Source: a virus. From it: a DNA stretch of 64,000 bases. The notes under the pieces were generated by a model. The model made no database searches, was not told where the DNA came from, and saw only the letters and a program-made list of their open reading frames with translations. Location: positions 15,790 through 79,789 of IMG/VR virus record IMGVR_UViG_3300001450_000023, one strand, 5' to 3'. Numbering within the stretch: the first letter of the stretch is position 1; each line of letters begins with the position of its first letter. This document shows, in pieces, positions 1 to 64,000 of this stretch. Made by a program: the position numbers and the translations under genes.

Positions 1-14
1 TTCCTGTATTTGCA

Positions 15-488
15 ATGTTTAAAAGTTCAGGTAGTTTATTCTTGGAAGGTAAAGAAATTATTTATCATCATTTATATGCAGATAACAGAGAACCTCTTAA
101 AAAGTCTTACAATATTATGTATAGTACTTTTTGTTATGGTATGAAAGCTAAATCATATAGAAATAAAGATGGTATAATTTTAATTAGAAAAGGTCTTGTT
201 ACAGATGAAAATTTTAATATTAAGATGGTTTTATGTTTTAAAGATTTTAAAAACATAGACAAGAATAATGTAACTATTAAAGACTTTATCTTAATTGTTA
301 ACAAACAGTATTTTAATTCTTTATTGTTTAAAAATTTTAATAAAAAAAACTGTTTTGAAGATATAGATATGTTGTTAACAGATAATGTAGAGGAGTATTG
401 TTTTAAATCTCCTAAAATTATTCCTAAATTTAAAGATATTGCTATAATGCAAGAATATTTAAATGATGTAAATAAATTATTATTATGA
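15..488 (+). CDS. hypothetical protein
   Basis: 157-aa ORF, ATGA overlap with next gene. Confidence 0.75.
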   Translation: MFKSSGSLFLEGKEIIYHHLYADNREPLKKSYNIMYSTFCYGMKAKSYRNKDGIILIRKGLVTDENFNIKMVLCFKDFKNIDKNNVTIKDFILIVNKQYFNSLLFKNFNKKNCFEDIDMLLTDNVEEYCFKSPKIIPKFKDIAIMQEYLNDVNKLLL

Positions 489-901
489 CAGAAAAGAAAA
501 AGAAGAAGAATTTAGGAAAGATTAACAGAAGAAAAGGGCATAATGCTGAAAGGCATTATGCTAATTGGTTTAAACAGTTAGGTTATAAATTATGCCAAAC
601 TTCTAGATATGGAAGTAGGTTATATGATGATTGTGGAATAGATTTAATAAATATTCCATTTCTAGTACAAGTGAAAGCAGGTAAGCAAAAAAATTTAAAT
701 ATTATATCTGAATTAAAGAATATAAAAGAAAAAGTTGCAGAAAACTTTCCAAAAGAATCTAGAGAACAAGAATTACCTAAAATGTTAATCCACAGAAAGG
801 ATGTAGGCAGAGGTAGGAAGAGAACTTCTTATGATGACATTATTACAATGACTGCTGAAGATTTTAAAATATTAATTAAATTAATTTCCAATGATAGTTA
901 G
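485..901 (+). CDS. Holliday junction resolvase (Hjc-like PD-(D/E)XK)
   Basis: NRRKGHNAER...GIDL...LVQVKAG, typical of Hjc-type phage resolvases. Confidence 0.75.
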   Translation: MTEKKKKKNLGKINRRKGHNAERHYANWFKQLGYKLCQTSRYGSRLYDDCGIDLINIPFLVQVKAGKQKNLNIISELKNIKEKVAENFPKESREQELPKMLIHRKDVGRGRKRTSYDDIITMTAEDFKILIKLISNDS

Positions 902-1985
902 AACTTCAAGAAAAATAGAAATGGATTACAGGCTTGATGAGGCTGTATCTCAGTCTAAGTTAAAATATCTTTTAAGAGGTGTTTCAATATATAATACTGT
1001 TGAAGAAGATGATTCTGATGAATACTATTCTGAGAAAGCACATTTTATTATAGGATCTGCAGTAGATACTTTGATAACTATGGGTGAAGATACATTCAAA
1101 AAAGAATATTATATTTCTCAACTTGAAAAAAAGCCAGGTAAAACAATAATGTCAATTATTGTAGAAACATTTGATTTTCAGATGGCAGCTTCTCATGGTA
1201 ATTTAGATTATGAATCTTTTACTTCTGACAGAGTAAAAAGATCTATCATGATGGCTGTAAATAATCATCAATGGCAAAAAAGATGGAATGATGATACTAG
1301 GTATAATAAAATTATATCTTTAGGGCAAGAATATTGGGATTCTCTAATAGATGCACAGGGTAAAAAAGTTTTAAGCAATGAACAGTATATAACTGTTATT
1401 CATGTGTACCAGTCATTAATGGCTAGTCCATTTACTGCTCACTATTTTGAAGATGCAGAACATTTAGAGTTGTATTTCCAGTTACCAGTATATTTTCAAT
1501 ATAATGGTGTAAGCTGTAAAGGTTTATTAGATCTTGTTATTGTAGATCATGCTAAGGGGAAGATATATCCTATAGATATTAAAACTATGGGAGATTATAC
1601 TATTAGATTCCCTTATTCTTTTTATAAAAGAAGGTATGATTTTCAAGCAGCATTTTATACACAAGGATTGATGAATTCTAATTTCAACAAATGGTGTTAT
1701 GACATTGAAAACTTTAAGTTTATAGTAGAATCTACTATAAATCCAGGCACTCCTTTAGTGTTTACTTGTACTCATGAATTACTTCTGAAGAAAGGTAAAT
1801 TTGGAATTCCTGATAAAAGAGTTGGAGATGTTGTAATAAGAGGTTGTAGAGGATTTCATCAAGCTATTGAAATATACAAGTGGCATTTGAAAAATGGTTT
1901 TGAATTAGATAGAATAGTTTCTATTAATGAAGGTAACTTATTATTGGGCATAGAAGGAATAATAGATGAAAATACAAGTAAATAA
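891..1985 (+). CDS. PD-(D/E)XK exonuclease (RecE/DUF3799-like)
   Basis: SQSKLK, GSAVD, CKGLLD...IDIKT, YDFQAAFY motifs. Confidence 0.8.
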   Translation: MIVRTSRKIEMDYRLDEAVSQSKLKYLLRGVSIYNTVEEDDSDEYYSEKAHFIIGSAVDTLITMGEDTFKKEYYISQLEKKPGKTIMSIIVETFDFQMAASHGNLDYESFTSDRVKRSIMMAVNNHQWQKRWNDDTRYNKIISLGQEYWDSLIDAQGKKVLSNEQYITVIHVYQSLMASPFTAHYFEDAEHLELYFQLPVYFQYNGVSCKGLLDLVIVDHAKGKIYPIDIKTMGDYTIRFPYSFYKRRYDFQAAFYTQGLMNSNFNKWCYDIENFKFIVESTINPGTPLVFTCTHELLLKKGKFGIPDKRVGDVVIRGCRGFHQAIEIYKWHLKNGFELDRIVSINEGNLLLGIEGIIDENTSK

Positions 1986-2535
1986 TATTTATATGAATAA
2001 AACATGGAAATATTTATTTCCCATGTTAAAAGATTACAATGATGATGTGTTAATGGCTTTATTAAATTCATTGCACATCTCAGCAACAGGTATTGGAGAT
2101 TTTCTCATAGAGAAAAATTTAGAACAGCATATTTTTATACTTATAAATCAAAGAAGTAATCCAAGACTATTTAGTAATTTAATTAATTACATAATAGATA
2201 AAGATTTTTTTGAAGATGACTATGTATTTGATAATATAGCAACAGGTTGTTTACATATGGTAATTTTAAAGTTACCTAAAAATGTTGTGCCTACTTTTTT
2301 TGATGGAAGATATTCTCATTTATATACTTATACAGAAAGAAAGAAGTTTTTTAGGAGAGAAGATAAAGCTTATAGTGTTATTAACAAACATTATAACTAT
2401 AAACTTGAATTTATAAATCAACTGAAAGAAGAATTTGGAACTGTATTAGAAATAGATGAGATAGGAAATAGAGAATTAGATTTGCCTCCAAAGAAAGAAG
2501 AAGAAATATTTAATTATAAGAAAGAGCCTGAGTAG
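1966..2535 (+). CDS. hypothetical phage protein
   Basis: 189-aa ORF overlapping the upstream gene and followed by a hairpin. Confidence 0.75.
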   Translation: MKIQVNNIYMNKTWKYLFPMLKDYNDDVLMALLNSLHISATGIGDFLIEKNLEQHIFILINQRSNPRLFSNLINYIIDKDFFEDDYVFDNIATGCLHMVILKLPKNVVPTFFDGRYSHLYTYTERKKFFRREDKAYSVINKHYNYKLEFINQLKEEFGTVLEIDEIGNRELDLPPKKEEEIFNYKKEPE

Positions 2536-2545
2536 GCTCTTTCTT
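2521..2545 (+). terminator. intrinsic terminator
   Basis: AAAGAGCCT-gagt-AGGCTCTTT perfect hairpin at the gene end. Confidence 0.6.
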
Positions 2546-2568
2546 AACAATAATACAAATAAACAATT

Positions 2569-3018
2569 ATGAAAGCTATTAATAAAAGTACATGTTTAAA
2601 ACAAGAAATAAAAATTTCTGTAGATAAATTTGATAATGAAAATAATATTATCAATTCTTCAGAAGATATTTGTGATTATTTTAGAAATATCATTCCTGTA
2701 GATATTAATACACAGGAATGTTTTATTATTATTTATTTAGATAAGAAAAGTGATGTTATAGGTTATAATGTAAATTCAATAGGTGGAATTGATCAATCAA
2801 TTGTTGATGTAAGATTAATTTTTGCTGTTGCATTAAAATGTTTAGCAAGTGCTATAATATGTATTCACAATCATCCATCAGGTAATTTAAAACCTAGTAA
2901 AAGTGATGTTCAAGTAGAAAAACAAATTAAGAAAATTGCTGATTATCATAGCATTTCTTGTCTTGATTTTTTAATTGTAACAGAAAATGGGGATTACTCT
3001 TTTGAAGCAAATAAATAA
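2569..3018 (+). CDS. radC: RadC-like JAB/MPN domain protein
   Basis: E...HNHPSGNLKPSKSD intact JAB motif; LDFLIV tail. Confidence 0.9.
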   Translation: MKAINKSTCLKQEIKISVDKFDNENNIINSSEDICDYFRNIIPVDINTQECFIIIYLDKKSDVIGYNVNSIGGIDQSIVDVRLIFAVALKCLASAIICIHNHPSGNLKPSKSDVQVEKQIKKIADYHSISCLDFLIVTENGDYSFEANK

Positions 3019-3020
3019 TT

Positions 3021-3170
3021 ATGAATAAAAAAGAATGGAAAAGAATTTATAACACTATGGTTGAATGTAAACTGAAAGGTGCTTTTATTTCTCCTAAAGG
3101 ATTAATATATAAGACTCATCAAAAAGATTCAGTTTATTATTCAATCAAACAAATAAAAAACAAATTATGA
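3021..3170 (+). CDS. small hypothetical protein (49 aa, MNKKEWKRIY...)
   Basis: ORF read by eye; fills the gap exactly, ATGA overlap with 3167. Confidence 0.6.
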   Translation: MNKKEWKRIYNTMVECKLKGAFISPKGLIYKTHQKDSVYYSIKQIKNKL

Positions 3171-3499
3171 ATAACCTATTTGGAAAGTATCATTGTTTAA
3201 AAAATAAAATAAATAAAAATACTGGGTATGAAAATTGTTTATACAAACCAACAGTAGAAGAAAGATATTATATATATGGAATAATGAAAAAAAATGGCCA
3301 TCACAATAATATTTGGACTTTGCTAAAAGATGGTGATAAATTAACAGTTACACCAGGTTATAATGTATCTGCTACAAGAGTAGGACATTTTGTAACTTTA
3401 GAAAATAGAAAAAAGATATTAGATGAAAATAATGAATTTGAACTAACAGTTGATGAAAATATGATTTCTTTAATTTCAGATGAAACACTTAATAAATAA
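3167..3499 (+). CDS. hypothetical protein
   Basis: 110-aa ORF in operon. Confidence 0.7.
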   Translation: MNNLFGKYHCLKNKINKNTGYENCLYKPTVEERYYIYGIMKKNGHHNNIWTLLKDGDKLTVTPGYNVSATRVGHFVTLENRKKILDENNEFELTVDENMISLISDETLNK

Positions 3500-3502
3500 G
3501 AT

Positions 3503-3721
3503 ATGGGAAAAATGAAAAAAATATTTATGGAAAAAAGAGAAAAAGAATTAGAAGAAGATTTTCTTAAAGATCAATATAAATCTAATATATTATTTACTAG
3601 TACTGAGCATGATATATTAATAAATTTGATTGATAAAAAAATAAAAGAACTTTATGCATACCCTATGCTTTTATCTGAATTAGAGAATCTTAAAATAAAA
3701 ATAAATTTAAATACAAAATAA
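3503..3721 (+). CDS. hypothetical protein
   Basis: 72-aa ORF in operon. Confidence 0.65.
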   Translation: MGKMKKIFMEKREKELEEDFLKDQYKSNILFTSTEHDILINLIDKKIKELYAYPMLLSELENLKIKINLNTK

Positions 3722-3800
3722 CTTTTTATTATTATTTTATTTACCTATATTAGTAAAAGGTAAATAAAAGTTTTAAATTTTGTATAATAAGTTTTGATTT

Positions 3801-3832
3801 AAAAGGGTAGATTTTATCTACCCTTTTTTTTT
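3801..3832 (+). terminator. intrinsic terminator
   Basis: AAAAGGGTAGAT-ttt-ATCTACCCTTTT plus T run. Confidence 0.8.
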
Positions 3833-3887
3833 ATACTATTTCTAATATAACTGATAATGAAAGTATAATTAATTACTAATTAACTTT

Positions 3888-3913
3888 AAAGGTGCTAATA
3901 GCACCTTTTTTTT
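3888..3913 (+). terminator. intrinsic terminator
   Basis: AAAGGTGCT-aat-AGCACCTTT plus T run. Confidence 0.75.
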
Positions 3914-3925
3914 AAATTAAAAATA

Positions 3926-4102
3926 ATGTCAGGTAAAAAAAAGAAAATATATATATTTACTAAAATAGTAAAGAGATCAAATTCAGAATACACAATATCT
4001 TTACAGAAAAAATTTAAAGATGTTACTGAAGCAATTTCTTATGCTAAAGATAATAATTATACTATCATTGATAATGTAGGTAAGGTTATTAATAAAAATT
4101 GA
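3926..4102 (+). CDS. small hypothetical protein (58 aa, MSGKKKKIYIF...)
   Basis: ORF read by eye, A-rich leader, ends 4 nt before next gene. Confidence 0.6.
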   Translation: MSGKKKKIYIFTKIVKRSNSEYTISLQKKFKDVTEAISYAKDNNYTIIDNVGKVINKN

Positions 4103-4106
4103 GAAT

Positions 4107-4289
4107 ATGGAAAACAATGAAAACAATATAAAAATTGCAGAATCATGGGATGAACTAATTCCTGTATTAAAGAAGTGTTTAAAAGGTAAAAAAGAAAATA
4201 TTTTTGCTGATGCTTTAAATACAATGAATAAAAAAATAGTTCATAAAGCAATAATAGATTTTATGAAAACTGAAAAACTGAAAATATGA
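4107..4289 (+). CDS. small hypothetical protein
   Basis: 60-aa ORF in operon. Confidence 0.6.
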   Translation: MENNENNIKIAESWDELIPVLKKCLKGKKENIFADALNTMNKKIVHKAIIDFMKTEKLKI

Positions 4290-4537
4290 GTAAAGAAGAA
4301 ATAATAACTAAGATATGGGTAAATAATAACTGGAAAAATGTAGACCCAAATAAACCTCCTATTAGTTCTAGAGAACTAGATTCTTTTCTATTTTATAACA
4401 ATGCTCCAAAATGTTTTATGAAAACTAATGGTTATTGGTTTAAAATTAAAAAAGATGCTACTTTAATAAAAGTAGGTAGAGTTTTATATACATTATCATT
4501 ACAAGATTGGTTAAAAATTTCATTAAAAAATGAGTAA
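4286..4537 (+). CDS. hypothetical protein
   Basis: 83-aa ORF, ATGA overlap. Confidence 0.65.
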   Translation: MSKEEIITKIWVNNNWKNVDPNKPPISSRELDSFLFYNNAPKCFMKTNGYWFKIKKDATLIKVGRVLYTLSLQDWLKISLKNE

Positions 4538-4679
4538 AGAAGAAATAATAAAAGGTTTAATGATAAAATTAGCTGATGAAAATATTAATGTCACAGCTTT
4601 AGCTAAAAGAGTTGGTTATAAAAATTATAAAAAATTTGAAAAAGCTTTAGAAAAAGCATTTGAAATTATTGAAAACTGA
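4530..4679 (+). CDS. small HTH-like protein (49 aa)
   Basis: MSKEEIIKGLMIKLADENINVTALAKRVGYKNYKKFEKALEKAFEIIEN; resembles the AraC-type second HTH. Confidence 0.5.
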   Translation: MSKEEIIKGLMIKLADENINVTALAKRVGYKNYKKFEKALEKAFEIIEN

Positions 4680-4691
4680 AAAACTGTAAAT

Positions 4692-5519
4692 ATGAAAACT
4701 GAATTTAATCCAGGTGATACTATCACTTGGGAAATCAAAAAGAAAAGTAAATTAACAAACCTAATCCTATTAGCATTAATAGGATTATTTATTTATTGGT
4801 TTAGTATAGGATTTAAAGATAAAAATTATCCAATACTTGATCCATGTGAAACTGTCTATGAAGAAATACCTCAACTAATTTTTGTTGATAAATCTGATAC
4901 TGTTGTCACTAAAAAATATGACAATATAGGATTACCAACTTTTAGAAAATGGCTTACAAGTAATGAATGGAAAGGTAAGCATTTAAAAGATTCTTGTTCC
5001 AAAATGAAAAAATCATTTTCAAATTGGAAAGAAAATCATAAAAGAAGGTTTTTAAAAGAATGGAAAATTTGTGCTATTGAAGAAAGTAAAGTTTCAGGAA
5101 TTCCTGCTGGCATTATAGTGGCACAAGCAATGCTTGAGTCTAATTGGGGAATCTCTAGATTAGCTATAGAAGCTAATAATTTCTTTGGACACAAATACAA
5201 AAACAAAAGAAGCAATAAATATATAATTGCTGCTGATGATTCTCCTACAGATAAATTCACAGTCTATAAAAGTAGGTGGTGGTGTGTCAGAAAACATTCT
5301 AATATATTAAATGGCAGGTATGCTAAAAGGCTCAAAGGAAAAACACTTGAACATTGGTTAGAGGCCCTTTGTGGGGGAGTTACTGTACAAGAAAGTAAAG
5401 ATTTTGTCAAAAGTGGTGGTAAAGTTTATGCTACTAGTTGTATGACTAAACCTTGCTATGCAGAAAAACTTTTAAAAATAATTCTTGATTATAAATTATA
5501 TAATCAAGAAATTATTTAA
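4692..5519 (+). CDS. membrane-anchored GH73 glucosaminidase/muramidase (FlgJ-like)
   Basis: N-terminal TM helix; IVAQAMLESNWG.S.LA.EANNFFGHK and YAT motifs. Confidence 0.85.
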   Translation: MKTEFNPGDTITWEIKKKSKLTNLILLALIGLFIYWFSIGFKDKNYPILDPCETVYEEIPQLIFVDKSDTVVTKKYDNIGLPTFRKWLTSNEWKGKHLKDSCSKMKKSFSNWKENHKRRFLKEWKICAIEESKVSGIPAGIIVAQAMLESNWGISRLAIEANNFFGHKYKNKRSNKYIIAADDSPTDKFTVYKSRWWCVRKHSNILNGRYAKRLKGKTLEHWLEALCGGVTVQESKDFVKSGGKVYATSCMTKPCYAEKLLKIILDYKLYNQEII

Positions 5520-5547
5520 ATTTAAGCTGTAAAAATAAAACACTTTA

Positions 5548-5555
5548 TATATTTG
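5548..5555 (+). promoter_or_regulatory. Bacteroidota -7 promoter element (TAnnTTTG)
   Basis: TATATTTG 14 nt upstream of the 5570 ATG. Confidence 0.5.
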
Positions 5556-5569
5556 AAAAAAATCTAATT

Positions 5570-6400
5570 ATGAAACAGACAAAAACTTACCATGAAATCA
5601 CTCAAAAATTGAGAGATTTTTTTTTATCTAAAGGATTCATTGAAGTGCCTTCTCAAAGTAGAAAATCTATATTAGCTGCTTGTGAGAACCCACATTCTGT
5701 AGCAACATTTAAGTATGATAACTTAGTATGGCCTTTGCCACAAACTGGTCAAATGTGGTTGGAATATGAATTGTTAAAAAATCCTGATTGGAAAGGATGT
5801 TTCTGTGTATCAACTTCTTATAGAGATGAAAAAGAACCAATTCCTGGTAGACATGAAAAGATTTTTCCAATGTTTGAGTTTGAATCAAAAGGTGATTTTG
5901 AAGCTTTAAAGAAGTTAAACATTGAAATGGCAGAGTATTTAGGATTTGATACACCAGTACAAATTGATTATGATGAAACTTGTGAGAAATATGGTGGTGT
6001 TGAAATTCTTGAAGATGAGCATGAATCAAAAATGTGGAAAGAATTAGGACATTCTATATCACTAGAAACTTTCCCTATTAGAACTTCACCATTTTGGAAT
6101 ATGAAATATATTGGAGATGGTAAGTTTAACAAATGTGACATTATTCTATTTGGACAAGAAACATTTGGAACAGCAGAAAGAAGTTGTGATGCAAAGGAAA
6201 TGAGAGACTTCTTTTATTCTATCATGGAAGGAACTTACTGTGAAAAATTATTTGAACTGTTTGGTAAAGAAAGAGTAGAAGCTGAATTAGAAGAATTTTT
6301 AGCTAATGATTTCTTTCCAAGATTTGGAGGGGGCATTGGTTTAACAAGATTAGGGAGAGCATGGGAAATGCTTTCAGAAATTAAACATGAACTAGTATAA
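5570..6400 (+). CDS. class II aminoacyl-tRNA-synthetase paralog (AsnRS/AspRS catalytic core without anticodon domain; asparagine synthetase A-like)
   Basis: motif 1 LRDFFLSKGFIEV, LPQTGQ, motif 2 SYRDE..PGRH..IFPMFEFE, motif 3 GGGIGLTRL; only 276 aa. Confidence 0.85.
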   Translation: MKQTKTYHEITQKLRDFFLSKGFIEVPSQSRKSILAACENPHSVATFKYDNLVWPLPQTGQMWLEYELLKNPDWKGCFCVSTSYRDEKEPIPGRHEKIFPMFEFESKGDFEALKKLNIEMAEYLGFDTPVQIDYDETCEKYGGVEILEDEHESKMWKELGHSISLETFPIRTSPFWNMKYIGDGKFNKCDIILFGQETFGTAERSCDAKEMRDFFYSIMEGTYCEKLFELFGKERVEAELEEFLANDFFPRFGGGIGLTRLGRAWEMLSEIKHELV

Positions 6401-6411
6401 AAACTTAAATT

Positions 6412-6552
6412 ATGAAAATAAAAAGATTGTTATTGTTTTTATTAATATTAGCAATCTTTTTGTTATTTTCACATAAGATGTTTTTATATTTTATAATTAT
6501 ATACTTAATTATATGGGTTATTATAAATGCCTATAAAACAAACTATAAATAA
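6412..6552 (+). CDS. small membrane protein (46 aa, 2 hydrophobic segments)
   Basis: MKIKRLLLFLLILAIFLLFSHKMFLYFIIIYLIIWVII...; TAATG overlap with dut. Confidence 0.55.
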   Translation: MKIKRLLLFLLILAIFLLFSHKMFLYFIIIYLIIWVIINAYKTNYK

Positions 6553-7055
6553 TGATAATTACAATTAAAAAAGTAATAGACAATATAGAAATACCTAGAT
6601 ATGCAACAGAAGGTTCAGCAGGGTTTGATCTAAAAGCAATGAGAGTTATTGCTTTATATTCAGGAACTAAAAAAATAGATCTTGCTGAGAAAATGAATAA
6701 AACAATAAGTGAAGGCAAAATTACACTTAGACCTAATGAAAGAGCATTATTTGGAACTGGTTTAGCATTTGAAATACCAGAAGGTTTTCAGATGGAAATC
6801 AGAGATAAAAGTGGAATATCACTTAAAAAAGGCTTAAAAGTCTTTAATGCTCCAGGCACTATTGATAGTGATTATAGAGGAGAAGTTGGAATTATTTTAT
6901 ATAATTCTACTCCTTATCTTGCTACAGTCAACTTGGGAGAATATATTGCACAAGCTGTAATAACTCCTTATTTTAAAGTTGATTTTGTAGAAGCTGTTAA
7001 AACTACTGCTACTGAAAGAGGTAGTGGTGGCTATGGCAGTACAGGACTAAAATAA
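6552..7055 (+). CDS. dut: trimeric dUTPase
   Basis: SAGFDL, KSG, GTIDSDYRGE, IAQ, RGSGGYGSTG motifs. Confidence 0.97.
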   Translation: MIITIKKVIDNIEIPRYATEGSAGFDLKAMRVIALYSGTKKIDLAEKMNKTISEGKITLRPNERALFGTGLAFEIPEGFQMEIRDKSGISLKKGLKVFNAPGTIDSDYRGEVGIILYNSTPYLATVNLGEYIAQAVITPYFKVDFVEAVKTTATERGSGGYGSTGLK

Positions 7056-7080
7056 TTTCCGTTTTCATATTGTTTTGATT

Positions 7081-7117
7081 AGGGTAAGTAAGTCTTAACA
7101 GGCTTACTTACTTTTTT
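7081..7117. terminator. terminator between convergent gene blocks
   Basis: GTAAGTAAGTC-ttaaca-GGCTTACTTAC plus T run. Confidence 0.8.
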
Positions 7118-7120
7118 CCA

Positions 7121-10100
7121 TTACCTACTAGGATATTTTTTCAAAAGATATGCACTTATTTGATTTTTTATCTTTTTTCTTTCTTGAGCAGTACTTCTTC
7201 TATTTTTTCTTTCTTCAAATTTTGTAATTAGTTTATCAACCAGTTCTCCTTTTTCAGTAGCTCTTTTTTGTTTATTTTCTCTTTTTCTTGTTTGTTCTTC
7301 AGTTTCATCATAATATTTTAATTTTTTTGAAAAACTTTTTGGATTAAATATTCTTTCTGTTTGACTTCTTAATCCTAAACCAAAGGGTTCTCCTTTAACA
7401 ACATCTTTAAGTATTCCTGGAAGAAAAGTTTTACTTATAGCTACTCCAAGTTTACTTTCCCCGCGATATATACCTGTAGTATATATATCATTTCCCATAG
7501 ACCACTCTGTATATGCATCTCCTATTTTTCCAATATCCTTAATAGTTTTCCAAGCTGCAGGAACTGCAGCTTCACCTAAAGCTGTAATATTTGCATTATA
7601 TTGAGTTATAGTTTGAAGAGAAGCATCTATTTTATTCATTAAAAGATTATAAGCTTGTCTATCTGGATCATCTTCATCATCATCTTCACCCCAAAATGTA
7701 GCATGAACCATTATCATCATTGCTATTTTTTGTAATGCTAATGCTAATTCTGTCATATTAGCACTCATATTTTTAGCATCTCTTTCAGTAAAAGTTTCAC
7801 TTATTCTTGATTCATAATTTCTAGAACCAAATTTTGAAACAAGATTTGAATCAACTTTTGCTATTGAAAGTATTCTTTGAATAGGCATTCCAATAGATTT
7901 TTGTAATAATATCATACTAGAATATGCTAAATCTTGAATGTAACCAAATGGACCACTAAATGCTACTGGTTTTTTTTGTCCATGTTTTTGCATCCACTTA
8001 TTACTTATAGTATTAGTCCATAAAATTGATCCCCCAAGTCCAGCCATTGCTGCTGCACCTACACCTCCTGTCATAAATCCTAAACTACCAAAAAATAAAG
8101 CTGATGATGGTGCTGTAAAACTATGATATCTACCTTTATATCCTTTTATACCTCCTAATAAATTATCTTGAGGTACTGCAAATCTTGAATATAAAGCATT
8201 TGGTAACCAAGTTTTAAACATACTAAATGCTCTACCTATAACATTATCTTTTATAAGCATTCCCCTATTAGTATTATAGTTACCATGTGCTTGGTTAATA
8301 GCAGATTCTACTCTAGTTTTAAAAGTTCTAAACTCTATGGTATTCATATTTTCCCATGAGTTAATATTATCAGCTGTATTATAAGGAGGTCTTAAATTAC
8401 CTTTTTCATCCATAGCATCCCATACTGATGTTTCATTTTCTCCATTTACATCTGTTATTTTTTGTTCTAATAACATTGAAACAAATACTGGAGATTGAAT
8501 AACATACTCAGTTCTCCTATTTAATTCCATTGGATGTAAATTATCTAATATAGTTGAAAATTCAGATACATCAGATGATTTTTGAAGCTCATTAGCTGAA
8601 TCTTGTAAGATATCAACTTTCTTCATTAATTTTTTTAATTTATTACCATCTTTCCAAAATTGTGGACTTTGAGTGGCAAATGTTCTAGTTACAATACCTT
8701 TTGCTCTCCAATAATTTGCTTCAGAAAAATAATCACCTTGTGCAGCAAGAATTAAATTAGAAGCTTCTCCTTCAGTATAATTAGTTATAGAAGATGAAAC
8801 ATTCCAACCTAAATTTTTAGTCCTTATTGCTGAAAGAAGTCCATCTATTGTACTAGTTATTGTCCATTGTCTACCTAATGAATTTATTTTATCTTTATAT
8901 TCTTTTATTTTTTTAGGATCTTTTTCATCTGAAACTAATTTTGTAAGAGTTTCTTTTAATCTTTTTTCTTCTTGATTTAGTATTCTGTTAAATGTAGTTT
9001 TATCTCCATTTATTACTGCTTGTGTTTTTTGTAACCAATTTTTAGCAGATTTTTTATCATCACCAGTAAATTCATCAGTAAGATCAATACTTGCTTCTCT
9101 ATCAAAATTTAATAATACTACCCTATTATACCAATTTTGATATCTTGCTTTTGCATTTTTTCTTTCATCATCACTATTACTTTGTCTACCAGCAACTTTA
9201 GTTAATGAAGCATCTTTAATAGAATCATAATGAGATTTTAATAAATCTATAATAGGCTTACTATTAACTCTTGATCTATATTTAGCTCCTAATTCAGAAT
9301 ACATTTTTAATACTCTAGGTAAATCAAAAGATTTATTTTCAGCAATTTTGTGTTGAGCTGCTGATTTAAAAAATACTTTAGGTGAAAATGATTCTGGTAA
9401 TTTTGATTTAACTTTACTAAGTTCACCATTAGTTAAATTTAAATTATGTGCTAAAACTTCTAATGCAGTATCTTTTACTGAACTAAGTGCTATTTTTCCT
9501 GATGGCAATTTATCACCATTTCTTTCATATTCTTTTTTAAATAGCTCATATTCTGCATTTGCTATATTATTTATAGTAGTTAAATTTTGAGATAAAAATG
9601 AAGAGTTTACTTCATAATTAGTTTTACCTGTTATATAATTTATTTTAGCATGATTTATTTGATTTTCTATACCTACTGTAAAAATTTCTCCTAAATTTCG
9701 CCACATTGTTGTAGCACCTTTTAAAAATTTATCAAGAGGTCCAACAGATTCTGCTGTTATTTCATTAAATGCTTTTTTAAATGCAGGTATAGAATTTACA
9801 TTTAATTTATCTTGTATTTCAACAGGAAAACCTTCTTTAACTTCTTTAAGAATACTCATCATTTCTGTATAAAAATTATACAAATTTGTATTTCCATCAA
9901 TTTTGTTAAAATTAGCATCATAATAATCAGTTTTATTATCTGTATCTGATACTACATATTTTTTATTTTTTGTAGAAAGTTTTGCAGTATTTTTTCTAGG
10001 AATACTAATATTATATTCCATTCTAGGTAACATATCTATACCAAAAGTATTACCTACAGAATTTGAATATTCAATTGCAATGAATGGTGAATTTTGTATG

Positions 10101-11839
10101 AGATATTTATCATACTCTTTTTTATTATCTTTTAATTCTTTTTTTATTACTTCAGCATTTAATAAGAATTTTTTTACTAATCTTTTTTGTTTAGCTATTT
10201 CTTCTTTATAACCATTTTCACCAAGATTATCTTTTAATTCTTTTATATGTGCATCAATTTGTTCTTGAGTTGCACCACTTTCAAATAAAGGATTATTTTT
10301 AAATTCTTCAATTATTTCAGGAATTAAACTAGGATTAATTTGAATAGTATTTTTTAAATACCATTTTTTTCTTTCTTCTAAAGCTTTATTTAAAGCTTTT
10401 TGTCTTTGAGCTGGGTTAACTATATTTCTAGCTTCAGTAATTTTATAATCAAAATCATCTTCCATGACATTTCTATCATTAAAGAATTTAGTAGCATATC
10501 TATATATAAGATCACCAGTATTATTTCCAAATTCATCTATTTGTTTAAATATGTCCCAGCTTTTAATTTTTTTATTAAAAAATATTCCTCCTGAAGAAGC
10601 ATCACCTAAACCTTCTTTAGCTTTTTCAGAAAGTTTTTCAATTCTTTCAACTTGTTTTCTTGATATTGCTAATTCTTTATTTTCATCATCTTGTAATATA
10701 GCTAAAGATACATCAGGTAATACTGCATCTTCAGAAAAAATACCCATAGTAATATCCATTACAAATTTATCAACCCAATTAATATCTATTAAACTTTTAG
10801 TTATATCTTCATAACTAAATTCCTGATCTTTTATATTTTTAAATTGGCTATTTTCATTTACTATTTTTGTTACTCTTTCTTGTTCAAGTGCAGCTATTTT
10901 ATTTTGATATACATTAGCTTTGAGATATAATTCATTATATAAATCTTTTTCAACTTTATCAATTTCATTATATAATTCAGAAGTAGAAAAATTTTCACCA
11001 TATATAGAATGAGTTTTACCTTTTTCCATATTCATTCCATGATAGAAATCTACAATTTGATTAATTTCAATTAACTCAGAAGCAGTTCTTGTTCCTGGTT
11101 TATTCATTAAATAATCAAGCCTTTGAAAATCAGCTTCTGCAACAGACTTTAATGATTTTAAAGTTTTATTTTCTGTAAGCTCTTGAAGTTCATTTTCTAT
11201 ATCAGATAATGTTTTATTTAATCTTAATTCTACTTTTACAGCAGTTTGTAATAAATCTTTAAATCTTTGTTTTTGTTCAGGAGAACTTGCTTTAGCAGAC
11301 TCTATTTGTTTTTTAGAATTTTTAATTTTAGCTATTCTATTTCTAACTATATTTTTTTGTCTAATTTTATATTGTATTAAATTAGAATGACCATCTCTTG
11401 TAGCAAGAGTTACATTTTCATAAAATTCATCTGGATTGTTAACATTAAAATTTATTTTTTCAAATTCAGGATTAACACTTAATAAAGGTTTTATATCACC
11501 TAAACTTTCTACAGTATAAACACCATCTTCTACTATACTACTATTTACATATACAGGTTCATTGTTTGGAAATTTTGTAAATTTAAGTTTAGAATTATCT
11601 GTATTATTCTTATCTAAATATAAAAGAAGAGGTTCACCATTTACATCTACAGCTTTAGAATCACCAAACCAATCTATAAAATCATCAGTATAAGTTGTCA
11701 TCCATGCATTTAAAGCTGCATTTTTATTACCTAATAGTTTATTTAAATCTGAAAATAATTCAGATTCTTTACCATTAGCAGCACTAACTTTTTCTATTTC
11801 GTTAGTCTTTTTATTTGTTACAAAACATGCTTTAGCCAT
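7121..11839 (-). CDS. large virion/ejected cargo protein (crAss-like), with a degenerate ART-like N-terminus and C-terminal hydrophobic helices
   Basis: 1572 aa, adjacent to the vRNAP; WFGDSKAVDVNGEP motif; F..FKTW motif; TM-like segment. Confidence 0.75.
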   Translation of the reverse strand: MAKACFVTNKKTNEIEKVSAANGKESELFSDLNKLLGNKNAALNAWMTTYTDDFIDWFGDSKAVDVNGEPLLLYLDKNNTDNSKLKFTKFPNNEPVYVNSSIVEDGVYTVESLGDIKPLLSVNPEFEKINFNVNNPDEFYENVTLATRDGHSNLIQYKIRQKNIVRNRIAKIKNSKKQIESAKASSPEQKQRFKDLLQTAVKVELRLNKTLSDIENELQELTENKTLKSLKSVAEADFQRLDYLMNKPGTRTASELIEINQIVDFYHGMNMEKGKTHSIYGENFSTSELYNEIDKVEKDLYNELYLKANVYQNKIAALEQERVTKIVNENSQFKNIKDQEFSYEDITKSLIDINWVDKFVMDITMGIFSEDAVLPDVSLAILQDDENKELAISRKQVERIEKLSEKAKEGLGDASSGGIFFNKKIKSWDIFKQIDEFGNNTGDLIYRYATKFFNDRNVMEDDFDYKITEARNIVNPAQRQKALNKALEERKKWYLKNTIQINPSLIPEIIEEFKNNPLFESGATQEQIDAHIKELKDNLGENGYKEEIAKQKRLVKKFLLNAEVIKKELKDNKKEYDKYLIQNSPFIAIEYSNSVGNTFGIDMLPRMEYNISIPRKNTAKLSTKNKKYVVSDTDNKTDYYDANFNKIDGNTNLYNFYTEMMSILKEVKEGFPVEIQDKLNVNSIPAFKKAFNEITAESVGPLDKFLKGATTMWRNLGEIFTVGIENQINHAKINYITGKTNYEVNSSFLSQNLTTINNIANAEYELFKKEYERNGDKLPSGKIALSSVKDTALEVLAHNLNLTNGELSKVKSKLPESFSPKVFFKSAAQHKIAENKSFDLPRVLKMYSELGAKYRSRVNSKPIIDLLKSHYDSIKDASLTKVAGRQSNSDDERKNAKARYQNWYNRVVLLNFDREASIDLTDEFTGDDKKSAKNWLQKTQAVINGDKTTFNRILNQEEKRLKETLTKLVSDEKDPKKIKEYKDKINSLGRQWTITSTIDGLLSAIRTKNLGWNVSSSITNYTEGEASNLILAAQGDYFSEANYWRAKGIVTRTFATQSPQFWKDGNKLKKLMKKVDILQDSANELQKSSDVSEFSTILDNLHPMELNRRTEYVIQSPVFVSMLLEQKITDVNGENETSVWDAMDEKGNLRPPYNTADNINSWENMNTIEFRTFKTRVESAINQAHGNYNTNRGMLIKDNVIGRAFSMFKTWLPNALYSRFAVPQDNLLGGIKGYKGRYHSFTAPSSALFFGSLGFMTGGVGAAAMAGLGGSILWTNTISNKWMQKHGQKKPVAFSGPFGYIQDLAYSSMILLQKSIGMPIQRILSIAKVDSNLVSKFGSRNYESRISETFTERDAKNMSANMTELALALQKIAMMIMVHATFWGEDDDEDDPDRQAYNLLMNKIDASLQTITQYNANITALGEAAVPAAWKTIKDIGKIGDAYTEWSMGNDIYTTGIYRGESKLGVAISKTFLPGILKDVVKGEPFGLGLRSQTERIFNPKSFSKKLKYYDETEEQTRKRENKQKRATEKGELVDKLITKFEERKNRRSTAQERKKIKNQISAYLLKKYPSR

Positions 11840-14800
11840 TACCTACAGTTATTTTCTGATTTATCAATAAGATTTTCTATTTGTTTTTTATTACCTGCTT
11901 CCATTACAGCTGCTTCTATTCTATTTTGTGCATCATAATATCCCCATTCTCCTTCCAATCTCCCTTTAATAATATCACCAGCTAGTGTTTTATTATCTGT
12001 ATCATTGCTTTCATATAATTGAACTAAGTTATTTATTTCTTCTTCTGAAAATTGATTATTTATATCTAATTTTTTAATAATTTTTTCAAAATCAAAAGGA
12101 ATTATATCTTGACTAACTATAACACCATATCCTGTTGTTGAAGCATTAGAAAAAGCTTCACGATATTCTTTTTCAGATATTTCTTCAACTTTACCATAAT
12201 CTTCAAGACCATATTGATTATTTTCATAATATTTATTATCTGAAGTTTTAAAATAATTTTGATATCGATTATCACTACCAAATTTTTCTACAACACTTTT
12301 TAAAGGAATCTTAACTCTTATTGTAAGATTTTGCATTTCTGGTGGAAATAATTCAAAAATTGTAGCCATATTATTACCAAGACTAAATAATTCTAATTGA
12401 TTTATAGGATTATTAATAATTGTTTTAATTTCATCAGAAATTTTATTTTGTTTAATTATATCACTTTCAATTCCATAATATGTTTCACGATCTCCATATC
12501 CCTCCATTTTCCATTCTAAATCCATAAATTTATCTGTCAAATTATTTAATGATTCAATAACTGATGAATCATCAATTGATGGAGAAAATAAAGTTAATTG
12601 TTCTCCACCATTTTTCTTATCTTTTTTTAATTCAGTTAATTCATTTTCTAAAATTTTAATTTCAGATTTTAATGCTACCATTTCTGAATTTTTAACATCT
12701 CCTCTAAGTTGTTTATATTTCTTTTTACCTGTTAATAATATTTCAATTATTTCATCTCTAATTTCCATTTCTGATAAAACAACACCTGCTTTTTCTGCAG
12801 GAATCATCATATCTTCTGCAGCTCTTTCAACACTAACTCCCTTTTTACCTATAAAAGAAGGGTTAATATCTTTTTTAGAACCTATTTTTCCACCTGTTTC
12901 TTTTTGTGCTGAATCAGGAGTTATTTTAGGTAAATTATCTAAAATAAATAAATAAGGATTAGTATCAAGCATTTCTGATTCCATTTGCAATTGATTTAAT
13001 TCCCTTTCTTTTATTGCTATTTCTTGCTCTTTATTTTCTATTTGTTCATCAATTTGCAATTTAGATTGTATGATAGGTTTTCCTGCATAAAGATTTCTTA
13101 AATCTTGACCAGGCTCTCTTAATTCTTCAACAACTTTATTTCTAGATATAACTAATGCTTTATTATTATCTATCATAAATACATCATTACCTGCATAGGT
13201 TGTAATGTTATTTTTTTGTAGATCATTATCAGAAAAGAATCTTTTATTATATTCTGATTTATCATATTGATATAAATAATTAGCTACACCTTTTGCTATT
13301 TGTAATTCATCAGTTATTTCTTCTTGAGAAGAATTAAATAATTTTGGATTAGTATTAACATCTTTTATTGTATATGGTAATTTACCAATTGTAATATTAA
13401 ATTCATCTTTTTTAGTATCTAATAAATTATTAACATCATTAATAACTTTATCAGCATCATTAATATCAGGTTGTATAGAAGTAATTTTTTTCTTAGTTTG
13501 TATTTCTGCTATTTGGAATAAAGAATCAAATGCAGCAGATAAAACATCTACATTTTCTGCATCTAAATTAAGACTTGTTTTTACATTATTTACTAAATCA
13601 ATTAATACTTTTTTAATTCTTTGTAGAACAGATTCACCAGAATTTTTATATCCCATTTTATCTAACTCTGCTCTAAAATTATCATTTGATAATAAAGATA
13701 AAAACTCTTTAAGATTAGTAAGACCATAAGCAGTATATTCATTATTACTAAGTCCTTCAAAATTATCTCTTTTAACTATAGTAGATGCAATTACTCCTGG
13801 ATTGTCTTTTTCAAATTTACCTCTTGCATAATTGAATACAGTTACTAAATCTCTAACTGGTTTAGGAATATCAGGAACACTTTTTAAATTAGCTCTACCA
13901 TCTTGTTCTATTTCTACATATTTCTCTAAGGTAGTTTCAGTTACAGCATGTATTAATTCATGAATTAATTTTTCAGCAACTGTACTTTCATCATTTGTAT
14001 TTAAAAATTTTGAATCAATATAAATAGTATTATTAAGATAAGCTCCAGCTGCTTTATATTTAGTTAAATCTCTAACTACTAATTTAATATCATCAGGTAA
14101 TATTTGATTTAATGTTTCAGCAAGATAAGATAAATTACCTAAATCAGCATTAACTATAGAGTCTATACTTTTTTGTAAATTTCCATCTTTAATATGATTT
14201 TTAGTATTAACAGCAGAAGATTCTTCTATAGAATCTGAAGAACTCTCCATACCAGCATATTTATCTTCTATTCCCTTTTCTATTAAATCATTTTTTTCTT
14301 CTTTTGATTTAAGAATTGTAACTATAGAATCATTACTAGTATTTATATCATATTCATTAGTACCAAAAGTACTTAATTTATCAGCTCTTTTCCACTTATT
14401 AGGACCTATTCTATAAAATGGATATCTTTCTCCTTCAACTTTAAACTTATACATTCCAGCATAATATTCAAGTTCTGCTTTATTTTTAGAATTTGCTAAT
14501 GGGAAACTTATTGTTTGATCTTTAGAATTATATTTTGGTTTTCTAGGAGGAGATTGTAACTCATTAGTATTATGTTGAAAATATTGAATTTGCCATCTAG
14601 ATGGATATTCATTTTTATTTTCATCAGATGCAATAGGTTGCACCATACTATTTAAATCACTATTTTCATTATAAGCAACACTATCATATCCAGTTGCTAA
14701 TAAATATGATACAGGGATAAATTTAGAAAATTGTATAGCTTCTTGTACACCACCTTCTAATAAAGAATAATTTACAAGATCTTGTGCTAACATTCTTGTA

Positions 14801-17800
14801 GTATATGGTTTTCCATTAAATGGAGGTAATGGTAAATTTCTTTGAATTAAAGTAGGAATAGAATTATATAATCTTGTTTTATCTAAATCTTGACTTGTTG
14901 CATTATTATATTTAATTAATGATAATCCATTATCATTATCTATTTCATACTCAAATGATTTAATCAATGGATTTTTTAATACCATTGCTTTTACAATCAT
15001 ATCATCAGAACCATTTAAAGAATTTAAATATTTAGCTAATGATTCACCATCTTTTTCAGTAAATGATCTTTGTCTTTCATCAAATACATTGTCTGTACTA
15101 AATAATGATAAATTACTACTGTTAATTAATTTAGTAAATTCTTTTTTAGTTTTTTGATTAGCTTCAATTACTTGTAATTCATTAGTAGAATCTATATTCC
15201 TTAAACTTGCTATTTGACTAAGAGCATTACTTAAATTTCCTTGATCATATGGAAAATGTTGTTGCCATAATTCATGAGCAGAATACACAGAATTAGCTAT
15301 CATTTTACCTGCTATAGTAGTTGGAGTAAATGTTAATACTGTTCCTTCTCTTTCTAAAATTACAACATCACCTTCTTCAGCTTGAGATTTCTCTGAAACT
15401 TTTCCAAATAATTTTAAAAATGGAGAATAAACTTCTTTTGATTTTCTTACATCTGCTCCAGCAATTTTAGATAAACTTGGATCTTCTAAAAATAAAGATT
15501 CAAATTTTTGTTTTTTAGCTATAACATCAAAGAAAGATTTACCTAAACCTTGTGAATCTATATTTAATAAAGATTGTACTTTTCTTAATTGTTTTCCTTG
15601 AGTATTATAGTCTAAAAATCTTTCTAAAATTAAATATTGTGTTTTAGGATCATTGCCTTTATTTTGAATTTGTTGCTGTAAAACACTTCCATTTATTTCT
15701 TTAAATTCATTATCAATAGCTCTTTTAATAAGTGCAGCATCTTCTGGCATTAAAGCATTTTTTAAATCAAATTGTGATAATATTAATAATGTATCTGAAT
15801 CATCTCCAATATATTTATCATAAACTATCTTTAAAGCTTCTGCTTGTTTATCTTCAACATAAGGAGCTATAATTGAATTTAAGTTTATTAAAGTGTTTAC
15901 ATAATCTCTAATAATAGGTTGATTTAAAAATAATCCAACTATAGAATTACCATTTTCATCTTTATCAAATCCCATTAAAGTCATTACTTTATCTACATCA
16001 AATGTTTCTTTATTTAAAAACAATTTTTCTAATGCCTGTTCTTTAGCATTATCTGTAGCTAAGTTTTGTCTTGCTGTTAATACATCAGAAATATCTCTTT
16101 GATTTGGTCCTGCTGTTTTTAAATCACCATAAAATTTATTAGATGTAATACTTCCAAAAGAATTTTGTGAAGTTGCAATAGAATTTTGATTTAATAAAGA
16201 ATGGAATACCACATCTATTGAATATGCACCAATACCTACTTTACCAGATGCACCAAGTTTTACTAAATTTTTCTGATAACTATCAGATAACATAGTAAAT
16301 GATTCTCCAGTATTAATATCATCAGCATTTGCAAAAGTAACTAAATCATCTATTTTTTGAGCTTGTCCTTTTTCCCATTCCATAGATAATGCTTTACTTA
16401 TCTTGGATTGCATTTTAGGATTAGATAATACAGAAGAATGTATTTTAACAATATTATTTTTATATATTTTTTTAAGTCTATCCTTTAACTCTTTTATCCT
16501 TTCAGGACTTTTTGGAGTTTTTGAATCTAACTCACTTTGTATTTTTTCTACATTATCAGAAATTACTTTTATATTACCATTTTTATCTACATAATGATAT
16601 AGACTGTAATTAGTTTGTTTATCAATATCAAAATCAAGACCTACTTGAGTAAGAGTATTTCTAGGAACAACCATTAAATCACCAGCTTTAGGTGGTAAAA
16701 ATCCTACAATTTCTACATCTAACATAGATTGGTGTGATGAAGTAGGAGTTCTAAAAGATATATTAGATAATAATTCTTTATCAAATTTATCTTTTTTAAG
16801 CACATATTTATCATTTTTTAATTCTACATATCCATCAAATAAATCTATTAAATTACCTTTACTATCTTTAAATCTAGAAGGAAGATAAACTTGTGTTTTA
16901 TGAACTATAGAACCATCTTTATTTATTTGAATTCCTTTTAAATCTCCATCAAAATTTTCATCTAAATAAATAATTTGATTCTCAATATCTTCTGAAACTT
17001 CAGTTACTTGTTTATAACCTTCTGGAGAAGATACTACAAAAGTATTTCCTGGAAATTTTAATTTAGCTATTCTATTTGAAACTACAGAGTTAAGTAATGC
17101 TTCTAAATTATTAGAACTTGGAGATAGCCATAATGGTAATTTAAATTGATATCCTGTTATTTTTCCACTACCATCTTTTGCATAAGTGTAATCTATTTCT
17201 AAAGAATCAACAACCTGTTGTTCATAATTTCTTTCTTCAGCTTCCTCTTTTAATAATTTTTTTAATTTATTAGCAGTTTTTTCAATATCTTTAGGTATTC
17301 CAGTTTTAACATCAATACCTAATTCATCATATAAAGTTTCTTTTTCAAGATCTAAAAGGTCATTAAAATTATCAAAGAATTTTCTTTCTAATGCAGAACC
17401 ATCAATAGATTCACCTTTGTATTGAAAACCTTTCATACTAGTTACACCATTACCAAATAACAGTTTAGTAGTTTGTGTACCTTGTGATACTGTATCTTTT
17501 TTGCCTTTATATGGAACTTCTTGTTGTATTCTGAAATTTTTTCTATCTAATAATAAAGAAGAATTTTCAAATTCTTTTACTAAGGTGTCAACATCATTTT
17601 GCATGATATTGCCATTATCATCAAATATAGTTGCTGAATTTGAATTTGCTCCTACTTTATTTGCAGTATTATATGATAATCTAACTTTTTTATCACCACT
17701 CTTTGCTTCAAGTTTTTCCATTGCTTGTCTTACTACATCTAATTGTGTACCTTCAGTTATCTGAGGAAGCAATGGGATAGAAGATGATTTTATATATACA

Positions 17801-20800
17801 GTTCTAAATAAAGGATTGTCTTGTGTTCCTTCTATAATTTGACCTGTGTATACAGGTTTCATAGGTTGATATACAAATGCAATTAATTCTTTTTCTTCAG
17901 CATTCATATCTTTTAATGCCTTACCTGATTCTACTAATTCTATTGCATTTTCTAATCTTGCACTATCAATTAATCCAGGATTTGCTTTACCTAATTTTTC
18001 TAATACATGAACATGCTCTTTCCAAGTTGTATATTCTTGGGCATCTGTACTTTCTATATTAAAGAAAGGTTTTGTATTAGGATATTTATTAATAAATGCA
18101 TCTAATTTATCTGAATCATTTTTTACTCTATCATATTCATTTTGATCAAAAGTTTTGTTATCTAATAATTTAGTTAAAGATGCTAAGTTATTAGCAGGAC
18201 CTTCTAAATCATTTACAAAAATTTGAATATATTGTTCTTGATCTGAGTCAGCAAGTTTATTACCAGGAGCTATCATTGCTGCTAATCTCTTATTAATATT
18301 TTCAGCAGTATTTTTAGATATATCAGCAAAATTATCAGCCTTAGATCTTTTATAATACATTGCAGGATCTCCTGCTAATAGCATAAACTGATTAGAATTT
18401 GATATCATATTATTTACAACAAATTCTATTGCTGAATATATAATTTTATTATTATCAGAAAGATTAGGATCAATAGAATTAAATTTATTTAAATAATCTA
18501 CATCTAATAATTTATTATCATAAACTTTAAGTTCTCCTAAAGGACTAGATTCTACAATATTATAAGTTTCCCAATCATTTAATTTTTGTTTATATTGAAT
18601 TCCAACAGTCTTAGTTAAATAATTTTTTGCTTCTTTTTCAAAATTTTCTAAAAAATTAAATTCATCAGGGTTTGTATTTTTTAAATTTTCTTTATCATTA
18701 TTTAAATATTGTTGCATTAATTTTGGAAATCCTTCTATATCATTAGCTAACTCTGTTAATGTTTTTTTCTTTCCTTTATAATCAATAATTAAAGAATTTA
18801 AGTTAGGGAACATTAAAAATGATCCAGCACCTTTATTATATCCTTTTATATTTGAACCAATTTTTTCATTTAAAAAATTAGTAATTCTTTCAAATTCAGG
18901 TAATACAGTTTGTTCATATAATATATTAATCATATTTTCCCCAGGAACAACATCCCCATCTTCTTTTAAGATAAAATCATCAGCTTTTCTAAAATCTAAT
19001 GTGGGCATTGATATTGTATTAATATTAGACTTATCAGAATTAGTTAATCCTAAATAAGTAGCTGTTCTTAATAAAACACCTTGATAATTTTGCCCTTTAA
19101 AAGCACCTTGTTTCATATCAGTATATAAACCAAGTTTAACCATTTCATGGTCAGCTTCACTAAGGTCTTGTAACTTTGTTCCTTGATATGCTTTTTGCTT
19201 TCTTTGCTTTATAGATTCTAATGATAAATAATCTATACTAAATGTATTTCTAAGTTTAGTATTTTCAAGCAATTCTAATAACATAGAATGTTTAGAAAAT
19301 GCTTGCTGTAATAATTGTTTTCTTAAAAAAGGATCATTTTTTAATTCCTGCTCTCTTTCCTTAATATATGTTTTATTAATATGAGTTTGCAAAGTCTTTT
19401 TTGCAACTCTAAAAGAAGTTGGACTTATAGTATTTGCAAATAAAGCTTCTTCTATTGCATAATTTTTTAATATTGTTTCTTTTAAAATATTATTATCTTC
19501 TACAAGATTATTGTCTTTATTAATACTTGATAATTTATCTTTAATAATTTTTATTAAAGATAAAGGACTAGCTTGACCAAAACTTTCTTGAAAAGTTTTT
19601 CTACTATTTTCTGAATTTATATAAATACCATTATCAATAATATTTTTAATATTATCACTTGATAATACTATACCTACTTCTTCTAGAACAGATTGTAATT
19701 CTTTTATACTATTATCTAAATCTATTTTTTTCCCAAGTCTATCATATAAACTTAAAGCACTAGGAGTTTCTTTTACTTTATCATTAACTATAGAATATAC
19801 TTTATTATCTTTAATAAAGGTAGAACCTTCTGTTAGTTGAATACCTGCTTTTTGTAATGATGCTAAATTTTGATTTTTTATATCTTTATCAAAATCATCT
19901 ATTTTAGCTTGTGTTCGTTTTCTAACAATTTTACCCCCAGGTTTTTCATAAATATTATTTAATCTTTTAATAACTCTATCAACTTCATTTATATTATATG
20001 TATAAACACCATTGTCATCTCTTTCAATTAAAGAAGAGTCTTTAAGATTATTTTCAAATCTTTTTAAAATAATATTTGCAACTTCACTAGAATTAGAATT
20101 CATCACTTTAACATGAGGTTTTCCTTTTGAGTCTATTGAAAACATTACAAATTTCATATTCAATTTGCTCTTATCAAAAAATGATAAAAATTGATTTTGA
20201 ACTTTTTCAGGTTCAGCATTAAATTTATCTATAACCTCTTGTAAAAATGGGAATGCTTTTACATATTGATTAAGTGTAGCTAATTGTACTTTTTTAGAGC
20301 CACCAGCATTTGATAATATTTGTTGTAATATTTCTACAGTTGTATCTACAGGAATAACAGATGGTAATCCTAAAAAGTCAGTCATTGTATTAAAATCTTT
20401 ATCAACTTCTTTAATACCAGTAAGTAATTCTCTTACTTCTGCTGAAATAGAATTTTTACCACCCTCTTCTAAAGCATTTTGAGAATAATTTTTTTCTTTT
20501 TGATTTTCTTCAGATTGATTCTCTTCAAATTTATCAGGAGTTGAGACTTCTTTTAAATTTGTTTTTTTAAGAGCTTCCTCAATTATACCTTCTTTATTAT
20601 TTGATATATTATTAAGATAGTCTATTAGATGTTCATATTTTCTAATATATTCATCTTTTTGTTTTTCATCCCCAATTAATTCTTTTATTTGCTCAATTCT
20701 TTCTAAGTAGTGTTGTTTTTTTACATCTACATAATTAGATAATTGATTGTCTATTTCTTCTTTAAGTTCTGATGCAATTAAAGGTTTATCTCTATTATCT

Positions 20801-23800
20801 CTTTTATATTTTGTAATTGCATTATAAGAATAATCTACTAATGAATTAAAATGATGAACTTGTATTCCTGAATGTTTATTTAAAACTTCTGATATTTCTT
20901 CTGCACTTTCACCTGAAATTTCAACTGGTGAAAAAATCATAAGCTGACCTTCTATTTCATCAATACTTCTTAATTCATTATCAATTTTATTTTGAAGTGC
21001 TTGTTTAGAAATTTGAGTTTTATATATAACTAATTCTCTATTTGTTTTAGTGTCATTATTTATATACCCAATTAATGAAGTATATCCTGCATCTAACATT
21101 CCCTGCCTAACAGCTTCATTTTTTTCTTGCATAGTAGAGAAAGTCTTACCCTCCTGTGCTCTTTGGGAAATCTTCATAAACTCTTCTTGACCTTCTTCTG
21201 TAGTAGCATCTAAATTTTTTGAAGCATCATATTGTATTTCTACTTCTGTAACCTGCCCCTCTGTACTATCTTGAAATGCTTCATCTAAAGCAATATATCT
21301 TCCAGCACCTCTTTGAGCATTTTCTACTTTTGAAGAGAATGTTCCTTCTGTTCTAAACCCTTTTACTTTTACAATTTCAGGTTCAGTTTTATTTCCAGAT
21401 TGTTCTTGTGCTTTTAATTTTTTTAATATTTCTTCTACTTCAGAAGTTTTATTATTTAATATTGCTTTTTCTCTAGAAGTTAACTGCTCATCATTTTTAA
21501 TTTTATTTGCAATACTATTAATTCTATCTTCTGTTACAACACCATTATCAACAAAGTTATTATACTCTTCATCAAGTACTACATCTTTAACTTCATGTAC
21601 TTCTTCTAATACTTGTTCATTAGAAGCTGGTTGTACTTGAGCTTCATCAGATTCTATAGAAATTTCTATTGATGGATTTGTAGTAAATGTAGTTTTACTT
21701 TTTCCATCTCTTGTTTCATATTGAAAAGGTTTTAAATTTATTTCTAAATTGTTTGATATATGTTCAATATAATTAGAATGAGTTTTCTTAAAAGTTAATT
21801 CTTCATTACCTGTAATATCAAATGTAGGTAAATCTATTCTATTATTTAAAGTTTCAAAATTAGAAGCACCTGCTAAATCTTTAATGATAGATGAGTTATC
21901 ATGAAACTTTTTTATTCTTTCATTAAAGAAATTATTAAATTGATCTTGAGTTTTTAAATTTTGAACTTGTTTAGCAATTGAATATTTTCCAAACTTTAAA
22001 GTTTTAGTAGTGCCATCACTCATTTTTTTCCCAACAAGAATCATATATTGATGAGTAGCTGATCCAGTTTTTGGCATACTTACTAATAAACTATCTGCTG
22101 AACCATTTTTTAATGCTTTATCAAAATTATTATTTTCAATTGAAGGATTTCCTTTTGCTATACGGGTTGTTTTTTTAAAAATATTTTTAATAGTATTTGC
22201 ATCAGTTAAGTCAATACCAACTGCTTTAGCTGCTTCTACCATTTTATCAAACTGATTCATAGTTGGAAGTTTTGTATCATTTTCACTATTATAAGTGTCA
22301 ACAAAACTATCATACATAGTTCTATATTCATTTTTACCACTATAGAACATGTGGAATAACATTAAATTCTTTAATGTATCAGATTGATTTTCAGATATTT
22401 GAGAATTAAGAGTAGGGTAAATTACATATTTAGGAACATTTTTATCACCAACTTTTACAGATGTATTTCCAGGTACAACTACAAAAGTAAAATTACTTTT
22501 ACCTTTAATTGTATGATCTCCTGTTTGTGCTTCAGGTAAATTTACTACTTTACCATTTTTATCATAATAAATAAAATCACCATTTCTTGCTTTTATAGCT
22601 ATATAATAATCTTTAAGTTCTGGAATTTTAAATGTTCCACTTTCTCCTGCTGCACTTTGTGAAGCTCCTAAACTACCATTAGTTTTATTTGTAATTTTTG
22701 CTGTTAGCTTTAAATCTTTATCTGTATTACTATAAAGATTTTTTAACTTAGCTCTTATATTATTTAATTTTTCTATTTGCAATAATCTATCTTCTACACC
22801 TAAACTTTTATTATTAGAATTTTTTAGATAAGAAGGATCTTGTATTATAGCTATAATATTTCCAGATGCATCTGATACAGCTAATGGTATTTTTTTCCAG
22901 TAAAGATCATCTGCAACACTTATTTTATATTTTTCTACAAACTCTTTAAAAGTTATATATGATTGTTCTTTATCTTCTTCAGGAGAATAAGTATCAGTAT
23001 CTGATAATGTAGATTTATTATCTATTTCATCATCTAATACTAAAATATTATCTATTTTATCTGTTGAAAATGGTTGAATAGTTAATTGTTCTCCTGGTAA
23101 ATAAGATGATGGATCTAATATATAATTTGCTCCAGGAGTATCTGTACCAGGTTGTAATTTTGAATAATCATAATTACCATTTTTATCTTTTTGAAAGTTT
23201 ACAAAAGTTAGAGGAACATTTTCTACAGAATATGAAGTTTCAATTGCAGATTCTTCTTGAGATACTTCTTCAACTCTATCTGAAACTTTATCAATAAGTT
23301 TTTTTGATTCAGTTTTATTTTGATATCCTGAATCATAATCTAATAAAGAAAGTATATCTTGTTCAGGTCCTACAAAATATTTATTATATATTTCTTTAAA
23401 ATTAGCATCCCCTTTTACTAATTTATATCCTTTTGTAATAAAATCCCATTGAGTTTCTACCCTATCTTTACCAGCAGTATCTATAAAATATTTTACAAAT
23501 GTTTCAAAAGTAGGTTCAACATTATTCTCTTGAATAGAGATTTTATTTATAACATTTTCAAATTGATTTTTTAATTGCTCTTCTGTTAATACAATAGGAG
23601 AAAATGAACCAGCTTCTAAATCATTTTCTAATTCACTTTCTGTTTCAGAACCTTCTGTAGAAGTAATTGGTTTATCATTTGGAGTAATACCAAGAAGATT
23701 ATTTATACCACTTTTTAATTCTGAATTTGTATTATTAATACCTTGTTCAATAACATTACTCTCATGTGCTTCTTCATCAGTATAATTCTCTTCATGAAAT

Positions 23801-26598
23801 AATTCATATAATTCATTATTTTCATTTTGATCTTCTTCAGATAAATTAGCTATATCTTTACCAAGCTCTTTATTTTCCTGCTTGATTGCTTCTTTTTTAT
23901 TTTTCTCAGCTTCTTCAAGTTTATCTTTATAATTTTCTTTAAGATTAGTTAAAACTTCATCATCAATTTTACCTTTGTATTTTTTAGAAACATTATCAAC
24001 AACATCTTGAATTTCATTAGCTTTACCTTCAGTTTGTAAAATAGATAATTGTTTTCTTTTATTTTTAAGTTCTTGTATTAATTTAGATTCATAATATAAT
24101 TCAAGTTGTTTCTTTTTAGAAACAAAATCATTATATTGTTTATCAACAATTGATTGTTTTCTTTTTAAAAAAGATTGATTAAAAAGTAAAGATTTTAAAC
24201 CTGCAACTGAATCTAATTCAGAAGCTGATTTTTGATATTCATTAAATACTCTTTGTTCCTCTTTTGTTTCAAATTCTTGACCTTCTAATATATTATCTAA
24301 TGAAGCATCAACTTTTTGTTTAGCTTCAGGTATAAATGTTTTTTCTTCTAATTCAGAAATATTTTTATCTTTATCTTTAGAAAATTTATCTAATTTTTTA
24401 CCATCTCTGCTAATAATTTTATCATTAATTGATATTTGATTTTCTAATTTATTTATATCAATTGCATTAGCTTCTTGTTTAGATATATTAGAATCTAATT
24501 CTGTTTTTAAATTCTTATCTTCAGGATTTTGTTTTACTTTTTGTTTTAAAGCTTTTTCTTCTTTTCTTAATTGTATATTTTCACTATTAAGAGTTTTAAT
24601 TTCTAATTCACCTTCTTTATTACTTTCTTGTAATGTTCCAATATTATTATTTAAATCTGATGAATTTTTTTCAAATTCATCTTGCAGTTGTTTCTTTTCT
24701 TTTTCTAAATTTTGTTTAGCTTCTTTATTTGCTTTTCTATTATCTACTTCTGTAGTTGGTAAATTAACTTCATTAGTTAATAAATCTTTTGCAGCTAATG
24801 TTCTTTGTTCAGATATTTTAGTATCTAATTCTGAAATACCTTTCTGCACCATCATTGAATTAGCTCTATTTATATAGACAGCTTCAGCATTATAATAATT
24901 TTTATCATAAACTTCATTATAAATTTTTTCAAATGATTTAATTTCAGAAACTATTTCAGATGCTCTTCCCCTGACATCTGAATTAAAAGATTCATTACCA
25001 GCTATAGTTTCATATACTTCATATAATCTATCTGCAGTACCTGTTCTAAAATTTTGTAAAGCTTGGTGATATACAATTTCTTTTTCTAATTGTTCTGCTT
25101 GTTCTACCTTACCTTGATTTCTTAAAGCTTGAGCATCTTGTCCAATTTCTGCTATTTTTTCATAAGTATTTTGTAAACCTATAACTTGATCAACTGTTGT
25201 ATTGCCATTTATTTGAGGTAATAAATTATTAAGATCACTTACAGCTTTTTCTGCCTTTTCTGCTGCTTCTTTTCTTTTATTATATGTCATTGCATTAGTA
25301 ACTCCAATTTGAGTACCAGAACCTATAACAGCAAAGAAAGCACTTTCTAAAGTTTCTTTACTAAAAAAATCATTCCAAGCATCTGATCTATTATAATCCT
25401 GTCCTTTACCATATGCAGTACCTATTTTAGAAGCATATCTTTCTATAACTGCTTCTTCTATAACTTCTTGTCCAGCTTCAAATGCAAAAGTCTTTGCAAA
25501 ACCTTTTTGTCCTCCAAGTAATCCCCCCAATCTAGCTGCTTGTGTTGGAGCACCTTGTGATACCATTCCTGCAATACCTCTTGTTGCTAATAAACTCCCA
25601 GTAAAATTTAAAAAGAAAGAAGCTGCATTTATTTTCATAGTTAAATCAGCACCAGCAATAGAATTATCTCTTGCTTGTTGAACTATATCAGCATTATCTT
25701 GCACCCATGCAGAACCCCATTCTTCTGAAGATTGTTGAGCAAATTCTTTAGCAGCAGTTTGTAATTGTTCAGGAGAAAGTTTATTTTTATTTTTTTGTGC
25801 AAAATCAGCATAGGCTTTTCTATATGCATTTTCTTTACCTGAAGTATATCCATTTTCATCCATATGATGTTTAAAAACAGTATCATATGTTTCTTTACCA
25901 AGCATTGATGATATACCTTGTGTCATTAATGCAGAAGTAACAGCCCCAGTAATTCTCTTCTTAGCTTTTTCTCCTAGTTTTGTAGCTTTACCTAATTTAC
26001 CAAGTCCTTTAAATGTTGCTTGACCAATTTTTGTACTAATACCACCAAAACTTGCTAAACTACCTATTACAGCAGAAGTTCCATTTAAACCCCAATTTAA
26101 CCAATCTGATCTAGTATTTATTTGATTATCTTGAACAAATCCTTTTATTGCATCATTGACATCATTATTAGCTATCCAATTACCTACATAATCTTCCCCA
26201 TCCCCAATAAAACTATTGTCTATTAATTTAGATATTTCAGATAATCCTTTTGTTCCTGTTACTATTGATAAAGCATTACCAACATAAGGTATTTTTTCAA
26301 CAGCATCTAATGTATGATGCCAATCACCAACATCTAAAATTCCACCTACAAAATCTAAAGTAGAACTTAATATAGTACCAACAGTATTACCAGTAAGTTT
26401 AGCTCCTGTAGTAAAAAAATTATCATATTCTTTAGGATTTTTTTCAGCTTCAGCTATTTTTTTTTCAGCAACTTTTTTTGTTACAACAGGAGTAAATGAT
26501 GTAAGTTGAGGTAAACCAGTTCCAGCTTCAACTGCTTCTTTTTCTGAAGTCTGCAAATCATTACTTATACTTTGAAGTATATTATTAGGATCTGACAT
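11839..26598 (-). CDS. virion-encapsidated RNA polymerase polyprotein (crAss-like double-psi barrel RNAP)
   Basis: 4919 aa; FRTP..S, GLDFDIDK catalytic motif (16621-16635), TDAQEY, DNAK; zincin HELIH (13948-13962). Confidence 0.92.
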   Translation of the reverse strand: MSDPNNILQSISNDLQTSEKEAVEAGTGLPQLTSFTPVVTKKVAEKKIAEAEKNPKEYDNFFTTGAKLTGNTVGTILSSTLDFVGGILDVGDWHHTLDAVEKIPYVGNALSIVTGTKGLSEISKLIDNSFIGDGEDYVGNWIANNDVNDAIKGFVQDNQINTRSDWLNWGLNGTSAVIGSLASFGGISTKIGQATFKGLGKLGKATKLGEKAKKRITGAVTSALMTQGISSMLGKETYDTVFKHHMDENGYTSGKENAYRKAYADFAQKNKNKLSPEQLQTAAKEFAQQSSEEWGSAWVQDNADIVQQARDNSIAGADLTMKINAASFFLNFTGSLLATRGIAGMVSQGAPTQAARLGGLLGGQKGFAKTFAFEAGQEVIEEAVIERYASKIGTAYGKGQDYNRSDAWNDFFSKETLESAFFAVIGSGTQIGVTNAMTYNKRKEAAEKAEKAVSDLNNLLPQINGNTTVDQVIGLQNTYEKIAEIGQDAQALRNQGKVEQAEQLEKEIVYHQALQNFRTGTADRLYEVYETIAGNESFNSDVRGRASEIVSEIKSFEKIYNEVYDKNYYNAEAVYINRANSMMVQKGISELDTKISEQRTLAAKDLLTNEVNLPTTEVDNRKANKEAKQNLEKEKKQLQDEFEKNSSDLNNNIGTLQESNKEGELEIKTLNSENIQLRKEEKALKQKVKQNPEDKNLKTELDSNISKQEANAIDINKLENQISINDKIISRDGKKLDKFSKDKDKNISELEEKTFIPEAKQKVDASLDNILEGQEFETKEEQRVFNEYQKSASELDSVAGLKSLLFNQSFLKRKQSIVDKQYNDFVSKKKQLELYYESKLIQELKNKRKQLSILQTEGKANEIQDVVDNVSKKYKGKIDDEVLTNLKENYKDKLEEAEKNKKEAIKQENKELGKDIANLSEEDQNENNELYELFHEENYTDEEAHESNVIEQGINNTNSELKSGINNLLGITPNDKPITSTEGSETESELENDLEAGSFSPIVLTEEQLKNQFENVINKISIQENNVEPTFETFVKYFIDTAGKDRVETQWDFITKGYKLVKGDANFKEIYNKYFVGPEQDILSLLDYDSGYQNKTESKKLIDKVSDRVEEVSQEESAIETSYSVENVPLTFVNFQKDKNGNYDYSKLQPGTDTPGANYILDPSSYLPGEQLTIQPFSTDKIDNILVLDDEIDNKSTLSDTDTYSPEEDKEQSYITFKEFVEKYKISVADDLYWKKIPLAVSDASGNIIAIIQDPSYLKNSNNKSLGVEDRLLQIEKLNNIRAKLKNLYSNTDKDLKLTAKITNKTNGSLGASQSAAGESGTFKIPELKDYYIAIKARNGDFIYYDKNGKVVNLPEAQTGDHTIKGKSNFTFVVVPGNTSVKVGDKNVPKYVIYPTLNSQISENQSDTLKNLMLFHMFYSGKNEYRTMYDSFVDTYNSENDTKLPTMNQFDKMVEAAKAVGIDLTDANTIKNIFKKTTRIAKGNPSIENNNFDKALKNGSADSLLVSMPKTGSATHQYMILVGKKMSDGTTKTLKFGKYSIAKQVQNLKTQDQFNNFFNERIKKFHDNSSIIKDLAGASNFETLNNRIDLPTFDITGNEELTFKKTHSNYIEHISNNLEINLKPFQYETRDGKSKTTFTTNPSIEISIESDEAQVQPASNEQVLEEVHEVKDVVLDEEYNNFVDNGVVTEDRINSIANKIKNDEQLTSREKAILNNKTSEVEEILKKLKAQEQSGNKTEPEIVKVKGFRTEGTFSSKVENAQRGAGRYIALDEAFQDSTEGQVTEVEIQYDASKNLDATTEEGQEEFMKISQRAQEGKTFSTMQEKNEAVRQGMLDAGYTSLIGYINNDTKTNRELVIYKTQISKQALQNKIDNELRSIDEIEGQLMIFSPVEISGESAEEISEVLNKHSGIQVHHFNSLVDYSYNAITKYKRDNRDKPLIASELKEEIDNQLSNYVDVKKQHYLERIEQIKELIGDEKQKDEYIRKYEHLIDYLNNISNNKEGIIEEALKKTNLKEVSTPDKFEENQSEENQKEKNYSQNALEEGGKNSISAEVRELLTGIKEVDKDFNTMTDFLGLPSVIPVDTTVEILQQILSNAGGSKKVQLATLNQYVKAFPFLQEVIDKFNAEPEKVQNQFLSFFDKSKLNMKFVMFSIDSKGKPHVKVMNSNSSEVANIILKRFENNLKDSSLIERDDNGVYTYNINEVDRVIKRLNNIYEKPGGKIVRKRTQAKIDDFDKDIKNQNLASLQKAGIQLTEGSTFIKDNKVYSIVNDKVKETPSALSLYDRLGKKIDLDNSIKELQSVLEEVGIVLSSDNIKNIIDNGIYINSENSRKTFQESFGQASPLSLIKIIKDKLSSINKDNNLVEDNNILKETILKNYAIEEALFANTISPTSFRVAKKTLQTHINKTYIKEREQELKNDPFLRKQLLQQAFSKHSMLLELLENTKLRNTFSIDYLSLESIKQRKQKAYQGTKLQDLSEADHEMVKLGLYTDMKQGAFKGQNYQGVLLRTATYLGLTNSDKSNINTISMPTLDFRKADDFILKEDGDVVPGENMINILYEQTVLPEFERITNFLNEKIGSNIKGYNKGAGSFLMFPNLNSLIIDYKGKKKTLTELANDIEGFPKLMQQYLNNDKENLKNTNPDEFNFLENFEKEAKNYLTKTVGIQYKQKLNDWETYNIVESSPLGELKVYDNKLLDVDYLNKFNSIDPNLSDNNKIIYSAIEFVVNNMISNSNQFMLLAGDPAMYYKRSKADNFADISKNTAENINKRLAAMIAPGNKLADSDQEQYIQIFVNDLEGPANNLASLTKLLDNKTFDQNEYDRVKNDSDKLDAFINKYPNTKPFFNIESTDAQEYTTWKEHVHVLEKLGKANPGLIDSARLENAIELVESGKALKDMNAEEKELIAFVYQPMKPVYTGQIIEGTQDNPLFRTVYIKSSSIPLLPQITEGTQLDVVRQAMEKLEAKSGDKKVRLSYNTANKVGANSNSATIFDDNGNIMQNDVDTLVKEFENSSLLLDRKNFRIQQEVPYKGKKDTVSQGTQTTKLLFGNGVTSMKGFQYKGESIDGSALERKFFDNFNDLLDLEKETLYDELGIDVKTGIPKDIEKTANKLKKLLKEEAEERNYEQQVVDSLEIDYTYAKDGSGKITGYQFKLPLWLSPSSNNLEALLNSVVSNRIAKLKFPGNTFVVSSPEGYKQVTEVSEDIENQIIYLDENFDGDLKGIQINKDGSIVHKTQVYLPSRFKDSKGNLIDLFDGYVELKNDKYVLKKDKFDKELLSNISFRTPTSSHQSMLDVEIVGFLPPKAGDLMVVPRNTLTQVGLDFDIDKQTNYSLYHYVDKNGNIKVISDNVEKIQSELDSKTPKSPERIKELKDRLKKIYKNNIVKIHSSVLSNPKMQSKISKALSMEWEKGQAQKIDDLVTFANADDINTGESFTMLSDSYQKNLVKLGASGKVGIGAYSIDVVFHSLLNQNSIATSQNSFGSITSNKFYGDLKTAGPNQRDISDVLTARQNLATDNAKEQALEKLFLNKETFDVDKVMTLMGFDKDENGNSIVGLFLNQPIIRDYVNTLINLNSIIAPYVEDKQAEALKIVYDKYIGDDSDTLLILSQFDLKNALMPEDAALIKRAIDNEFKEINGSVLQQQIQNKGNDPKTQYLILERFLDYNTQGKQLRKVQSLLNIDSQGLGKSFFDVIAKKQKFESLFLEDPSLSKIAGADVRKSKEVYSPFLKLFGKVSEKSQAEEGDVVILEREGTVLTFTPTTIAGKMIANSVYSAHELWQQHFPYDQGNLSNALSQIASLRNIDSTNELQVIEANQKTKKEFTKLINSSNLSLFSTDNVFDERQRSFTEKDGESLAKYLNSLNGSDDMIVKAMVLKNPLIKSFEYEIDNDNGLSLIKYNNATSQDLDKTRLYNSIPTLIQRNLPLPPFNGKPYTTRMLAQDLVNYSLLEGGVQEAIQFSKFIPVSYLLATGYDSVAYNENSDLNSMVQPIASDENKNEYPSRWQIQYFQHNTNELQSPPRKPKYNSKDQTISFPLANSKNKAELEYYAGMYKFKVEGERYPFYRIGPNKWKRADKLSTFGTNEYDINTSNDSIVTILKSKEEKNDLIEKGIEDKYAGMESSSDSIEESSAVNTKNHIKDGNLQKSIDSIVNADLGNLSYLAETLNQILPDDIKLVVRDLTKYKAAGAYLNNTIYIDSKFLNTNDESTVAEKLIHELIHAVTETTLEKYVEIEQDGRANLKSVPDIPKPVRDLVTVFNYARGKFEKDNPGVIASTIVKRDNFEGLSNNEYTAYGLTNLKEFLSLLSNDNFRAELDKMGYKNSGESVLQRIKKVLIDLVNNVKTSLNLDAENVDVLSAAFDSLFQIAEIQTKKKITSIQPDINDADKVINDVNNLLDTKKDEFNITIGKLPYTIKDVNTNPKLFNSSQEEITDELQIAKGVANYLYQYDKSEYNKRFFSDNDLQKNNITTYAGNDVFMIDNNKALVISRNKVVEELREPGQDLRNLYAGKPIIQSKLQIDEQIENKEQEIAIKERELNQLQMESEMLDTNPYLFILDNLPKITPDSAQKETGGKIGSKKDINPSFIGKKGVSVERAAEDMMIPAEKAGVVLSEMEIRDEIIEILLTGKKKYKQLRGDVKNSEMVALKSEIKILENELTELKKDKKNGGEQLTLFSPSIDDSSVIESLNNLTDKFMDLEWKMEGYGDRETYYGIESDIIKQNKISDEIKTIINNPINQLELFSLGNNMATIFELFPPEMQNLTIRVKIPLKSVVEKFGSDNRYQNYFKTSDNKYYENNQYGLEDYGKVEEISEKEYREAFSNASTTGYGVIVSQDIIPFDFEKIIKKLDINNQFSEEEINNLVQLYESNDTDNKTLAGDIIKGRLEGEWGYYDAQNRIEAAVMEAGNKKQIENLIDKSENNCR

Positions 26599-26615
26599 TA
26601 ATATTTATTTTTTAA

Positions 26616-29600
26616 TTAATCTACAAAATTTGTTCTAGCAGTATAAAAGTTATTTATACCTTGTATGCTTGCAGGTTTTATTCCATCTTTATATATAATA
26701 TTTCCATCTTTATCATATATAATATTTCCATCTTTATCTTCTTTTGGTGTTGCTTTAATAAGTTTATCTAATTCAGCATGATCTGTAAAGTTTGTTAATG
26801 ATTGAAATGGAACTACATAAAATACAGCTTGCCCATTTTCAACTTTAGTTACAGTCATATATTTTTTATTATTACCTTTATGTACAAAGGTACTATTTGG
26901 TACTTTCATAATCAAATTAGAACTAGAATTACTTTTGGTTTGGCTTTCTATACTTTCTTTTGCTATAGCAAATGGGGCAGTTTGTGAAAACTTTTTCATA
27001 TGCTTATTATATCTTTCTGGACTAATTGCATCTGTCATTGCATCATAGTTTGCCCCTTTAACATCTGGCCCTAATGTTTGAGTTATTGTATGCTTTCTAA
27101 CAGTTCCTTCAGGTATTGTTTCTGTTTTACTCTTATCTACTTCAGGTGAATTTTCTTTAACTGGTTCACCAGCTTTATTATAATATTGTTTAACTTCATC
27201 ATTAACACCAATTTCAATATCATATACTAAATGCATACCTGGTTGTCCATCTATTACAGTTTCTGTAACCATAGGACTACTTATATAAAAGTTTACAGGA
27301 ACACCATTAGATACAAACCCAATAGTATTTACTGCTGTTTCATTAGTTAGTTCATTCATTTGACCTTCTGTCACTTGTTTTACAGCCACTTGTTCAGTTA
27401 TCATATCTTGTGTAAGATTATCAAAATTTGTAAGAACTGTTCTTAGTGGACTATTTTCATCATATTTATTAGCAAGTAATTTTATCTTTGTACCAAGATT
27501 ATCTTTTACTTTATTGATTGATATTTTCTTACCATCATAAACTCTATCATGTAACCAGTTTCTAAAGTTTTGTTTTGTTTGATCATTAACAAAAGTTTCA
27601 TTCTTACTATCTGTTTTTGTTGGTAATATTTCAATAGGAGTATTAGTTCTAGTACTTTTTGTTTTATTAATATTATCACTTTGATTTAAATAACCTACAG
27701 TAGTACCAAAAAGATTCTTATTAAGCCATTTTGAAGCACCTTCATAATCCATTTGTTCAGAACCTCCTGGATCTACAAAAGTTTGACTAATATGAGAATA
27801 TGCAGAATTCATTTCTGAACCAACACCATTAACATATGATTCTTGAAAAGGTATATTTGAAACAATATTAGTGTTTAATAATCTTTGTAACTCAGGATTT
27901 GCTTTAGTAGCTTGTTTCATTTCTGCTTGTAAATTTCTTTGTAATTTTTCTTTCTCAAGTAATTGATTTTGATATGCAACACCTCCTGCACCTGCTGCAT
28001 AATCAGCATCTAATTTATCTAATTTTTTGTCATAATCCTTCATTATTTTTTGTGCCTCAATATAATGTACTGGCCAAAATCCTTTTCCTCTTTCCATCAT
28101 TAATTGAGTTGTATAGCCACCTCTTCCCCCTCTTGCTTTCGGATCCCATACTCTAATTTTGTTTTTTGCTGAGACGGTAGCTTTCATCTCAGCTAGTTGT
28201 TTAACTCTTTCTTGCCATAAGGCTTTCTTCTTTTTAGAATGATCCTCATGTAAATTCATACCCTTATCCCATCTATCTTGTAGAGTTAAAGTTTCTTTTA
28301 ATTCTTCTGGAATATTATGATAATCTTCTGTTAAAATATCATAGTCTGAATTACCAGCTAAAATATCATTTTTAATTCTATCTAACTCTTGAAGATTATC
28401 ATTAGTTCTATCTGTTAAACCTTTAATTTTAGCTATATTATTTTCTCTAGTTGTTACATAAGATTCATTATATTTTCCAAACTGAGCTATATCATTATCA
28501 GTTAACTTAATTAATGGGTTAGCTTTAAAAAATGCTTTTTTATCATTAACCTGTTTGTATGTTTTATTAATATTATCAGCTTCCCATTTTGCTAAAGCTT
28601 TTTCTGCATAATCCTCATTAACTTTTTCTATTTCTTTTTTGTAACCATCCCAATTACCAGTTCTTTGACTTTCACTTTTTGCTTCAAATAATTGATTTGT
28701 ATAATTAACACCACTATCATCTCCTAATGTAGCTGAAGCAATTTCTTGAGCACTATTATGTTTTAAATCTAAAGTTTGATCATATTCTACTAAATCTTCA
28801 GCTTCAGTTTTAATATTTAATAATGTTCCTGAATAAGTACCACTAATTGGCTTATTATTAGCATCATAAGCATCAGAATTTTTAGCACCTTCAGGAGTTA
28901 CTGGATCTACATATGATCCAATATCAGAAGTAATTTCCAAACCTCTAGAAGTAGAATTTATTTGAGTTCCATCTGATGAACCACTACCAGATCCTGTAGT
29001 ATCACCTATTTTTTTCTTAGTTGCTTCTTGTTCTTCATAAGCATATTTAGATATACCATAATCTATCATAGCTTGCTTTTTAGCTAATACTTGTTCTGAT
29101 AAAAATCCTGGTATGCCTTGTGCTTGTCTAGTTCCAAAATATTCATTAATAACAGGATTAGCATTAATATATTCAACAATTATATTATTAACTTCAGTTT
29201 CTGTTAATTCTTTTTTTGATCCTGATTCCAAAAATGTTAATTTACCTTCTGGTGTTTCTTCTACTGTTACACCTGATCCTACATTTTGAAGATAAGTATT
29301 AATATTAGTACCTTTCATTGCTTTATCTACTTCATTAGTACCTATAATAGCATCAGAAACAAATCCAGTTTGATATGCACCTGACATATCTCCTGCTTCA
29401 CCTTTAGTTCCAAATTTACTAAAATCTGCATCAAACTTATTTAACAAAGCATCTGCATGTGATTGACTTATTCCAGCTTCACCTTTTGCTGCAGTAAATG
29501 CTTCAACCATTTTATCTAACTTTTGTTTATAAGTTTGCCTTGTTGCATAATTAGATTCAATAGCTGCCCAGGTTCCTCTGGTTTTATCTTTCCATATTTC

Positions 29601-29894
29601 TTTACTAACTTTTGAAAGTTCTCCAGGATTATTTATATACTTTAAAGCATTTTCTCTTAGGTCAGTAGTTTTTTCATCTATTATACCTTCATAATCAGAA
29701 ATTATTTTTTTACTTAATTCATCATCAGCACTAAGTTTATTCATTTGTAATTTTTGATACAAAGTATCATAACCCATTTCTTGTTGAGCTAAACTTTGAT
29801 CAGCTACTTGTTGAGCCTTTAATAACATATTACTAGGCTGCTGATACATGAAATCTAAATAATTTCCTTTAGTACTTTTATAAAATCTTCCCAT
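26616..29894 (-). CDS. large virion/ejected protein
   Basis: 1092 aa, lies between cargo and vRNAP genes as in crAss-like phages. Confidence 0.7.
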   Translation of the reverse strand: MGRFYKSTKGNYLDFMYQQPSNMLLKAQQVADQSLAQQEMGYDTLYQKLQMNKLSADDELSKKIISDYEGIIDEKTTDLRENALKYINNPGELSKVSKEIWKDKTRGTWAAIESNYATRQTYKQKLDKMVEAFTAAKGEAGISQSHADALLNKFDADFSKFGTKGEAGDMSGAYQTGFVSDAIIGTNEVDKAMKGTNINTYLQNVGSGVTVEETPEGKLTFLESGSKKELTETEVNNIIVEYINANPVINEYFGTRQAQGIPGFLSEQVLAKKQAMIDYGISKYAYEEQEATKKKIGDTTGSGSGSSDGTQINSTSRGLEITSDIGSYVDPVTPEGAKNSDAYDANNKPISGTYSGTLLNIKTEAEDLVEYDQTLDLKHNSAQEIASATLGDDSGVNYTNQLFEAKSESQRTGNWDGYKKEIEKVNEDYAEKALAKWEADNINKTYKQVNDKKAFFKANPLIKLTDNDIAQFGKYNESYVTTRENNIAKIKGLTDRTNDNLQELDRIKNDILAGNSDYDILTEDYHNIPEELKETLTLQDRWDKGMNLHEDHSKKKKALWQERVKQLAEMKATVSAKNKIRVWDPKARGGRGGYTTQLMMERGKGFWPVHYIEAQKIMKDYDKKLDKLDADYAAGAGGVAYQNQLLEKEKLQRNLQAEMKQATKANPELQRLLNTNIVSNIPFQESYVNGVGSEMNSAYSHISQTFVDPGGSEQMDYEGASKWLNKNLFGTTVGYLNQSDNINKTKSTRTNTPIEILPTKTDSKNETFVNDQTKQNFRNWLHDRVYDGKKISINKVKDNLGTKIKLLANKYDENSPLRTVLTNFDNLTQDMITEQVAVKQVTEGQMNELTNETAVNTIGFVSNGVPVNFYISSPMVTETVIDGQPGMHLVYDIEIGVNDEVKQYYNKAGEPVKENSPEVDKSKTETIPEGTVRKHTITQTLGPDVKGANYDAMTDAISPERYNKHMKKFSQTAPFAIAKESIESQTKSNSSSNLIMKVPNSTFVHKGNNKKYMTVTKVENGQAVFYVVPFQSLTNFTDHAELDKLIKATPKEDKDGNIIYDKDGNIIYKDGIKPASIQGINNFYTARTNFVD
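26683..26737 (-). repeat. short in-frame tandem repeat (DKDGNIIY x2 plus a partial copy)
   Basis: 24-bp unit ccatctttatcatatataatattt. Confidence 0.8.
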
Positions 29895-29950
29895 TATCTA
29901 TATTGTTGTAAATTTTAAAATCCTTGTTTACTAGTAACACTAGTTTTTTA

Positions 29951-32900
29951 CTAATTACTTTTTTTCACCTCTGTTGTTGCATCTTCTTCAGTTGTTGTTT
30001 CTTTTTTAGCTGTTTCTTCTTGTTCAAATTGTTTAATTATTCTTTGCACTTCTTTTGCAGTAGATGATGTACCAGTTGCTACTTGATAATATTCATAATT
30101 TCCTCTAGCATCTTTTCTTATACCAATACCATATGGACTAAGCATAGGCATTAATTTATTAATATCTCTATCATATTCTTTAGCATTTAATCCTTTACCA
30201 CCAGCTTGCATTGCAGCACCCATGTTAGCAACATCTTGATTAAGAGCTGTAAAGAATGCATCTTTATCTGCTGTATCTTTATCTGCTGCTTCTGTAGCAC
30301 CTTTAGCTTCATATAATCCTTGTTGAAATTTAAGTTGTGAAAGTTGATTATCTACACCTACCATCCCAACAGCATATTGTTGATATGCTTTATTTAACAT
30401 ATCATTAGCTTGCATGTTACTCATTTGCCCTAAAGATCTTTGTTGATTAACACTTCTAGCAGTACTATTAAATCTTCTTCTAGCATTTCTAGCAAATTCA
30501 CCAATCTTAGCTTCTTGCATATTAAACTGTTGTCCTAAGAAACCTTTTGTTCCTTCTAATGTATTAATAGCTTCTTGTCCAAATTGTTCATAAAAGTTTT
30601 GATTAGGTTTATCAGTAGCTCTACTCATAAATGTTGTAGCCATAGGTCCAAGTCCACTTACAGCAGTTCCCATTAAACCTAATTTATCACCTAAAGTAAA
30701 TTCATAAGGTTTTTCTTCTTGTCCTTGTGTTGTACTTGCAGCTTTTTCAGCAGCTATTTCATCTAAAAGAGATGTAGTATCTTCTGAGAATTTATTATTA
30801 CTTAAAGGTTCATCAATAAGTTTTACTGTAGTAGGATCATAATTTGTACTTATAGATTGTACATCAATAGGCTTCATTTTAATTGGATCATAGTTTTTTG
30901 TACTTGTATATTCAAAATCAGTAGGAACATTAATACCTAAATCAACAGGTTTCATTGTAATAGGATCATATTTTTTTCTACTTGTATCTGGAACTGTAGT
31001 AAATGCTGCAAATTCATCACCAGGGTAATTAATATTATTTTGTGCTATTAAATTTTCTAAATCTTCAGCTTCTTTATTTCCTTGAGCAGCATATTGAGCA
31101 CCAGATACCCACTCTGACATTGTCATATTATTTTCTCCAAAGTTATTAAAAATACTAGGATATGTTCCATTTTGATATTTATGAACTTTACCACCATTAG
31201 CATAATCCATATTTTTAACCATTCCACCACCAGGATATTTCATTTCCCTAGTCATTTTCCTAGTCTTACCTCCATACTTAGAAAGATATGTACCTAAACC
31301 TTTTAAGTTTTCTATAGCACTAACTTCTGCCTGAACTCTTTGCATTGCTCCATCTTGAATTTCTACAGTTTCTTTTGCTCTATTGTAACTTGCTAATAGT
31401 AAAGGATCAGTTGGATTTTCTTTAATTTTATCTTCTAAAGATTTTATATATCCTGCACTCTTTAATTTTTCAGCTGCCATAGTTTTATTTTTTTTATTTT
31501 TAATTCTTTTAGAATATATTTCAGTTTCTTCAGGAATTATTTCATTAGTCATATTATCATCTTTATCACCAACTTGAAACTTAATTCCACTTTCTTTTGT
31601 AGGATCATCACTATGGTCAGGTCCTACAAATTCTCCAACTTCACCATTAGGTGTTTCAAAAGCTTCACCACCTTCTACTTCTGCTATTGTTTCTTTTTTA
31701 ATATTACCACCAGCATAAAATTTAGCAGTTAATCCAACATCTGCCCCTTTAAATCCTTTTTTAAAATCTCCTTTAACACTACCTGTTATATCAATATTTT
31801 CAGTTAAAGGATATTGTCCTTTAACTTTAAAATTAGGTGAAAAAGTTTCATCATATATATTTTGTTCTAAAGAACCTGATACTGAACCATCACCCACTTT
31901 TCCTTTTGCAGAAACAAACATATTTCCTGGATAAGACATTCCTGTATTAAATTTAAGATTTGGATCATTTTTCTTTGAATATATAGGTAAATTTAATTCA
32001 GGAATACCATACATATCAACAAATGACTGTTGTCCTAAAAAATCAATTGAATTATCAGCTGTATTTTTAAGAGGATCTCCTTCTATTTTACCACCATCAG
32101 CATAAAATTTAAACCAATCAAGTCCTCTTTTTTGATTCATATTAGGCATTTGAGAAGATTTAGAAGGTGTTGTTTTAATAAGTGAATCATCTTTTTTAGA
32201 AGTTTTCTTTTCTGAATAAGTTTCTGGAGCATTAACACTTCCACTATATTCTTGCAATTCTTCAGGTGATAAAAGTTCACTTTTTTCTACTTGCTCTTGT
32301 CTTTCTTGTACTGGTTGTTGTTGAGTAGAACCTTGTGTATTATTTTTTGTATTATTTTGTGTATTACTTGCTCCTTGAATTTGAACTCCCATTCCTGGAA
32401 AGTATTCTTCTAATATAGGTAATGTAGTATTATTATATAAATTAATAAGTTTTTGATTATAAGTAGGAGAAGTAGCATATCCTCCTTCTGCCACAGCAGT
32501 AAAATATTTTCCAGGATCTCCTAAACTTTCTGCACTACCTCTTTTTGCATATCTAGGTATAGTAATTAATTTTATTTGTGCCATCATCCCCTCTTCAGGA
32601 GTTTCAAATTTTCTAAAAGGAGTTTTTACTTTATATTCAAGTTTACCAGTTTTTTTATCTACTTTACCAGTAGGCCCCATAAGACTATTTTCTTTTCTTT
32701 TAGCTGCCCACTTGTCAGCTTCTTCTTTATTTTTAAAATACTCTCTTGTTTCTTCTATTGTAAAAGGTTGTTTACCTCTAGCTTTAATTCCACCATAATT
32801 ATGATTTTTAGTTGCTAAACCATTACCTTCTACATAACCAGTTTCAAGAGCTACTTGAGTTGCAACAGCACCAACATCTACATTGATACCAAGTTTTTCT

Positions 32901-33661
32901 GCTGCTGCTTGAATAGCTGGAATATATTTTTTAAAATATCTTTCTTGTTTAGATTCTTGTTTAGATTTTTTAATAGGTTTTCCTTTTTCAACTGTACCAC
33001 CATCTTTATAAACTTTACCACCATGTTTAAGAACTTGACTTGCACCTTTAAAATCAGGCATGTTTTTATATCTTTCATCACCTTTTCTATTTAATAACTC
33101 ACCTATTTCTGCACTAGCAATAGCAAATCCCATTTCTGCACCCATTTGACCTAATGCATCCATTCCTCCTCCCATTTCTCCTCCTCCCATTGCTTGTTTG
33201 TTTTCTTTTGTCATCGCAGCATTTTTACTTCCATCAGCGTTATATGCTTTTCCTGTTTCACCATCTGAAAAACCCCCTCCGCCAATATCTTGCCCTGCTA
33301 AACCATCTCCTCCCCAACTATCCATTGCAGAAGATTGTGTATTTGGTTCAGTAGTTTTTGCTTTTTTATTCTTAGAACCATTACTTTCACTACTTCCACT
33401 ACCCATGTCTCCCATTCCACCTGTAAGTGAACCTAACATTGCTGACAAACCTGCAGATAAATTCCCACCAGGATTAGCTGCTTCTTTATCTTCTTCTGCA
33501 GAATAATAATCAATAGTAGTACCCCAAGCATATCTCATAATAGAATTATATGCATCATTTATAATGGTACCATCATCTATAGGTGTATATTTTTCTATAT
33601 AATTATCTAAAGGTTTTTTATATTTCTTACCTTTATACTTATTATTTTTTCTCCTGTTCAT
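29951..33661 (-). CDS. virion cargo protein with GH73 peptidoglycan hydrolase domain and GG-motif repeats
   Basis: TQVALETG...NYGGIK...FRKF...GYATSPTY; EVEGGE...GPDH block; repeated xxGG motifs. Confidence 0.8.
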   Translation of the reverse strand: MNRRKNNKYKGKKYKKPLDNYIEKYTPIDDGTIINDAYNSIMRYAWGTTIDYYSAEEDKEAANPGGNLSAGLSAMLGSLTGGMGDMGSGSSESNGSKNKKAKTTEPNTQSSAMDSWGGDGLAGQDIGGGGFSDGETGKAYNADGSKNAAMTKENKQAMGGGEMGGGMDALGQMGAEMGFAIASAEIGELLNRKGDERYKNMPDFKGASQVLKHGGKVYKDGGTVEKGKPIKKSKQESKQERYFKKYIPAIQAAAEKLGINVDVGAVATQVALETGYVEGNGLATKNHNYGGIKARGKQPFTIEETREYFKNKEEADKWAAKRKENSLMGPTGKVDKKTGKLEYKVKTPFRKFETPEEGMMAQIKLITIPRYAKRGSAESLGDPGKYFTAVAEGGYATSPTYNQKLINLYNNTTLPILEEYFPGMGVQIQGASNTQNNTKNNTQGSTQQQPVQERQEQVEKSELLSPEELQEYSGSVNAPETYSEKKTSKKDDSLIKTTPSKSSQMPNMNQKRGLDWFKFYADGGKIEGDPLKNTADNSIDFLGQQSFVDMYGIPELNLPIYSKKNDPNLKFNTGMSYPGNMFVSAKGKVGDGSVSGSLEQNIYDETFSPNFKVKGQYPLTENIDITGSVKGDFKKGFKGADVGLTAKFYAGGNIKKETIAEVEGGEAFETPNGEVGEFVGPDHSDDPTKESGIKFQVGDKDDNMTNEIIPEETEIYSKRIKNKKNKTMAAEKLKSAGYIKSLEDKIKENPTDPLLLASYNRAKETVEIQDGAMQRVQAEVSAIENLKGLGTYLSKYGGKTRKMTREMKYPGGGMVKNMDYANGGKVHKYQNGTYPSIFNNFGENNMTMSEWVSGAQYAAQGNKEAEDLENLIAQNNINYPGDEFAAFTTVPDTSRKKYDPITMKPVDLGINVPTDFEYTSTKNYDPIKMKPIDVQSISTNYDPTTVKLIDEPLSNNKFSEDTTSLLDEIAAEKAASTTQGQEEKPYEFTLGDKLGLMGTAVSGLGPMATTFMSRATDKPNQNFYEQFGQEAINTLEGTKGFLGQQFNMQEAKIGEFARNARRRFNSTARSVNQQRSLGQMSNMQANDMLNKAYQQYAVGMVGVDNQLSQLKFQQGLYEAKGATEAADKDTADKDAFFTALNQDVANMGAAMQAGGKGLNAKEYDRDINKLMPMLSPYGIGIRKDARGNYEYYQVATGTSSTAKEVQRIIKQFEQEETAKKETTTEEDATTEVKKSN

Positions 33662-33692
33662 ATTAATATGAATTTGTAAATGTAAAAATTAA

Positions 33693-36600
33693 TTACCTGA
33701 ATGATTTGTTCTCTATTTCAAATGTATAGTTAGTAGTAAGTTTAACATCATCTAAATTATCAAAAATAAACCTTATTATCAAATATTTGTCCCTTAATGG
33801 TTGTAAATCAAACCAATCTTTAGTAAAACTGATACTAGAAGTATTAATAACTTTATCTATTGGAAATTCTACTTTTAAACTTGTCCAATCTTTTGTGAAA
33901 ATAGATTTTGTATAATCAATCCTATAATCTCTAAGTTCATTAATTTTCCAATCTCTTTCACTTCTATCTATAGTGATTTCATTATTAGCTGTATTCTTAA
34001 CTTGATTACTTAAATAATCAGAAGTATCTTGATTTTTAGGTGTTAAAGTTAATTGACCAGTTGTCTGTCTAGAATTATGAAGCATTGCTTTATTAAATGT
34101 AACAAATCTTTCATCAATAAATTCCTGATTTGCAGTAGAATATTTTTTAGCAATTGTTTGCAATATAATTTCATCAAACAATGTTGTTTCAATAGGTGAA
34201 GATAATGATATATATTCTAGTATATGTTTATACCTTGTACCATAAAATTTTTGATAAGTCCCTACAACACCATGTTTCCAAAGTTGGTGAGTATTACTCC
34301 ATGCAGTAAATGCAGTTCCTTCTGTAGAGCTAACACTAATAAAATTATTATGGATAGGATACATATACAAAGGAATATAAGAATGGAAACTTACCCAAGT
34401 ATTTGATAAGAATGAATAAGATAAAGTCCAAGACTTATTTTCAAAAATTGATTGATCATGAAATCCTTTAACAAGTTCTGTATAAGTAGTTGTACCAGTT
34501 CCTAAACCAAATTTACCAGTATAACTACTATATACTAAGCCACCATCTACTAACCCAGAAGCACTTCCTGAAGCTTTATCTGTAAATTTAAAATCATCAG
34601 TTTGAGTACTTACTATTTTATAATCCCTTTTAGTTAAAATTATTCTTTTATGTCTATAATCATAAATAGCATGCATTCCTATACCATTAGGGTTAGCAGG
34701 ATTTTGTGTATTTGGAAACTCAGATCCTATTAATTCATAATATTGTTGAGCAAAAATTAATTTTAAATTTTCTTTAAAGAAATTTCTCATACCTATAATT
34801 GCAGGTTGTAATCCCTTAGCAGTAGTTAAAAAAGCTTGTCCAGTATTTCTATCTACAAAGAAAATACCATTAGGTGTTTTTACTGTTGCCCATTTATCTA
34901 CAGATCCTGCAGTACCTATATCATCATCTACCATTAATCTTGGAGGAATACTAAAATATTCTCCTGTACCTATAAATGATATTAAATCATCTGTAACTCT
35001 TTCTTGAACATTTTGTGGTAAAACATATAATGATTCTTCAGTATGTATTAATAAATTATTTTTACTTCTAATAAGATTAGTTATTTCTCCTTTTTCAGCT
35101 TCAATATCTTTATAATTATTAGCTAAAAATACTCTATAATTATCTCCAGCTTCTTCTTGAAAACTTTGCTGAGAATAACTTACCCTTGTTGGAAAAGACT
35201 CTATACAACCTGAACAACAATTATATGATTCTCCTAATGGGTAATATGCATTTAATTCATTAAATACAGAATAATCTTTATTATAAAGATAAGTTTCAGG
35301 AATACCTACACTTTTAAATCCCCATGAATCTTTTGGAGGATTTCCTTCTCTAAAAAAGAAAAATCTATTTCTAACATGTTTTAACAAACCATCTATGTTA
35401 GCTCTAAGATCTTTAAAATATTCATTTCCTCCTTTATATCTTACATCATCTTGCCTTAAACTAATATTCATAGTAGATTCTACATATATATTTGAAGCAA
35501 ATTCACTAGCAAAAATTAATGCATTTTTTGTTGTAAAAGTATCATAATCATGTACAGCACTTATATTACCAGTAACTATATTATTATCTCTTCTTGTAAC
35601 CCATTCCATACCTGCTATATATTGGTCATAAGCTTCATTAACAACTGCGGCAACAGTTCCTGCAGTTGCAGCAATAGCTACAGCAATTGTTAAAGGAGCT
35701 GCAGCTCCATAAGTAACTACTGTTAATACAACTGATGAAACAAGGCCAATAATAGAAGCTACAAGATCCCAAACAGAATTATTAACTCCCCAAATAAGAG
35801 TATTAGGTAAATTTAATGGACTAATAAATGTATCTCCTCCATATATGTCATTAGTTGTACCTGTATTAATATACATACAATTATGTGTTCTAAAATAATT
35901 TATAGCAAAAAGATCTGGGTGTACATCTCTATCTATTTTTATAGATACATATGGTATGCAACTATTTGCAAAATTTGCAGACATACCTCTTATTATATTT
36001 CCAACACCACCACCTGAAGCTATTATTTCAAGTTTTAATATTTGAACTGGATTAGTATGTGAAACATTAAATAACATTCTACCATCTATAAAATTTTCAG
36101 ATCTTGCTAGTGGCATCATTACTAAAGATTCAGTAATAGGTCTTAACATTACTGGAGTTTGTACTGCTGGTACACCATTATAAGTCATATATCTAGCAGA
36201 AGATAAATATGCAGTTCCATCACCAAATACAGCACTACCATTTACAGAACCAAATTCTGTAAGATCATCAAATTCATCATTATATCCTTGATTTCCTTTT
36301 ATCCATTTATTATAAAATTGAAATTCATTTTCTTTTTTAAGATATCTTCCTATAGAACCTGTTCTATTAAATAATAGATCAGGGCCTATAAAATAACTAT
36401 TAGTAGTAGATCTACTATCAATATTAGGTGTTGTATTTGCAGGTGTACCTCTATCTGGACCTCCTCTAAGCCATGAGAATAAACTATAATTTACTCCTTC
36501 AGAAGTAGCTTCATTTAAAGGATTACTAATACCTTTATCAATAACAGTTCTGTTAAATTCATTTCTATCTCCTCTTACTATATAATGTCCTATAATATCA

Positions 36601-39011
36601 GCATGTGGGTATATTATATTATCAAATTTAATTCCTAAAACATTTAATAAATTATGTTGGCTTTGTACTTGCGTAGGAGCTATGGTACTTAATGGTGTAG
36701 CTGTAACATTAAATCCACCAGTACTTGCTGTAGTAATTAAAGTACCAGTTGTTACTATTGATGTAATTCCTGTTGGAGTTGAAGATCCATAATTTATAAA
36801 AGCATATTCAATTACTACTTCAAGTAAATAAGTGTGATAACTACTTGTTGTACTATCATATATAAAACTATTACCAGTAAGACTAAAAGTAAGTGGTGTT
36901 GCTGCTACAGCACCACTTCCTCCATCAAAATTATAGTTTACAATAACTGTTCTTGCATTTGCAAGATCACCGCCAAATATACTTAAAAATTCTTGCTCAG
37001 TCAAAGTTGGATCTGTAGCTGCAAAATTTAGGTTTAATGCTAATCTAGATACAAAAACTACTTTAGTTGGATTTGCTACAATATGAGGTATTAAATTTCT
37101 ATCTGGAAATTTATGATGTCTTATAGCTTTTCCTCCTAAACTTGTTCCACAAAAATCTGTTCCCCAATAATCATTACCTGCACAATCTAATATTGTAGGA
37201 TAATTAGCATTTTCAGCTTCCCAATAAGCCATTTGTCCACTAGTTGCTGTTAATGGTTTTGCTGTATTATATATTTGCCATTGCCTTAATTGATTTGCTG
37301 CAGATAAACTATTATAAGCAGCTTCTTGTGATTGTGGATATATATGTGCTATATCTTCATTCCAAGGATCTATTTCTACATCTGGACATAAAACAGTATT
37401 TGTAATATTAGTTATTCTATAACCTGCAGTTGTTGAATCAATTATAGCAGTACAATCATTATTAGTAACTGTCCAAGAAGTTATAGCAAAAACATGAATA
37501 TTACCTCCTAAAGAACTTTGAGAACAAGCTATATTTATCCATCCTAATGGATCTCCACAAGTAATATCTTTAGTAAATGTTTGTACTGCACCTGGTGTAC
37601 CTGTTCCTGGATCAATTGTATATTTTATTTCAAAAGATGTTTTAGTACCACTACAATTACAAGGATTATTTATATGTGAAGGACTAGCAGTAGTGTTAAG
37701 TCTTTTTATAGGTTTTAATTCAACTTGTAAACATGTAGTATGCAATACTCCTCCACCACAAGCACCACATGAATAGTTTGTTAAATCTCTTCCAGGAATA
37801 TGATATGCAGGAGTTTCATAACCATCTTTAAAAATATATACTATACCAAAAGCATATACTTCATCTCCCATATATCCTCTATGATGCCAATAAGTATCAG
37901 GATCTTTAGAATTACCTGTTTCAATTATTTCAGAATTTACAGTTTTTACTACATAACTACTTTTAATTAAAGATGCTTTTTTTTGAAAATCACAAAAATT
38001 TAAAGATTTACCTATAGTGTTTGCTAAAACTAATCTATTTTCTAATTGTTCTATATGCTTTGCTGAAGATATAAAATCTGCATCAATAATTATTTCTGAT
38101 ATATCTATTTGAACAAATTCATCACTAGGTCCTCCATAGAAAAATTCTCCATTAATTACACTTTTTATACCTGATTGATATGCAATAGCTGGTAATCCAT
38201 TATTATTAGTAAAATGGACTACACCAAATCTATAAGATTCATAAGTAGTATCAAGATCAGTTAAAAATATGTTTATACCTTTAGTAGAATGTCCTGTTCC
38301 ACCAATACTATCTGTAGCTATATTTGAAGAACCACTTATTCTTTTATAAGGTGATGTAAGTATACTTTTAAATATTGGTATAGGTTGTGATAAGTAACTC
38401 CACTTACTAGGGTTTAAATCTCTGTCTAAATATTGAATTGCAAAACAATATGTACCAGAGTCTAATGAGCCAGATTCAGTTAATTCAAAACTAGAAAAAC
38501 AAGGAGGAGTAAATTCTAAAAATAATTTAAAAAGTTCACAATCCCAATGTACACCAGTTTTAAAATCATCTGGTAAATCAAAATTAAAATATCTTACTGG
38601 ATTAATTCCATCAGTAAAATATATAACTCTTTCACACCCTCTTCTAACTCTAAATACAGCTTCTATTTGATTTTGTATATTGAAACCTAAACAAGGTGCT
38701 GTATTATCATTTACTATTTCAGTATAAGTTCCTTTTTCATCTACAATACCTATTTCAGAATTAGTACCATTAGTACTAAATAATGCTGTATTATTATCTC
38801 CAATATATACATCACCTATTAAAGTATACCCTGATTTTATAGCAGAAAAAGAAGCATTAGCTTCTTCATTAGATATAAAATTAGATTCCCCTTCTCTAGT
38901 TTCATTAATAGCATTCCAAGCCATAGTATAAGTTCCCTTTGGTTGATCTACAGAAGAAGAATCTGTAAATAAACCCTTATATGGTCTGTTTGAATTTTTA
39001 TTAGTAGCCAT
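33693..39011 (-). CDS. tail stabilisation/muzzle (nozzle) protein
   Basis: 1772 aa; IYFTDG.NP.R, GYMGDEVYAFGIV, IRHHKFP, GGDTFI, SWTLSYS...WVSFHSY motifs of crAss-like tail stabilisation proteins. Confidence 0.82.
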   Translation of the reverse strand: MATNKNSNRPYKGLFTDSSSVDQPKGTYTMAWNAINETREGESNFISNEEANASFSAIKSGYTLIGDVYIGDNNTALFSTNGTNSEIGIVDEKGTYTEIVNDNTAPCLGFNIQNQIEAVFRVRRGCERVIYFTDGINPVRYFNFDLPDDFKTGVHWDCELFKLFLEFTPPCFSSFELTESGSLDSGTYCFAIQYLDRDLNPSKWSYLSQPIPIFKSILTSPYKRISGSSNIATDSIGGTGHSTKGINIFLTDLDTTYESYRFGVVHFTNNNGLPAIAYQSGIKSVINGEFFYGGPSDEFVQIDISEIIIDADFISSAKHIEQLENRLVLANTIGKSLNFCDFQKKASLIKSSYVVKTVNSEIIETGNSKDPDTYWHHRGYMGDEVYAFGIVYIFKDGYETPAYHIPGRDLTNYSCGACGGGVLHTTCLQVELKPIKRLNTTASPSHINNPCNCSGTKTSFEIKYTIDPGTGTPGAVQTFTKDITCGDPLGWINIACSQSSLGGNIHVFAITSWTVTNNDCTAIIDSTTAGYRITNITNTVLCPDVEIDPWNEDIAHIYPQSQEAAYNSLSAANQLRQWQIYNTAKPLTATSGQMAYWEAENANYPTILDCAGNDYWGTDFCGTSLGGKAIRHHKFPDRNLIPHIVANPTKVVFVSRLALNLNFAATDPTLTEQEFLSIFGGDLANARTVIVNYNFDGGSGAVAATPLTFSLTGNSFIYDSTTSSYHTYLLEVVIEYAFINYGSSTPTGITSIVTTGTLITTASTGGFNVTATPLSTIAPTQVQSQHNLLNVLGIKFDNIIYPHADIIGHYIVRGDRNEFNRTVIDKGISNPLNEATSEGVNYSLFSWLRGGPDRGTPANTTPNIDSRSTTNSYFIGPDLLFNRTGSIGRYLKKENEFQFYNKWIKGNQGYNDEFDDLTEFGSVNGSAVFGDGTAYLSSARYMTYNGVPAVQTPVMLRPITESLVMMPLARSENFIDGRMLFNVSHTNPVQILKLEIIASGGGVGNIIRGMSANFANSCIPYVSIKIDRDVHPDLFAINYFRTHNCMYINTGTTNDIYGGDTFISPLNLPNTLIWGVNNSVWDLVASIIGLVSSVVLTVVTYGAAAPLTIAVAIAATAGTVAAVVNEAYDQYIAGMEWVTRRDNNIVTGNISAVHDYDTFTTKNALIFASEFASNIYVESTMNISLRQDDVRYKGGNEYFKDLRANIDGLLKHVRNRFFFFREGNPPKDSWGFKSVGIPETYLYNKDYSVFNELNAYYPLGESYNCCSGCIESFPTRVSYSQQSFQEEAGDNYRVFLANNYKDIEAEKGEITNLIRSKNNLLIHTEESLYVLPQNVQERVTDDLISFIGTGEYFSIPPRLMVDDDIGTAGSVDKWATVKTPNGIFFVDRNTGQAFLTTAKGLQPAIIGMRNFFKENLKLIFAQQYYELIGSEFPNTQNPANPNGIGMHAIYDYRHKRIILTKRDYKIVSTQTDDFKFTDKASGSASGLVDGGLVYSSYTGKFGLGTGTTTYTELVKGFHDQSIFENKSWTLSYSFLSNTWVSFHSYIPLYMYPIHNNFISVSSTEGTAFTAWSNTHQLWKHGVVGTYQKFYGTRYKHILEYISLSSPIETTLFDEIILQTIAKKYSTANQEFIDERFVTFNKAMLHNSRQTTGQLTLTPKNQDTSDYLSNQVKNTANNEITIDRSERDWKINELRDYRIDYTKSIFTKDWTSLKVEFPIDKVINTSSISFTKDWFDLQPLRDKYLIIRFIFDNLDDVKLTTNYTFEIENKSFR

Positions 39012-39017
39012 TTATTA

Positions 39018-39980
39018 TTAATTAGTATATCCTCTAAAATAATTATTTCTTTCATCTGGATCATTAAACTTTCTAAGTTCTTGTTTGTTTAATTTACCAA
39101 AAAATCCATAGTATCTTCTTTGTTTAGGTATCATGTGTAATCTTTGCTCTAACATGTCTTGGTAATCATCTTCACCTTTTAACATGATTGCATGATTTCC
39201 AGCTTGTTTACAGTACCAATGCCAATCTCTTTCAGACTTCATCAATCTAGAATCACTTCCTTTTTCATTTCTATAAAACCTATATTCCATTACTTTATAA
39301 GTAATATATTTAGTAACTGCTGTAATATAAGAATAATGATCAGGAATCATAGGATATCCATCATCATCTAAATAAGGTCTTGTAAATGCCAATGCAATTG
39401 AACCTGTTTCAAAAGAAAATCTAAGTGAACTACCTCTATCTATTATTTTATATTCATCTGTAGAACCAACATAGATTTTATCTTCATTGGTCATACCATC
39501 AAAAAAATTATTTGTACTTTGTCTTATTGGAGAAAAACAAGTATTATATAAAGGAGAATTTGCAAAAGGACTATATTCTGCTTGCAAATCATAATATGGT
39601 CTATAATATGCTAACTCATAATCATTTATTGGACTACCATTACAATCTAAAGCTACAGGAGTACTACTAGGTGAATCAGTAGTAGTTGTAGTTGCAGCTT
39701 CTACAGCAGTACTTGGGCATAAAGGATTATCTTTGTGTGATTTAAAGCAATTATTTCTAGCTACTTGTTTTATTTGATATGTACCATTTGGAATACAGCA
39801 AGTATAGTTTTTAATTTCTATAAATGCTATAGCATCTTCATATTGTGTTATTGCACCTATTGCTTCTAGTGCTTCTGCTGACCATTCAATTACATCAGAA
39901 ACTGACAATTCATCTATCCTTAGATCTCTTCTAAGTTTGTCTAGTATTCTGTATATTGATACATATCTAAAATCTTTCAT
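39018..39980 (-). CDS. tail ring/tubular protein
   Basis: DVIEWSAEAL..IG, SFETG.I, DDDGYPMIPD motifs; position next to the muzzle gene. Confidence 0.7.
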   Translation of the reverse strand: MKDFRYVSIYRILDKLRRDLRIDELSVSDVIEWSAEALEAIGAITQYEDAIAFIEIKNYTCCIPNGTYQIKQVARNNCFKSHKDNPLCPSTAVEAATTTTTDSPSSTPVALDCNGSPINDYELAYYRPYYDLQAEYSPFANSPLYNTCFSPIRQSTNNFFDGMTNEDKIYVGSTDEYKIIDRGSSLRFSFETGSIALAFTRPYLDDDGYPMIPDHYSYITAVTKYITYKVMEYRFYRNEKGSDSRLMKSERDWHWYCKQAGNHAIMLKGEDDYQDMLEQRLHMIPKQRRYYGFFGKLNKQELRKFNDPDERNNYFRGYTN

Positions 39981-40444
39981 GTTACTAAAAATTCTTTACC
40001 TTGTTTTATCAACCTTGCAAGATTTCTTTTTAAATCTCTTGCTGGTTTGAAATAATAAATACCTTTATTTTTAACTAATACATTTTTCTTAGACCATAAA
40101 AACTTGTATCTAATAGAATTAGTGTGTTCATTAAAGTGGAATACCAATTGCTTATCTTCTTTACATTCTTTACATTTTTCCCAAAGCTTTTTTGTTTCTT
40201 TCCAGTCTGGAGATAATCCTTTAATTTCTCCATCAACTAATTTTGGTTTTCTTTTTTTACCTATTATTTGCAAAGAACCCAACTTACAAGGTAATGCTAT
40301 CTCTTTTGCATCTAACAACTCATCTATTATATAGTCAAAAAATCCATATAGAATTTGTAAATAGTCTTTTAGTTCTAATGGATTTTCAGTTTTTTCTTTA
40401 TATGTGTTATAGCTTTTTCTAGCTGTACATAAATTATTTTTCAT
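39977..40444 (-). CDS. IHF/HU-like protein (crAss-type)
   Basis: LP.KLG.L.I, DWKET, YYFKPAR.LKR.LA; start moved to the internal ATG to reduce overlap. Confidence 0.65.
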   Translation of the reverse strand: MKNNLCTARKSYNTYKEKTENPLELKDYLQILYGFFDYIIDELLDAKEIALPCKLGSLQIIGKKRKPKLVDGEIKGLSPDWKETKKLWEKCKECKEDKQLVFHFNEHTNSIRYKFLWSKKNVLVKNKGIYYFKPARDLKRNLARLIKQGKEFLVT

Positions 40445-41168
40445 TTGTTGCAGTATTATCTTTTGCATTATTGCTATGATCTTCTCTACCAAATTGATTA
40501 AATTGACCTACTAGTTCTTGCATTGTTAGTAAAATTAAATCATCTATCATTCCTTCTGCTATTGGAAAATCATAATCATACATTGATTTACAATCATCTA
40601 TTTTGGTTGCAACTGTTCCACAAGAATCAGGTTGCTCATTACAATAATTAGGAAAATTTATTACTTCTTCTTGATTTCCAAATAGTGCTTCTATAGTGAT
40701 AACTTTAATTTTAATTGGGGATGAAATAAATAAATACTCATCTCTAATAAAAAAGTCAGGTTTTTTTGAAGTGTACTTAGCACCTTGTTTATATTGATAC
40801 CCTTTCCATGTTGTTTCACCAAATTGTGTTTTTCCATCTAAGGATGTTACACTCTGAATAATATGATTAGAATATCCCATTAATGGAGCAGGTAATTTAT
40901 GTTTACTTCTATATATAGTACAACCAAGAGTAGGAATACAAGGGCATTCATGTATAGGTACTTCTATAAGTTCTACACATGGTAATACTTGATAAGACCA
41001 TTGATTTACTCTCTGCTTTTTATTTTTTCTTTGTTCATATAATTTAGCAGTAGTAGTTAACAACTTATTATAAATATGTCTTGATCTTAATCTACTATCA
41101 TCAGATTGTACTCCTTTAGAATACATGCTCTGAACTCTCTGTATTATATCTTGATTTTTCATGCTCAT
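40434..41168 (-). CDS. tail ring/tubular protein
   Basis: SDDS.L..R, Q.LPCVELI.V, DFPI motifs typical of crAss ring proteins. Confidence 0.65.
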   Translation of the reverse strand: MSMKNQDIIQRVQSMYSKGVQSDDSRLRSRHIYNKLLTTTAKLYEQRKNKKQRVNQWSYQVLPCVELIEVPIHECPCIPTLGCTIYRSKHKLPAPLMGYSNHIIQSVTSLDGKTQFGETTWKGYQYKQGAKYTSKKPDFFIRDEYLFISSPIKIKVITIEALFGNQEEVINFPNYCNEQPDSCGTVATKIDDCKSMYDYDFPIAEGMIDDLILLTMQELVGQFNQFGREDHSNNAKDNTATNEK

Positions 41169-41844
41169 GTATTTTTAGAATATTTGTAAGATCAGAAGGG
41201 TAATATACTTCATAGTCATCACCTTTTAACCAAACTAACATTCTGTTACTTATTTTAAAACCTAATTGCTCTAATAATATTTGATAATATGATAATTGTA
41301 TTTGATATTTATTATAAGAAGAATCTTTAAATATTTCAAAAGGTTTTAACATATTATTGTAAGACTTAAATAAATCTTTATTTGTCTTATAATCTCCTAT
41401 TACTAAAGTGTTGTCTCTATTATCTAACAATATAAAATCAGTTGTACCTGCATATTTATATTCATTAGAATACATTTGTAATTCTACAAAAACTACCTCA
41501 TAATATTTTGGCAATTCTTCCCAAAACTTAATTACAGATTTTGGTACATCTTCACTTACTATACCTAAACAATAATCTTCTGCATACTTATGTACTAAAG
41601 TACCATAGTCTGTAGCTTTCTTATTGTTTTCTTGCCATTCCTTAAGAACTTGCTGTTTAGTTTTATTGTGTTTTTTAGCAACAAATCCTGCTATTAAATC
41701 TGCTTTAAAAGGTTCATAGAACTGTTTTATTAATGCAGAAGTAGAAGGATATATTTCACCACTTATTTTATAAGTATGACTTAACTCATCAAATTCTAAA
41801 CTGTTGTAAACTTCTTTAGCTTTTTTTATTACTTTATCTTTCAA
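41116..41844 (-). CDS. PD-(D/E)XK (Cas4-like) exonuclease
   Basis: H.Y, YGT.VH, E...AGTTD...IGDYKTN, Y.IQLS.Y. Confidence 0.85.
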   Translation of the reverse strand: MKDKVIKKAKEVYNSLEFDELSHTYKISGEIYPSTSALIKQFYEPFKADLIAGFVAKKHNKTKQQVLKEWQENNKKATDYGTLVHKYAEDYCLGIVSEDVPKSVIKFWEELPKYYEVVFVELQMYSNEYKYAGTTDFILLDNRDNTLVIGDYKTNKDLFKSYNNMLKPFEIFKDSSYNKYQIQLSYYQILLEQLGFKISNRMLVWLKGDDYEVYYPSDLTNILKIHEHEKSRYNTESSEHVF

Positions 41845-41885
41845 TTTTACTTTTTTTACAAATTATTTAATAAATTTATTTATAA

Positions 41886-41893
41886 CAAATTTA
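41886..41893 (-). promoter_or_regulatory. Bacteroidota -7 promoter element TAAATTTG
   Basis: intergenic, upstream of 41844; the same 8-mer recurs at 52799 and 62286. Confidence 0.55.
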
Positions 41894-41954
41894 CAGTTTA
41901 TTCTACGAAATAAAAAATCTTTAGTTTACAGTAAAACACTTTTTTAAAAATTTA

Positions 41955-42113
41955 TTAGGTAGTACTAGTAGCATCTCCTAGCTCACAATTTTTATTAGGA
42001 GTTTCTTTGCAATTACATTTTTCTTTAAGTTTTTTAATTCTTTCAGATTGCTTTTTAATAAACATTAAAAGCTTTTTGTTTGCTTCTTCGTAGTTTAATT
42101 CACCATTTAACAT
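41955..42113 (-). CDS. small hypothetical protein (52 aa, MLNGELNYEEANKK...)
   Basis: ORF read by eye in operon position. Confidence 0.55.
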   Translation of the reverse strand: MLNGELNYEEANKKLLMFIKKQSERIKKLKEKCNCKETPNKNCELGDATSTT

Positions 42114-42124
42114 AATAATAAAGT

Positions 42125-42421
42125 TTATTCTAAAAATCTTAATTTTTCATTAAGCATAATTTGTATTGTAATTACAGCAGCAGTTACTTCTTCTAATGCT
42201 CCAAGTGTTTCTAGATCCCTTTCTCTGATATATGTGTTTAACTCTTTTAAATGAACTGCATGCCTTTCTTTTGTTTCTTTAATCTCTTTTCTTAGTGACT
42301 TTCTTTCATTAGTCATTTCTATTTTTGTTTCTTTTTTATCTTTCCACAATGCATAGATACCAACTCCCAAAGCTACTATAACTGGTGTTTGTTCCAGTAA
42401 CGTAAATAATAATTGATCCAT
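42125..42421 (-). CDS. putative holin (single TM plus coiled coil, BhlA-like)
   Basis: N-terminal TM segment, charged helical tail. Confidence 0.5.
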   Translation of the reverse strand: MDQLLFTLLEQTPVIVALGVGIYALWKDKKETKIEMTNERKSLRKEIKETKERHAVHLKELNTYIRERDLETLGALEEVTAAVITIQIMLNEKLRFLE

Positions 42422-42434
42422 AAGGGTTTAGTTT

Positions 42435-42674
42435 TTATTCTTCTTCTTTAATTTTTTTCTTTAAATCAATGTCTTTCAATTTCTCAAAAGATCTGCCTCC
42501 AAAATATGCACCTATAACAGTAATCAATACTAGCTCTAACAAACTAATCCAATTGTCTGCAACATTAAACTTTGCAAAAATTCCATCTACAAAAATTAAA
42601 AGTATTGTCATTAATACTAAAAATAACAATACAATAGGTCTTACATTTTTTGATAGCCAATTATCTAGTTTCAT
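42435..42674 (-). CDS. putative holin (2 TM)
   Basis: WLSKNVRP...2 TM...AYFGGRSFEK pattern. Confidence 0.7.
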   Translation of the reverse strand: MKLDNWLSKNVRPIVLLFLVLMTILLIFVDGIFAKFNVADNWISLLELVLITVIGAYFGGRSFEKLKDIDLKKKIKEEE

Positions 42675-42880
42675 GGATTTTGATATTTAATAGTATCTAT
42701 TTCAATAGTATCTATTTTAATACTATCTATTTTTTTAGCATTTCTCATAATTTGTATTACATCTATATCAAGCACATCTAATTTTGTATTATTATATCCA
42801 TCTGTAAAACAAGACTGTAGTAATACAAATAATAATATAATAGTTTTAAGTTTAATTAATTTTGGTAAATAATGTTTCAT
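42671..42880 (-). CDS. small lipoprotein
   Basis: hydrophobic signal plus LQSC lipobox. Confidence 0.55.
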   Translation of the reverse strand: MKHYLPKLIKLKTIILLFVLLQSCFTDGYNNTKLDVLDIDVIQIMRNAKKIDSIKIDTIEIDTIKYQNP

Positions 42881-42914
42881 TTTTTGGGTTTTATAGATTA
42901 AATAAAGTTTAATT

Positions 42915-44129
42915 TTATCCTAAAGTTAAATAGCAACATGGTGCTCCATGTCCTGTGTATGGAAAAATTGAAAGCACTCCTGCAGCTATTGTTGCTGGTA
43001 ATGTTGCTGTATAAGTATAAGAGTTGTTATATAAATAAAAACCACTTTTATTAAGACTACCAGTCTGAAAACCAGGAAGCATATTTTGTAAATATTGCAC
43101 ATAATGCCCTGAAATATTAGTCTGTGCCCCATCTCCTAACATTGCCATCATATAGACTCCTTGTTCAAGTTTTTGAGTACTCCCTAAAGCAACTGATTGC
43201 ATCCCTGTAACTCCATTTGTAAATGGACCAACTTGTACAACCTTAGTCCAACTATCACTAGCATATACATATTTATATATACCACCAACAATATCATGTG
43301 CCATTGATGCACTTGATTGTATTCCAATGTGTGTTACATTCATTTCTCCTCCTACCCAAAATAAGAGTCCATACCAATAGTTAGCAGTCATTGTAAATGC
43401 ATTATAACTATTAGTTGCTGTACCATTTCCACAAGGTAATACATTACCTTTTACTCTTATATCAGCAGAAGTTCCTCCTAAGAATGTAGCTATATCTCCT
43501 TTCTTCAATGTCCCTGAGTCATTGAGCAATACCTCCATTCCAGAAGCAGGTGTAACACTTGCTTTTCCTGTAATTGCAGCGGGAGCAACACTTAATGTAA
43601 GATCACTAGCATTTTCTGTTATTGTTAATTCTGTAGAATTAACTTTTTTAAATTCAAAGTCTACTCCACTTTTTTGCTTATACCAACCTGCTCCAGAACC
43701 TACATTACTTACAGTATTTGTTTCCCCTGCTGCAGCTGCTATTGTTATATCATTAGTGTTATTAGTTAGTGTAACATTTGTGCCTCCAATTAATGACTTA
43801 AATTCTAAATCTTCAAGAACTTTTTGCTTAAATACTCCAGAGCCACCACCAACATTTGAAGCAGTATTTGCTTCACCACCTGTATGACTAGAAGATGCAA
43901 AATATAATAAAGAATTAGCTTTGTTTAGTGTAACACCATTTTGTATAATTACTACTTTATCATTATTTATAGCATCTCCTAAAGAGTCTGCTTTAGCAAT
44001 ATCAGAAAAAGAAAAATCATCGGTAACAGGATATTCTTCACCATATGATATTGTTTTATTTAGCTCTTTTATATAAACTACTTGTTTAGTAGTAGAAACA
44101 TTTTTTAATTTTACTTTTCCTGCACTCAT
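42915..44129 (-). CDS. tail fibre/spike protein
   Basis: G/T/S-rich; two GE.NT.SNVG.G.G..KQK...EFK shaft repeats; beta-rich tip. Confidence 0.75.
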
Positions 44130-44131
44130 AG

Positions 44132-44536
44132 CTAATTATATTGTGATAAGTAATTAGTTATCATATCTAAATATTTAGTTTTCCTTTGTTGTGTAAATAC
44201 AGTATCAGTAACCATATTTTTAATATGATACTGTACACTTGTAACTGCACCTACTTGTGCAAAACTTAATGTTGTTGTAAACTTAGCCATTAAAATTTCT
44301 CCTTGTTCAGCAGTTACTTCAGCAATCCTGTTGTCTTGTAAAAAAATAGTTATTAAGCTATCACAAAAATCAATATCTGATCCCAACCTTTCTGCTGGTG
44401 TAGTAGGTACATAAGGATATAAATATTCTACTGAATACCCTGTCCCTAAACTGTCAGCCTTAGCCTGAGCTTCTGTTATATTATTAAATTTAGATATAAC
44501 TTGCCAACCTTCTTTATATATTTTGTAGTAATTCAT
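44132..44536 (-). CDS. hypothetical (possible fibre assembly chaperone)
   Basis: 134 aa, between two fibre genes. Confidence 0.55.
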
Positions 44537-44540
44537 TTAT

Positions 44541-45209
44541 TTATGCCATTAATAAAAAACATCCTGGTATATCATCACCTAATGAACCACCTGCAGAAAT
44601 TGCACTTTGAGCTAAACTAGTTGGCATAGTAGCAGAATAACTACCTGAAATAAAAAAATAAAATGAAGGCCTCGCAGCACCTGCTGAAAGTTGACCTGCA
44701 AAATTACCTAAGTTATTTACATCATATCCACTAACATCTGTTTGTACACCATCTGCAGTTATAGCTGTAGCATATAATCCTTGCTCTATAGTAATTAAAC
44801 TACCTGTTACATCTATTGAAATTATACCACTACCTCCTGTAGTAAATGGGCCAACTTGAGTCACTTTATTCCATTGATCATTACCATAATCATATTTATA
44901 TACACCTGCTACTATATTATGACTTAATTCACCATTAGTATGAATTCCTATTTTTGAAAAACTTATTTTACCTGGAAGAAAAAATGGAGTTAAATAAAGA
45001 GTACCATCAGTAGTAGCTGTATCACCATTTGTAAAAGCACTAGCTGTCATTGCTGCTGGGTATACTCTTGCTCCTTTTGTTTGCATAGCTGATGCAACCT
45101 CAACTACATCTACTCTACTAGTTAAGCTAGTAAATTTAGTTTTTAAACTTAAAACTTCACTAATTACCCAACTTAATCTTCTTTGTATATCTTTTAATAA
45201 TTTTCTCAT
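44541..45209 (-). CDS. short fibre/spike protein, paralog of the 42915 tip
   Basis: N-terminal coiled coil plus a domain sharing YKY.Y..D.W.KV.QVGPFT.G with 42915..44129. Confidence 0.75.
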   Translation of the reverse strand: MRKLLKDIQRRLSWVISEVLSLKTKFTSLTSRVDVVEVASAMQTKGARVYPAAMTASAFTNGDTATTDGTLYLTPFFLPGKISFSKIGIHTNGELSHNIVAGVYKYDYGNDQWNKVTQVGPFTTGGSGIISIDVTGSLITIEQGLYATAITADGVQTDVSGYDVNNLGNFAGQLSAGAARPSFYFFISGSYSATMPTSLAQSAISAGGSLGDDIPGCFLLMA

Positions 45210-45210
45210 T

Positions 45211-46161
45211 TTATAAACATGTTGCTTCAGTAGAACAATATATTCTAATGTAGTGAATTAATAAATTTCTTTTTGCATCATTACAACAATCTAAACCATA
45301 AATCATGGCATCATGTTGTTTTTTTACTTCTAATATAACATTGCAAGTATCTTCTGTAGGATCACATGCAGTAGATGTTGTACAAGGTGCTACATGACAA
45401 TTTATATATTGCTCTGCTTCAATACAAGATTCATTACCATTAACATCAACTTCACAAACTTTTACTTTATATAAACCAGGAATAAGTTGTGTTAAAGCAA
45501 ATAAACTATTTAATTTTAATTGTCCAGCAGCTGCTTGCACTACATTTGCAGGAGGATTAGTTGCAGGTGTTGTTAATGGAAAAGATATTGGACTAGCAAA
45601 AGTTCCATCCCAGCCACAAGTTATTGTTGTATCTTGTGCTATTGTTAAATTACCAGCATATTTAAAACCTGCAGTAGTTGTTATTTCTATAGAAAATGCT
45701 TGTGAAGCATTTGCTTTATCTGTAGATATTACAAAGTTAGCAAGACTTGATTGAACTGTAAAAGCATGTGTTTGCAATGCTGCACCAAATGTATTAAATT
45801 TAATACCACTAACTAAGTTACCATTTATACCATCTAGTTGAACAGTATATTTATTTTTTGCACCAGATGTTTGATGAGTACAACTTTTTTTAGTTATACC
45901 AAATACATAAGTAGGAGCAATCTCTACAGTATCACTACCAGCAGCCCCAGCAGTATTTCTACAATCTCTAGAGTATGTAATAGTATATTTTTTTACATCT
46001 TTAAAATCTTTTGATGTAGTATCAAAGATATTTGTAATATAGTCAAATTCAGGGACAGGTGATTCAAGAACAGCATGTACAGTAGTACATCTAGTTAACC
46101 TATTAGTAGTATATCCAGTATTTATAATTATTAATTGACCTGAAGTTGATTTTACAGTCAT
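45211..46161 (-). CDS. Cys-rich virion (tail hub/fibre-associated) protein
   Basis: 316 aa, T-rich beta composition, Cys cluster at the C-terminus. Confidence 0.55.
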   Translation of the reverse strand: MTVKSTSGQLIIINTGYTTNRLTRCTTVHAVLESPVPEFDYITNIFDTTSKDFKDVKKYTITYSRDCRNTAGAAGSDTVEIAPTYVFGITKKSCTHQTSGAKNKYTVQLDGINGNLVSGIKFNTFGAALQTHAFTVQSSLANFVISTDKANASQAFSIEITTTAGFKYAGNLTIAQDTTITCGWDGTFASPISFPLTTPATNPPANVVQAAAGQLKLNSLFALTQLIPGLYKVKVCEVDVNGNESCIEAEQYINCHVAPCTTSTACDPTEDTCNVILEVKKQHDAMIYGLDCCNDAKRNLLIHYIRIYCSTEATCL

Positions 46162-46170
46162 TTTATTTTT

Positions 46171-46731
46171 TTAAGTACAATTACATAAACAAGTTTCTGT
46201 ATTATTTAGTATGTTATACAACTTTGAATAAAGAGAACATAATTCATCACAATTACAATTGCAATTACTACCATTCACTAAACCAAAGTGTAACAAATGT
46301 GCTTCAACATCAGCAGGAGTTTTTAGAAGATTTTTTACATATTTAGCAACTTCACAAGAAGTAGAACAATCCATAAAGAAACAATTACTTTCTGTTGTTA
46401 TAGGTGCTCCTCCAGATTCAATTTGAGTAATTACAACTTTGTATACTCCATCAGGAAATACTGTTGTTCCTGTACCTAATACACCAGGTAATATTTTAAT
46501 TATTTTATCTTCAATACTATAATTAGTACCATCAACAGGTACTTTAGTGCCAGCATCTTGTAATATTGTTATAGGAAAACCTGTACAATCACAACAATTT
46601 TTAAATATAGTAAATTCAATTGTAGCACCTGTTGGGATTGCAGTTCCAGAACCTGTACCTGCAGCATTAAGAATAGTTTGAGTTACTATTAGTTGTGTGC
46701 AGTCTGCATTTTTAGATATTGTTAAAGCCAT
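46171..46731 (-). CDS. Cys-rich virion protein (tail hub-like)
   Basis: FPDGVYKV motif followed by a Cys-rich helical tail. Confidence 0.55.
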   Translation of the reverse strand: MALTISKNADCTQLIVTQTILNAAGTGSGTAIPTGATIEFTIFKNCCDCTGFPITILQDAGTKVPVDGTNYSIEDKIIKILPGVLGTGTTVFPDGVYKVVITQIESGGAPITTESNCFFMDCSTSCEVAKYVKNLLKTPADVEAHLLHFGLVNGSNCNCNCDELCSLYSKLYNILNNTETCLCNCT

Positions 46732-46732
46732 G

Positions 46733-47131
46733 TTATAATATTATTATTTTACCTGTAAAGTCTATTTTATTTAAATTAATAATTTCTATATCCCCCTTCT
46801 TAGATAAATTGATAATTACATCATTGCTAATATCTATAAAATTCTTTGTCCCTTTATAAATTTGAATTAAGGGATTCTTTCCTTTATTGTGTTCTTTTTG
46901 TTTAATATATATCTTTTTTTCTTGCCAGTCAGCTATTGAAAAGTTAAGTATATATTTTAATTTTTTCCATGAGATTAGACTATTATTAATACCTAATATA
47001 TCATCTTCATTACCTTCTTTTAAAATACTAAGAAATTGTTTTATTAACTCTTTATTCTTAGTACTAAAATAGTTTATCTTTTTTTTAATTACTTCTATCT
47101 CTTCTATTACATTGTATATTTTTCTTTTCAT
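46733..47131 (-). CDS. hypothetical protein
   Basis: 132-aa ORF. Confidence 0.6.
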   Translation of the reverse strand: MKRKIYNVIEEIEVIKKKINYFSTKNKELIKQFLSILKEGNEDDILGINNSLISWKKLKYILNFSIADWQEKKIYIKQKEHNKGKNPLIQIYKGTKNFIDISNDVIINLSKKGDIEIINLNKIDFTGKIIIL

Positions 47132-47142
47132 GTATAGAAATT

Positions 47143-47178
47143 AAAAAAAAGAATTAGAGGGCATAACCCCCTAATTCT
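47143..47178 (-). terminator. intrinsic terminator
   Basis: AGAATTAG.GGG/CCCCCTAATTCT hairpin followed by T8 on the minus strand. Confidence 0.8.
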
Positions 47179-47196
47179 CTTATATGTTAAAGATTA

Positions 47197-48645
47197 TTAA
47201 CAAGCACAATCATCAGCAGTTGGTTCTATTACTGTAAAACCATTACCCGCACTTGTAGGAGTTACACCAGCTTGTTGAGTAACAGCAGCATCAAGTACTG
47301 TTAACAAAGCTGCACCAGCTTTCCCATCTATTTCACCACAAGGAAATACAAATTTGGTATTGAAATGATTTTCATAATCTAACCATCCACCATTTGAACT
47401 TACATCATAAGTAAGATCTACCATATGGTAATTAAGGCTTTTATCAATTACACTATTGAAATCTGAAAAAGCAACTCCAATCAAATCACCTGTTCTATAA
47501 ACACCAGGTTTTCCAATAAAGCCACCAACTTCATATTCAATGTGTGCAAGATCATAACCAGCTCCTTCTCTCATTACAGGATCAGTAGTAGTTACAATTG
47601 TACCAGTACATGCAAATCCAGTTTCTGCCACTTTAGAAACAACCATTAATGGAGTTCTTTGTTGGTAGTATTTAGTGTTAACATTACAGTAGCTATTAAT
47701 AGCTTGAGTAACACCAGTTAATCTTAGTGAAGGACATCCATCACCATGGGTTGCTTTGAATCCAGTAGCAGCATCTGTAAGGTCAGTAATTGTAGTTGTT
47801 TTTATTTTATCACTATCATCAGCAGTAAATCCAGCAGCACCAGTAACAATACCAGAACTTACTGTTTTAATACCAGCAAATGCTGCACCTGCCATTGTAA
47901 TTTTTACTGTATCAACACCATCACTTTTTGCTGAAAAACCTGAAGTAGCATTAATTGCAACAGCTGCTTTATTAGCTATAGCTAATTTGCTATCACCATT
48001 TAAAACATCCCAAGCAATATCAATTCCATCAAGAGTTGCTTTTACAGTACCATTTCCAGTAACTGCAGCAGTATATTTAATACTACCAATATTTGCCCAT
48101 GCAGAAGCAGTTACTAAACCATCTTCATCACCATTGATATCTGCAATTAGAAGTCTTGTAAGTTCTGCACAGTTTCCTGTACCACAACTTTCACAACCAT
48201 CACAACATGCTGTTTTAACCATAAAGCTTTTAGCAGCTTGGTTAAAACCATAGTTCATATACTTTTCATCAGTATTAAATTCAATTTTTAAACCATAACT
48301 TGTGTCACAGTCTGCTGTATAGCTATGTACATCAATTACTTGTTCAGTAGTTGCAGTATAACATTTTAATTCATAACTTTGAATACCTTTAACTGCAATT
48401 TTAGTTCCTGCACTTTTCAAGATTTCATCTGCTACACCATCTCCAGTAGTATCTACTGCGGCAGCAACAAAGAATTCACTAACAGCTAATGCTGTTGTTG
48501 CATTCATAGCTTTTCCTGTTTTGTAATCAAAAACTCCTACTTCACCTGCAGCTAAATCTCCAGGAGTTTTACTGGTATCTACTATACATTTAGCAGTTGC
48601 TCCAGAGATAGGAATGATTGAAAATACATCATTATTTTTTGCCAT
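47197..48645 (-). CDS. auxiliary capsid/structural protein (crAss-like)
   Basis: 482 aa, A/T/G-rich, EG.GYD...E motif, downstream of the capsid module. Confidence 0.7.
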   Translation of the reverse strand: MAKNNDVFSIIPISGATAKCIVDTSKTPGDLAAGEVGVFDYKTGKAMNATTALAVSEFFVAAAVDTTGDGVADEILKSAGTKIAVKGIQSYELKCYTATTEQVIDVHSYTADCDTSYGLKIEFNTDEKYMNYGFNQAAKSFMVKTACCDGCESCGTGNCAELTRLLIADINGDEDGLVTASAWANIGSIKYTAAVTGNGTVKATLDGIDIAWDVLNGDSKLAIANKAAVAINATSGFSAKSDGVDTVKITMAGAAFAGIKTVSSGIVTGAAGFTADDSDKIKTTTITDLTDAATGFKATHGDGCPSLRLTGVTQAINSYCNVNTKYYQQRTPLMVVSKVAETGFACTGTIVTTTDPVMREGAGYDLAHIEYEVGGFIGKPGVYRTGDLIGVAFSDFNSVIDKSLNYHMVDLTYDVSSNGGWLDYENHFNTKFVFPCGEIDGKAGAALLTVLDAAVTQQAGVTPTSAGNGFTVIEPTADDCAC

Positions 48646-48656
48646 TTTTTAACAAT

Positions 48657-49379
48657 TTAATTTATTAAATTAATTTTATCACGTTTAATATTATAGTCAG
48701 CATATTGCAATTGACCTGTTAAAACAAGTACAGCAATATCCACTATTTCTGGATGGGTATGAGAAGGAAGTTCACAATCTTTAAAGCCTGTTAATAAAGT
48801 CCCATCAGGTAGTGAATACTGAGCAACTGTTCCAAAGTCCTCTGCATTATGAATATAACCTGGTTTTTTAATATAATCTAATAGTAAACTATTGATTATA
48901 AAAGTTGAGTCTGAAAATGCTTTTATACCTTTTTCATAAAATCTTATGTTGACTTCTCTCCATTCAAATGAAGATTTATCAAAAGGTGAAAATTCAAATT
49001 CATCATCATGTTGTCTTACTACACAACTAGCTTTAGCACCTTTGCAGTTATTCTTAGCTATCATTGCTGCACATTTTACAAGAAATTGATAATCTTCTGG
49101 TAACTCTATATAGTACTCATTGTCATCAATCTTTACTGTAAAAACAGAAACATTATCTTTTACTAGTGTTCTTATATCATCTATATTTCTTTGATTCTTT
49201 TCAAAACCATAATCAAACAACATCTTTACTTTTCTAGGTTCAGCAATCATTTTTATAAAAATGCCCTGAGCCTCATTCAATGCCCAATCAATTTCAGGCA
49301 CGAGTAAATTTCTGTATTGCTGTGAATCCAGTTTGTTAAGTTTTACCTTAACATCGTAGTGCATATTTTTAATACTCAT
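48657..49379 (-). CDS. head-tail ring/tubular protein
   Basis: EID..LN.AQ, YIKKP, CELP..THPEIVDIAV motifs. Confidence 0.72.
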   Translation of the reverse strand: MSIKNMHYDVKVKLNKLDSQQYRNLLVPEIDWALNEAQGIFIKMIAEPRKVKMLFDYGFEKNQRNIDDIRTLVKDNVSVFTVKIDDNEYYIELPEDYQFLVKCAAMIAKNNCKGAKASCVVRQHDDEFEFSPFDKSSFEWREVNIRFYEKGIKAFSDSTFIINSLLLDYIKKPGYIHNAEDFGTVAQYSLPDGTLLTGFKDCELPSHTHPEIVDIAVLVLTGQLQYADYNIKRDKINLIN

Positions 49380-50182
49380 TAGCTATTTAACTTTTCAAGT
49401 ATTGAAACTTTCAATTTTTGGTTTTGAGGGTCAATAAAATAATCAACAGCATCTTCAAATGTACTTGCTATTTTATCTCCCATATAATATACTGAAGCAC
49501 CTTCTTTTGTTAATATGTTCCTATGCAATGCTTCCAATAAAGATGCTCTTATATAAACTTCTTTATCATCCATTTTTGCATAAGATAAAAACAAATCAGG
49601 ATTATTTTCAATTATTTCATCAAGTTGAACATCTAAAAAATCTCTACTTCTTCCTCTAACCATTTTATCACTTACAATAGTTAATATGTTAACTATTTCA
49701 TCAGTAGACATCTTCTGTGATAGAGTGTAGCACTTTCTCTTAATCTGTATTTTAGTAGCTTTAATTTCTACTTCCTCTGCATCATCAAAAATTACATGAC
49801 TTGCTTCAGGAAATAATCCTTCATTATAATCTTTTAAAGAATTAGCTACAGCATTACTAGCTTTTAAGTTTTTAATTCTTACAAACTCTAATGGAATAGT
49901 TGGGTCAAGAAAAATTGGATAATTTGGCAATTTAATTCTTGATGCATTGCTATCCCAGTAATCATGTGGTTTTTGAGCATTAAAAACTCTATTTAAATCT
50001 ACACCTAGTTTACTTTGATATTCTTCTGTTTCTTTATCTGTCAATCCAGTTGCATAAGCACCTGTTGCATGGTCATATAAAACTCTAACTGTTAGAGGTT
50101 GGGAAAATGATTCTTTTCCTTCTTTACCATGCCATCTTTTTCTTTCTATTGGTCTAATTTCAACTAATGCTTTCTTTTTCAT
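49379..50182 (-). CDS. conserved crAss-like capsid-module protein
   Basis: 267 aa immediately after the MCP; YATGL, YW, LD...P motifs. Confidence 0.65.
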   Translation of the reverse strand: MKKKALVEIRPIERKRWHGKEGKESFSQPLTVRVLYDHATGAYATGLTDKETEEYQSKLGVDLNRVFNAQKPHDYWDSNASRIKLPNYPIFLDPTIPLEFVRIKNLKASNAVANSLKDYNEGLFPEASHVIFDDAEEVEIKATKIQIKRKCYTLSQKMSTDEIVNILTIVSDKMVRGRSRDFLDVQLDEIIENNPDLFLSYAKMDDKEVYIRASLLEALHRNILTKEGASVYYMGDKIASTFEDAVDYFIDPQNQKLKVSILEKLNS

Positions 50183-50194
50183 TTTTTCAAAATT

Positions 50195-50231
50195 TAAAAA
50201 TAGTTAAGGGTAAATTAATACCCTTAACTAT
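50195..50231 (-). terminator. intrinsic terminator after the MCP
   Basis: TAGTTAAGGGTA-aattaa-TACCCTTAACTA plus T run on the minus strand. Confidence 0.8.
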
Positions 50232-50241
50232 ATATATGATC

Positions 50242-51696
50242 TTAATTTCTTTTCAAAATCAATTCACCACAACGTGACACATCTTGGATGTGAATTCCAC
50301 ATTGGTCTTTAACATGCATTTCATAGTAATCTCCAGCATGTGATGCTAGTCCTGTATTAGTTACAGGGCCAAAAGGAGATACCATTCCACCTACATAAAT
50401 AAGTGACATTCCACCTTTCTTCTTAACTTTCAAGATGTTAGAATCTTGTTTCTCACCAGAAAAGTCAAGGAAAGTAAATCTCATTGATTCAGTAGGATAT
50501 CCAGTTAATGGATCAATTTCAAAGTTTATTTCTCTATCATCATACAATGGTAAATGTACTAATTCTAAAGTAGAACCATTAGCCATTGAGTATTTAGTAA
50601 ACTGATAGCCAGCTTGCCAAGCATTGTCATGATATTGAGATTTTGTTTTATTAACTGAGAAATCCTCAACAATCTTAACAAAACCACTTTTGTTCATCCA
50701 ATCTTGAACTGCTCTGTGGAACAATAACATACCATACTCACCAGTAAAGGCTTTGATATGTCTTTGAGAACCTGGAGCTACTCTTGAATAGAATATATCC
50801 ATTAAATACTCTTCAATTAACTCAGTAGTTAAGTGAGAGTAAGTTTCTCTATGAGAATCTTCAAGTTGTTCTTGGATTCCAGGACCATTAAAGACTGGTC
50901 TACCATTAGCTCCAAGTACAGTATCAGTACTACGAGAATACCAATAACTTCTTTCTAATTCACGATAATATTGTTGCCAATATTCAACTTCAGCATACTT
51001 AATCCATGATTTATGCATAACTCCATTAGAATCAGGGATTCCAACTGCAAGAACTTCTGTACTAGCATCACCAGTTACTCGGTATTTCTTTCTTAATCTA
51101 GAAAGTCTGTTTTTTAGAGTAATAGGAAGTGAGTACTGAGTACTACCTGATTGTTCAGCAGCTTCTTCATACATTGAGAATAATTTTGCCCATTGAGTAC
51201 CTACACCTAAATGTATTACTGGTACAAAAGATGCAATATTATCATCCATCAATCTTAATGTGTAAACCCAACCATTACCTTGTCTGTAAGGTTGTTCTTG
51301 AACTCTACATTGGTATTTCTTATTAGAAGTACCAGGATGTATAACATCACCAGTTACAAACCAATTCTCACTTAACTTAAGTTTGAAGTTAGTTCTTCCT
51401 TTACCTGGATAACTAGTTCCAGATAAATTTTCAAGTACTACTAGTGGTTTGGTAGATGCTGTTTTTAGTGACCATTCCCATTCTGTTGTAGCAATTTCTT
51501 TTTCTCTTCCACTAGCAACTAAACTACTAGTTAGAGAGTTATCAGAAAAATACCTTTTAGATGAAAACAGCTGTGCCATTTTTGATTCAAATACTTCTGG
51601 TCTAGCATGGAGTGATGCACCTAAGTGATTCATCTCAGTCATGTTAGCATGCCAGCTCATTTGCTTTGTTACAAGTTTATTACTAATTTTTGCCAT
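50242..51696 (-). CDS. major capsid protein (crAss-like HK97 fold)
   Basis: 484 aa; WEW, W...FS.YEE, NRLS.LRK.Y.VTG, G.GI.EQL, TGEYG...F, H.PLYDD; portal-scaffold-MCP order. Confidence 0.9.
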   Translation of the reverse strand: MAKISNKLVTKQMSWHANMTEMNHLGASLHARPEVFESKMAQLFSSKRYFSDNSLTSSLVASGREKEIATTEWEWSLKTASTKPLVVLENLSGTSYPGKGRTNFKLKLSENWFVTGDVIHPGTSNKKYQCRVQEQPYRQGNGWVYTLRLMDDNIASFVPVIHLGVGTQWAKLFSMYEEAAEQSGSTQYSLPITLKNRLSRLRKKYRVTGDASTEVLAVGIPDSNGVMHKSWIKYAEVEYWQQYYRELERSYWYSRSTDTVLGANGRPVFNGPGIQEQLEDSHRETYSHLTTELIEEYLMDIFYSRVAPGSQRHIKAFTGEYGMLLFHRAVQDWMNKSGFVKIVEDFSVNKTKSQYHDNAWQAGYQFTKYSMANGSTLELVHLPLYDDREINFEIDPLTGYPTESMRFTFLDFSGEKQDSNILKVKKKGGMSLIYVGGMVSPFGPVTNTGLASHAGDYYEMHVKDQCGIHIQDVSRCGELILKRN

Positions 51697-51711
51697 TTTT
51701 TAAAATTTAAT

Positions 51712-52794
51712 TTAATCATTAAAATATTCATACAAGGCTTTCTTCTTTCTTCCCGAAGAAGATTTAGAACTCTTTATTGTAGGCTTCCTTTCAATTTTAT
51801 CTTTTGTCTTTTTTGTTACTTTAGTTTCTGTATTTCTAATTACATCAGAAATATCAAAGTCACTTCTCAACAGTTTTGCTATAACTAAGATTTTTTCAGG
51901 ATCTTGAAAAGCTTGTTGCAAATCATTTTGCATTTGAGTAAGGTAATTATTTTTACCTACCTTAACTTTTGCTTTAGTCATATAAGTATGTAGATTTCTT
52001 TTATCATCCCTGTTAAAAGAAAAATGCCCAATACTTTCTGTATCATTCAATCTTTGTTTTAGATCTTGTGACAACTGTTCTCTTTGCTGTCTTGCTACCT
52101 CATCCTGTTTCTTTTGCTCCTCCACCATTTTCTTCTGGTAATCTACTCTTTGGTTTTCAAATTTCTCCTCATATTTCTCAGCATGTCTTTTTAACTTACC
52201 TCCCTCTTTTAACCATTCAAGTTTATCTTGAATATCCTCTTCATCATATCCTTCTTGTTGCAATCCATATTTTACAAGATTTTCTTGGTAATTTTCATTA
52301 CTAATATCTCCTGCTGGATTATCTGTAGCAGCTTTTAAACTATCAAAGAACTTTTTAGTATTACCACCATTCTTTTTATATTTTAAAAAAGCAATGGCAT
52401 CTTCATCTAATTCATCAAAGAAACCTTCCATTGTTTCTTCTACTCTAGATTCTATTTCATTATCTATAACATCAGAAATTTCTTGATCTTCTTCAAATTC
52501 AAAAGTTAAGACTCCTTCATCTTTTAACTTATTCATTAACATTTGAGCATCACCAATCTCTTCAGTTTCTTCACCATCTACAGAATCAAAAGTTTCTTCT
52601 TCAAAAGAAATTTCAGGAGCAGCTTCTTCTTTTATCTCTTCCTTTGTTTCCTCTTTAGGTTTTTCTTTTACTTCAGGTGTTTCAGGTTTTTCTTCTGTTT
52701 TTACTTCTTTTTTCTCTTCTACGGGTTCAGATACATTTTCTGCATTATCCCAACTGTCCCATGAGAAATTTTCTAGTTTTTCATTACTTTCCAT
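51712..52794 (-). CDS. putative scaffolding protein
   Basis: highly acidic coiled-coil protein between portal and MCP. Confidence 0.7.
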   Translation of the reverse strand: MESNEKLENFSWDSWDNAENVSEPVEEKKEVKTEEKPETPEVKEKPKEETKEEIKEEAAPEISFEEETFDSVDGEETEEIGDAQMLMNKLKDEGVLTFEFEEDQEISDVIDNEIESRVEETMEGFFDELDEDAIAFLKYKKNGGNTKKFFDSLKAATDNPAGDISNENYQENLVKYGLQQEGYDEEDIQDKLEWLKEGGKLKRHAEKYEEKFENQRVDYQKKMVEEQKKQDEVARQQREQLSQDLKQRLNDTESIGHFSFNRDDKRNLHTYMTKAKVKVGKNNYLTQMQNDLQQAFQDPEKILVIAKLLRSDFDISDVIRNTETKVTKKTKDKIERKPTIKSSKSSSGRKKKALYEYFND

Positions 52795-52798
52795 AACG

Positions 52799-52806
52799 CA
52801 AATTTA
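52799..52806 (-). promoter_or_regulatory. Bacteroidota -7 promoter element TAAATTTG
   Basis: just upstream of the scaffold start. Confidence 0.5.
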
Positions 52807-52879
52807 AGTTTAAATATTTAAAAAAGTTAAGTTTTATTCTTAACTATGTTAACAATCTTAGAAATAGCTTATTCTTTAT

Positions 52880-55261
52880 TTACTTCTTTTTGTTTATCTT
52901 TTCTTGATCCATTTTCTTCTGATGTTCAAACTTTTCTTCAGCTAGTCTTTGCTTCCTTGCTTGGATCTCAGCATCCAACCCATGTTGTGCAACTTCTAAT
53001 ATATCAGGTTTACCATCTCTATCTATATCTTTATCTTCATTAAATCCCATAGAAAGTATTGTCTGTCTTTGTAAGTCAGCAGCAGCCTTTTTATCAGCTA
53101 AAATAATTTCTGTTTCTCTATCATATTCTTTTTCCATCTGTCTTGATTGTATTTGCTGCTGTTGCATTTGTTGATCCATTTCTTTCATTTGCATTTGTTG
53201 TTGTTGCATTTGTTCTCTTTTAGTATCTTCAGCAACTTTAAGCAAATCTTCAGCTTCTTGTAAACCATCTGATTTAACAATCTTAATAATGTCAGACATA
53301 TTAAACATTTGATTTTGCATACCAGCATGAGCCAATTGTTTAACCATTTCTTTAGCTTCATTTGCTTTAGAAGAAGAAGCAACATCAATACCATATGTAG
53401 AATTATATAATAATTGTGGATTCATTTCAAGCATTCCTATAGAAAGATCATCTAGTACATATCTTAACATTTTAGATTTTGTACCAGAATAAGCTTCTTT
53501 AGCTACATCTAATAATCTTCTTATACAATTTCTTTTAACATAATTATGCATTTCAAACATAGGCTCTAATATATTAGAAGCTTGTAAAATAGCTTCTCTT
53601 GTATTTCCTACATTTTGCTGAGTGTTTATTTGAGCTTCCATTTCTTTTGGAATACCTACAGCATCTCCTGCTTTTCTTTCTATATAATTAGCAAGGTTAA
53701 CATAGTTATTTATATCAGAAGCTAAAGACATATCTAAAACTCTATTTATCTGACTAATATCTGTATTTCTGTTACCTTCTTCATTTGGATTTACCCATGC
53801 TACTTTTGTAGCTTCAGCATAATAATGCCATTTTTTAATATCTATTCCAGCACTTTTAGGAATTGAGTTAATGTTCATCATTATAATCTTACCTTTATCT
53901 GATGCCATTAATAATTCAATTCTATACATAATAATATTATAATAATATTGATATGCTTTTAATCTATCTATTATAGATGTAGTGTTTGAATTTAAATTAT
54001 CATAAGCAACTCCTACATATGGTAATTTACATTCATGTAAATTATCCATATCTTTAAATTGCCCAATCATTGGTCCCATATTTAAATACATAGCTTCTGA
54101 TAATTTAACCTTATAACCTTCGTGTACTTCAGGAATCCATTTCCATTTTAATTCAAGATCTCCAAACTCTTTAGACATCTTATAATTTTCTTCTACTATT
54201 TTTTCTTGAACTTCACCATTAGGATCAATATAAGTTAAAAAGCCTATTTTTCTAAGACCTTTCCATACACAATGTAAAACTCTAATAGTATCATCACTAT
54301 CAGTATCACTTTCAGTAAAATTCCAAAAACCATCACTCATACTACTTACACCTTTACCATAAGCAGAATAAATATCATCTATTTGAGATTGTTTCAATTC
54401 ATCTCCAAAAATATTAATTATTTGTGATGGTGTTAATCTATATTCACAAACTGCCCATTCTCCATCTTCTATAAATTCTATGTCTGGAGATTTATCATAA
54501 TCAAAATATAAAGGATTAACTACATCCATTACAGGAATACCATTTTCTATACCTATGTGATATATTTCTTCACCCGCTATACAAGAATGCTTAAAACCTT
54601 TATTAAACTTTCTTTTAAGATCACATTTGACAGTTAAATATTTAAGCAATTGTTCAGCAAGTGCTTCAGCAGGATCTTGATGCTTTCTAGCCATGTATTT
54701 TTTAATCTCAGGAGGTGTCATTGCCTGAGTCTGTTGTTGTATTTGTTGTTGCAACTGCGTTATCTGCTCTTCATTAAGTTCTTGACCTTGAGTTTGCTGC
54801 ATAGCTTGTTGTTGAACTTGCATTTGTATTGGATCCATTATTTGTTTAATAACATATTCCTTATACAAATCAAATTCTTTTTGCTCTATCCTATTAGTAG
54901 CTTCATCATTAATTGCATATACTGTCCAAGAAAAAGGTCTTTTCTCTTCCATACCCATTAATGCTTTAATCTTACCTGATATAATATCTCTATTAGTAAG
55001 ATCTGCAGGAAGTTCTCCTGATTCTGCACCAAAAGGTTTACAAACATATTCAAAGTCTGATAAGTTAACTATGTTATTGTATAAATCATAATTAACCTTT
55101 TTTCTCTTAAAGGAACTTACTCCTCCATCAAATGATGTTGAAGTATTGTATAAAGACCTGACATCTAATTTATCTATTTGATCTTTATAATACTGTCTTG
55201 AGTTTTTGTTCTTTTGAAACTGTGTAACTCTTTGTTTAGTACTAAAATTGTTTTCTGACAT
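52880..55261 (-). CDS. portal protein
   Basis: 793 aa; NYDLYN, II..KI..L.G.E..RPF, CKLPYVG, LK.YQ..YNI..., next to the terminase. Confidence 0.9.
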   Translation of the reverse strand: MSENNFSTKQRVTQFQKNKNSRQYYKDQIDKLDVRSLYNTSTSFDGGVSSFKRKKVNYDLYNNIVNLSDFEYVCKPFGAESGELPADLTNRDIISGKIKALMGMEEKRPFSWTVYAINDEATNRIEQKEFDLYKEYVIKQIMDPIQMQVQQQAMQQTQGQELNEEQITQLQQQIQQQTQAMTPPEIKKYMARKHQDPAEALAEQLLKYLTVKCDLKRKFNKGFKHSCIAGEEIYHIGIENGIPVMDVVNPLYFDYDKSPDIEFIEDGEWAVCEYRLTPSQIINIFGDELKQSQIDDIYSAYGKGVSSMSDGFWNFTESDTDSDDTIRVLHCVWKGLRKIGFLTYIDPNGEVQEKIVEENYKMSKEFGDLELKWKWIPEVHEGYKVKLSEAMYLNMGPMIGQFKDMDNLHECKLPYVGVAYDNLNSNTTSIIDRLKAYQYYYNIIMYRIELLMASDKGKIIMMNINSIPKSAGIDIKKWHYYAEATKVAWVNPNEEGNRNTDISQINRVLDMSLASDINNYVNLANYIERKAGDAVGIPKEMEAQINTQQNVGNTREAILQASNILEPMFEMHNYVKRNCIRRLLDVAKEAYSGTKSKMLRYVLDDLSIGMLEMNPQLLYNSTYGIDVASSSKANEAKEMVKQLAHAGMQNQMFNMSDIIKIVKSDGLQEAEDLLKVAEDTKREQMQQQQMQMKEMDQQMQQQQIQSRQMEKEYDRETEIILADKKAAADLQRQTILSMGFNEDKDIDRDGKPDILEVAQHGLDAEIQARKQRLAEEKFEHQKKMDQEKINKKK

Positions 55262-55267
55262 TTTATT

Positions 55268-57388
55268 TTATTTTTTAAAAAGAAATTTATGAAACCCAAG
55301 TAAATCAGACAAATTTCCATTTATTTCATCTCCGTATTCCTTATCTAATTCTTCTTCTTCTATTTGAAACATTAGCATCATGAATGCCATTACTCTATCA
55401 AAGTTACCTTTTCTATTGTAATTAATCAACTCTTCCAGTAATCCTGTATCGTAAATTGTTTCTAAATTTAATATTTTATTACCATTTTCATCAATATCCC
55501 TCTCAGTCAATAGCCACCTTTTTATATATTTTTCTCCTGCATCTTTTAATTGCTTGTTCATATGAATACCATATATCCTTGCAACTTTAGAGTTTTTTAC
55601 ATTCTTAGATATAACAGCATTTGGCTGAACAGCTAACAAATGTAATAATTTATGATTCATGAAATAACTTTTAACGGAGGTTACTTCATTTTCATGCATT
55701 ATTTCTGCATTATAAAATTCTGCTATCATAGCAGCTAATCTATTAAAATCATCAGTAGTATTTGGTCTACCAACATAATTTGCAACTATAGTATCTCTAG
55801 TGTAAGAAAACTTATGGTTACCTTTATATACATAAAAAGCACCTAAAGAAGTTCCTCCACTTTGATCTTGTCTATATGGGTCATATCCTATTTTATACAA
55901 TCCTCTCGGTGGATCTGATATAGGTCCTTCAAAAATAACTACACATCCTTTTATATCTGCAATCTTTGGTTTATAATCCCATAAAGGTTGCAACTTATCT
56001 TGCAAGTCAGGTCTTGCTATTATTTTACCCTCTTCTTTCAATAATGTTACAGGAGTTCCCCTTTTTATATTTAAATTTTCTCTCATAACCTTATTATAGT
56101 GGTTTCTCAGCTCTACAACTGGAAAATCATTTCTACTTACAGTTAAAAAAGCTTCTCCTGGACAAGTTGGATATTCTTGATTATGTTGATTTAAAGTATT
56201 AGTGCCACTAGAATTTTTTATAATTTTGTTTCTAGTTTCTTCTTCTTTTTCCAATGCCCCTTTCTTATCTGAGTTTCCACTATCATCATAGAATCCTTCC
56301 ATATTCCAATACACAGGATGAAAAAAACCACAACTAGAGTTTTCTGCATCTTTATCCCACATATTTACAAAAGGCATTAAATCAAACAGTTCAGGTTTAT
56401 AAAACATTTCTGCAAAATCTTTAGTTCCACTTTTCATATCCCCACCTGTACCAAAGATTATAATCTGACCAGTAGTATAACTACCAGCTTCAAGTGCTGG
56501 TTTAGTTGCCATGTATGCATCTTTCAAATTAGGAAATGCACCTGCCTCTTCAAACAATACTAACTTAGCATCTTTACCCCTTGCAGCATCAGGATTATCT
56601 TTAAATGTTAATGCAGTAATTTCTGATTTAAATCCTTTTTCTATATTATTCTCTTTAAAGGATGCCTTCTTATGATGTATCTTATCTACATAATCTCTAC
56701 TCTTTTTCCAAGCAGTATGTTCATCAATGTGTGATATATAAGCATTGACCATTGACATAATTCCTTTTGGATATAAATATTCTTTTAAAAAAGCTCCTGC
56801 TATATTTAAAGAATTTCTATACAAAGAATAATTATTTACTAGTAAAGCAGCATTCTTAAAGGAATATCCTTTCCGTCTACTTTTACCAACAATCATATGT
56901 TTACCACCTTGTAAATTATCTTTACTAACTTTTAGTTCTAATTTTAAAGAGTTGAAAGCTTTTATTAGGTTCTTTTCATTCTTATCATTAGAATTATAAA
57001 ATGGAATATTTATATTTAACATTCCATTATATGCTATATCTTTTGCCCAATAGTAATTATAATCTCCATCCCAGAAATCTGGCATGTCTTGTATCTTAGC
57101 TGCCACATTACTATATGCAGATTTTAAATCTACTTTCATAATAGGATAGAAATTCAAATATGCATAATGATCTCCAGTTATCTTTACATCACCTACTGTA
57201 TACCCTTCTTTACATCTTTTAGTTTGCTCATCCCAATATTCATAATAACCAGGAGAACCTATAGGATCTGCACAGTAATAGCCATATTTAGAAAAATGTT
57301 TAGCCTCTTCTCTAAATACTTCAGTATTAATCCAATGTCCTTTTGGATTTCTAACAGCAGCTAATTTTCCTTGTGCATAACCTTCCAT
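55268..57388 (-). CDS. terL: terminase large subunit
   Basis: ITGDHY.YLNF, GKSRRKGYS, LFEEAG, FGTGG, GYDPY, GNFDRV. Confidence 0.95.
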   Translation of the reverse strand: MEGYAQGKLAAVRNPKGHWINTEVFREEAKHFSKYGYYCADPIGSPGYYEYWDEQTKRCKEGYTVGDVKITGDHYAYLNFYPIMKVDLKSAYSNVAAKIQDMPDFWDGDYNYYWAKDIAYNGMLNINIPFYNSNDKNEKNLIKAFNSLKLELKVSKDNLQGGKHMIVGKSRRKGYSFKNAALLVNNYSLYRNSLNIAGAFLKEYLYPKGIMSMVNAYISHIDEHTAWKKSRDYVDKIHHKKASFKENNIEKGFKSEITALTFKDNPDAARGKDAKLVLFEEAGAFPNLKDAYMATKPALEAGSYTTGQIIIFGTGGDMKSGTKDFAEMFYKPELFDLMPFVNMWDKDAENSSCGFFHPVYWNMEGFYDDSGNSDKKGALEKEEETRNKIIKNSSGTNTLNQHNQEYPTCPGEAFLTVSRNDFPVVELRNHYNKVMRENLNIKRGTPVTLLKEEGKIIARPDLQDKLQPLWDYKPKIADIKGCVVIFEGPISDPPRGLYKIGYDPYRQDQSGGTSLGAFYVYKGNHKFSYTRDTIVANYVGRPNTTDDFNRLAAMIAEFYNAEIMHENEVTSVKSYFMNHKLLHLLAVQPNAVISKNVKNSKVARIYGIHMNKQLKDAGEKYIKRWLLTERDIDENGNKILNLETIYDTGLLEELINYNRKGNFDRVMAFMMLMFQIEEEELDKEYGDEINGNLSDLLGFHKFLFKK

Positions 57389-57394
57389 AAACTA

Positions 57395-57823
57395 TTACAA
57401 TAGGCTTATTAATAAAGCAGTAGTTAATCCTATTGTTAGTACCCCTCCACCAATAAGACTAAATGTATATTTTGTTTTTAACTTTTTCTTTTCTTTCTGC
57501 AAAAGCTTTAGATATTCATCATTAACTTTCAATATTTCATTATGCTCTAATTCTATATCTTGTAGTTTACCTATCTGTGTTTTCTGATTACCAATTACAA
57601 ATTCTTGATTTTTTATAACTTTCTCATGCATAGAAGTAAGAGCAAAACATGAATCTCTAAATTTAAAACATTCATTCTGTAACTTTTTAGATACATCAAA
57701 ACTATCTAGTCTATTTGCTACTCTTTCAAGAATATATCTTTCAACACACACTTTGTCACTTTGACAATCTGCGAATAAGGGCAACATCACTAGAGTCACT
57801 ATAATTAGTAGTAGTATACGCAT
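57395..57823 (-). CDS. exported coiled-coil protein with C-terminal TM (spanin-like)
   Basis: N-terminal signal, coiled coil, C-terminal hydrophobic helix; overlaps the upstream TM gene. Confidence 0.5.
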   Translation of the reverse strand: MRILLLIIVTLVMLPLFADCQSDKVCVERYILERVANRLDSFDVSKKLQNECFKFRDSCFALTSMHEKVIKNQEFVIGNQKTQIGKLQDIELEHNEILKVNDEYLKLLQKEKKKLKTKYTFSLIGGGVLTIGLTTALLISLL

Positions 57824-58103
57824 TTTTTAATCTGTTTATTTCTTTACTTATTTTTTCAAGATTTCTTTTGTTATCTGGGATCAAAAACTTTATAGAATCT
57901 ATTTTATCATATAAAACATTATTCTCATTACTCAACTGATCAAACTCATACTTTAATACGTTAATTGTTTCTTGCATGTTCATTCTAATCTTATTATAAT
58001 TGATATAAGGTTCTGGATCTTTTTTAAATATTATAATAAAAAATAATATTAATAGTAAGATAGACTGAACTATAAATACTATATGTGTAGCTGATAATTT
58101 CAT
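57756..58103 (-). CDS. i-spanin-like membrane protein
   Basis: N-terminal TM plus coiled coil, downstream of the endolysin candidate. Confidence 0.5.
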   Translation of the reverse strand: MKLSATHIVFIVQSILLLILFFIIIFKKDPEPYINYNKIRMNMQETINVLKYEFDQLSNENNVLYDKIDSIKFLIPDNKRNLEKISKEINRLKNAYTTTNYSDSSDVALIRRLSK

Positions 58104-58187
58104 TTATAAATAAATATTAGGATTATTAATGATAATATATAAGATATACTAAATCCTATTATAAATACTTTAATAAATCTTTTTTTA

Positions 58188-58436
58188 TTAATCTTCATCC
58201 TGATAAGTAGAGTTAAATCTGCTTTGTAATATCTCAGTCTTTGTTTGTTTTTCTTGTATCTTACAAAAATTTAAAAGACCATTCATTTTATTATGAAAGT
58301 CTTTTATAACATTTTCTAAAACTTCAATCTTTTTTTCTAATTTAGAATTTTCTTCTAATAATAATTTTATTTTTTCTCTTTTAGTCATATTTAAATAATT
58401 ATTAAGATTAATAAAAGTAAAAATAATACTCCCCAT
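58188..58436 (-). CDS. small coiled-coil protein
   Basis: ORF; true start probably the internal MTKREK. Confidence 0.55.
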   Translation of the reverse strand: MGSIIFTFINLNNYLNMTKREKIKLLLEENSKLEKKIEVLENVIKDFHNKMNGLLNFCKIQEKQTKTEILQSRFNSTYQDED

Positions 58437-58464
58437 GTTTTTAAAAATATAAATAACTCTTCTT

Positions 58465-59259
58465 TCATTTTATATCTTTTGATTCTAATAGAGTATATGT
58501 AAAACTATTGCCCCATTGGGATGCTGCTTTTCTACATATATCCATAAACTCATCAAAGTCATCTGGATCTTTAAATACTTGACATCCTGCACTATACTTA
58601 TTTATGTATGTAGATGGTTTGTATGCAGATGATCTATGTATGTTTATTCCAAAATATCCATCTTGAATACTATCTTTATCATAATCATAAACATCATCCT
58701 TATTACCATCTCTATAAACTTCTACCTTCCCACTCCTTTGACATAAAGCCTCATACTTACCATTATGTTTATCTATCTTATATACTTTTTCATATTGTCC
58801 AGGAACTAAGATTGCACAACCACCTCTAGAATTCATTGGGTTGTCTATCCAATGTAAACCAGGATCTGTAGTAGCAGGCCAACAATGGAAGTGCCAGTCA
58901 TTTCCTATCTTATATGCTATAGTTATTTGGTCATCATAATGATTAGTAACCTTTCCTTTTGTAGAAGAGTTTCTTACTCCTACAATATTTACATCATAAT
59001 CACTTTGTTTAAACCACTTATACTTTTTCTCATGCATAGCATTATAAATCTGCTGTAAAGAATAAGTATGTTTTATTTCATTTATATCTTTCCATGTCTT
59101 TGCTCCTACTATTCCATCAGGTTTTAAACCATTTGCTTCTTGATATTCTTTTACAGCCTTTTCAGTATTTGGTCCAAACTTACCATCTGTTTTAAGTCCA
59201 AGTGCAGCTTGAAGCTGTATAACATATTGTCCAGTACTACCTTTTTTTAGTAACATCAT
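58465..59259 (-). CDS. peptidoglycan-binding domain plus YkuD/L,D-transpeptidase-like catalytic domain (endolysin candidate)
   Basis: PG_binding_1 repeats DGKFGPNT/DGIVGAKTW; GINIH...SAGCQV. Confidence 0.8.
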   Translation of the reverse strand: MMLLKKGSTGQYVIQLQAALGLKTDGKFGPNTEKAVKEYQEANGLKPDGIVGAKTWKDINEIKHTYSLQQIYNAMHEKKYKWFKQSDYDVNIVGVRNSSTKGKVTNHYDDQITIAYKIGNDWHFHCWPATTDPGLHWIDNPMNSRGGCAILVPGQYEKVYKIDKHNGKYEALCQRSGKVEVYRDGNKDDVYDYDKDSIQDGYFGINIHRSSAYKPSTYINKYSAGCQVFKDPDDFDEFMDICRKAASQWGNSFTYTLLESKDIK

Positions 59260-59272
59260 TTAAAATTTAAAA

Positions 59273-59468
59273 GAGGAAAGATGGATGAAAAATTATAAGT
59301 GTGCGATGACCTAAATTTATCCTATTTGTTAAATAATTAAATTAAAATTAAAATATACCATCTTTCCTCATATTTTTAAAAAAGATAGGGAAATAACCAA
59401 CCAATGTTATTTAATAATTTACCATAACTTTAAATGTTAATAAATAAAATTAAAATATACCCTATCTT
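59273..59468 (-). ncRNA. two tandem stem-closed large-loop elements (candidate small RNAs)
   Basis: inverted repeats 59273-84/59358-69 and 59382-90/59460-68; shared 17-mer; T runs after each stem on the minus strand. Confidence 0.5.
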
Positions 59469-59474
59469 ATTATT

Positions 59475-59726
59475 TTAAGAACTTTGAGAATTCCTTATAG
59501 GATATAATCCCATTTCTTTTCTTTTTTTATTTACTAGTTTTAAAATATCTTTTCTAATTAGACTTCTTTGCTTTGATCTTAAAGAACTAACATAGTCTCT
59601 AATATTAATAGCTTCCATAATACTATCATAAACACCAACACTTGTGTTCCTAGATGCACCATGTGAAACCTTCTTCATAGGAAAAGCAACCTGGTATTTA
59701 CCATTTAAAATCTTAATGTGTTTCAT
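59475..59726 (-). CDS. small basic protein, AP2-like DNA-binding fold suspected
   Basis: KHI...GKYQV...VGVYDSIMEAI..RD pattern. Confidence 0.5.
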   Translation of the reverse strand: MKHIKILNGKYQVAFPMKKVSHGASRNTSVGVYDSIMEAINIRDYVSSLRSKQRSLIRKDILKLVNKKRKEMGLYPIRNSQSS

Positions 59727-59731
59727 AATAA

Positions 59732-60280
59732 TTATCTTTCATATGGATTAATATTTTTACCACCTTTAGTTTTAGAAGCTTCATACAATTCTTCCTCTAC
59801 TTTTTTCTTTAAAGAAGTTAAAGACTTTAATACCTGATCTGCTTCTTTGATTCCTCTTACAACATCATTAAACTTATGAACAGGCATTCCACTTCTGTTT
59901 CTCTCTTCATAATCTAACCCATTAGTTAAATATTCTATAGTCTTATTTAATGCTGATAAATTAGCTTCATAATATCTAATTGTAGGAGATGCTTTATACT
60001 GCCATTCATAATATTCTTCTATAGCCTTATAAACCAAATCATCAGCTTTCCATTTTTTTTCTTTAATTATAGCCTCTCTTATCTTTTCCTCTTTTATAGA
60101 TTCATCATAACCCTTAAAAGGATTATTCTTTTTCTTAGAAACCATAAACTCAATAAATGCAAACTCTTGCATAGCTATATTCTTACTCTTATCTCTTTCC
60201 CATATCTCTTTAAAAGGAGATACAGTTAAAATACTAGCAGTAGGTCTTACAACATTTCCACTTATTTCAAATATTTCCAT
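59732..60280 (-). CDS. conserved crAss-like protein (terminase small subunit candidate)
   Basis: F..IW.RDK, E.AFI; helical; upstream of terL. Confidence 0.55.
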   Translation of the reverse strand: MEIFEISGNVVRPTASILTVSPFKEIWERDKSKNIAMQEFAFIEFMVSKKKNNPFKGYDESIKEEKIREAIIKEKKWKADDLVYKAIEEYYEWQYKASPTIRYYEANLSALNKTIEYLTNGLDYEERNRSGMPVHKFNDVVRGIKEADQVLKSLTSLKKKVEEELYEASKTKGGKNINPYER

Positions 60281-60939
60281 TATATTATTTTCTTAACCCA
60301 TTCTACTATCAAATCTGTATACTTATCTCTATACCACTTTTCCATCAATATAGAAGCATCTTCAAAATTATCAAAAAATAAATTCTCTAATAATATAGTT
60401 GGCATTCTGGTTTTATGTAAAATATAAAAATTAGCTTCATAATCTCTATCCTCATCATTATAATCTGTAAGTAATTTAAGAATATCATCATCTATATCAT
60501 CTTCAATTAAATACTCTTCCATTTCAAACTTCTTCTCATAAAGATCTAATAGTACATCACCATGCTTATCACTTTCTTTGTTTCCTTTTGATGTCCATAT
60601 TTGAAAACCCTGTGCTTCATGATTTGTAGTAGCATTTGAATGTTCACTAATATATATTCCAGGACAAATATTAACATGATACCAATTTGCTATATGAACC
60701 CTATCTTGTACCCTAGTATCTTTATAAGGATGATATACTGGAATTACAGTTATACCTTCTGCACTCAACTTCTTTTTTATTAAATCACAGTACTCTCTAT
60801 TTTTAAATCCCTCATAAAAAATACTATTATAATGAAATATACCTTCTCTATGATTAAACATATTATCAGGTTGTGAAGCATATGCTCCTGTAGGATCAAT
60901 ACCACCATGACCAGCATCTAAGAATATTACTTTTTTCAT
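60280..60939 (-). CDS. N-acetylmuramoyl-L-alanine amidase (Amidase_3)
   Basis: IFLDAGHGG, E, ISEHSNA, ILLENLFFDN Zn ligands. Confidence 0.9.
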   Translation of the reverse strand: MKKVIFLDAGHGGIDPTGAYASQPDNMFNHREGIFHYNSIFYEGFKNREYCDLIKKKLSAEGITVIPVYHPYKDTRVQDRVHIANWYHVNICPGIYISEHSNATTNHEAQGFQIWTSKGNKESDKHGDVLLDLYEKKFEMEEYLIEDDIDDDILKLLTDYNDEDRDYEANFYILHKTRMPTILLENLFFDNFEDASILMEKWYRDKYTDLIVEWVKKII

Positions 60940-61235
60940 TTGTGGATTTTTGCTTGAATTTTTAAAGTATAGTTTTTCTGTAATAATTCTTCTATCATAA
61001 CTACAGCTATTTCTTTTTCTGTCTCGTAGAACCCTTTTTCTTCTAAATGCTTAGGGACAGCTCCTGGTGTAAATACAACTTTTAAAACTTTTTTTTCATT
61101 ATCCCAGTTAGGTACACTACATCCACATGAAGAGTTAGAACTTATAAACCTACCACTAGCTATGTATTCAAAATTTACTGTTGTAGGCTGTCCTTCTTTT
61201 AAATTACCTAAATCAATAATTTCATTTTTCCACAT
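60936..61235 (-). CDS. DUF1573-like Ig-fold protein
   Basis: IDLG.L..G....F, SSCGCSVP motif. Confidence 0.7.
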   Translation of the reverse strand: MWKNEIIDLGNLKEGQPTTVNFEYIASGRFISSNSSCGCSVPNWDNEKKVLKVVFTPGAVPKHLEEKGFYETEKEIAVVMIEELLQKNYTLKIQAKIHK

Positions 61236-61635
61236 AATTAACTTTATTATTGTTATTAATATTTCTTTTAGATATTATACCTTCTACATAAAGCCATTGA
61301 TAACCATCACTAGTTAACCACATACCTCTCCTAAAAGCTAACCATGTTTTTTTATTCATCATCTTAGGGTAGCATGCTCCTGCACAACTTTTACTAGCCA
61401 TTTGTAAAGCAGTAGTAGCACAACCACACTTTATACATTCACCCTTATTATAACATTCATGATTCATGTTTTTTATTCTTACATCAATCTGGTGCTTTAT
61501 ATGTTTCCTAATAAACTTGCTGTATTTCTCAGAATAATATAGCTTATATCTAATATTTCCTTGTATATAATACCAAACATCTTTTAATGATACATTCCCT
61601 TTTACAAAATTAATCAAGTGATTTTTTAGATTCAT
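61222..61635 (-). CDS. zinc-finger protein
   Basis: C..KGECIKCGC...KSC...CYP. Confidence 0.65.
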   Translation of the reverse strand: MNLKNHLINFVKGNVSLKDVWYYIQGNIRYKLYYSEKYSKFIRKHIKHQIDVRIKNMNHECYNKGECIKCGCATTALQMASKSCAGACYPKMMNKKTWLAFRRGMWLTSDGYQWLYVEGIISKRNINNNNKVNYVEK

Positions 61636-61915
61636 AATCTTTTAAATAATTAGTTAATAAATCTTTTTTATAATTATAACTCTTTTCAGAAATACCACCT
61701 TTCTTAAAAAGGTTATCAAGATTCCTTATATTATTTCTTATCCTAGATATAGCAGGAGTAAATAAACCTATTTTTTTTAATCTAATATTTAACATCTCCT
61801 CTCCTCCTAAGTTTTCTTTAAAATAATTAAAGAAATTATTTATTACATCATAGGCATCTTCCTCATTAATATCATTATCTAAAGCATATTTTAAAATATC
61901 CTTATTCCTACCCAT
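61610..61915 (-). CDS. HU/IHF-like protein
   Basis: helical N-terminus plus IRLKKIGLF; start set at MGRNKD. Confidence 0.55.
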   Translation of the reverse strand: MGRNKDILKYALDNDINEEDAYDVINNFFNYFKENLGGEEMLNIRLKKIGLFTPAISRIRNNIRNLDNLFKKGGISEKSYNYKKDLLTNYLKDYESKKSLD

Positions 61916-62273
61916 AGTTAAAGATTTTAAAATGATACTCTTGTTCAAATTCAGAAGGTAATACAATTTCTGATATAAACAAAGCTCCATATTTCTTATA
62001 TATGAATCCTTTTTGTTTTAATGATTTTAAATAATTACCTAGTCCTCCTGCTGATATATTTAAATTACCTTTTACTACTTTCCTAGCTGTAGTACCAAAG
62101 ATATCTTCTTTTAAATCTCCTTCTAAGTTAAGGAACTCAGCTAGTACTTCTATTTCTTTAGGAGTTAATTTAATAGGAAGAAAAGGATTTATTACTTCTA
62201 AGTGTTTCTGATAGAAATCCTTTTTATCTAGCTTTAAAGTCTTTTTTATTTTGTTTACTTTCATAATTTTCAA
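61908..62273 (-). CDS. winged-HTH protein
   Basis: LTPKEIEVL...NISAGGLGNYLKSLKQKGFI. Confidence 0.65.
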   Translation of the reverse strand: MKIMKVNKIKKTLKLDKKDFYQKHLEVINPFLPIKLTPKEIEVLAEFLNLEGDLKEDIFGTTARKVVKGNLNISAGGLGNYLKSLKQKGFIYKKYGALFISEIVLPSEFEQEYHFKIFNYG

Positions 62274-62285
62274 GTTTGCTTAATA

Positions 62286-62293
62286 CAAATTTA
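62286..62293 (-). promoter_or_regulatory. Bacteroidota -7 promoter element TAAATTTG at the head of the late operon
   Basis: 12 nt upstream of the first minus-strand gene. Confidence 0.55.
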
Positions 62294-62615
62294 TAATTTA
62301 ATTTTGAAACTTAAAAGTATAAGTGAAAATAAAAAGCTATTATTTATTATATATACTATATATAATAGAAAAAATATAAAAATTATTTTCTTAAACAAAT
62401 ATAATTTAATTTATTTTTAAAATAATTTTATAACCCCTATTACAACTAGTTAAAGTAGTTTTTTATATAACCCCAAAAATTCACTCTTACTCAACCTACC
62501 TTACATCAAAGCCCCAGGCTTTGCTTTTTCCCCACTAACCCCCCTATCAACATTTCTTTTTCCCTTTAAGTAGCCTTGTATAAATATTTATACATTAATC
62601 TTAAATCTTTACATC

Positions 62616-62966
62616 ATGCTAATTGTTTCAAGTGTTAATCTTAGAAAGAAAGATGGTATTGTTTCAGACAAATGTTTAATCATCACATTATCAACAGGTC
62701 CTGCTCTGCCTGGCCTTACAGGTGAAAAGTATTTCTACTCTGCTCCAAAATACAAATCCAAGACTATTGAGGAGTATAGAGAAGAGCTGGTTGATAGAAA
62801 ACTTCCATATAATTCTATTAAAGAATTATGCAAAGAAACTAAGATGGAAGAATTTGATAATTGGTTACATTCAACTAAATATTTAAATGAAAATCCTGAA
62901 TACAGGAAGAGATTAGTTGAGGAAGCCAAAAAGAGAGAAGAAGAAATGAATGACTTACCATTCTAA
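62616..62966 (+). CDS. hypothetical early protein with SSB-like acidic C-terminal tail (NDLPF)
   Basis: 116-aa ORF followed by a terminator. Confidence 0.7.
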   Translation: MLIVSSVNLRKKDGIVSDKCLIITLSTGPALPGLTGEKYFYSAPKYKSKTIEEYREELVDRKLPYNSIKELCKETKMEEFDNWLHSTKYLNENPEYRKRLVEEAKKREEEMNDLPF

Positions 62967-62970
62967 ACTA

Positions 62971-63003
62971 AAGAGAGAGCTTTATGCTCTCTCTTATTTT
63001 TTT
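62971..63003 (+). terminator. intrinsic terminator
   Basis: AAGAGAGAGC-tttat-GCTCTCTCTT plus T run. Confidence 0.85.
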
Positions 63004-63073
63004 ATTTAACTTCTCTATTTCCCTTTATTAATATTGGGATAGAATTATTTTATTTAATTAAATATATAATATT

Positions 63074-63199
63074 ATGTGCTGGAAAAGATGGTTAATACAT
63101 TATTGCCCAAAAGAGTGGAGCAATACAGATGCTTTGATATTCATCAGTATAGATTGTCCTGAAGTTACTCTTCAGGATATAGAAAGAGAAAGACCTTAA
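63074..63199 (+). CDS. small early protein (41 aa, MCWKRWLIHYCP...)
   Basis: ORF framed by the upstream motif and a downstream terminator. Confidence 0.5.
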   Translation: MCWKRWLIHYCPKEWSNTDALIFISIDCPEVTLQDIERERP

Positions 63200-63217
63200 C
63201 AGGTCTTTTCTTTTTTC
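63181..63217 (+). terminator. intrinsic terminator
   Basis: AAAGACC-ttaaca-GGTCTTT plus T-rich tail. Confidence 0.75.
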
Positions 63218-63284
63218 TTAAATACTTTTCTATTTCCCTTAATTAATACTGGACAATATTGTCATTAAAATAAATCTTGATATT

Positions 63285-63428
63285 ATGCCTGAAGATAAAA
63301 GTAATGAAAGTAAAGCAAGAACTCAATACATTGTAGATTCAATTAAGAATACTACAGTAAGTGATGATAAAGTGCTTTACATTGTAGATAAGAGTGGTAA
63401 AACTCTTATTAAAGTATATAATGATTAA
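63285..63428 (+). CDS. small early protein (47 aa, MPEDKSNESK...)
   Basis: ORF downstream of the third motif copy. Confidence 0.6.
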   Translation: MPEDKSNESKARTQYIVDSIKNTTVSDDKVLYIVDKSGKTLIKVYND

Positions 63429-63537
63429 AGTTTTGTTAACTTTGTAGTGAGAACACTTTGTAGCACTAAATACCCACTATTTACTGTGCCATAATCAAAG
63501 TGTTCTTTCTTCTTAATATAATAAAATAGCTTAAAAT

Positions 63538-63653
63538 AAAACTATTTGCAGTTGATTATGTCCTGAGCTAGTGTGGATATAATCTGTAAAGCTACTGTCA
63601 CTTAGATGACAGCTTGAAAACTCTGATAAAGGAGTGGCACTGCATTTAGTTTT
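63538..63653 (+). ncRNA. candidate multibranch structured RNA
   Basis: closing stem plus three internal hairpins in a GC-elevated intergenic stretch. Confidence 0.5.
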
Positions 63654-63700
63654 TTTCTAATATAATAAATCAATTTAATTTACCTTATAAACAATATGAT

Positions 63701-63883
63701 ATGATACCATTTATTATTTTATGTGCAATATGTTGCACACTTATAGGCACAGGGAGTGCCTTAATTTATTATGCTTTTAAAAAGCATGTAAACCTACAAG
63801 TTATTAGTCTAATTTCCATAGCAATTATGTTAAGTATAATTGTTAGTGGATTAATTGTTCACCAACAAAATGGACTAATATGA
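63701..63883 (+). CDS. small membrane protein (2 TM)
   Basis: 60 aa, two hydrophobic helices. Confidence 0.6.
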   Translation: MIPFIILCAICCTLIGTGSALIYYAFKKHVNLQVISLISIAIMLSIIVSGLIVHQQNGLI

Positions 63884-64000
63884 AATATTTAATTATATTG
63901 TGTGTATTACTAACAAGTTGTAATACATATAAAAACTGCAACTTTGGAGAGGTAAAACCTTTTCCAAAGTTGGAAGAGTTCAAAGCTTTTGAAACCATAG
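63880..64000 (+). CDS. lipoprotein (truncated by window end)
   Basis: MKYLIILCVLLTSC lipobox; ATGA overlap; open to the window end. Confidence 0.6.
   Translation, partial: MKYLIILCVLLTSCNTYKNCNFGEVKPFPKLEEFKAFETI

Follow-up and report, generated by a model that had tools for sequence, protein, structure and literature searches.

What are the two tandem hairpins, each closing a loop of about 70 nt, that stand directly before the lysis genes of an uncultured marine phage? They lie in a window of 64,000 nt (the whole stretch of DNA that was analyzed), which belongs to an IMG/VR record of 79,789 bp with 27.8% G+C, classed as linear and with a CheckV completeness of ~88%. The initial annotation proposed that they form an array of small or guide RNAs, each with a constant scaffold and a variable targeting segment. 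As set out below, the units are not a guide-RNA array, and the description that fits them best is a terminator-type regulatory cassette in a new variant with a long loop.

RESULTS

Two stem-closed units precede the lysis genes

The genome is laid out as small genes in a rightward block followed by a long leftward block. The latter encodes giant proteins of 1,572, 4,919, 1,092, 1,236, and 1,772 aa and carries a portal-sized gene and a 706-aa terminase-like gene. The nearest DNA matches of the genome are crAss-like and Flavobacterium phages. Taken together, the block layout, the giant proteins, and these matches point to an uncultured marine crAss-like phage with a Bacteroidota host. The 4,919-aa protein is encoded by one ORF (window positions 11839 to 26598, minus strand) among flanking frames of 1,000 to 1,800 aa, and its size and place match those of the giant crAss-like virion proteins, the injected RNA polymerase included.

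The units are located in the leftward (late) block, in a gap of 215 nt between a gene for an 83-aa protein and an endolysin-like gene (Table 1). Read leftward, the order is an amidase gene (60939 to 60280), a 182-aa gene, the 83-aa gene, the gap, and the endolysin-like gene; small membrane-protein genes come after it, and then the terminase and portal genes. The two cell-wall enzymes of this region, about 1 kb apart on the minus strand, are distinct: one has an Amidase_3 domain, and the other has PG_binding_1 and phrog_3000. Only the second comes after the units. The contig of the source run itself covers the unit region, with zero differences; across three DNA runs, it was the only sequence to span the units, and the other matches were short and unrelated.

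Table 1. Features at the junction of the 83-aa gene and the lysis genes, in window coordinates
Feature	Coordinates	Strand	Basis and remarks
83-aa gene, directly upstream of the units	59475..59726	-	ORF; weakly AP2/ERF-like predicted fold
Unit 1, 5′ arm AAGATAGGG	59460..59468	-	Inverted-repeat scan, 9-bp stem
Unit 1 loop, 69 nt, A/U-rich	59391..59459	-	Opens with constant TATATTTTAATTTTA; has TTAACA
Unit 1, 3′ arm CCCTATCTT	59382..59390	-	Duplex energy -11.9 kcal/mol
Unit 1 tail, TTTT and then AAAAATAT	59370..59381	-	
Unit 2, 5′ arm GAGGAAAGATGG	59358..59369	-	Inverted-repeat scan, 12-bp stem
Unit 2 loop, 73 nt	59285..59357	-	15-nt start as in unit 1, then TTTAACAAATAGG ... TAGGTC ... TATAAT
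Unit 2, 3′ arm CCATCTTTCCTC	59273..59284	-	Duplex energy -18.9 kcal/mol
Unit 2 tail, TTTT and then AAATTTTAA	59260..59272	-	Leads into endolysin start ATGATG
Endolysin-like gene	58465..59259	-	PG_binding_1 plus C-terminal domain (Pfam, PHROG); opens the lysis block

Reading of the minus strand, which is the sense strand, together with inverted-repeat scans reproduced the tandem stem-closed units with ~70-nt loops: unit 1 spans 59468 to 59382, and unit 2 spans 59369 to 59273. An identical 17-mer, GGTATATTTTAATTTTA, had been placed at the start of both loops. It is indeed identical and occurs exactly twice in the whole 79,789-bp record (59461 to 59445 and 59359 to 59343), but its GG is made up of the last two stem bases, which leaves 15 nt in the loop. 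The TTTT reported after each stem holds as four unpaired T residues in each unit, with the qualification that the run of unit 1 has six T residues, two of which are paired. We give no weight to the "rare CG" and the "antisense ATG" of the unit 2 loop; the ATG belongs to a 9-codon frame on the plus strand. Attenuation through a mini-ORF was considered and rejected. One frame, of 7 codons, runs over an arm of unit 2, and another, of 4 codons, is inside the unit 1 loop; neither is kept between the units or in L004, the related phage described below.

The initial annotation had also set the units between an AP2-like gene and the endolysin. The position and the endolysin-like nature of the downstream gene were borne out, and the label "AP2-like" for the 83-aa protein is plausible, not established, as it stems from weak structural matches. 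This protein has no Pfam or PHROG match. Its AF2 model (pLDDT, 84.6) shows a three-stranded sheet with one or more helices, and the top structural matches, all weak, are plant AP2/ERF domains and an integrase arm-binding domain. Comparison with AP2 domains gave VIA Z scores of 5.2 to 5.5 and Foldseek E values of 0.6 to 1.4, and the predicted topology fits AP2/ERF. We found 17 metagenome homologs, the nearest being P0006 (80% identity), P0004, P0005, P0011, and P0014; most of those examined have no unit downstream. Relatives without units also retain the 83-aa gene, so its product is not a dedicated partner of the units.

The pair exceeds the chance level

How often would such structures arise by chance? 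We scanned the genome for perfect Watson-Crick stems of at least 9 bp with at least three G/C, a loop of 40 to 110 nt, and TTTT directly after the stem. Exactly two matches were found, units 1 and 2. The same scan of 40 dinucleotide shuffles returned a mean of 0.65 such long-loop structures, with a maximum of 3. For stems of at least 12 bp, the genome has one and the shuffles have 0.025 on average. Unit 1 taken alone is without significance against the shuffles; it is unit 2, the adjacency of the two units, and the homology between their loops that make the pair nonrandom. The loops are homologous by local alignment (p ~0.0015), with the identity mostly in the first 45 nt.

In RNA folding, both closing stems are kept in the minimum free energy (MFE) and centroid structures, for each unit and for the whole 226-nt region, and the z scores of RNA folding for the two units are -2.3 and -3.9. 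When folds of the growing transcript were followed, the 5′ arm of unit 1, whose stem has 9 bp, met competing weak local pairings.

A homologous unit in a relative points to selection on pairing

Relatives were collected from IMG/VR and JGI metagenomes with the endolysin as a query and with a profile of the 83-aa protein. The stems of units 1 and 2 had been said to resemble covariation, and a search of related phages for a homologous unit with a compensatory stem found one, in L004 (an 80,496-bp record, 100% complete). L004 and the Tara-derived L074 are 100% identical over 4.8 kb, and we counted them as one genome. In this independent relative, that junction has just one homologous unit, whose stem, AAGAAAAGGCGAA/TTCGTCTTTTCTT, is different and still pairs over 13 bp, with one sense-strand G·U and a duplex energy of -14.9 kcal/mol. 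The stem closes a 64-nt loop and is followed by TTTT. AATTTAnTTnTTTAACAAATAGG, TAGGTC, and TATAAT are common to the L004 loop and unit 2 (loop alignment p ~0.002).

The stems differ in a manner that preserves pairing. Unit 2 and L004 agree in the outer stem and have different inner stems on either side (ATGG/CCAT versus GCGAA/TTCGT). Units 1 and 2 differ by two base pairs that are there or missing in both arms at once and by two further positions at which A·T in one is matched by G·C in the other. The sole non-Watson-Crick pair of the L004 stem is G·U on the sense strand and would be A·C on the opposite strand. This G·U and the polar T runs point to the sense-strand RNA as the relevant form. 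In addition to the architecture and the pairing, the window and L004 share a 23-nt loop block (21/23 identical), and the flanking 83-aa proteins and endolysins are only 46% and 71% identical, respectively. That the pairing and the loop block were kept despite such flanking divergence argues for constraint, that is, selection. These comparisons support the view that the stems act like selected pairings and, judged by sequence, the module is a real, selected, optional noncoding element.

The module is optional and was probably duplicated

Units are absent from L003/L070, L067, L068, and L072, where only 3 to 19 nt separate the stop codon of the 83-aa gene from the endolysin ATG. Among related phages the junction thus carries 0, 1, or 2 units, and by this comparison the module is optional. 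In the endolysin tree, the nearest neighbors of the window are L067 and L068 (78% identity), which have no unit, and the unit-bearing L004 is more distant. The endolysin starts with ATGATG in both unit-bearing genomes and with a single ATG in all of the unit-less ones, and it looks as if the module arrived or left along with a leader and start codon. Mosaicism in the N-terminal part of the endolysin was considered as a cause of the patchy distribution and gave no signal. We also rejected a relic of an ancestral junction: AACATTTAAAGTTATG of unit 1 resembles the L067 junction AACATTTAGATTATG, but the BLAST match is not significant. Separately, the 83-aa gene and the 182-aa gene (phrog_16390) have traded places in L066, L069, and L071, where the 182-aa homolog comes after the 83-aa gene. 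This swapped order marks the stretch just before the lysis genes as a recombination hot spot.

The tail of the L004 unit, CTTTTTTAAAAATAT, matches the end of the unit 1 3′ arm and its tail over 15 to 16 nt (a 16/16 BLAST match). With this identity, the tail of unit 1 appears to mark the duplication junction, placed after AAAAATAT. The module was probably single in the ancestor and was then duplicated in tandem, with a period of 102 nt, in the lineage of the window.

Does the module occur elsewhere? We used a descriptor (a stem of 9 bp or more in which one G·U is allowed, a loop of 50 to 95 nt, and a T run) instead of a covariance model because the MAFFT alignment shifts the unit 1 arms by two columns. 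Across ~165 kb of related loci and both complete genomes, this descriptor found the known units and chance matches inside genes only. The 17-mer has 34 matches in IMG/VR, all unrelated, one of them with a chance 8-bp partner inside a tail gene. A search of IMG/VR and GTDB genomes for TTTAACAAATAGG..TAGGTC returned chance matches only, in coding or rRNA-spacer DNA, and BLAST against GenBank phages and 401 Flavobacteriaceae genomes returned only short A/T-rich fragments. A MITE-like element was rejected as well, given arms that differ between the units, no other copies in the two phage genomes, and matches in IMG/VR and GTDB that arise by chance.

The units resemble the terminators of the phage

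The canonical terminators of this genome have stems of 7 to 16 bp and loops of 3 to 9 nt, followed by a T run, AAATTTT, and the next start codon. The unit tails (TTTT plus AAAAATAT or AAATTTTAA plus ATG) match the form of the canonical tails at 47147 to 47181 and 50183 to 50241 in the window; further canonical terminators with similar tails are found at positions -5349 and -13470 of the record (G000) relative to the window. The 17-mer after each 5′ arm is also terminator-tail-like, as a comparison with GGCTCTAT-ATTTTTTAAATTTTA at G000 position -5349 illustrates. The units therefore look like members of the terminator-leader repertoire of the phage in which the stem encloses 64 to 73 nt rather than a few. 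Another tandem arrangement, of canonical terminators, is present in the rightward block: two lie 60 nt apart on the plus strand (3801 to 3827 and 3888 to 3908), in one 204-nt gap with no ORF between them, and have ordinary 3-nt loops.

With canonical intrinsic terminators, these four in the window included, the units share a G/C-containing stem, a U run, a preceding A-rich stretch, the sense orientation at a gene end, and the T-run-plus-AAATTTT type of tail to the next start codon. They are the sole structures in the genome in which perfect G/C-containing long-loop stems of this kind stand right before a sense-strand TTTT and after an A-rich stretch. A canonical terminator has a G/C stem of about 4 to 17 bp, a loop of about 3 to 10 nt (a criterion quoted in bioRxiv 10.64898/2026.05.29.728758), and a U tract on the coding strand. 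The stems of 9, 12, and 13 bp (the last, in L004, with one G·U) are within this range. The U tract is present, with four T residues versus 5 to 10 at canonical sites. The loops had been called far too large for ordinary terminators, and at 69, 73, and 64 nt they are; since loops of 64 to 73 nt are far above the 3-to-10-nt norm, the units are not canonical terminators. They further differ in their conserved loop block and in being a tandem duplicate within an operon that has no visible downstream promoter.

This last point bears on how well they could terminate. In outline, crAss-like phages transcribe early genes with a virion RNA polymerase and middle and late genes with the host polymerase from Bacteroidota-type promoters. 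In phi14:2, a cultured marine crAss-like phage, middle and late genes use a TTG-N19-21-TAnnTTTG promoter. Upstream of g070, g075, g108, g110, g092, and g093 of phi14:2, we found TTG(C)-N19-21-TAnnTTTG in every case, the Bacteroidota type. The genome of the window has TTG-N19-21-TAnnTTTG boxes in intergenic DNA at 62403, 62293, and 52806. The sense strand of the units has neither TTTG nor a full TAnnTTTG box, and no intergenic promoter is visible from the units to the terminase and portal genes. Since their loops lack a promoter of the phi14:2 type, the units are more likely to be read through than to be transcript starts. Moreover, with no visible intergenic promoter before the terminase and portal genes, transcription must pass the units; an efficient stop would be harmful, and any termination must be weak or conditional.

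Other repeated boxes may be relevant to early transcription. A pyrimidine-rich box, T(T/A)TTTCCCTT(T/A)A within ACTT..CT.TTTCCCTTTA..AATA.TGG, is present on the plus strand of the window at 62557 to 62568, 63016 to 63027, and 63231 to 63242, and two more copies lie ahead of the window in G000, at about -15330 and -14100 in window-relative numbering. Placed after canonical terminators and before rightward small genes, it is a candidate for an early promoter, perhaps one read by the virion RNA polymerase. In G001, a relative, a different repeated box, ACTTAAAATACCA..., occupies equivalent places. At a convergent junction of gene blocks in this relative (L076 12684 to 12820, equal to G001 32584 to 32720, plus strand), two near-identical canonical terminators lie ~85 nt apart with a perfect TATATTTG box between them, an arrangement that could yield a noncoding RNA of ~55 to 60 nt.

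A proposed model of leaky termination

The anatomy of the units, their nonrandomness, their sense polarity, their compensatory stems, their patchy presence, and their duplication are established. On these features of the sequence we tentatively build the reading that we prefer: as two RNA hairpins that resemble terminators and act in a leaky or conditional way, the units would limit how much transcription continues into the lysis and packaging genes. We regard this as possible, if somewhat short of probable. The units would be transcribed within the late operon, from the 83-aa gene toward the lysis genes. Just as UUUU is made, the 5′ arm would pair with the 3′ arm across an A/U-rich loop of 64 to 73 nt, giving a weak, long-loop form of the hairpin-plus-U intrinsic terminator and, presumably, partial termination. 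The tandem pair would attenuate, without blocking, read-through into the endolysin gene, the membrane-protein genes, and the terminase and portal genes. The units may also provide a protected or stabilized 3′ end for the upstream message.

The unit-less relatives L003, L067, L068, and L072 show the module to be dispensable, which fits a modulating element better than an essential one. Besides the loop size, the short U tract, the competing pairings of unit 1, and the harm that an efficient stop would do, two observations stand against this reading. The conserved 5′ half of the loop (TAAWTTTA...TTAACA) is left unexplained by a plain terminator, and the module was found in only two independent genomes among the relatives examined.

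Alternatives to leaky termination

The patchy distribution could instead reflect recombination. By this account, a cassette of terminator, leader, and ATG was recombined into the junction and later duplicated, and what we see is its scar or near-neutral remnant; the inverted repeats would persist through youth or hairpin-templated repair, not function. Several observations fit. The module is missing from L067 and L068, in spite of their endolysin identity of 78%, and is present in the more distant L004; ATGATG is confined to the unit-bearing genomes, as if the insert carried its own leader and start codon; gene order near the 83-aa gene differs in L066, L069, and L071; and the 17-mer is similar to the ordinary terminator tails of the genome. 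There is also a precedent for mobile cassettes of this kind. The PeSL (promoter-early stem-loop) cassettes of T4-type phages combine a strong sigma-70-like promoter with a short stem-loop and occur in many dispersed copies (Arbiol et al. 2010, PMC2839356). The units are likewise small noncoding cassettes with a terminator-type stem, tied to indels and gene-order differences among close phages; unlike PeSLs, they have no recognizable promoter, their stem is built around ~70 nt, and they occupy a single locus in G000 and G001. A scar would hardly be expected to retain the loop block, the architecture, and perfect pairing at flanking identities of 46% and 71%. In addition, the arms changed through compensating substitutions and indels across the three units, which argues for selection. 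We consider a mere scar unlikely, though deserving of serious weight.

Could the hairpins be regulated? The initial annotation had named a lysis-timing RNA switch as its second option. In a conditional terminator (an RNA switch or antitermination site), a factor bound at the 5′ half of the loop would decide whether the closing helix forms and would so time the lysis and packaging genes. The factor could be the 83-aa product, a host Nus-type factor acting at the boxA-like TTTAACAA, or a small ligand. The part of the loop that is conserved in all three units is indeed this 5′ half, next to the 5′ arm. No promoter is visible for the essential genes downstream, so polymerase must at some stage be let through. 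The units stand ahead of lysis genes and behind the gene of a small, putatively nucleic-acid-binding protein, an arrangement reminiscent of the Q-tR′-lysis layout of lambda. The late control region of lambda comprises Q, pR′, the 6S RNA, and tR′, and its nut/boxA elements are antitermination sites. By analogy, the units would be a terminator that separates a small regulator-like gene from the lysis genes, with the terminase and head genes further downstream, and TTTAACAA would be a boxA core. Unlike in lambda, we identified no promoter or qut-like site, no N or Q homolog, and no boxB-like conserved hairpin at the units, and the upstream protein is also kept by relatives without a unit.

The TTTAACAA core, which equals the 3′ part of the E. 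coli rrn boxA, occurs in unit 2 and in L004. A gammaproteobacterial 16S-23S spacer, a chance find, has CTTTAACAAATAGG at the boxA position. However, the boxA-like box of one Flavobacteriaceae rRNA spacer, CGTTCATTGACA, matches the units only partially, and TTTAACAA is expected ~17 times by chance in a genome this rich in A/T (an estimate from base composition). The 83-aa gene is kept by relatives without the unit, which counts against its product as the factor. With P1-closed riboswitch aptamers of ~70 nt, such as the purine class, the units share the domain size, the closing helix, and, in unit 1, predicted internal hairpins, a structural analogy only. They differ in that there is no match to any Rfam riboswitch or leader, even at E values up to 10, the interior is 80% A/U, and internal structure and pairing are not conserved between the units. 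We regard a switch of this general kind as decidedly unlikely. A specific version of it, in which an A/U-rich domain of ~65 to 73 nt has the terminator stem as its closing helix, the boxA-like half of the loop gates late transcription, and duplication tightened the timing of lysis, seems a shade less likely again.

A third possibility is that the terminator encloses a promoter. Transcripts from upstream would terminate, and those started within the loop, which lack the 5′ arm, would run into the lysis genes. Such a design would explain expression of the terminase and portal genes downstream. The hexamers TTAACA and TATAAT are kept in unit 2 and L004, and TAnnTTT-like boxes (TATATTTT, TAATTTTA, and TAAATTTA) are found at the loop starts. 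The spacing of the hexamers, however, is 18, 23, and 29 nt among the three units and so is not conserved, and sigma-70-type sites in the unit region number fewer than in shuffles (29 versus 39). The loops also lack the TTTG and the full TAnnTTTG that both the experimentally based promoters of phi14:2 and the intergenic promoters of this genome have. An embedded promoter is thus very doubtful.

We now return to the proposal of small RNAs. Here the units would be genes for, or processed products yielding, trans-acting small or guide RNAs of ~90 to 100 nt, with the 17-mer as a scaffold and the remainder as a variable targeting part. Stem-closed units with U tails could give stable ends, as in 3′-UTR-derived RNAs, and the loops do diverge past their common start. 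But the "variable" parts show homology with one another as well as with the L004 unit, which makes them diverged duplicates, not acquired spacers. Copies are few: two here, one in the relative, and no more across both genomes and ~165 kb of related loci. The promoter type of this phage group is also missing from the units. The claimed targets fared no better. Duplex energies of the constant 15-mer and of the variable loops with 73 start regions of the phage were at the level of shuffled queries. Near-matches of the 17-mer were at the chance level (4 versus 3.87 expected); the 17-mer reads as an ordinary terminator tail, and its U-rich complementarity to A-rich leaders is a matter of composition only. 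Rfam returned noise only (E values of 0.66 to 7.6, far under the gathering scores). A tRNA-like unit was also rejected, as ARAGORN finds none by default, and at a 70% threshold it calls unit 1 among 199 calls genome-wide. No CRISPR-like signal was seen either. Phage CRISPR mini-arrays and guide arrays resemble the units in having short constant and divergent sequences arranged head to tail. The units differ from them in their 17-nt A/T-rich, terminator-tail-like constant part, their two copies, and their homologous "variable" parts, and the neighbors (amidase, endolysin, and small unknown proteins) include no effector-like family in Pfam or PHROG. The units are not a guide-RNA array, and a role as genes for trans-acting small RNAs is slightly more doubtful than an embedded promoter.

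Finally, a function at the DNA level (a protein site in the form of an inverted repeat, a cruciform, or an A/T-rich segment related to an origin or to packaging) would suit perfect inverted repeats around very A/T-rich DNA ~2 kb upstream of the terminase gene, but it is hardly credible, since the arm sequences of the three units differ and leave no common protein site, the L004 mismatch is tolerated only as sense-strand RNA, the T runs are polar, and absence from most relatives rules out an essential origin or pac site.

DISCUSSION

Whether the units are leaky terminators, as we prefer, or a scar, they are no new guide-RNA system. Even if they are no more than a recombination scar, they record cassette-type turnover by indels at a junction of lysis genes. 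If leaky termination is true, stems that close ~70 nt can work with a U tract, and such elements are excluded by design from standard terminator finders. For crAss-like phages, only the broad lines of gene regulation are known. If these hairpins attenuate or gate transcription before the lysis, terminase, and portal genes, they would provide a simple, transplantable example of how crAss-like phages tune late gene dosage.

What the first reader, a model, noticed from the sequence alone, without database searches (positions are those of the whole stretch)
63538..63653. Four-way-junction structured RNA candidate in the early region
Seen: closing stem AAAACTA..TGCAGT / ACTGCA..TAGTTTT enclosing three hairpins: GATTATGTCC/GGATATAATC, CTGTCA/TGACAG and ACTCT/GGAGT. 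AGCT recurs in loop 1 and the junctions, a possible pseudoknot. The stretch is GC-rich relative to its flanks and has no ORF. It has no tRNA T-loop and no match to a riboswitch or ribozyme consensus I recognise. Inference: an undescribed ncRNA, such as a tRNA-like decoy, ribozyme or protein sponge expressed early.
Basis: partly seen in the sequence, partly recalled or inferred. Interest (0 to 1): 0.7.

Follow-up and report, generated by a model that had tools for sequence, protein, structure and literature searches.

The report
Orphan four-armed RNA fold in phage
A 116-base gene-free stretch among the probable early genes of an uncultured marine crAss-like phage does fold into a tight four-armed RNA shape that matches no known RNA family, but no other sequence carries it and no RNA reads could be laid, so it remains an unproven candidate.

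Summary
MFE is -36.8 kcal/mol, z -4.4, and 0 of 200 shuffles fold as well. All main helices have probability 0.9 or more, also in a 330-nt context. No frame is open, GC is 36% against 11-13% in the immediate flanks, and there is no tRNA or Rfam match even at E<=10.

It is less exceptional than it looked. The 79.8-kb genome has 84 loci with an equal or better z-score, against 3-8 per strand in shuffled genomes. Seven of them tile this 1.1-kb stretch.

No homolog was found in any of these:
- 85 loci around related phages
- 43 whole related crAss-like records
- phi14:2
- IMG/VR, JGI metagenome and GTDB pattern scans
- 151 Bacteroidota genomes

Covariation is therefore untestable. Expression is untested because the one read-laying run was lost.

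The element lacks the promoter-like motif that heads the neighbouring mini-gene cassettes. I read it as a structured module inside a + strand early transcript, with a boundary or stability role and possibly a stable fragment (confidence 0.4). A stand-alone small RNA (0.25) and a functionless recombination relic (0.2) remain open. The closest precedent is the abundant early intergenic RNAs of phi14:2.

The parts
63538..63653 (+). Four-way-junction fold. It has closing stem P1a (63538-44 / 63647-53), a 2x2 UU/UU internal loop, P1b (63547-52 / 63639-44), and three hairpins.
   Evidence: MFE -36.8, z -4.43; helix probabilities are 0.9 or more in 116-, 201- and 331-nt contexts.
63554..63584 (+). 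Hairpin P2: a 10-bp stem with an internal G.U and an 11-nt loop TGAGCTAGTGT. Its arm UGUCC/GGAUA, including the G.U, recurs in the hairpin at 63155-63181.
   Evidence: GTCCTGA occurs only at 63156 and 63560 in the 80-kb genome.
63589..63615 (+). Hairpin P3: core CTGTCA/TGACAG with a 6-nt loop. The lower stem AAGCT/AGCTT is only half populated.
63620..63635 (+). Hairpin P4: ACTCT/GGAGT, closed by U.G, with loop GATAAA.
63650..63656 (+). Run of seven T. Four are in the 3' strand of P1a and three follow it. It could be a weak terminator tail; an A-rich run mirrors it upstream at 63533-63541.
   Evidence: The terminator scan did not call it.
63446..63510 (+). Hairpin A: a long-range 12-bp stem (GAGAACACTTTG / CAAAGTGTTCTT) around a small inner hairpin, followed by TTTCTTCTT. 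It is the other structured piece of the same 272-nt gene-free gap.
   Evidence: z -5.2.
63510..63525 (+). Left copy of the direct repeat TTCTTAATATAATAAA, which contains TATAAT at 63517-22.
   Evidence: (D3). The 13-mer YTAATATAATAAA occurs only twice in the genome, and both copies flank the fold.
63654..63669 (+). Right copy of the direct repeat (TTTCTAATATAATAAA), 35 nt before the ATG of the 60-aa membrane ORF.
63437..63444 (+). TAACTTTG fits the Bacteroidota -7 box TAnnTTTG, just before hairpin A. This is weak evidence, because the pattern occurs at chance frequency genome-wide.
   Evidence: 58 (+) and 74 (-) hits. My estimate from the base composition is about 68 per strand by chance.
63223..63252 (+). 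Nearest upstream copy of the promoter-like motif (ACTTnnCTnTTTCCCTTnAnnAATryTGG). It is the probable start of the transcript that contains the fold.
   Evidence: (D1, D2). There are five copies, each directly after a canonical terminator.
63285..63428 (+). Upstream 47-aa mini-ORF with no relatives.
63701..63883 (+). Downstream 60-aa membrane ORF. Its stop overlaps the start of a lipoprotein-like ORF (63880 onward) that continues at the contig start.

Best explanation
The fold is a self-contained structured RNA module inside a + strand early transcript of a marine crAss-like phage. It is not a separate gene.

Proposed course of events:
- Transcription starts at the promoter-like motif at 63223.
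- It runs through the 47-aa mini-ORF, hairpin A and the four-way junction, and continues into the membrane and lipoprotein genes.
- It ends at the next canonical terminator, which lies just before the next motif copy.

Proposed action, in cis:
- The module is closed by a 13-bp stem with a T-run at its 3' side.
- It marks a transcript boundary by attenuating read-through and blocking exonucleases.
- This sets the relative levels of the upstream mini-gene RNA and the downstream membrane/lipoprotein mRNA.
- Because both of its ends are locked in a helix, the roughly 120-nt piece may outlive the mRNA and accumulate, as the early intergenic RNAs of phi14:2 do.

Shown: the fold, its thermodynamic definition, the absence of coding, the absence of any known family, and the cassette architecture around it.

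Inferred: the strand, early timing, co-transcription, and the boundary or stability role.
For: Fold and non-coding status.

The gap 63429-63700 is one of only five ORF-free gaps of 150 nt or more in a genome that is 96% covered by ORFs. The space is therefore likely kept for a reason.

The promoter-like motif has five copies, each directly after a canonical short GC-rich terminator. Four of them lie 55-67 nt before an ATG. None precedes the fold, and no canonical terminator separates it from its neighbours. It therefore sits inside the unit that starts at 63223.

Seven strongly structured + strand segments tile 62861-63983, about ten times the genome average and about 90 times the shuffled expectation.

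Strand: all neighbouring genes are on +. The + fold is 5.8 kcal/mol better than the - fold, and the G.U inside P2 becomes an A.C mismatch on the - strand.

Precedent: in crAss-like phage phi14:2, two early intergenic regions are transcribed above most genes from the first time point and do not decay (bioRxiv 10.1101/2020.03.07.982082).
Against: - There is no expression data and no homolog, so no covariation.
- Simple boundary elements are usually single hairpins; a three-hairpin junction is more than that role needs.
- P1a, next to the T-run, is almost all A-U, which is poor for intrinsic termination.
- Whether the virion RNA polymerase or the host polymerase reads this region is unknown.
- Equal z-scores are common inside this genome's coding regions, so the z-score alone does not mark a dedicated RNA element.
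- The minus-strand fold scores as well by z, and P3 gains two G.U pairs on that strand.
Confidence: 0.4

Rival explanations
1. It is a stand-alone, trans-acting small RNA gene. A primary transcript of about 125 nt starts a few bases after the TATAAT at 63517-22 and ends at the T-run. Alternatively, a transcript of about 205 nt starts after the TAACTTTG box at 63437 and includes hairpin A. It would act on a protein or RNA target, for example as a decoy or sponge.
For: - The fold is compact, closed at both ends and GC-enriched, and sits between extremely AT-rich flanks.
- A-rich and T-rich runs bracket it.
- The same 13- to 16-nt TATAAT-containing repeat precedes both the fold and the next gene.
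- A TAnnTTTG match lies upstream.
- phi14:2 makes abundant, persistent early non-coding RNAs, one of which I find to be a tmRNA.
Against: - No -35 or -33 partner goes with either candidate -10 or -7 box.
- TAnnTTTG occurs at chance frequency.
- The element lacks the promoter-like motif used by every neighbouring cassette.
- No extended complementarity of loop 2 to the phage genome was found.
- There is no homolog anywhere.
Confidence: 0.25
2. It is a functionless relic. Either a cassette or MITE-like piece was inserted by recombination at the short AT-rich repeat, or it is the decayed remnant of a former gene. Its inverted repeats happen to fold well.
For: - Terminal inverted repeats (P1) lie next to direct repeats at 63510-25 and 63654-69. 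Removing one repeat plus the fold would join hairpin A directly to the leader of the 60-aa gene.
- The whole early region 62274-64000 and all its mini-ORFs are unique to this phage in every collection searched, as expected of fast-turnover DNA.
- T4-type phages shuffle such cassettes through repeated promoter-terminator motifs, the PeSLs (PMC2839356, PMC4122927).
Against: - There is a single copy in the genome and none in IMG/VR, JGI or GTDB pattern scans.
- The repeat is only 13-16 nt of A/T in 11-13% GC flanks. My rough estimate of its chance probability is about 0.1.
- The left repeat is 12 nt from the stem and the right repeat 0-3 nt, unlike a target-site duplication.
- Three independent internal hairpins with near-perfect pairing and raised GC are not what neutral decay leaves behind.
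Confidence: 0.2
3. It is a DNA-level element, such as a replication origin, a packaging signal or a protein-binding cruciform, rather than an RNA.
For: Both strands fold about equally well by z-score, as any inverted-repeat DNA would.
Against: - G.U pairs are needed in P2 and P4, which would be mismatches in DNA.
- There are no iterons or AT-rich unwinding repeats beyond the ordinary flanks.
- Several short unrelated hairpins inside one closing stem are not a typical cruciform.
- It lies inside a transcribed-looking gene block.
Confidence: 0.05
4. It is a minus-strand RNA: the same helices read from the opposite strand.
For: The minus-strand z is -4.57 to -5.25. P3 extends by two G.U pairs on that strand.
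Against: - No minus-strand gene or promoter-like element lies nearby; the minus block starts at 62273.
- MFE is 5.8 kcal/mol weaker.
- P2 acquires an A.C mismatch and P4 loses a pair.
Confidence: 0.05
5. It is a very divergent member of a known family, such as a tRNA-like element or a self-cleaving ribozyme.
For: It has four-way-junction topology and a 7-bp outer stem. Loop 2 loosely recalls a D-loop (my own reading of the sequence).
Against: - ARAGORN finds nothing at default settings and only junk at relaxed settings.
- There is no Rfam hit at E<=10.
- There is no T-loop, no 7-nt anticodon loop, and no internal loops in the arms.
Confidence: 0.03

Closest known systems
Early long intergenic non-coding RNAs of Cellulophaga crAss-like phage phi14:2 (g004-g005 and g005-g006 junctions; Drobysheva et al., bioRxiv 10.1101/2020.03.07.982082)
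   Same: Both come from a marine crAss-like phage. Both are gene-free structured stretches among small genes in the block read in the early direction. In phi14:2 these stretches are transcribed very strongly from the first time point and persist.
   Different: There is no sequence or covariance-model similarity. The phi14:2 regions are 0.7 kb each, and one holds a tmRNA. This element is 116 nt, and its expression is untested.
T4 small stable RNAs rnaC and rnaD (species 1 and 2) in the tRNA cluster (from my own knowledge, not tested)
   Same: These are small, stable, compactly folded phage RNAs of unknown function, cut out of a longer early transcript.
   Different: The T4 RNAs sit among tRNA genes and are processed with them. 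There is no tRNA gene in this window, and no similarity was tested because no sequence was at hand.
Intercistronic processing and stability structures of phage early operons, for example the T7 RNase III sites (from my own knowledge)
   Same: These are structured RNAs between early cistrons that define mRNA ends. P1 stacked on P2 would give about 23 bp of helix with an internal loop.
   Different: Those sites are single irregular hairpins, not four-way junctions. Cleavage was not tested here.
PeSL promoter-terminator cassettes of T4-type phages (PMC2839356, PMC4122927)
   Same: The surrounding region is built from a repeated terminator-plus-promoter-like motif flanking orphan mini-genes. That architecture mediates cassette shuffling in T4-type phages.
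   Different: The motif has a different sequence and comes from a different phage family. The fold itself is not bounded by the motif, only by a short AT-rich direct repeat. No shuffled relatives are available to show mobility.
tRNA
   Same: Four-way junction with a 7-bp outermost helix.
   Different: It has an extra 6-bp helix, a 10-bp first arm with an 11-nt loop, 6-nt loops in the other arms, and no T-loop. Neither ARAGORN nor Rfam calls it.

Membership tests
tRNA / tRNA-like | Cloverleaf with a 7-nt anticodon loop and a T-loop, detectable by ARAGORN or Rfam RF00005 | tested here: not met
   no call at default settings. Relaxed thresholds give only scattered junk calls that do not match the fold.
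Any Rfam 15 family (riboswitches, ribozymes, sRNAs, IMES, Flavo-1, GOLLD, ROOL and others) | Covariance-model score at or near the gathering threshold | tested here: not met
   no hit in the whole window at gathering score; no hit at E<=10 in 63400-63750 with permissive filters.
Four-way-junction self-cleaving ribozymes (hairpin, twister-sister) | Conserved internal loops in the arms that form the active site | tested here: not met
   The arms P2, P3 core and P4 are uninterrupted helices, and no Rfam ribozyme model matches. Cleavage itself is not testable here.
Intrinsic terminator | A GC-rich stem directly followed by a U-run | tested here: inconclusive
   A run of seven T overlaps and follows P1a, but the adjacent 7 bp have one G-C pair and enclose about 100 nt. 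The consensus scan did not call it, although it called three canonical terminators nearby.
phi14:2-type early intergenic ncRNA | Position in the early-direction gene block | tested here: met
   The fold lies 1.3 kb into the + strand block that diverges from the virion-gene block. 'Early' is by analogy only.
phi14:2-type early intergenic ncRNA | High, early and persistent transcription | not testable with these tools
No reads were laid.
phi14:2-type early intergenic ncRNA | Sequence or structure similarity | tested here: not met
   model R1 with filters off gives no significant match in phi14:2 positions 1-8000.
MITE-like mobile element | Terminal inverted repeats | tested here: met
   P1a plus P1b form 13 bp of terminal inverted repeat.
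MITE-like mobile element | Target-site duplication directly abutting the ends | tested here: inconclusive
   Direct repeats lie at 63510-25 and 63654-69, but they are offset by 12 nt on the left and 0-3 nt on the right.
MITE-like mobile element | Multiple copies in the same or other genomes | tested here: not met
   There is one copy in the genome. None was found in IMG/VR, JGI metagenomes or GTDB genomes by pattern, or in any locus by covariance model.
Conserved structured RNA (general criterion) | Compensatory base changes among homologs | not testable with these tools

The most novel reading that the evidence does not exclude
It is a stand-alone early phage small RNA with a new four-way-junction fold, made from its own promoter and ended at the T-run. 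It would act in trans, for instance as a protein decoy against a host defence or RNA-processing enzyme. That would make it one of a wider, uncatalogued set of swappable structured-RNA modules in marine crAss-like phages.
Probability: 0.2. Interest if true: 0.6.

Novelty: new member of a known kind. Interest (0 to 1): 0.3.

Why it matters
crAss-like phages are among the most abundant viruses known. In the one marine model studied (phi14:2), the most abundant early transcripts are non-coding RNAs of unknown function. If this compact fold is a working RNA, it would be a small, tractable example of what such early phage RNAs look like and how they are packaged into cassette-like early regions. As it stands, it is a single-sequence prediction with no evolutionary or expression support. 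Its main value is as a pointer to an RNA-rich, hyper-structured early region that deserves RNA-seq.

Tried and rejected
Homolog hunts, all empty:
- blastn against GenBank phages.
- An exact loop-1 19-mer in IMG/VR.
- blastn and nhmmer of the element, the 272-nt gap and the whole early region against 86 related loci.
- Single-sequence covariance model R1 against:
  - 27 TerL-anchored loci;
  - 58 loci around homologs of the 121-aa anchor gene;
  - 43 whole related virus records, 12 of them 90% or more complete;
  - phi14:2;
  - the contig start (the best hit is an ordinary hairpin);
  - 93 IMG/VR loci that matched loop or junction patterns;
  - 11 GTDB loci;
  - 29 loci matching the promoter-like motif;
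  - 3 plus 151 Bacteroidota genomes.
- A loop-plus-junction pattern in JGI metagenomes and GTDB genomes gave 0 matches.
- The neighbouring 116-aa ORF has no relatives in IMG/VR or JGI.
- The mini-ORFs have none in any locus.

Tools lost:
- Sequencing runs X2-X9 (marine DNA, 5-8% of words) and X10 (oligo-dT RNA, 5%) were therefore never laid and count as no evidence.

Ideas rejected:
- tRNA-like identity.
- AGCU pseudoknot or kissing dimer: only 4 nt, and sterically unlikely.
- Paralogy of the element with neighbouring cassettes: local alignments are no better than shuffles.
- Homology with a second closing-stem-plus-three-hairpin fold at L193:198-296: about 50% identity, z only -3.15, and R1 is silent.
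- A host-type TAnnTTTG promoter as evidence: the pattern is at chance frequency.
- Relatives cannot be drawn for a virus record.

Full report
**Context.** The window is bases 15790-79789 of a 79,789-base IMG/VR virus record. PHROGs profiles identify a crAss-type portal (52880-55261) and large terminase (55268-57388), plus lysis genes, all on the minus strand. Next to them lie giant ORFs of up to 4,919 aa. At 62273 the minus-strand block ends and a + strand block of very small ORFs begins. The best DNA holder among public runs is a marine metagenome, which may be the source sample. The last 44 bases of the contig match its first 44 at 39 positions, and the lipoprotein-like ORF that is cut at 64000 continues at the contig start. 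The genome is therefore probably closed or nearly so, and the + strand block runs on into the contig start.

**The observation.** The 116 bases at 63538-63653 fold as described. A 7-bp outer stem, a symmetric UU/UU loop and a 6-bp inner stem enclose three hairpins of 10, about 6 and 5 bp.
- MFE is -36.8 kcal/mol against -23.3 +/- 3.0 for dinucleotide shuffles, z -4.43, with none of 200 shuffles as good.
- The same structure is the MFE and the centroid when 276 or 331 nt are folded. Pair probabilities are 0.9-1.0 for every helix except the lower part of the middle hairpin, at about 0.5.
- All six frames are closed by TAA, TAG and TGA, so stop-codon reassignment does not rescue an ORF.
- GC is 36% against 11-13% in the immediately adjacent 27-47 nt.
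- ARAGORN finds no tRNA or tmRNA.
- Rfam 15 gives nothing at gathering score in the window and nothing at E<=10 in 63400-63750.

**How unusual the fold is.** It is less unusual than a single z-score suggests.
- An RNALfold z-scan of the whole genome finds 45 (+) and 39 (-) non-overlapping loci of 60 nt or more with z<=-4.5. The element has z -4.68 and E -37.3.
- Four block-wise dinucleotide shuffles of the genome give 3-8 such loci per strand, and 0-1 that also reach -36.8 kcal/mol. Ten + strand loci do so in the real genome.
- The fold is therefore very probably not a chance product. However, strong local structure is a general property of this genome, and most + strand loci lie inside + strand ORFs.
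- Seven of the 45 + strand loci tile 62861-63983 almost without a gap. The neighbouring stretch 63060-63215 reaches z -6.0.
- The 272-nt gap that holds the element is one of only five ORF-free gaps of 150 nt or more in a genome that is 96% covered by ORFs of 40 aa or more.

**Architecture around it.** A promoter-like motif, ACTTnnCTnTTTCCCTTnAnnAATryTGG, occurs five times on the + strand and never on the minus strand. The copies are at 62549, 63008, 63223 and contig positions 440 and 1678.
- Each copy directly follows a canonical short GC-rich terminator. Four of the five lie 55-67 nt before an ATG.
- The motif is absent from IMG/VR in this form.
- These terminator-motif-mini-gene cassettes recall the PeSL cassettes of T4-type phages (PMC2839356, PMC4122927).
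- The four-way junction is not preceded by the motif. It is not separated from its neighbours by a canonical terminator either.
- Between the 47-aa ORF (63285-63428) and the 60-aa membrane ORF (63701-63883) lie two atypical structures. One is a long-range hairpin (63446-63510). The other is the junction.
- Each is followed by a nearly identical AT-rich tail, TTCTTAATATAATAAA or TTTCTAATATAATAAA. The 13-mer occurs only at these two places in the genome.
- The tail contains TATAAT but has no -35 partner. A TAnnTTTG match at 63437 is no more than chance predicts.
- The simplest reading is that the junction is an internal module of the transcript that starts at 63223.

**Strand.** Both strands give similar z-scores. 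The + strand is favoured for three reasons. Every neighbouring gene is on it. Its fold is 5.8 kcal/mol better. The G.U inside P2 becomes an A.C mismatch on the minus strand. Against this, P3 gains two terminal G.U pairs on the minus strand. I put the + strand at about 75% or more.

**Relatives.** I found none.
- The nearest IMG/VR relatives by terminase (87% and 79% identity) do not extend to this region.
- Relatives at 45-66% identity of the 121-aa anchor gene have completely different DNA here. None of the mini-ORFs has a relative.
- A covariance model built from the single sequence found nothing in 85 related loci, 43 whole related records, phi14:2, or 154 Bacteroidota genomes.
- Loop and junction patterns found only chance matches in IMG/VR and GTDB, and none in JGI metagenomes.
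- Closer relatives do exist in ENA and Logan, with anchor proteins 86-97% identical.
- The one read-laying run was lost to a filter outside the region of interest.

**Precedent.** In the marine crAss-like phage phi14:2, two intergenic regions in the early block are transcribed above most genes from the first time point and do not decline. The authors call them long non-coding RNAs of unknown function. In the RefSeq record, the region between g004 and g006 is 1.7 kb with no retained CDS. Part of it (4031-4502) is a tmRNA by ARAGORN, with tag GSSVQKLAMVA, and by Rfam RF00023 (46 bits against a cut-off of 47, E 6e-16). The text held here does not say this. Earlier notes of this scan on other crAss-like genomes describe conserved, cassette-like structured RNA modules in early regions. 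I treat these as leads only. A sequence look-up found no look-alike of this element among them.

**Interpretation.**
- My best reading (0.4) is a structured module inside the + strand early transcript. It would act in cis as a boundary or stability element and might persist as a stable fragment.
- A stand-alone trans-acting small RNA (0.25) fits the compact closed shape and the bracketing A-rich and T-rich runs. It lacks a credible promoter.
- A functionless insertion or relic (0.2) fits the flanking direct repeat, the terminal inverted repeat and the orphan status. It fits poorly with three near-perfect internal helices and with the single copy.
- A DNA-level element, a minus-strand RNA, or a divergent known family together get about 0.13.

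**Verdict.** This is a real, well-defined and uncatalogued fold, but it rests on a single sequence. Because the finding lacks evolutionary and expression support and is not an outlier in its own genome, I score interest at 0.3.

Noticed in passing
window 63957-64000 and L193:1-44 (contig start): The contig's last 44 bases match its first 44 at 39 positions, including a 23-base exact run. The lipoprotein-like ORF cut at 64000 continues in L193:2-187. The 'linear, 88% complete' record is probably a closed or nearly closed genome that broke at a polymorphic site.
   Followed up: partly
window 62549, 63008, 63223; L193:440, 1678: There are five + strand copies of ACTTnnCTnTTTCCCTTnAnnAATryTGG. Each directly follows a canonical terminator, and four lie 55-67 nt before an ATG. 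This is a candidate early (virion RNA polymerase?) promoter that builds PeSL-like cassettes. It is not found in IMG/VR.
   Followed up: partly
window 63060-63215: The cassette holding the 41-aa ORF folds with z -6.0 into three consecutive hairpins. Its middle hairpin shares the arm UGUCCUGA...GGAUAUA, including the G.U, with P2 of the junction. GTCCTGA occurs only at these two places in 80 kb. The 41-aa ORF may not be a real gene.
   Followed up: partly
L193:198-296 (contig start, + strand): After the lipoprotein gene there is a second fold of the same outline: an 8-bp closing stem around three hairpins, followed by a T-rich run. It shares GAAAACTCT with the element. It has only z -3.15 and no significant alignment or covariance-model score.
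   Followed up: partly
L193:1281-1765: A 485-nt stretch after the 261-aa ORF has only short doubtful ORFs, several strong hairpins and two terminators (z -3.5 for 400 nt). It is another candidate non-coding RNA region of the early block.
   Followed up: no
L088 (phi14:2, NC_021806) 4031-4502: One of the two 'long non-coding RNA' regions of phi14:2 contains a tmRNA gene. ARAGORN gives the tag GSSVQKLAMVA, and Rfam RF00023 scores 46 bits against a cut-off of 47, E 6e-16. T-arm-like GGTTCGAATCC strings also occur at about 1825 in another gene-free stretch.
   Followed up: partly
whole genome G000: Local RNA structure is strongly in excess: 45 (+) and 39 (-) loci with z<=-4.5, against 3-8 per strand in shuffled genomes. 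On the + strand the excess is concentrated in + strand coding regions of the replication block and in the early region.
   Followed up: partly
window 62420-62570: The divergent control region is unusually C-rich on the + strand for a 28% GC genome. It has repeated ATAACCCC (62430, 62467) and TTTTTCCC (62526, 62558) motifs and one terminator at 62507-62523.
   Followed up: no
window 63701-64000 plus L193:2-187: A 60-aa two-helix membrane ORF overlaps (ATGA) the start of a lipoprotein-like ORF with lipobox LTSC. The pair resembles early superinfection-exclusion or receptor-masking genes of other phages (from my own knowledge).
   Followed up: no
window 59260-59474 and 3722-3925: These are two of the other ORF-free gaps of 150 nt or more in this compact genome.
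   Followed up: no
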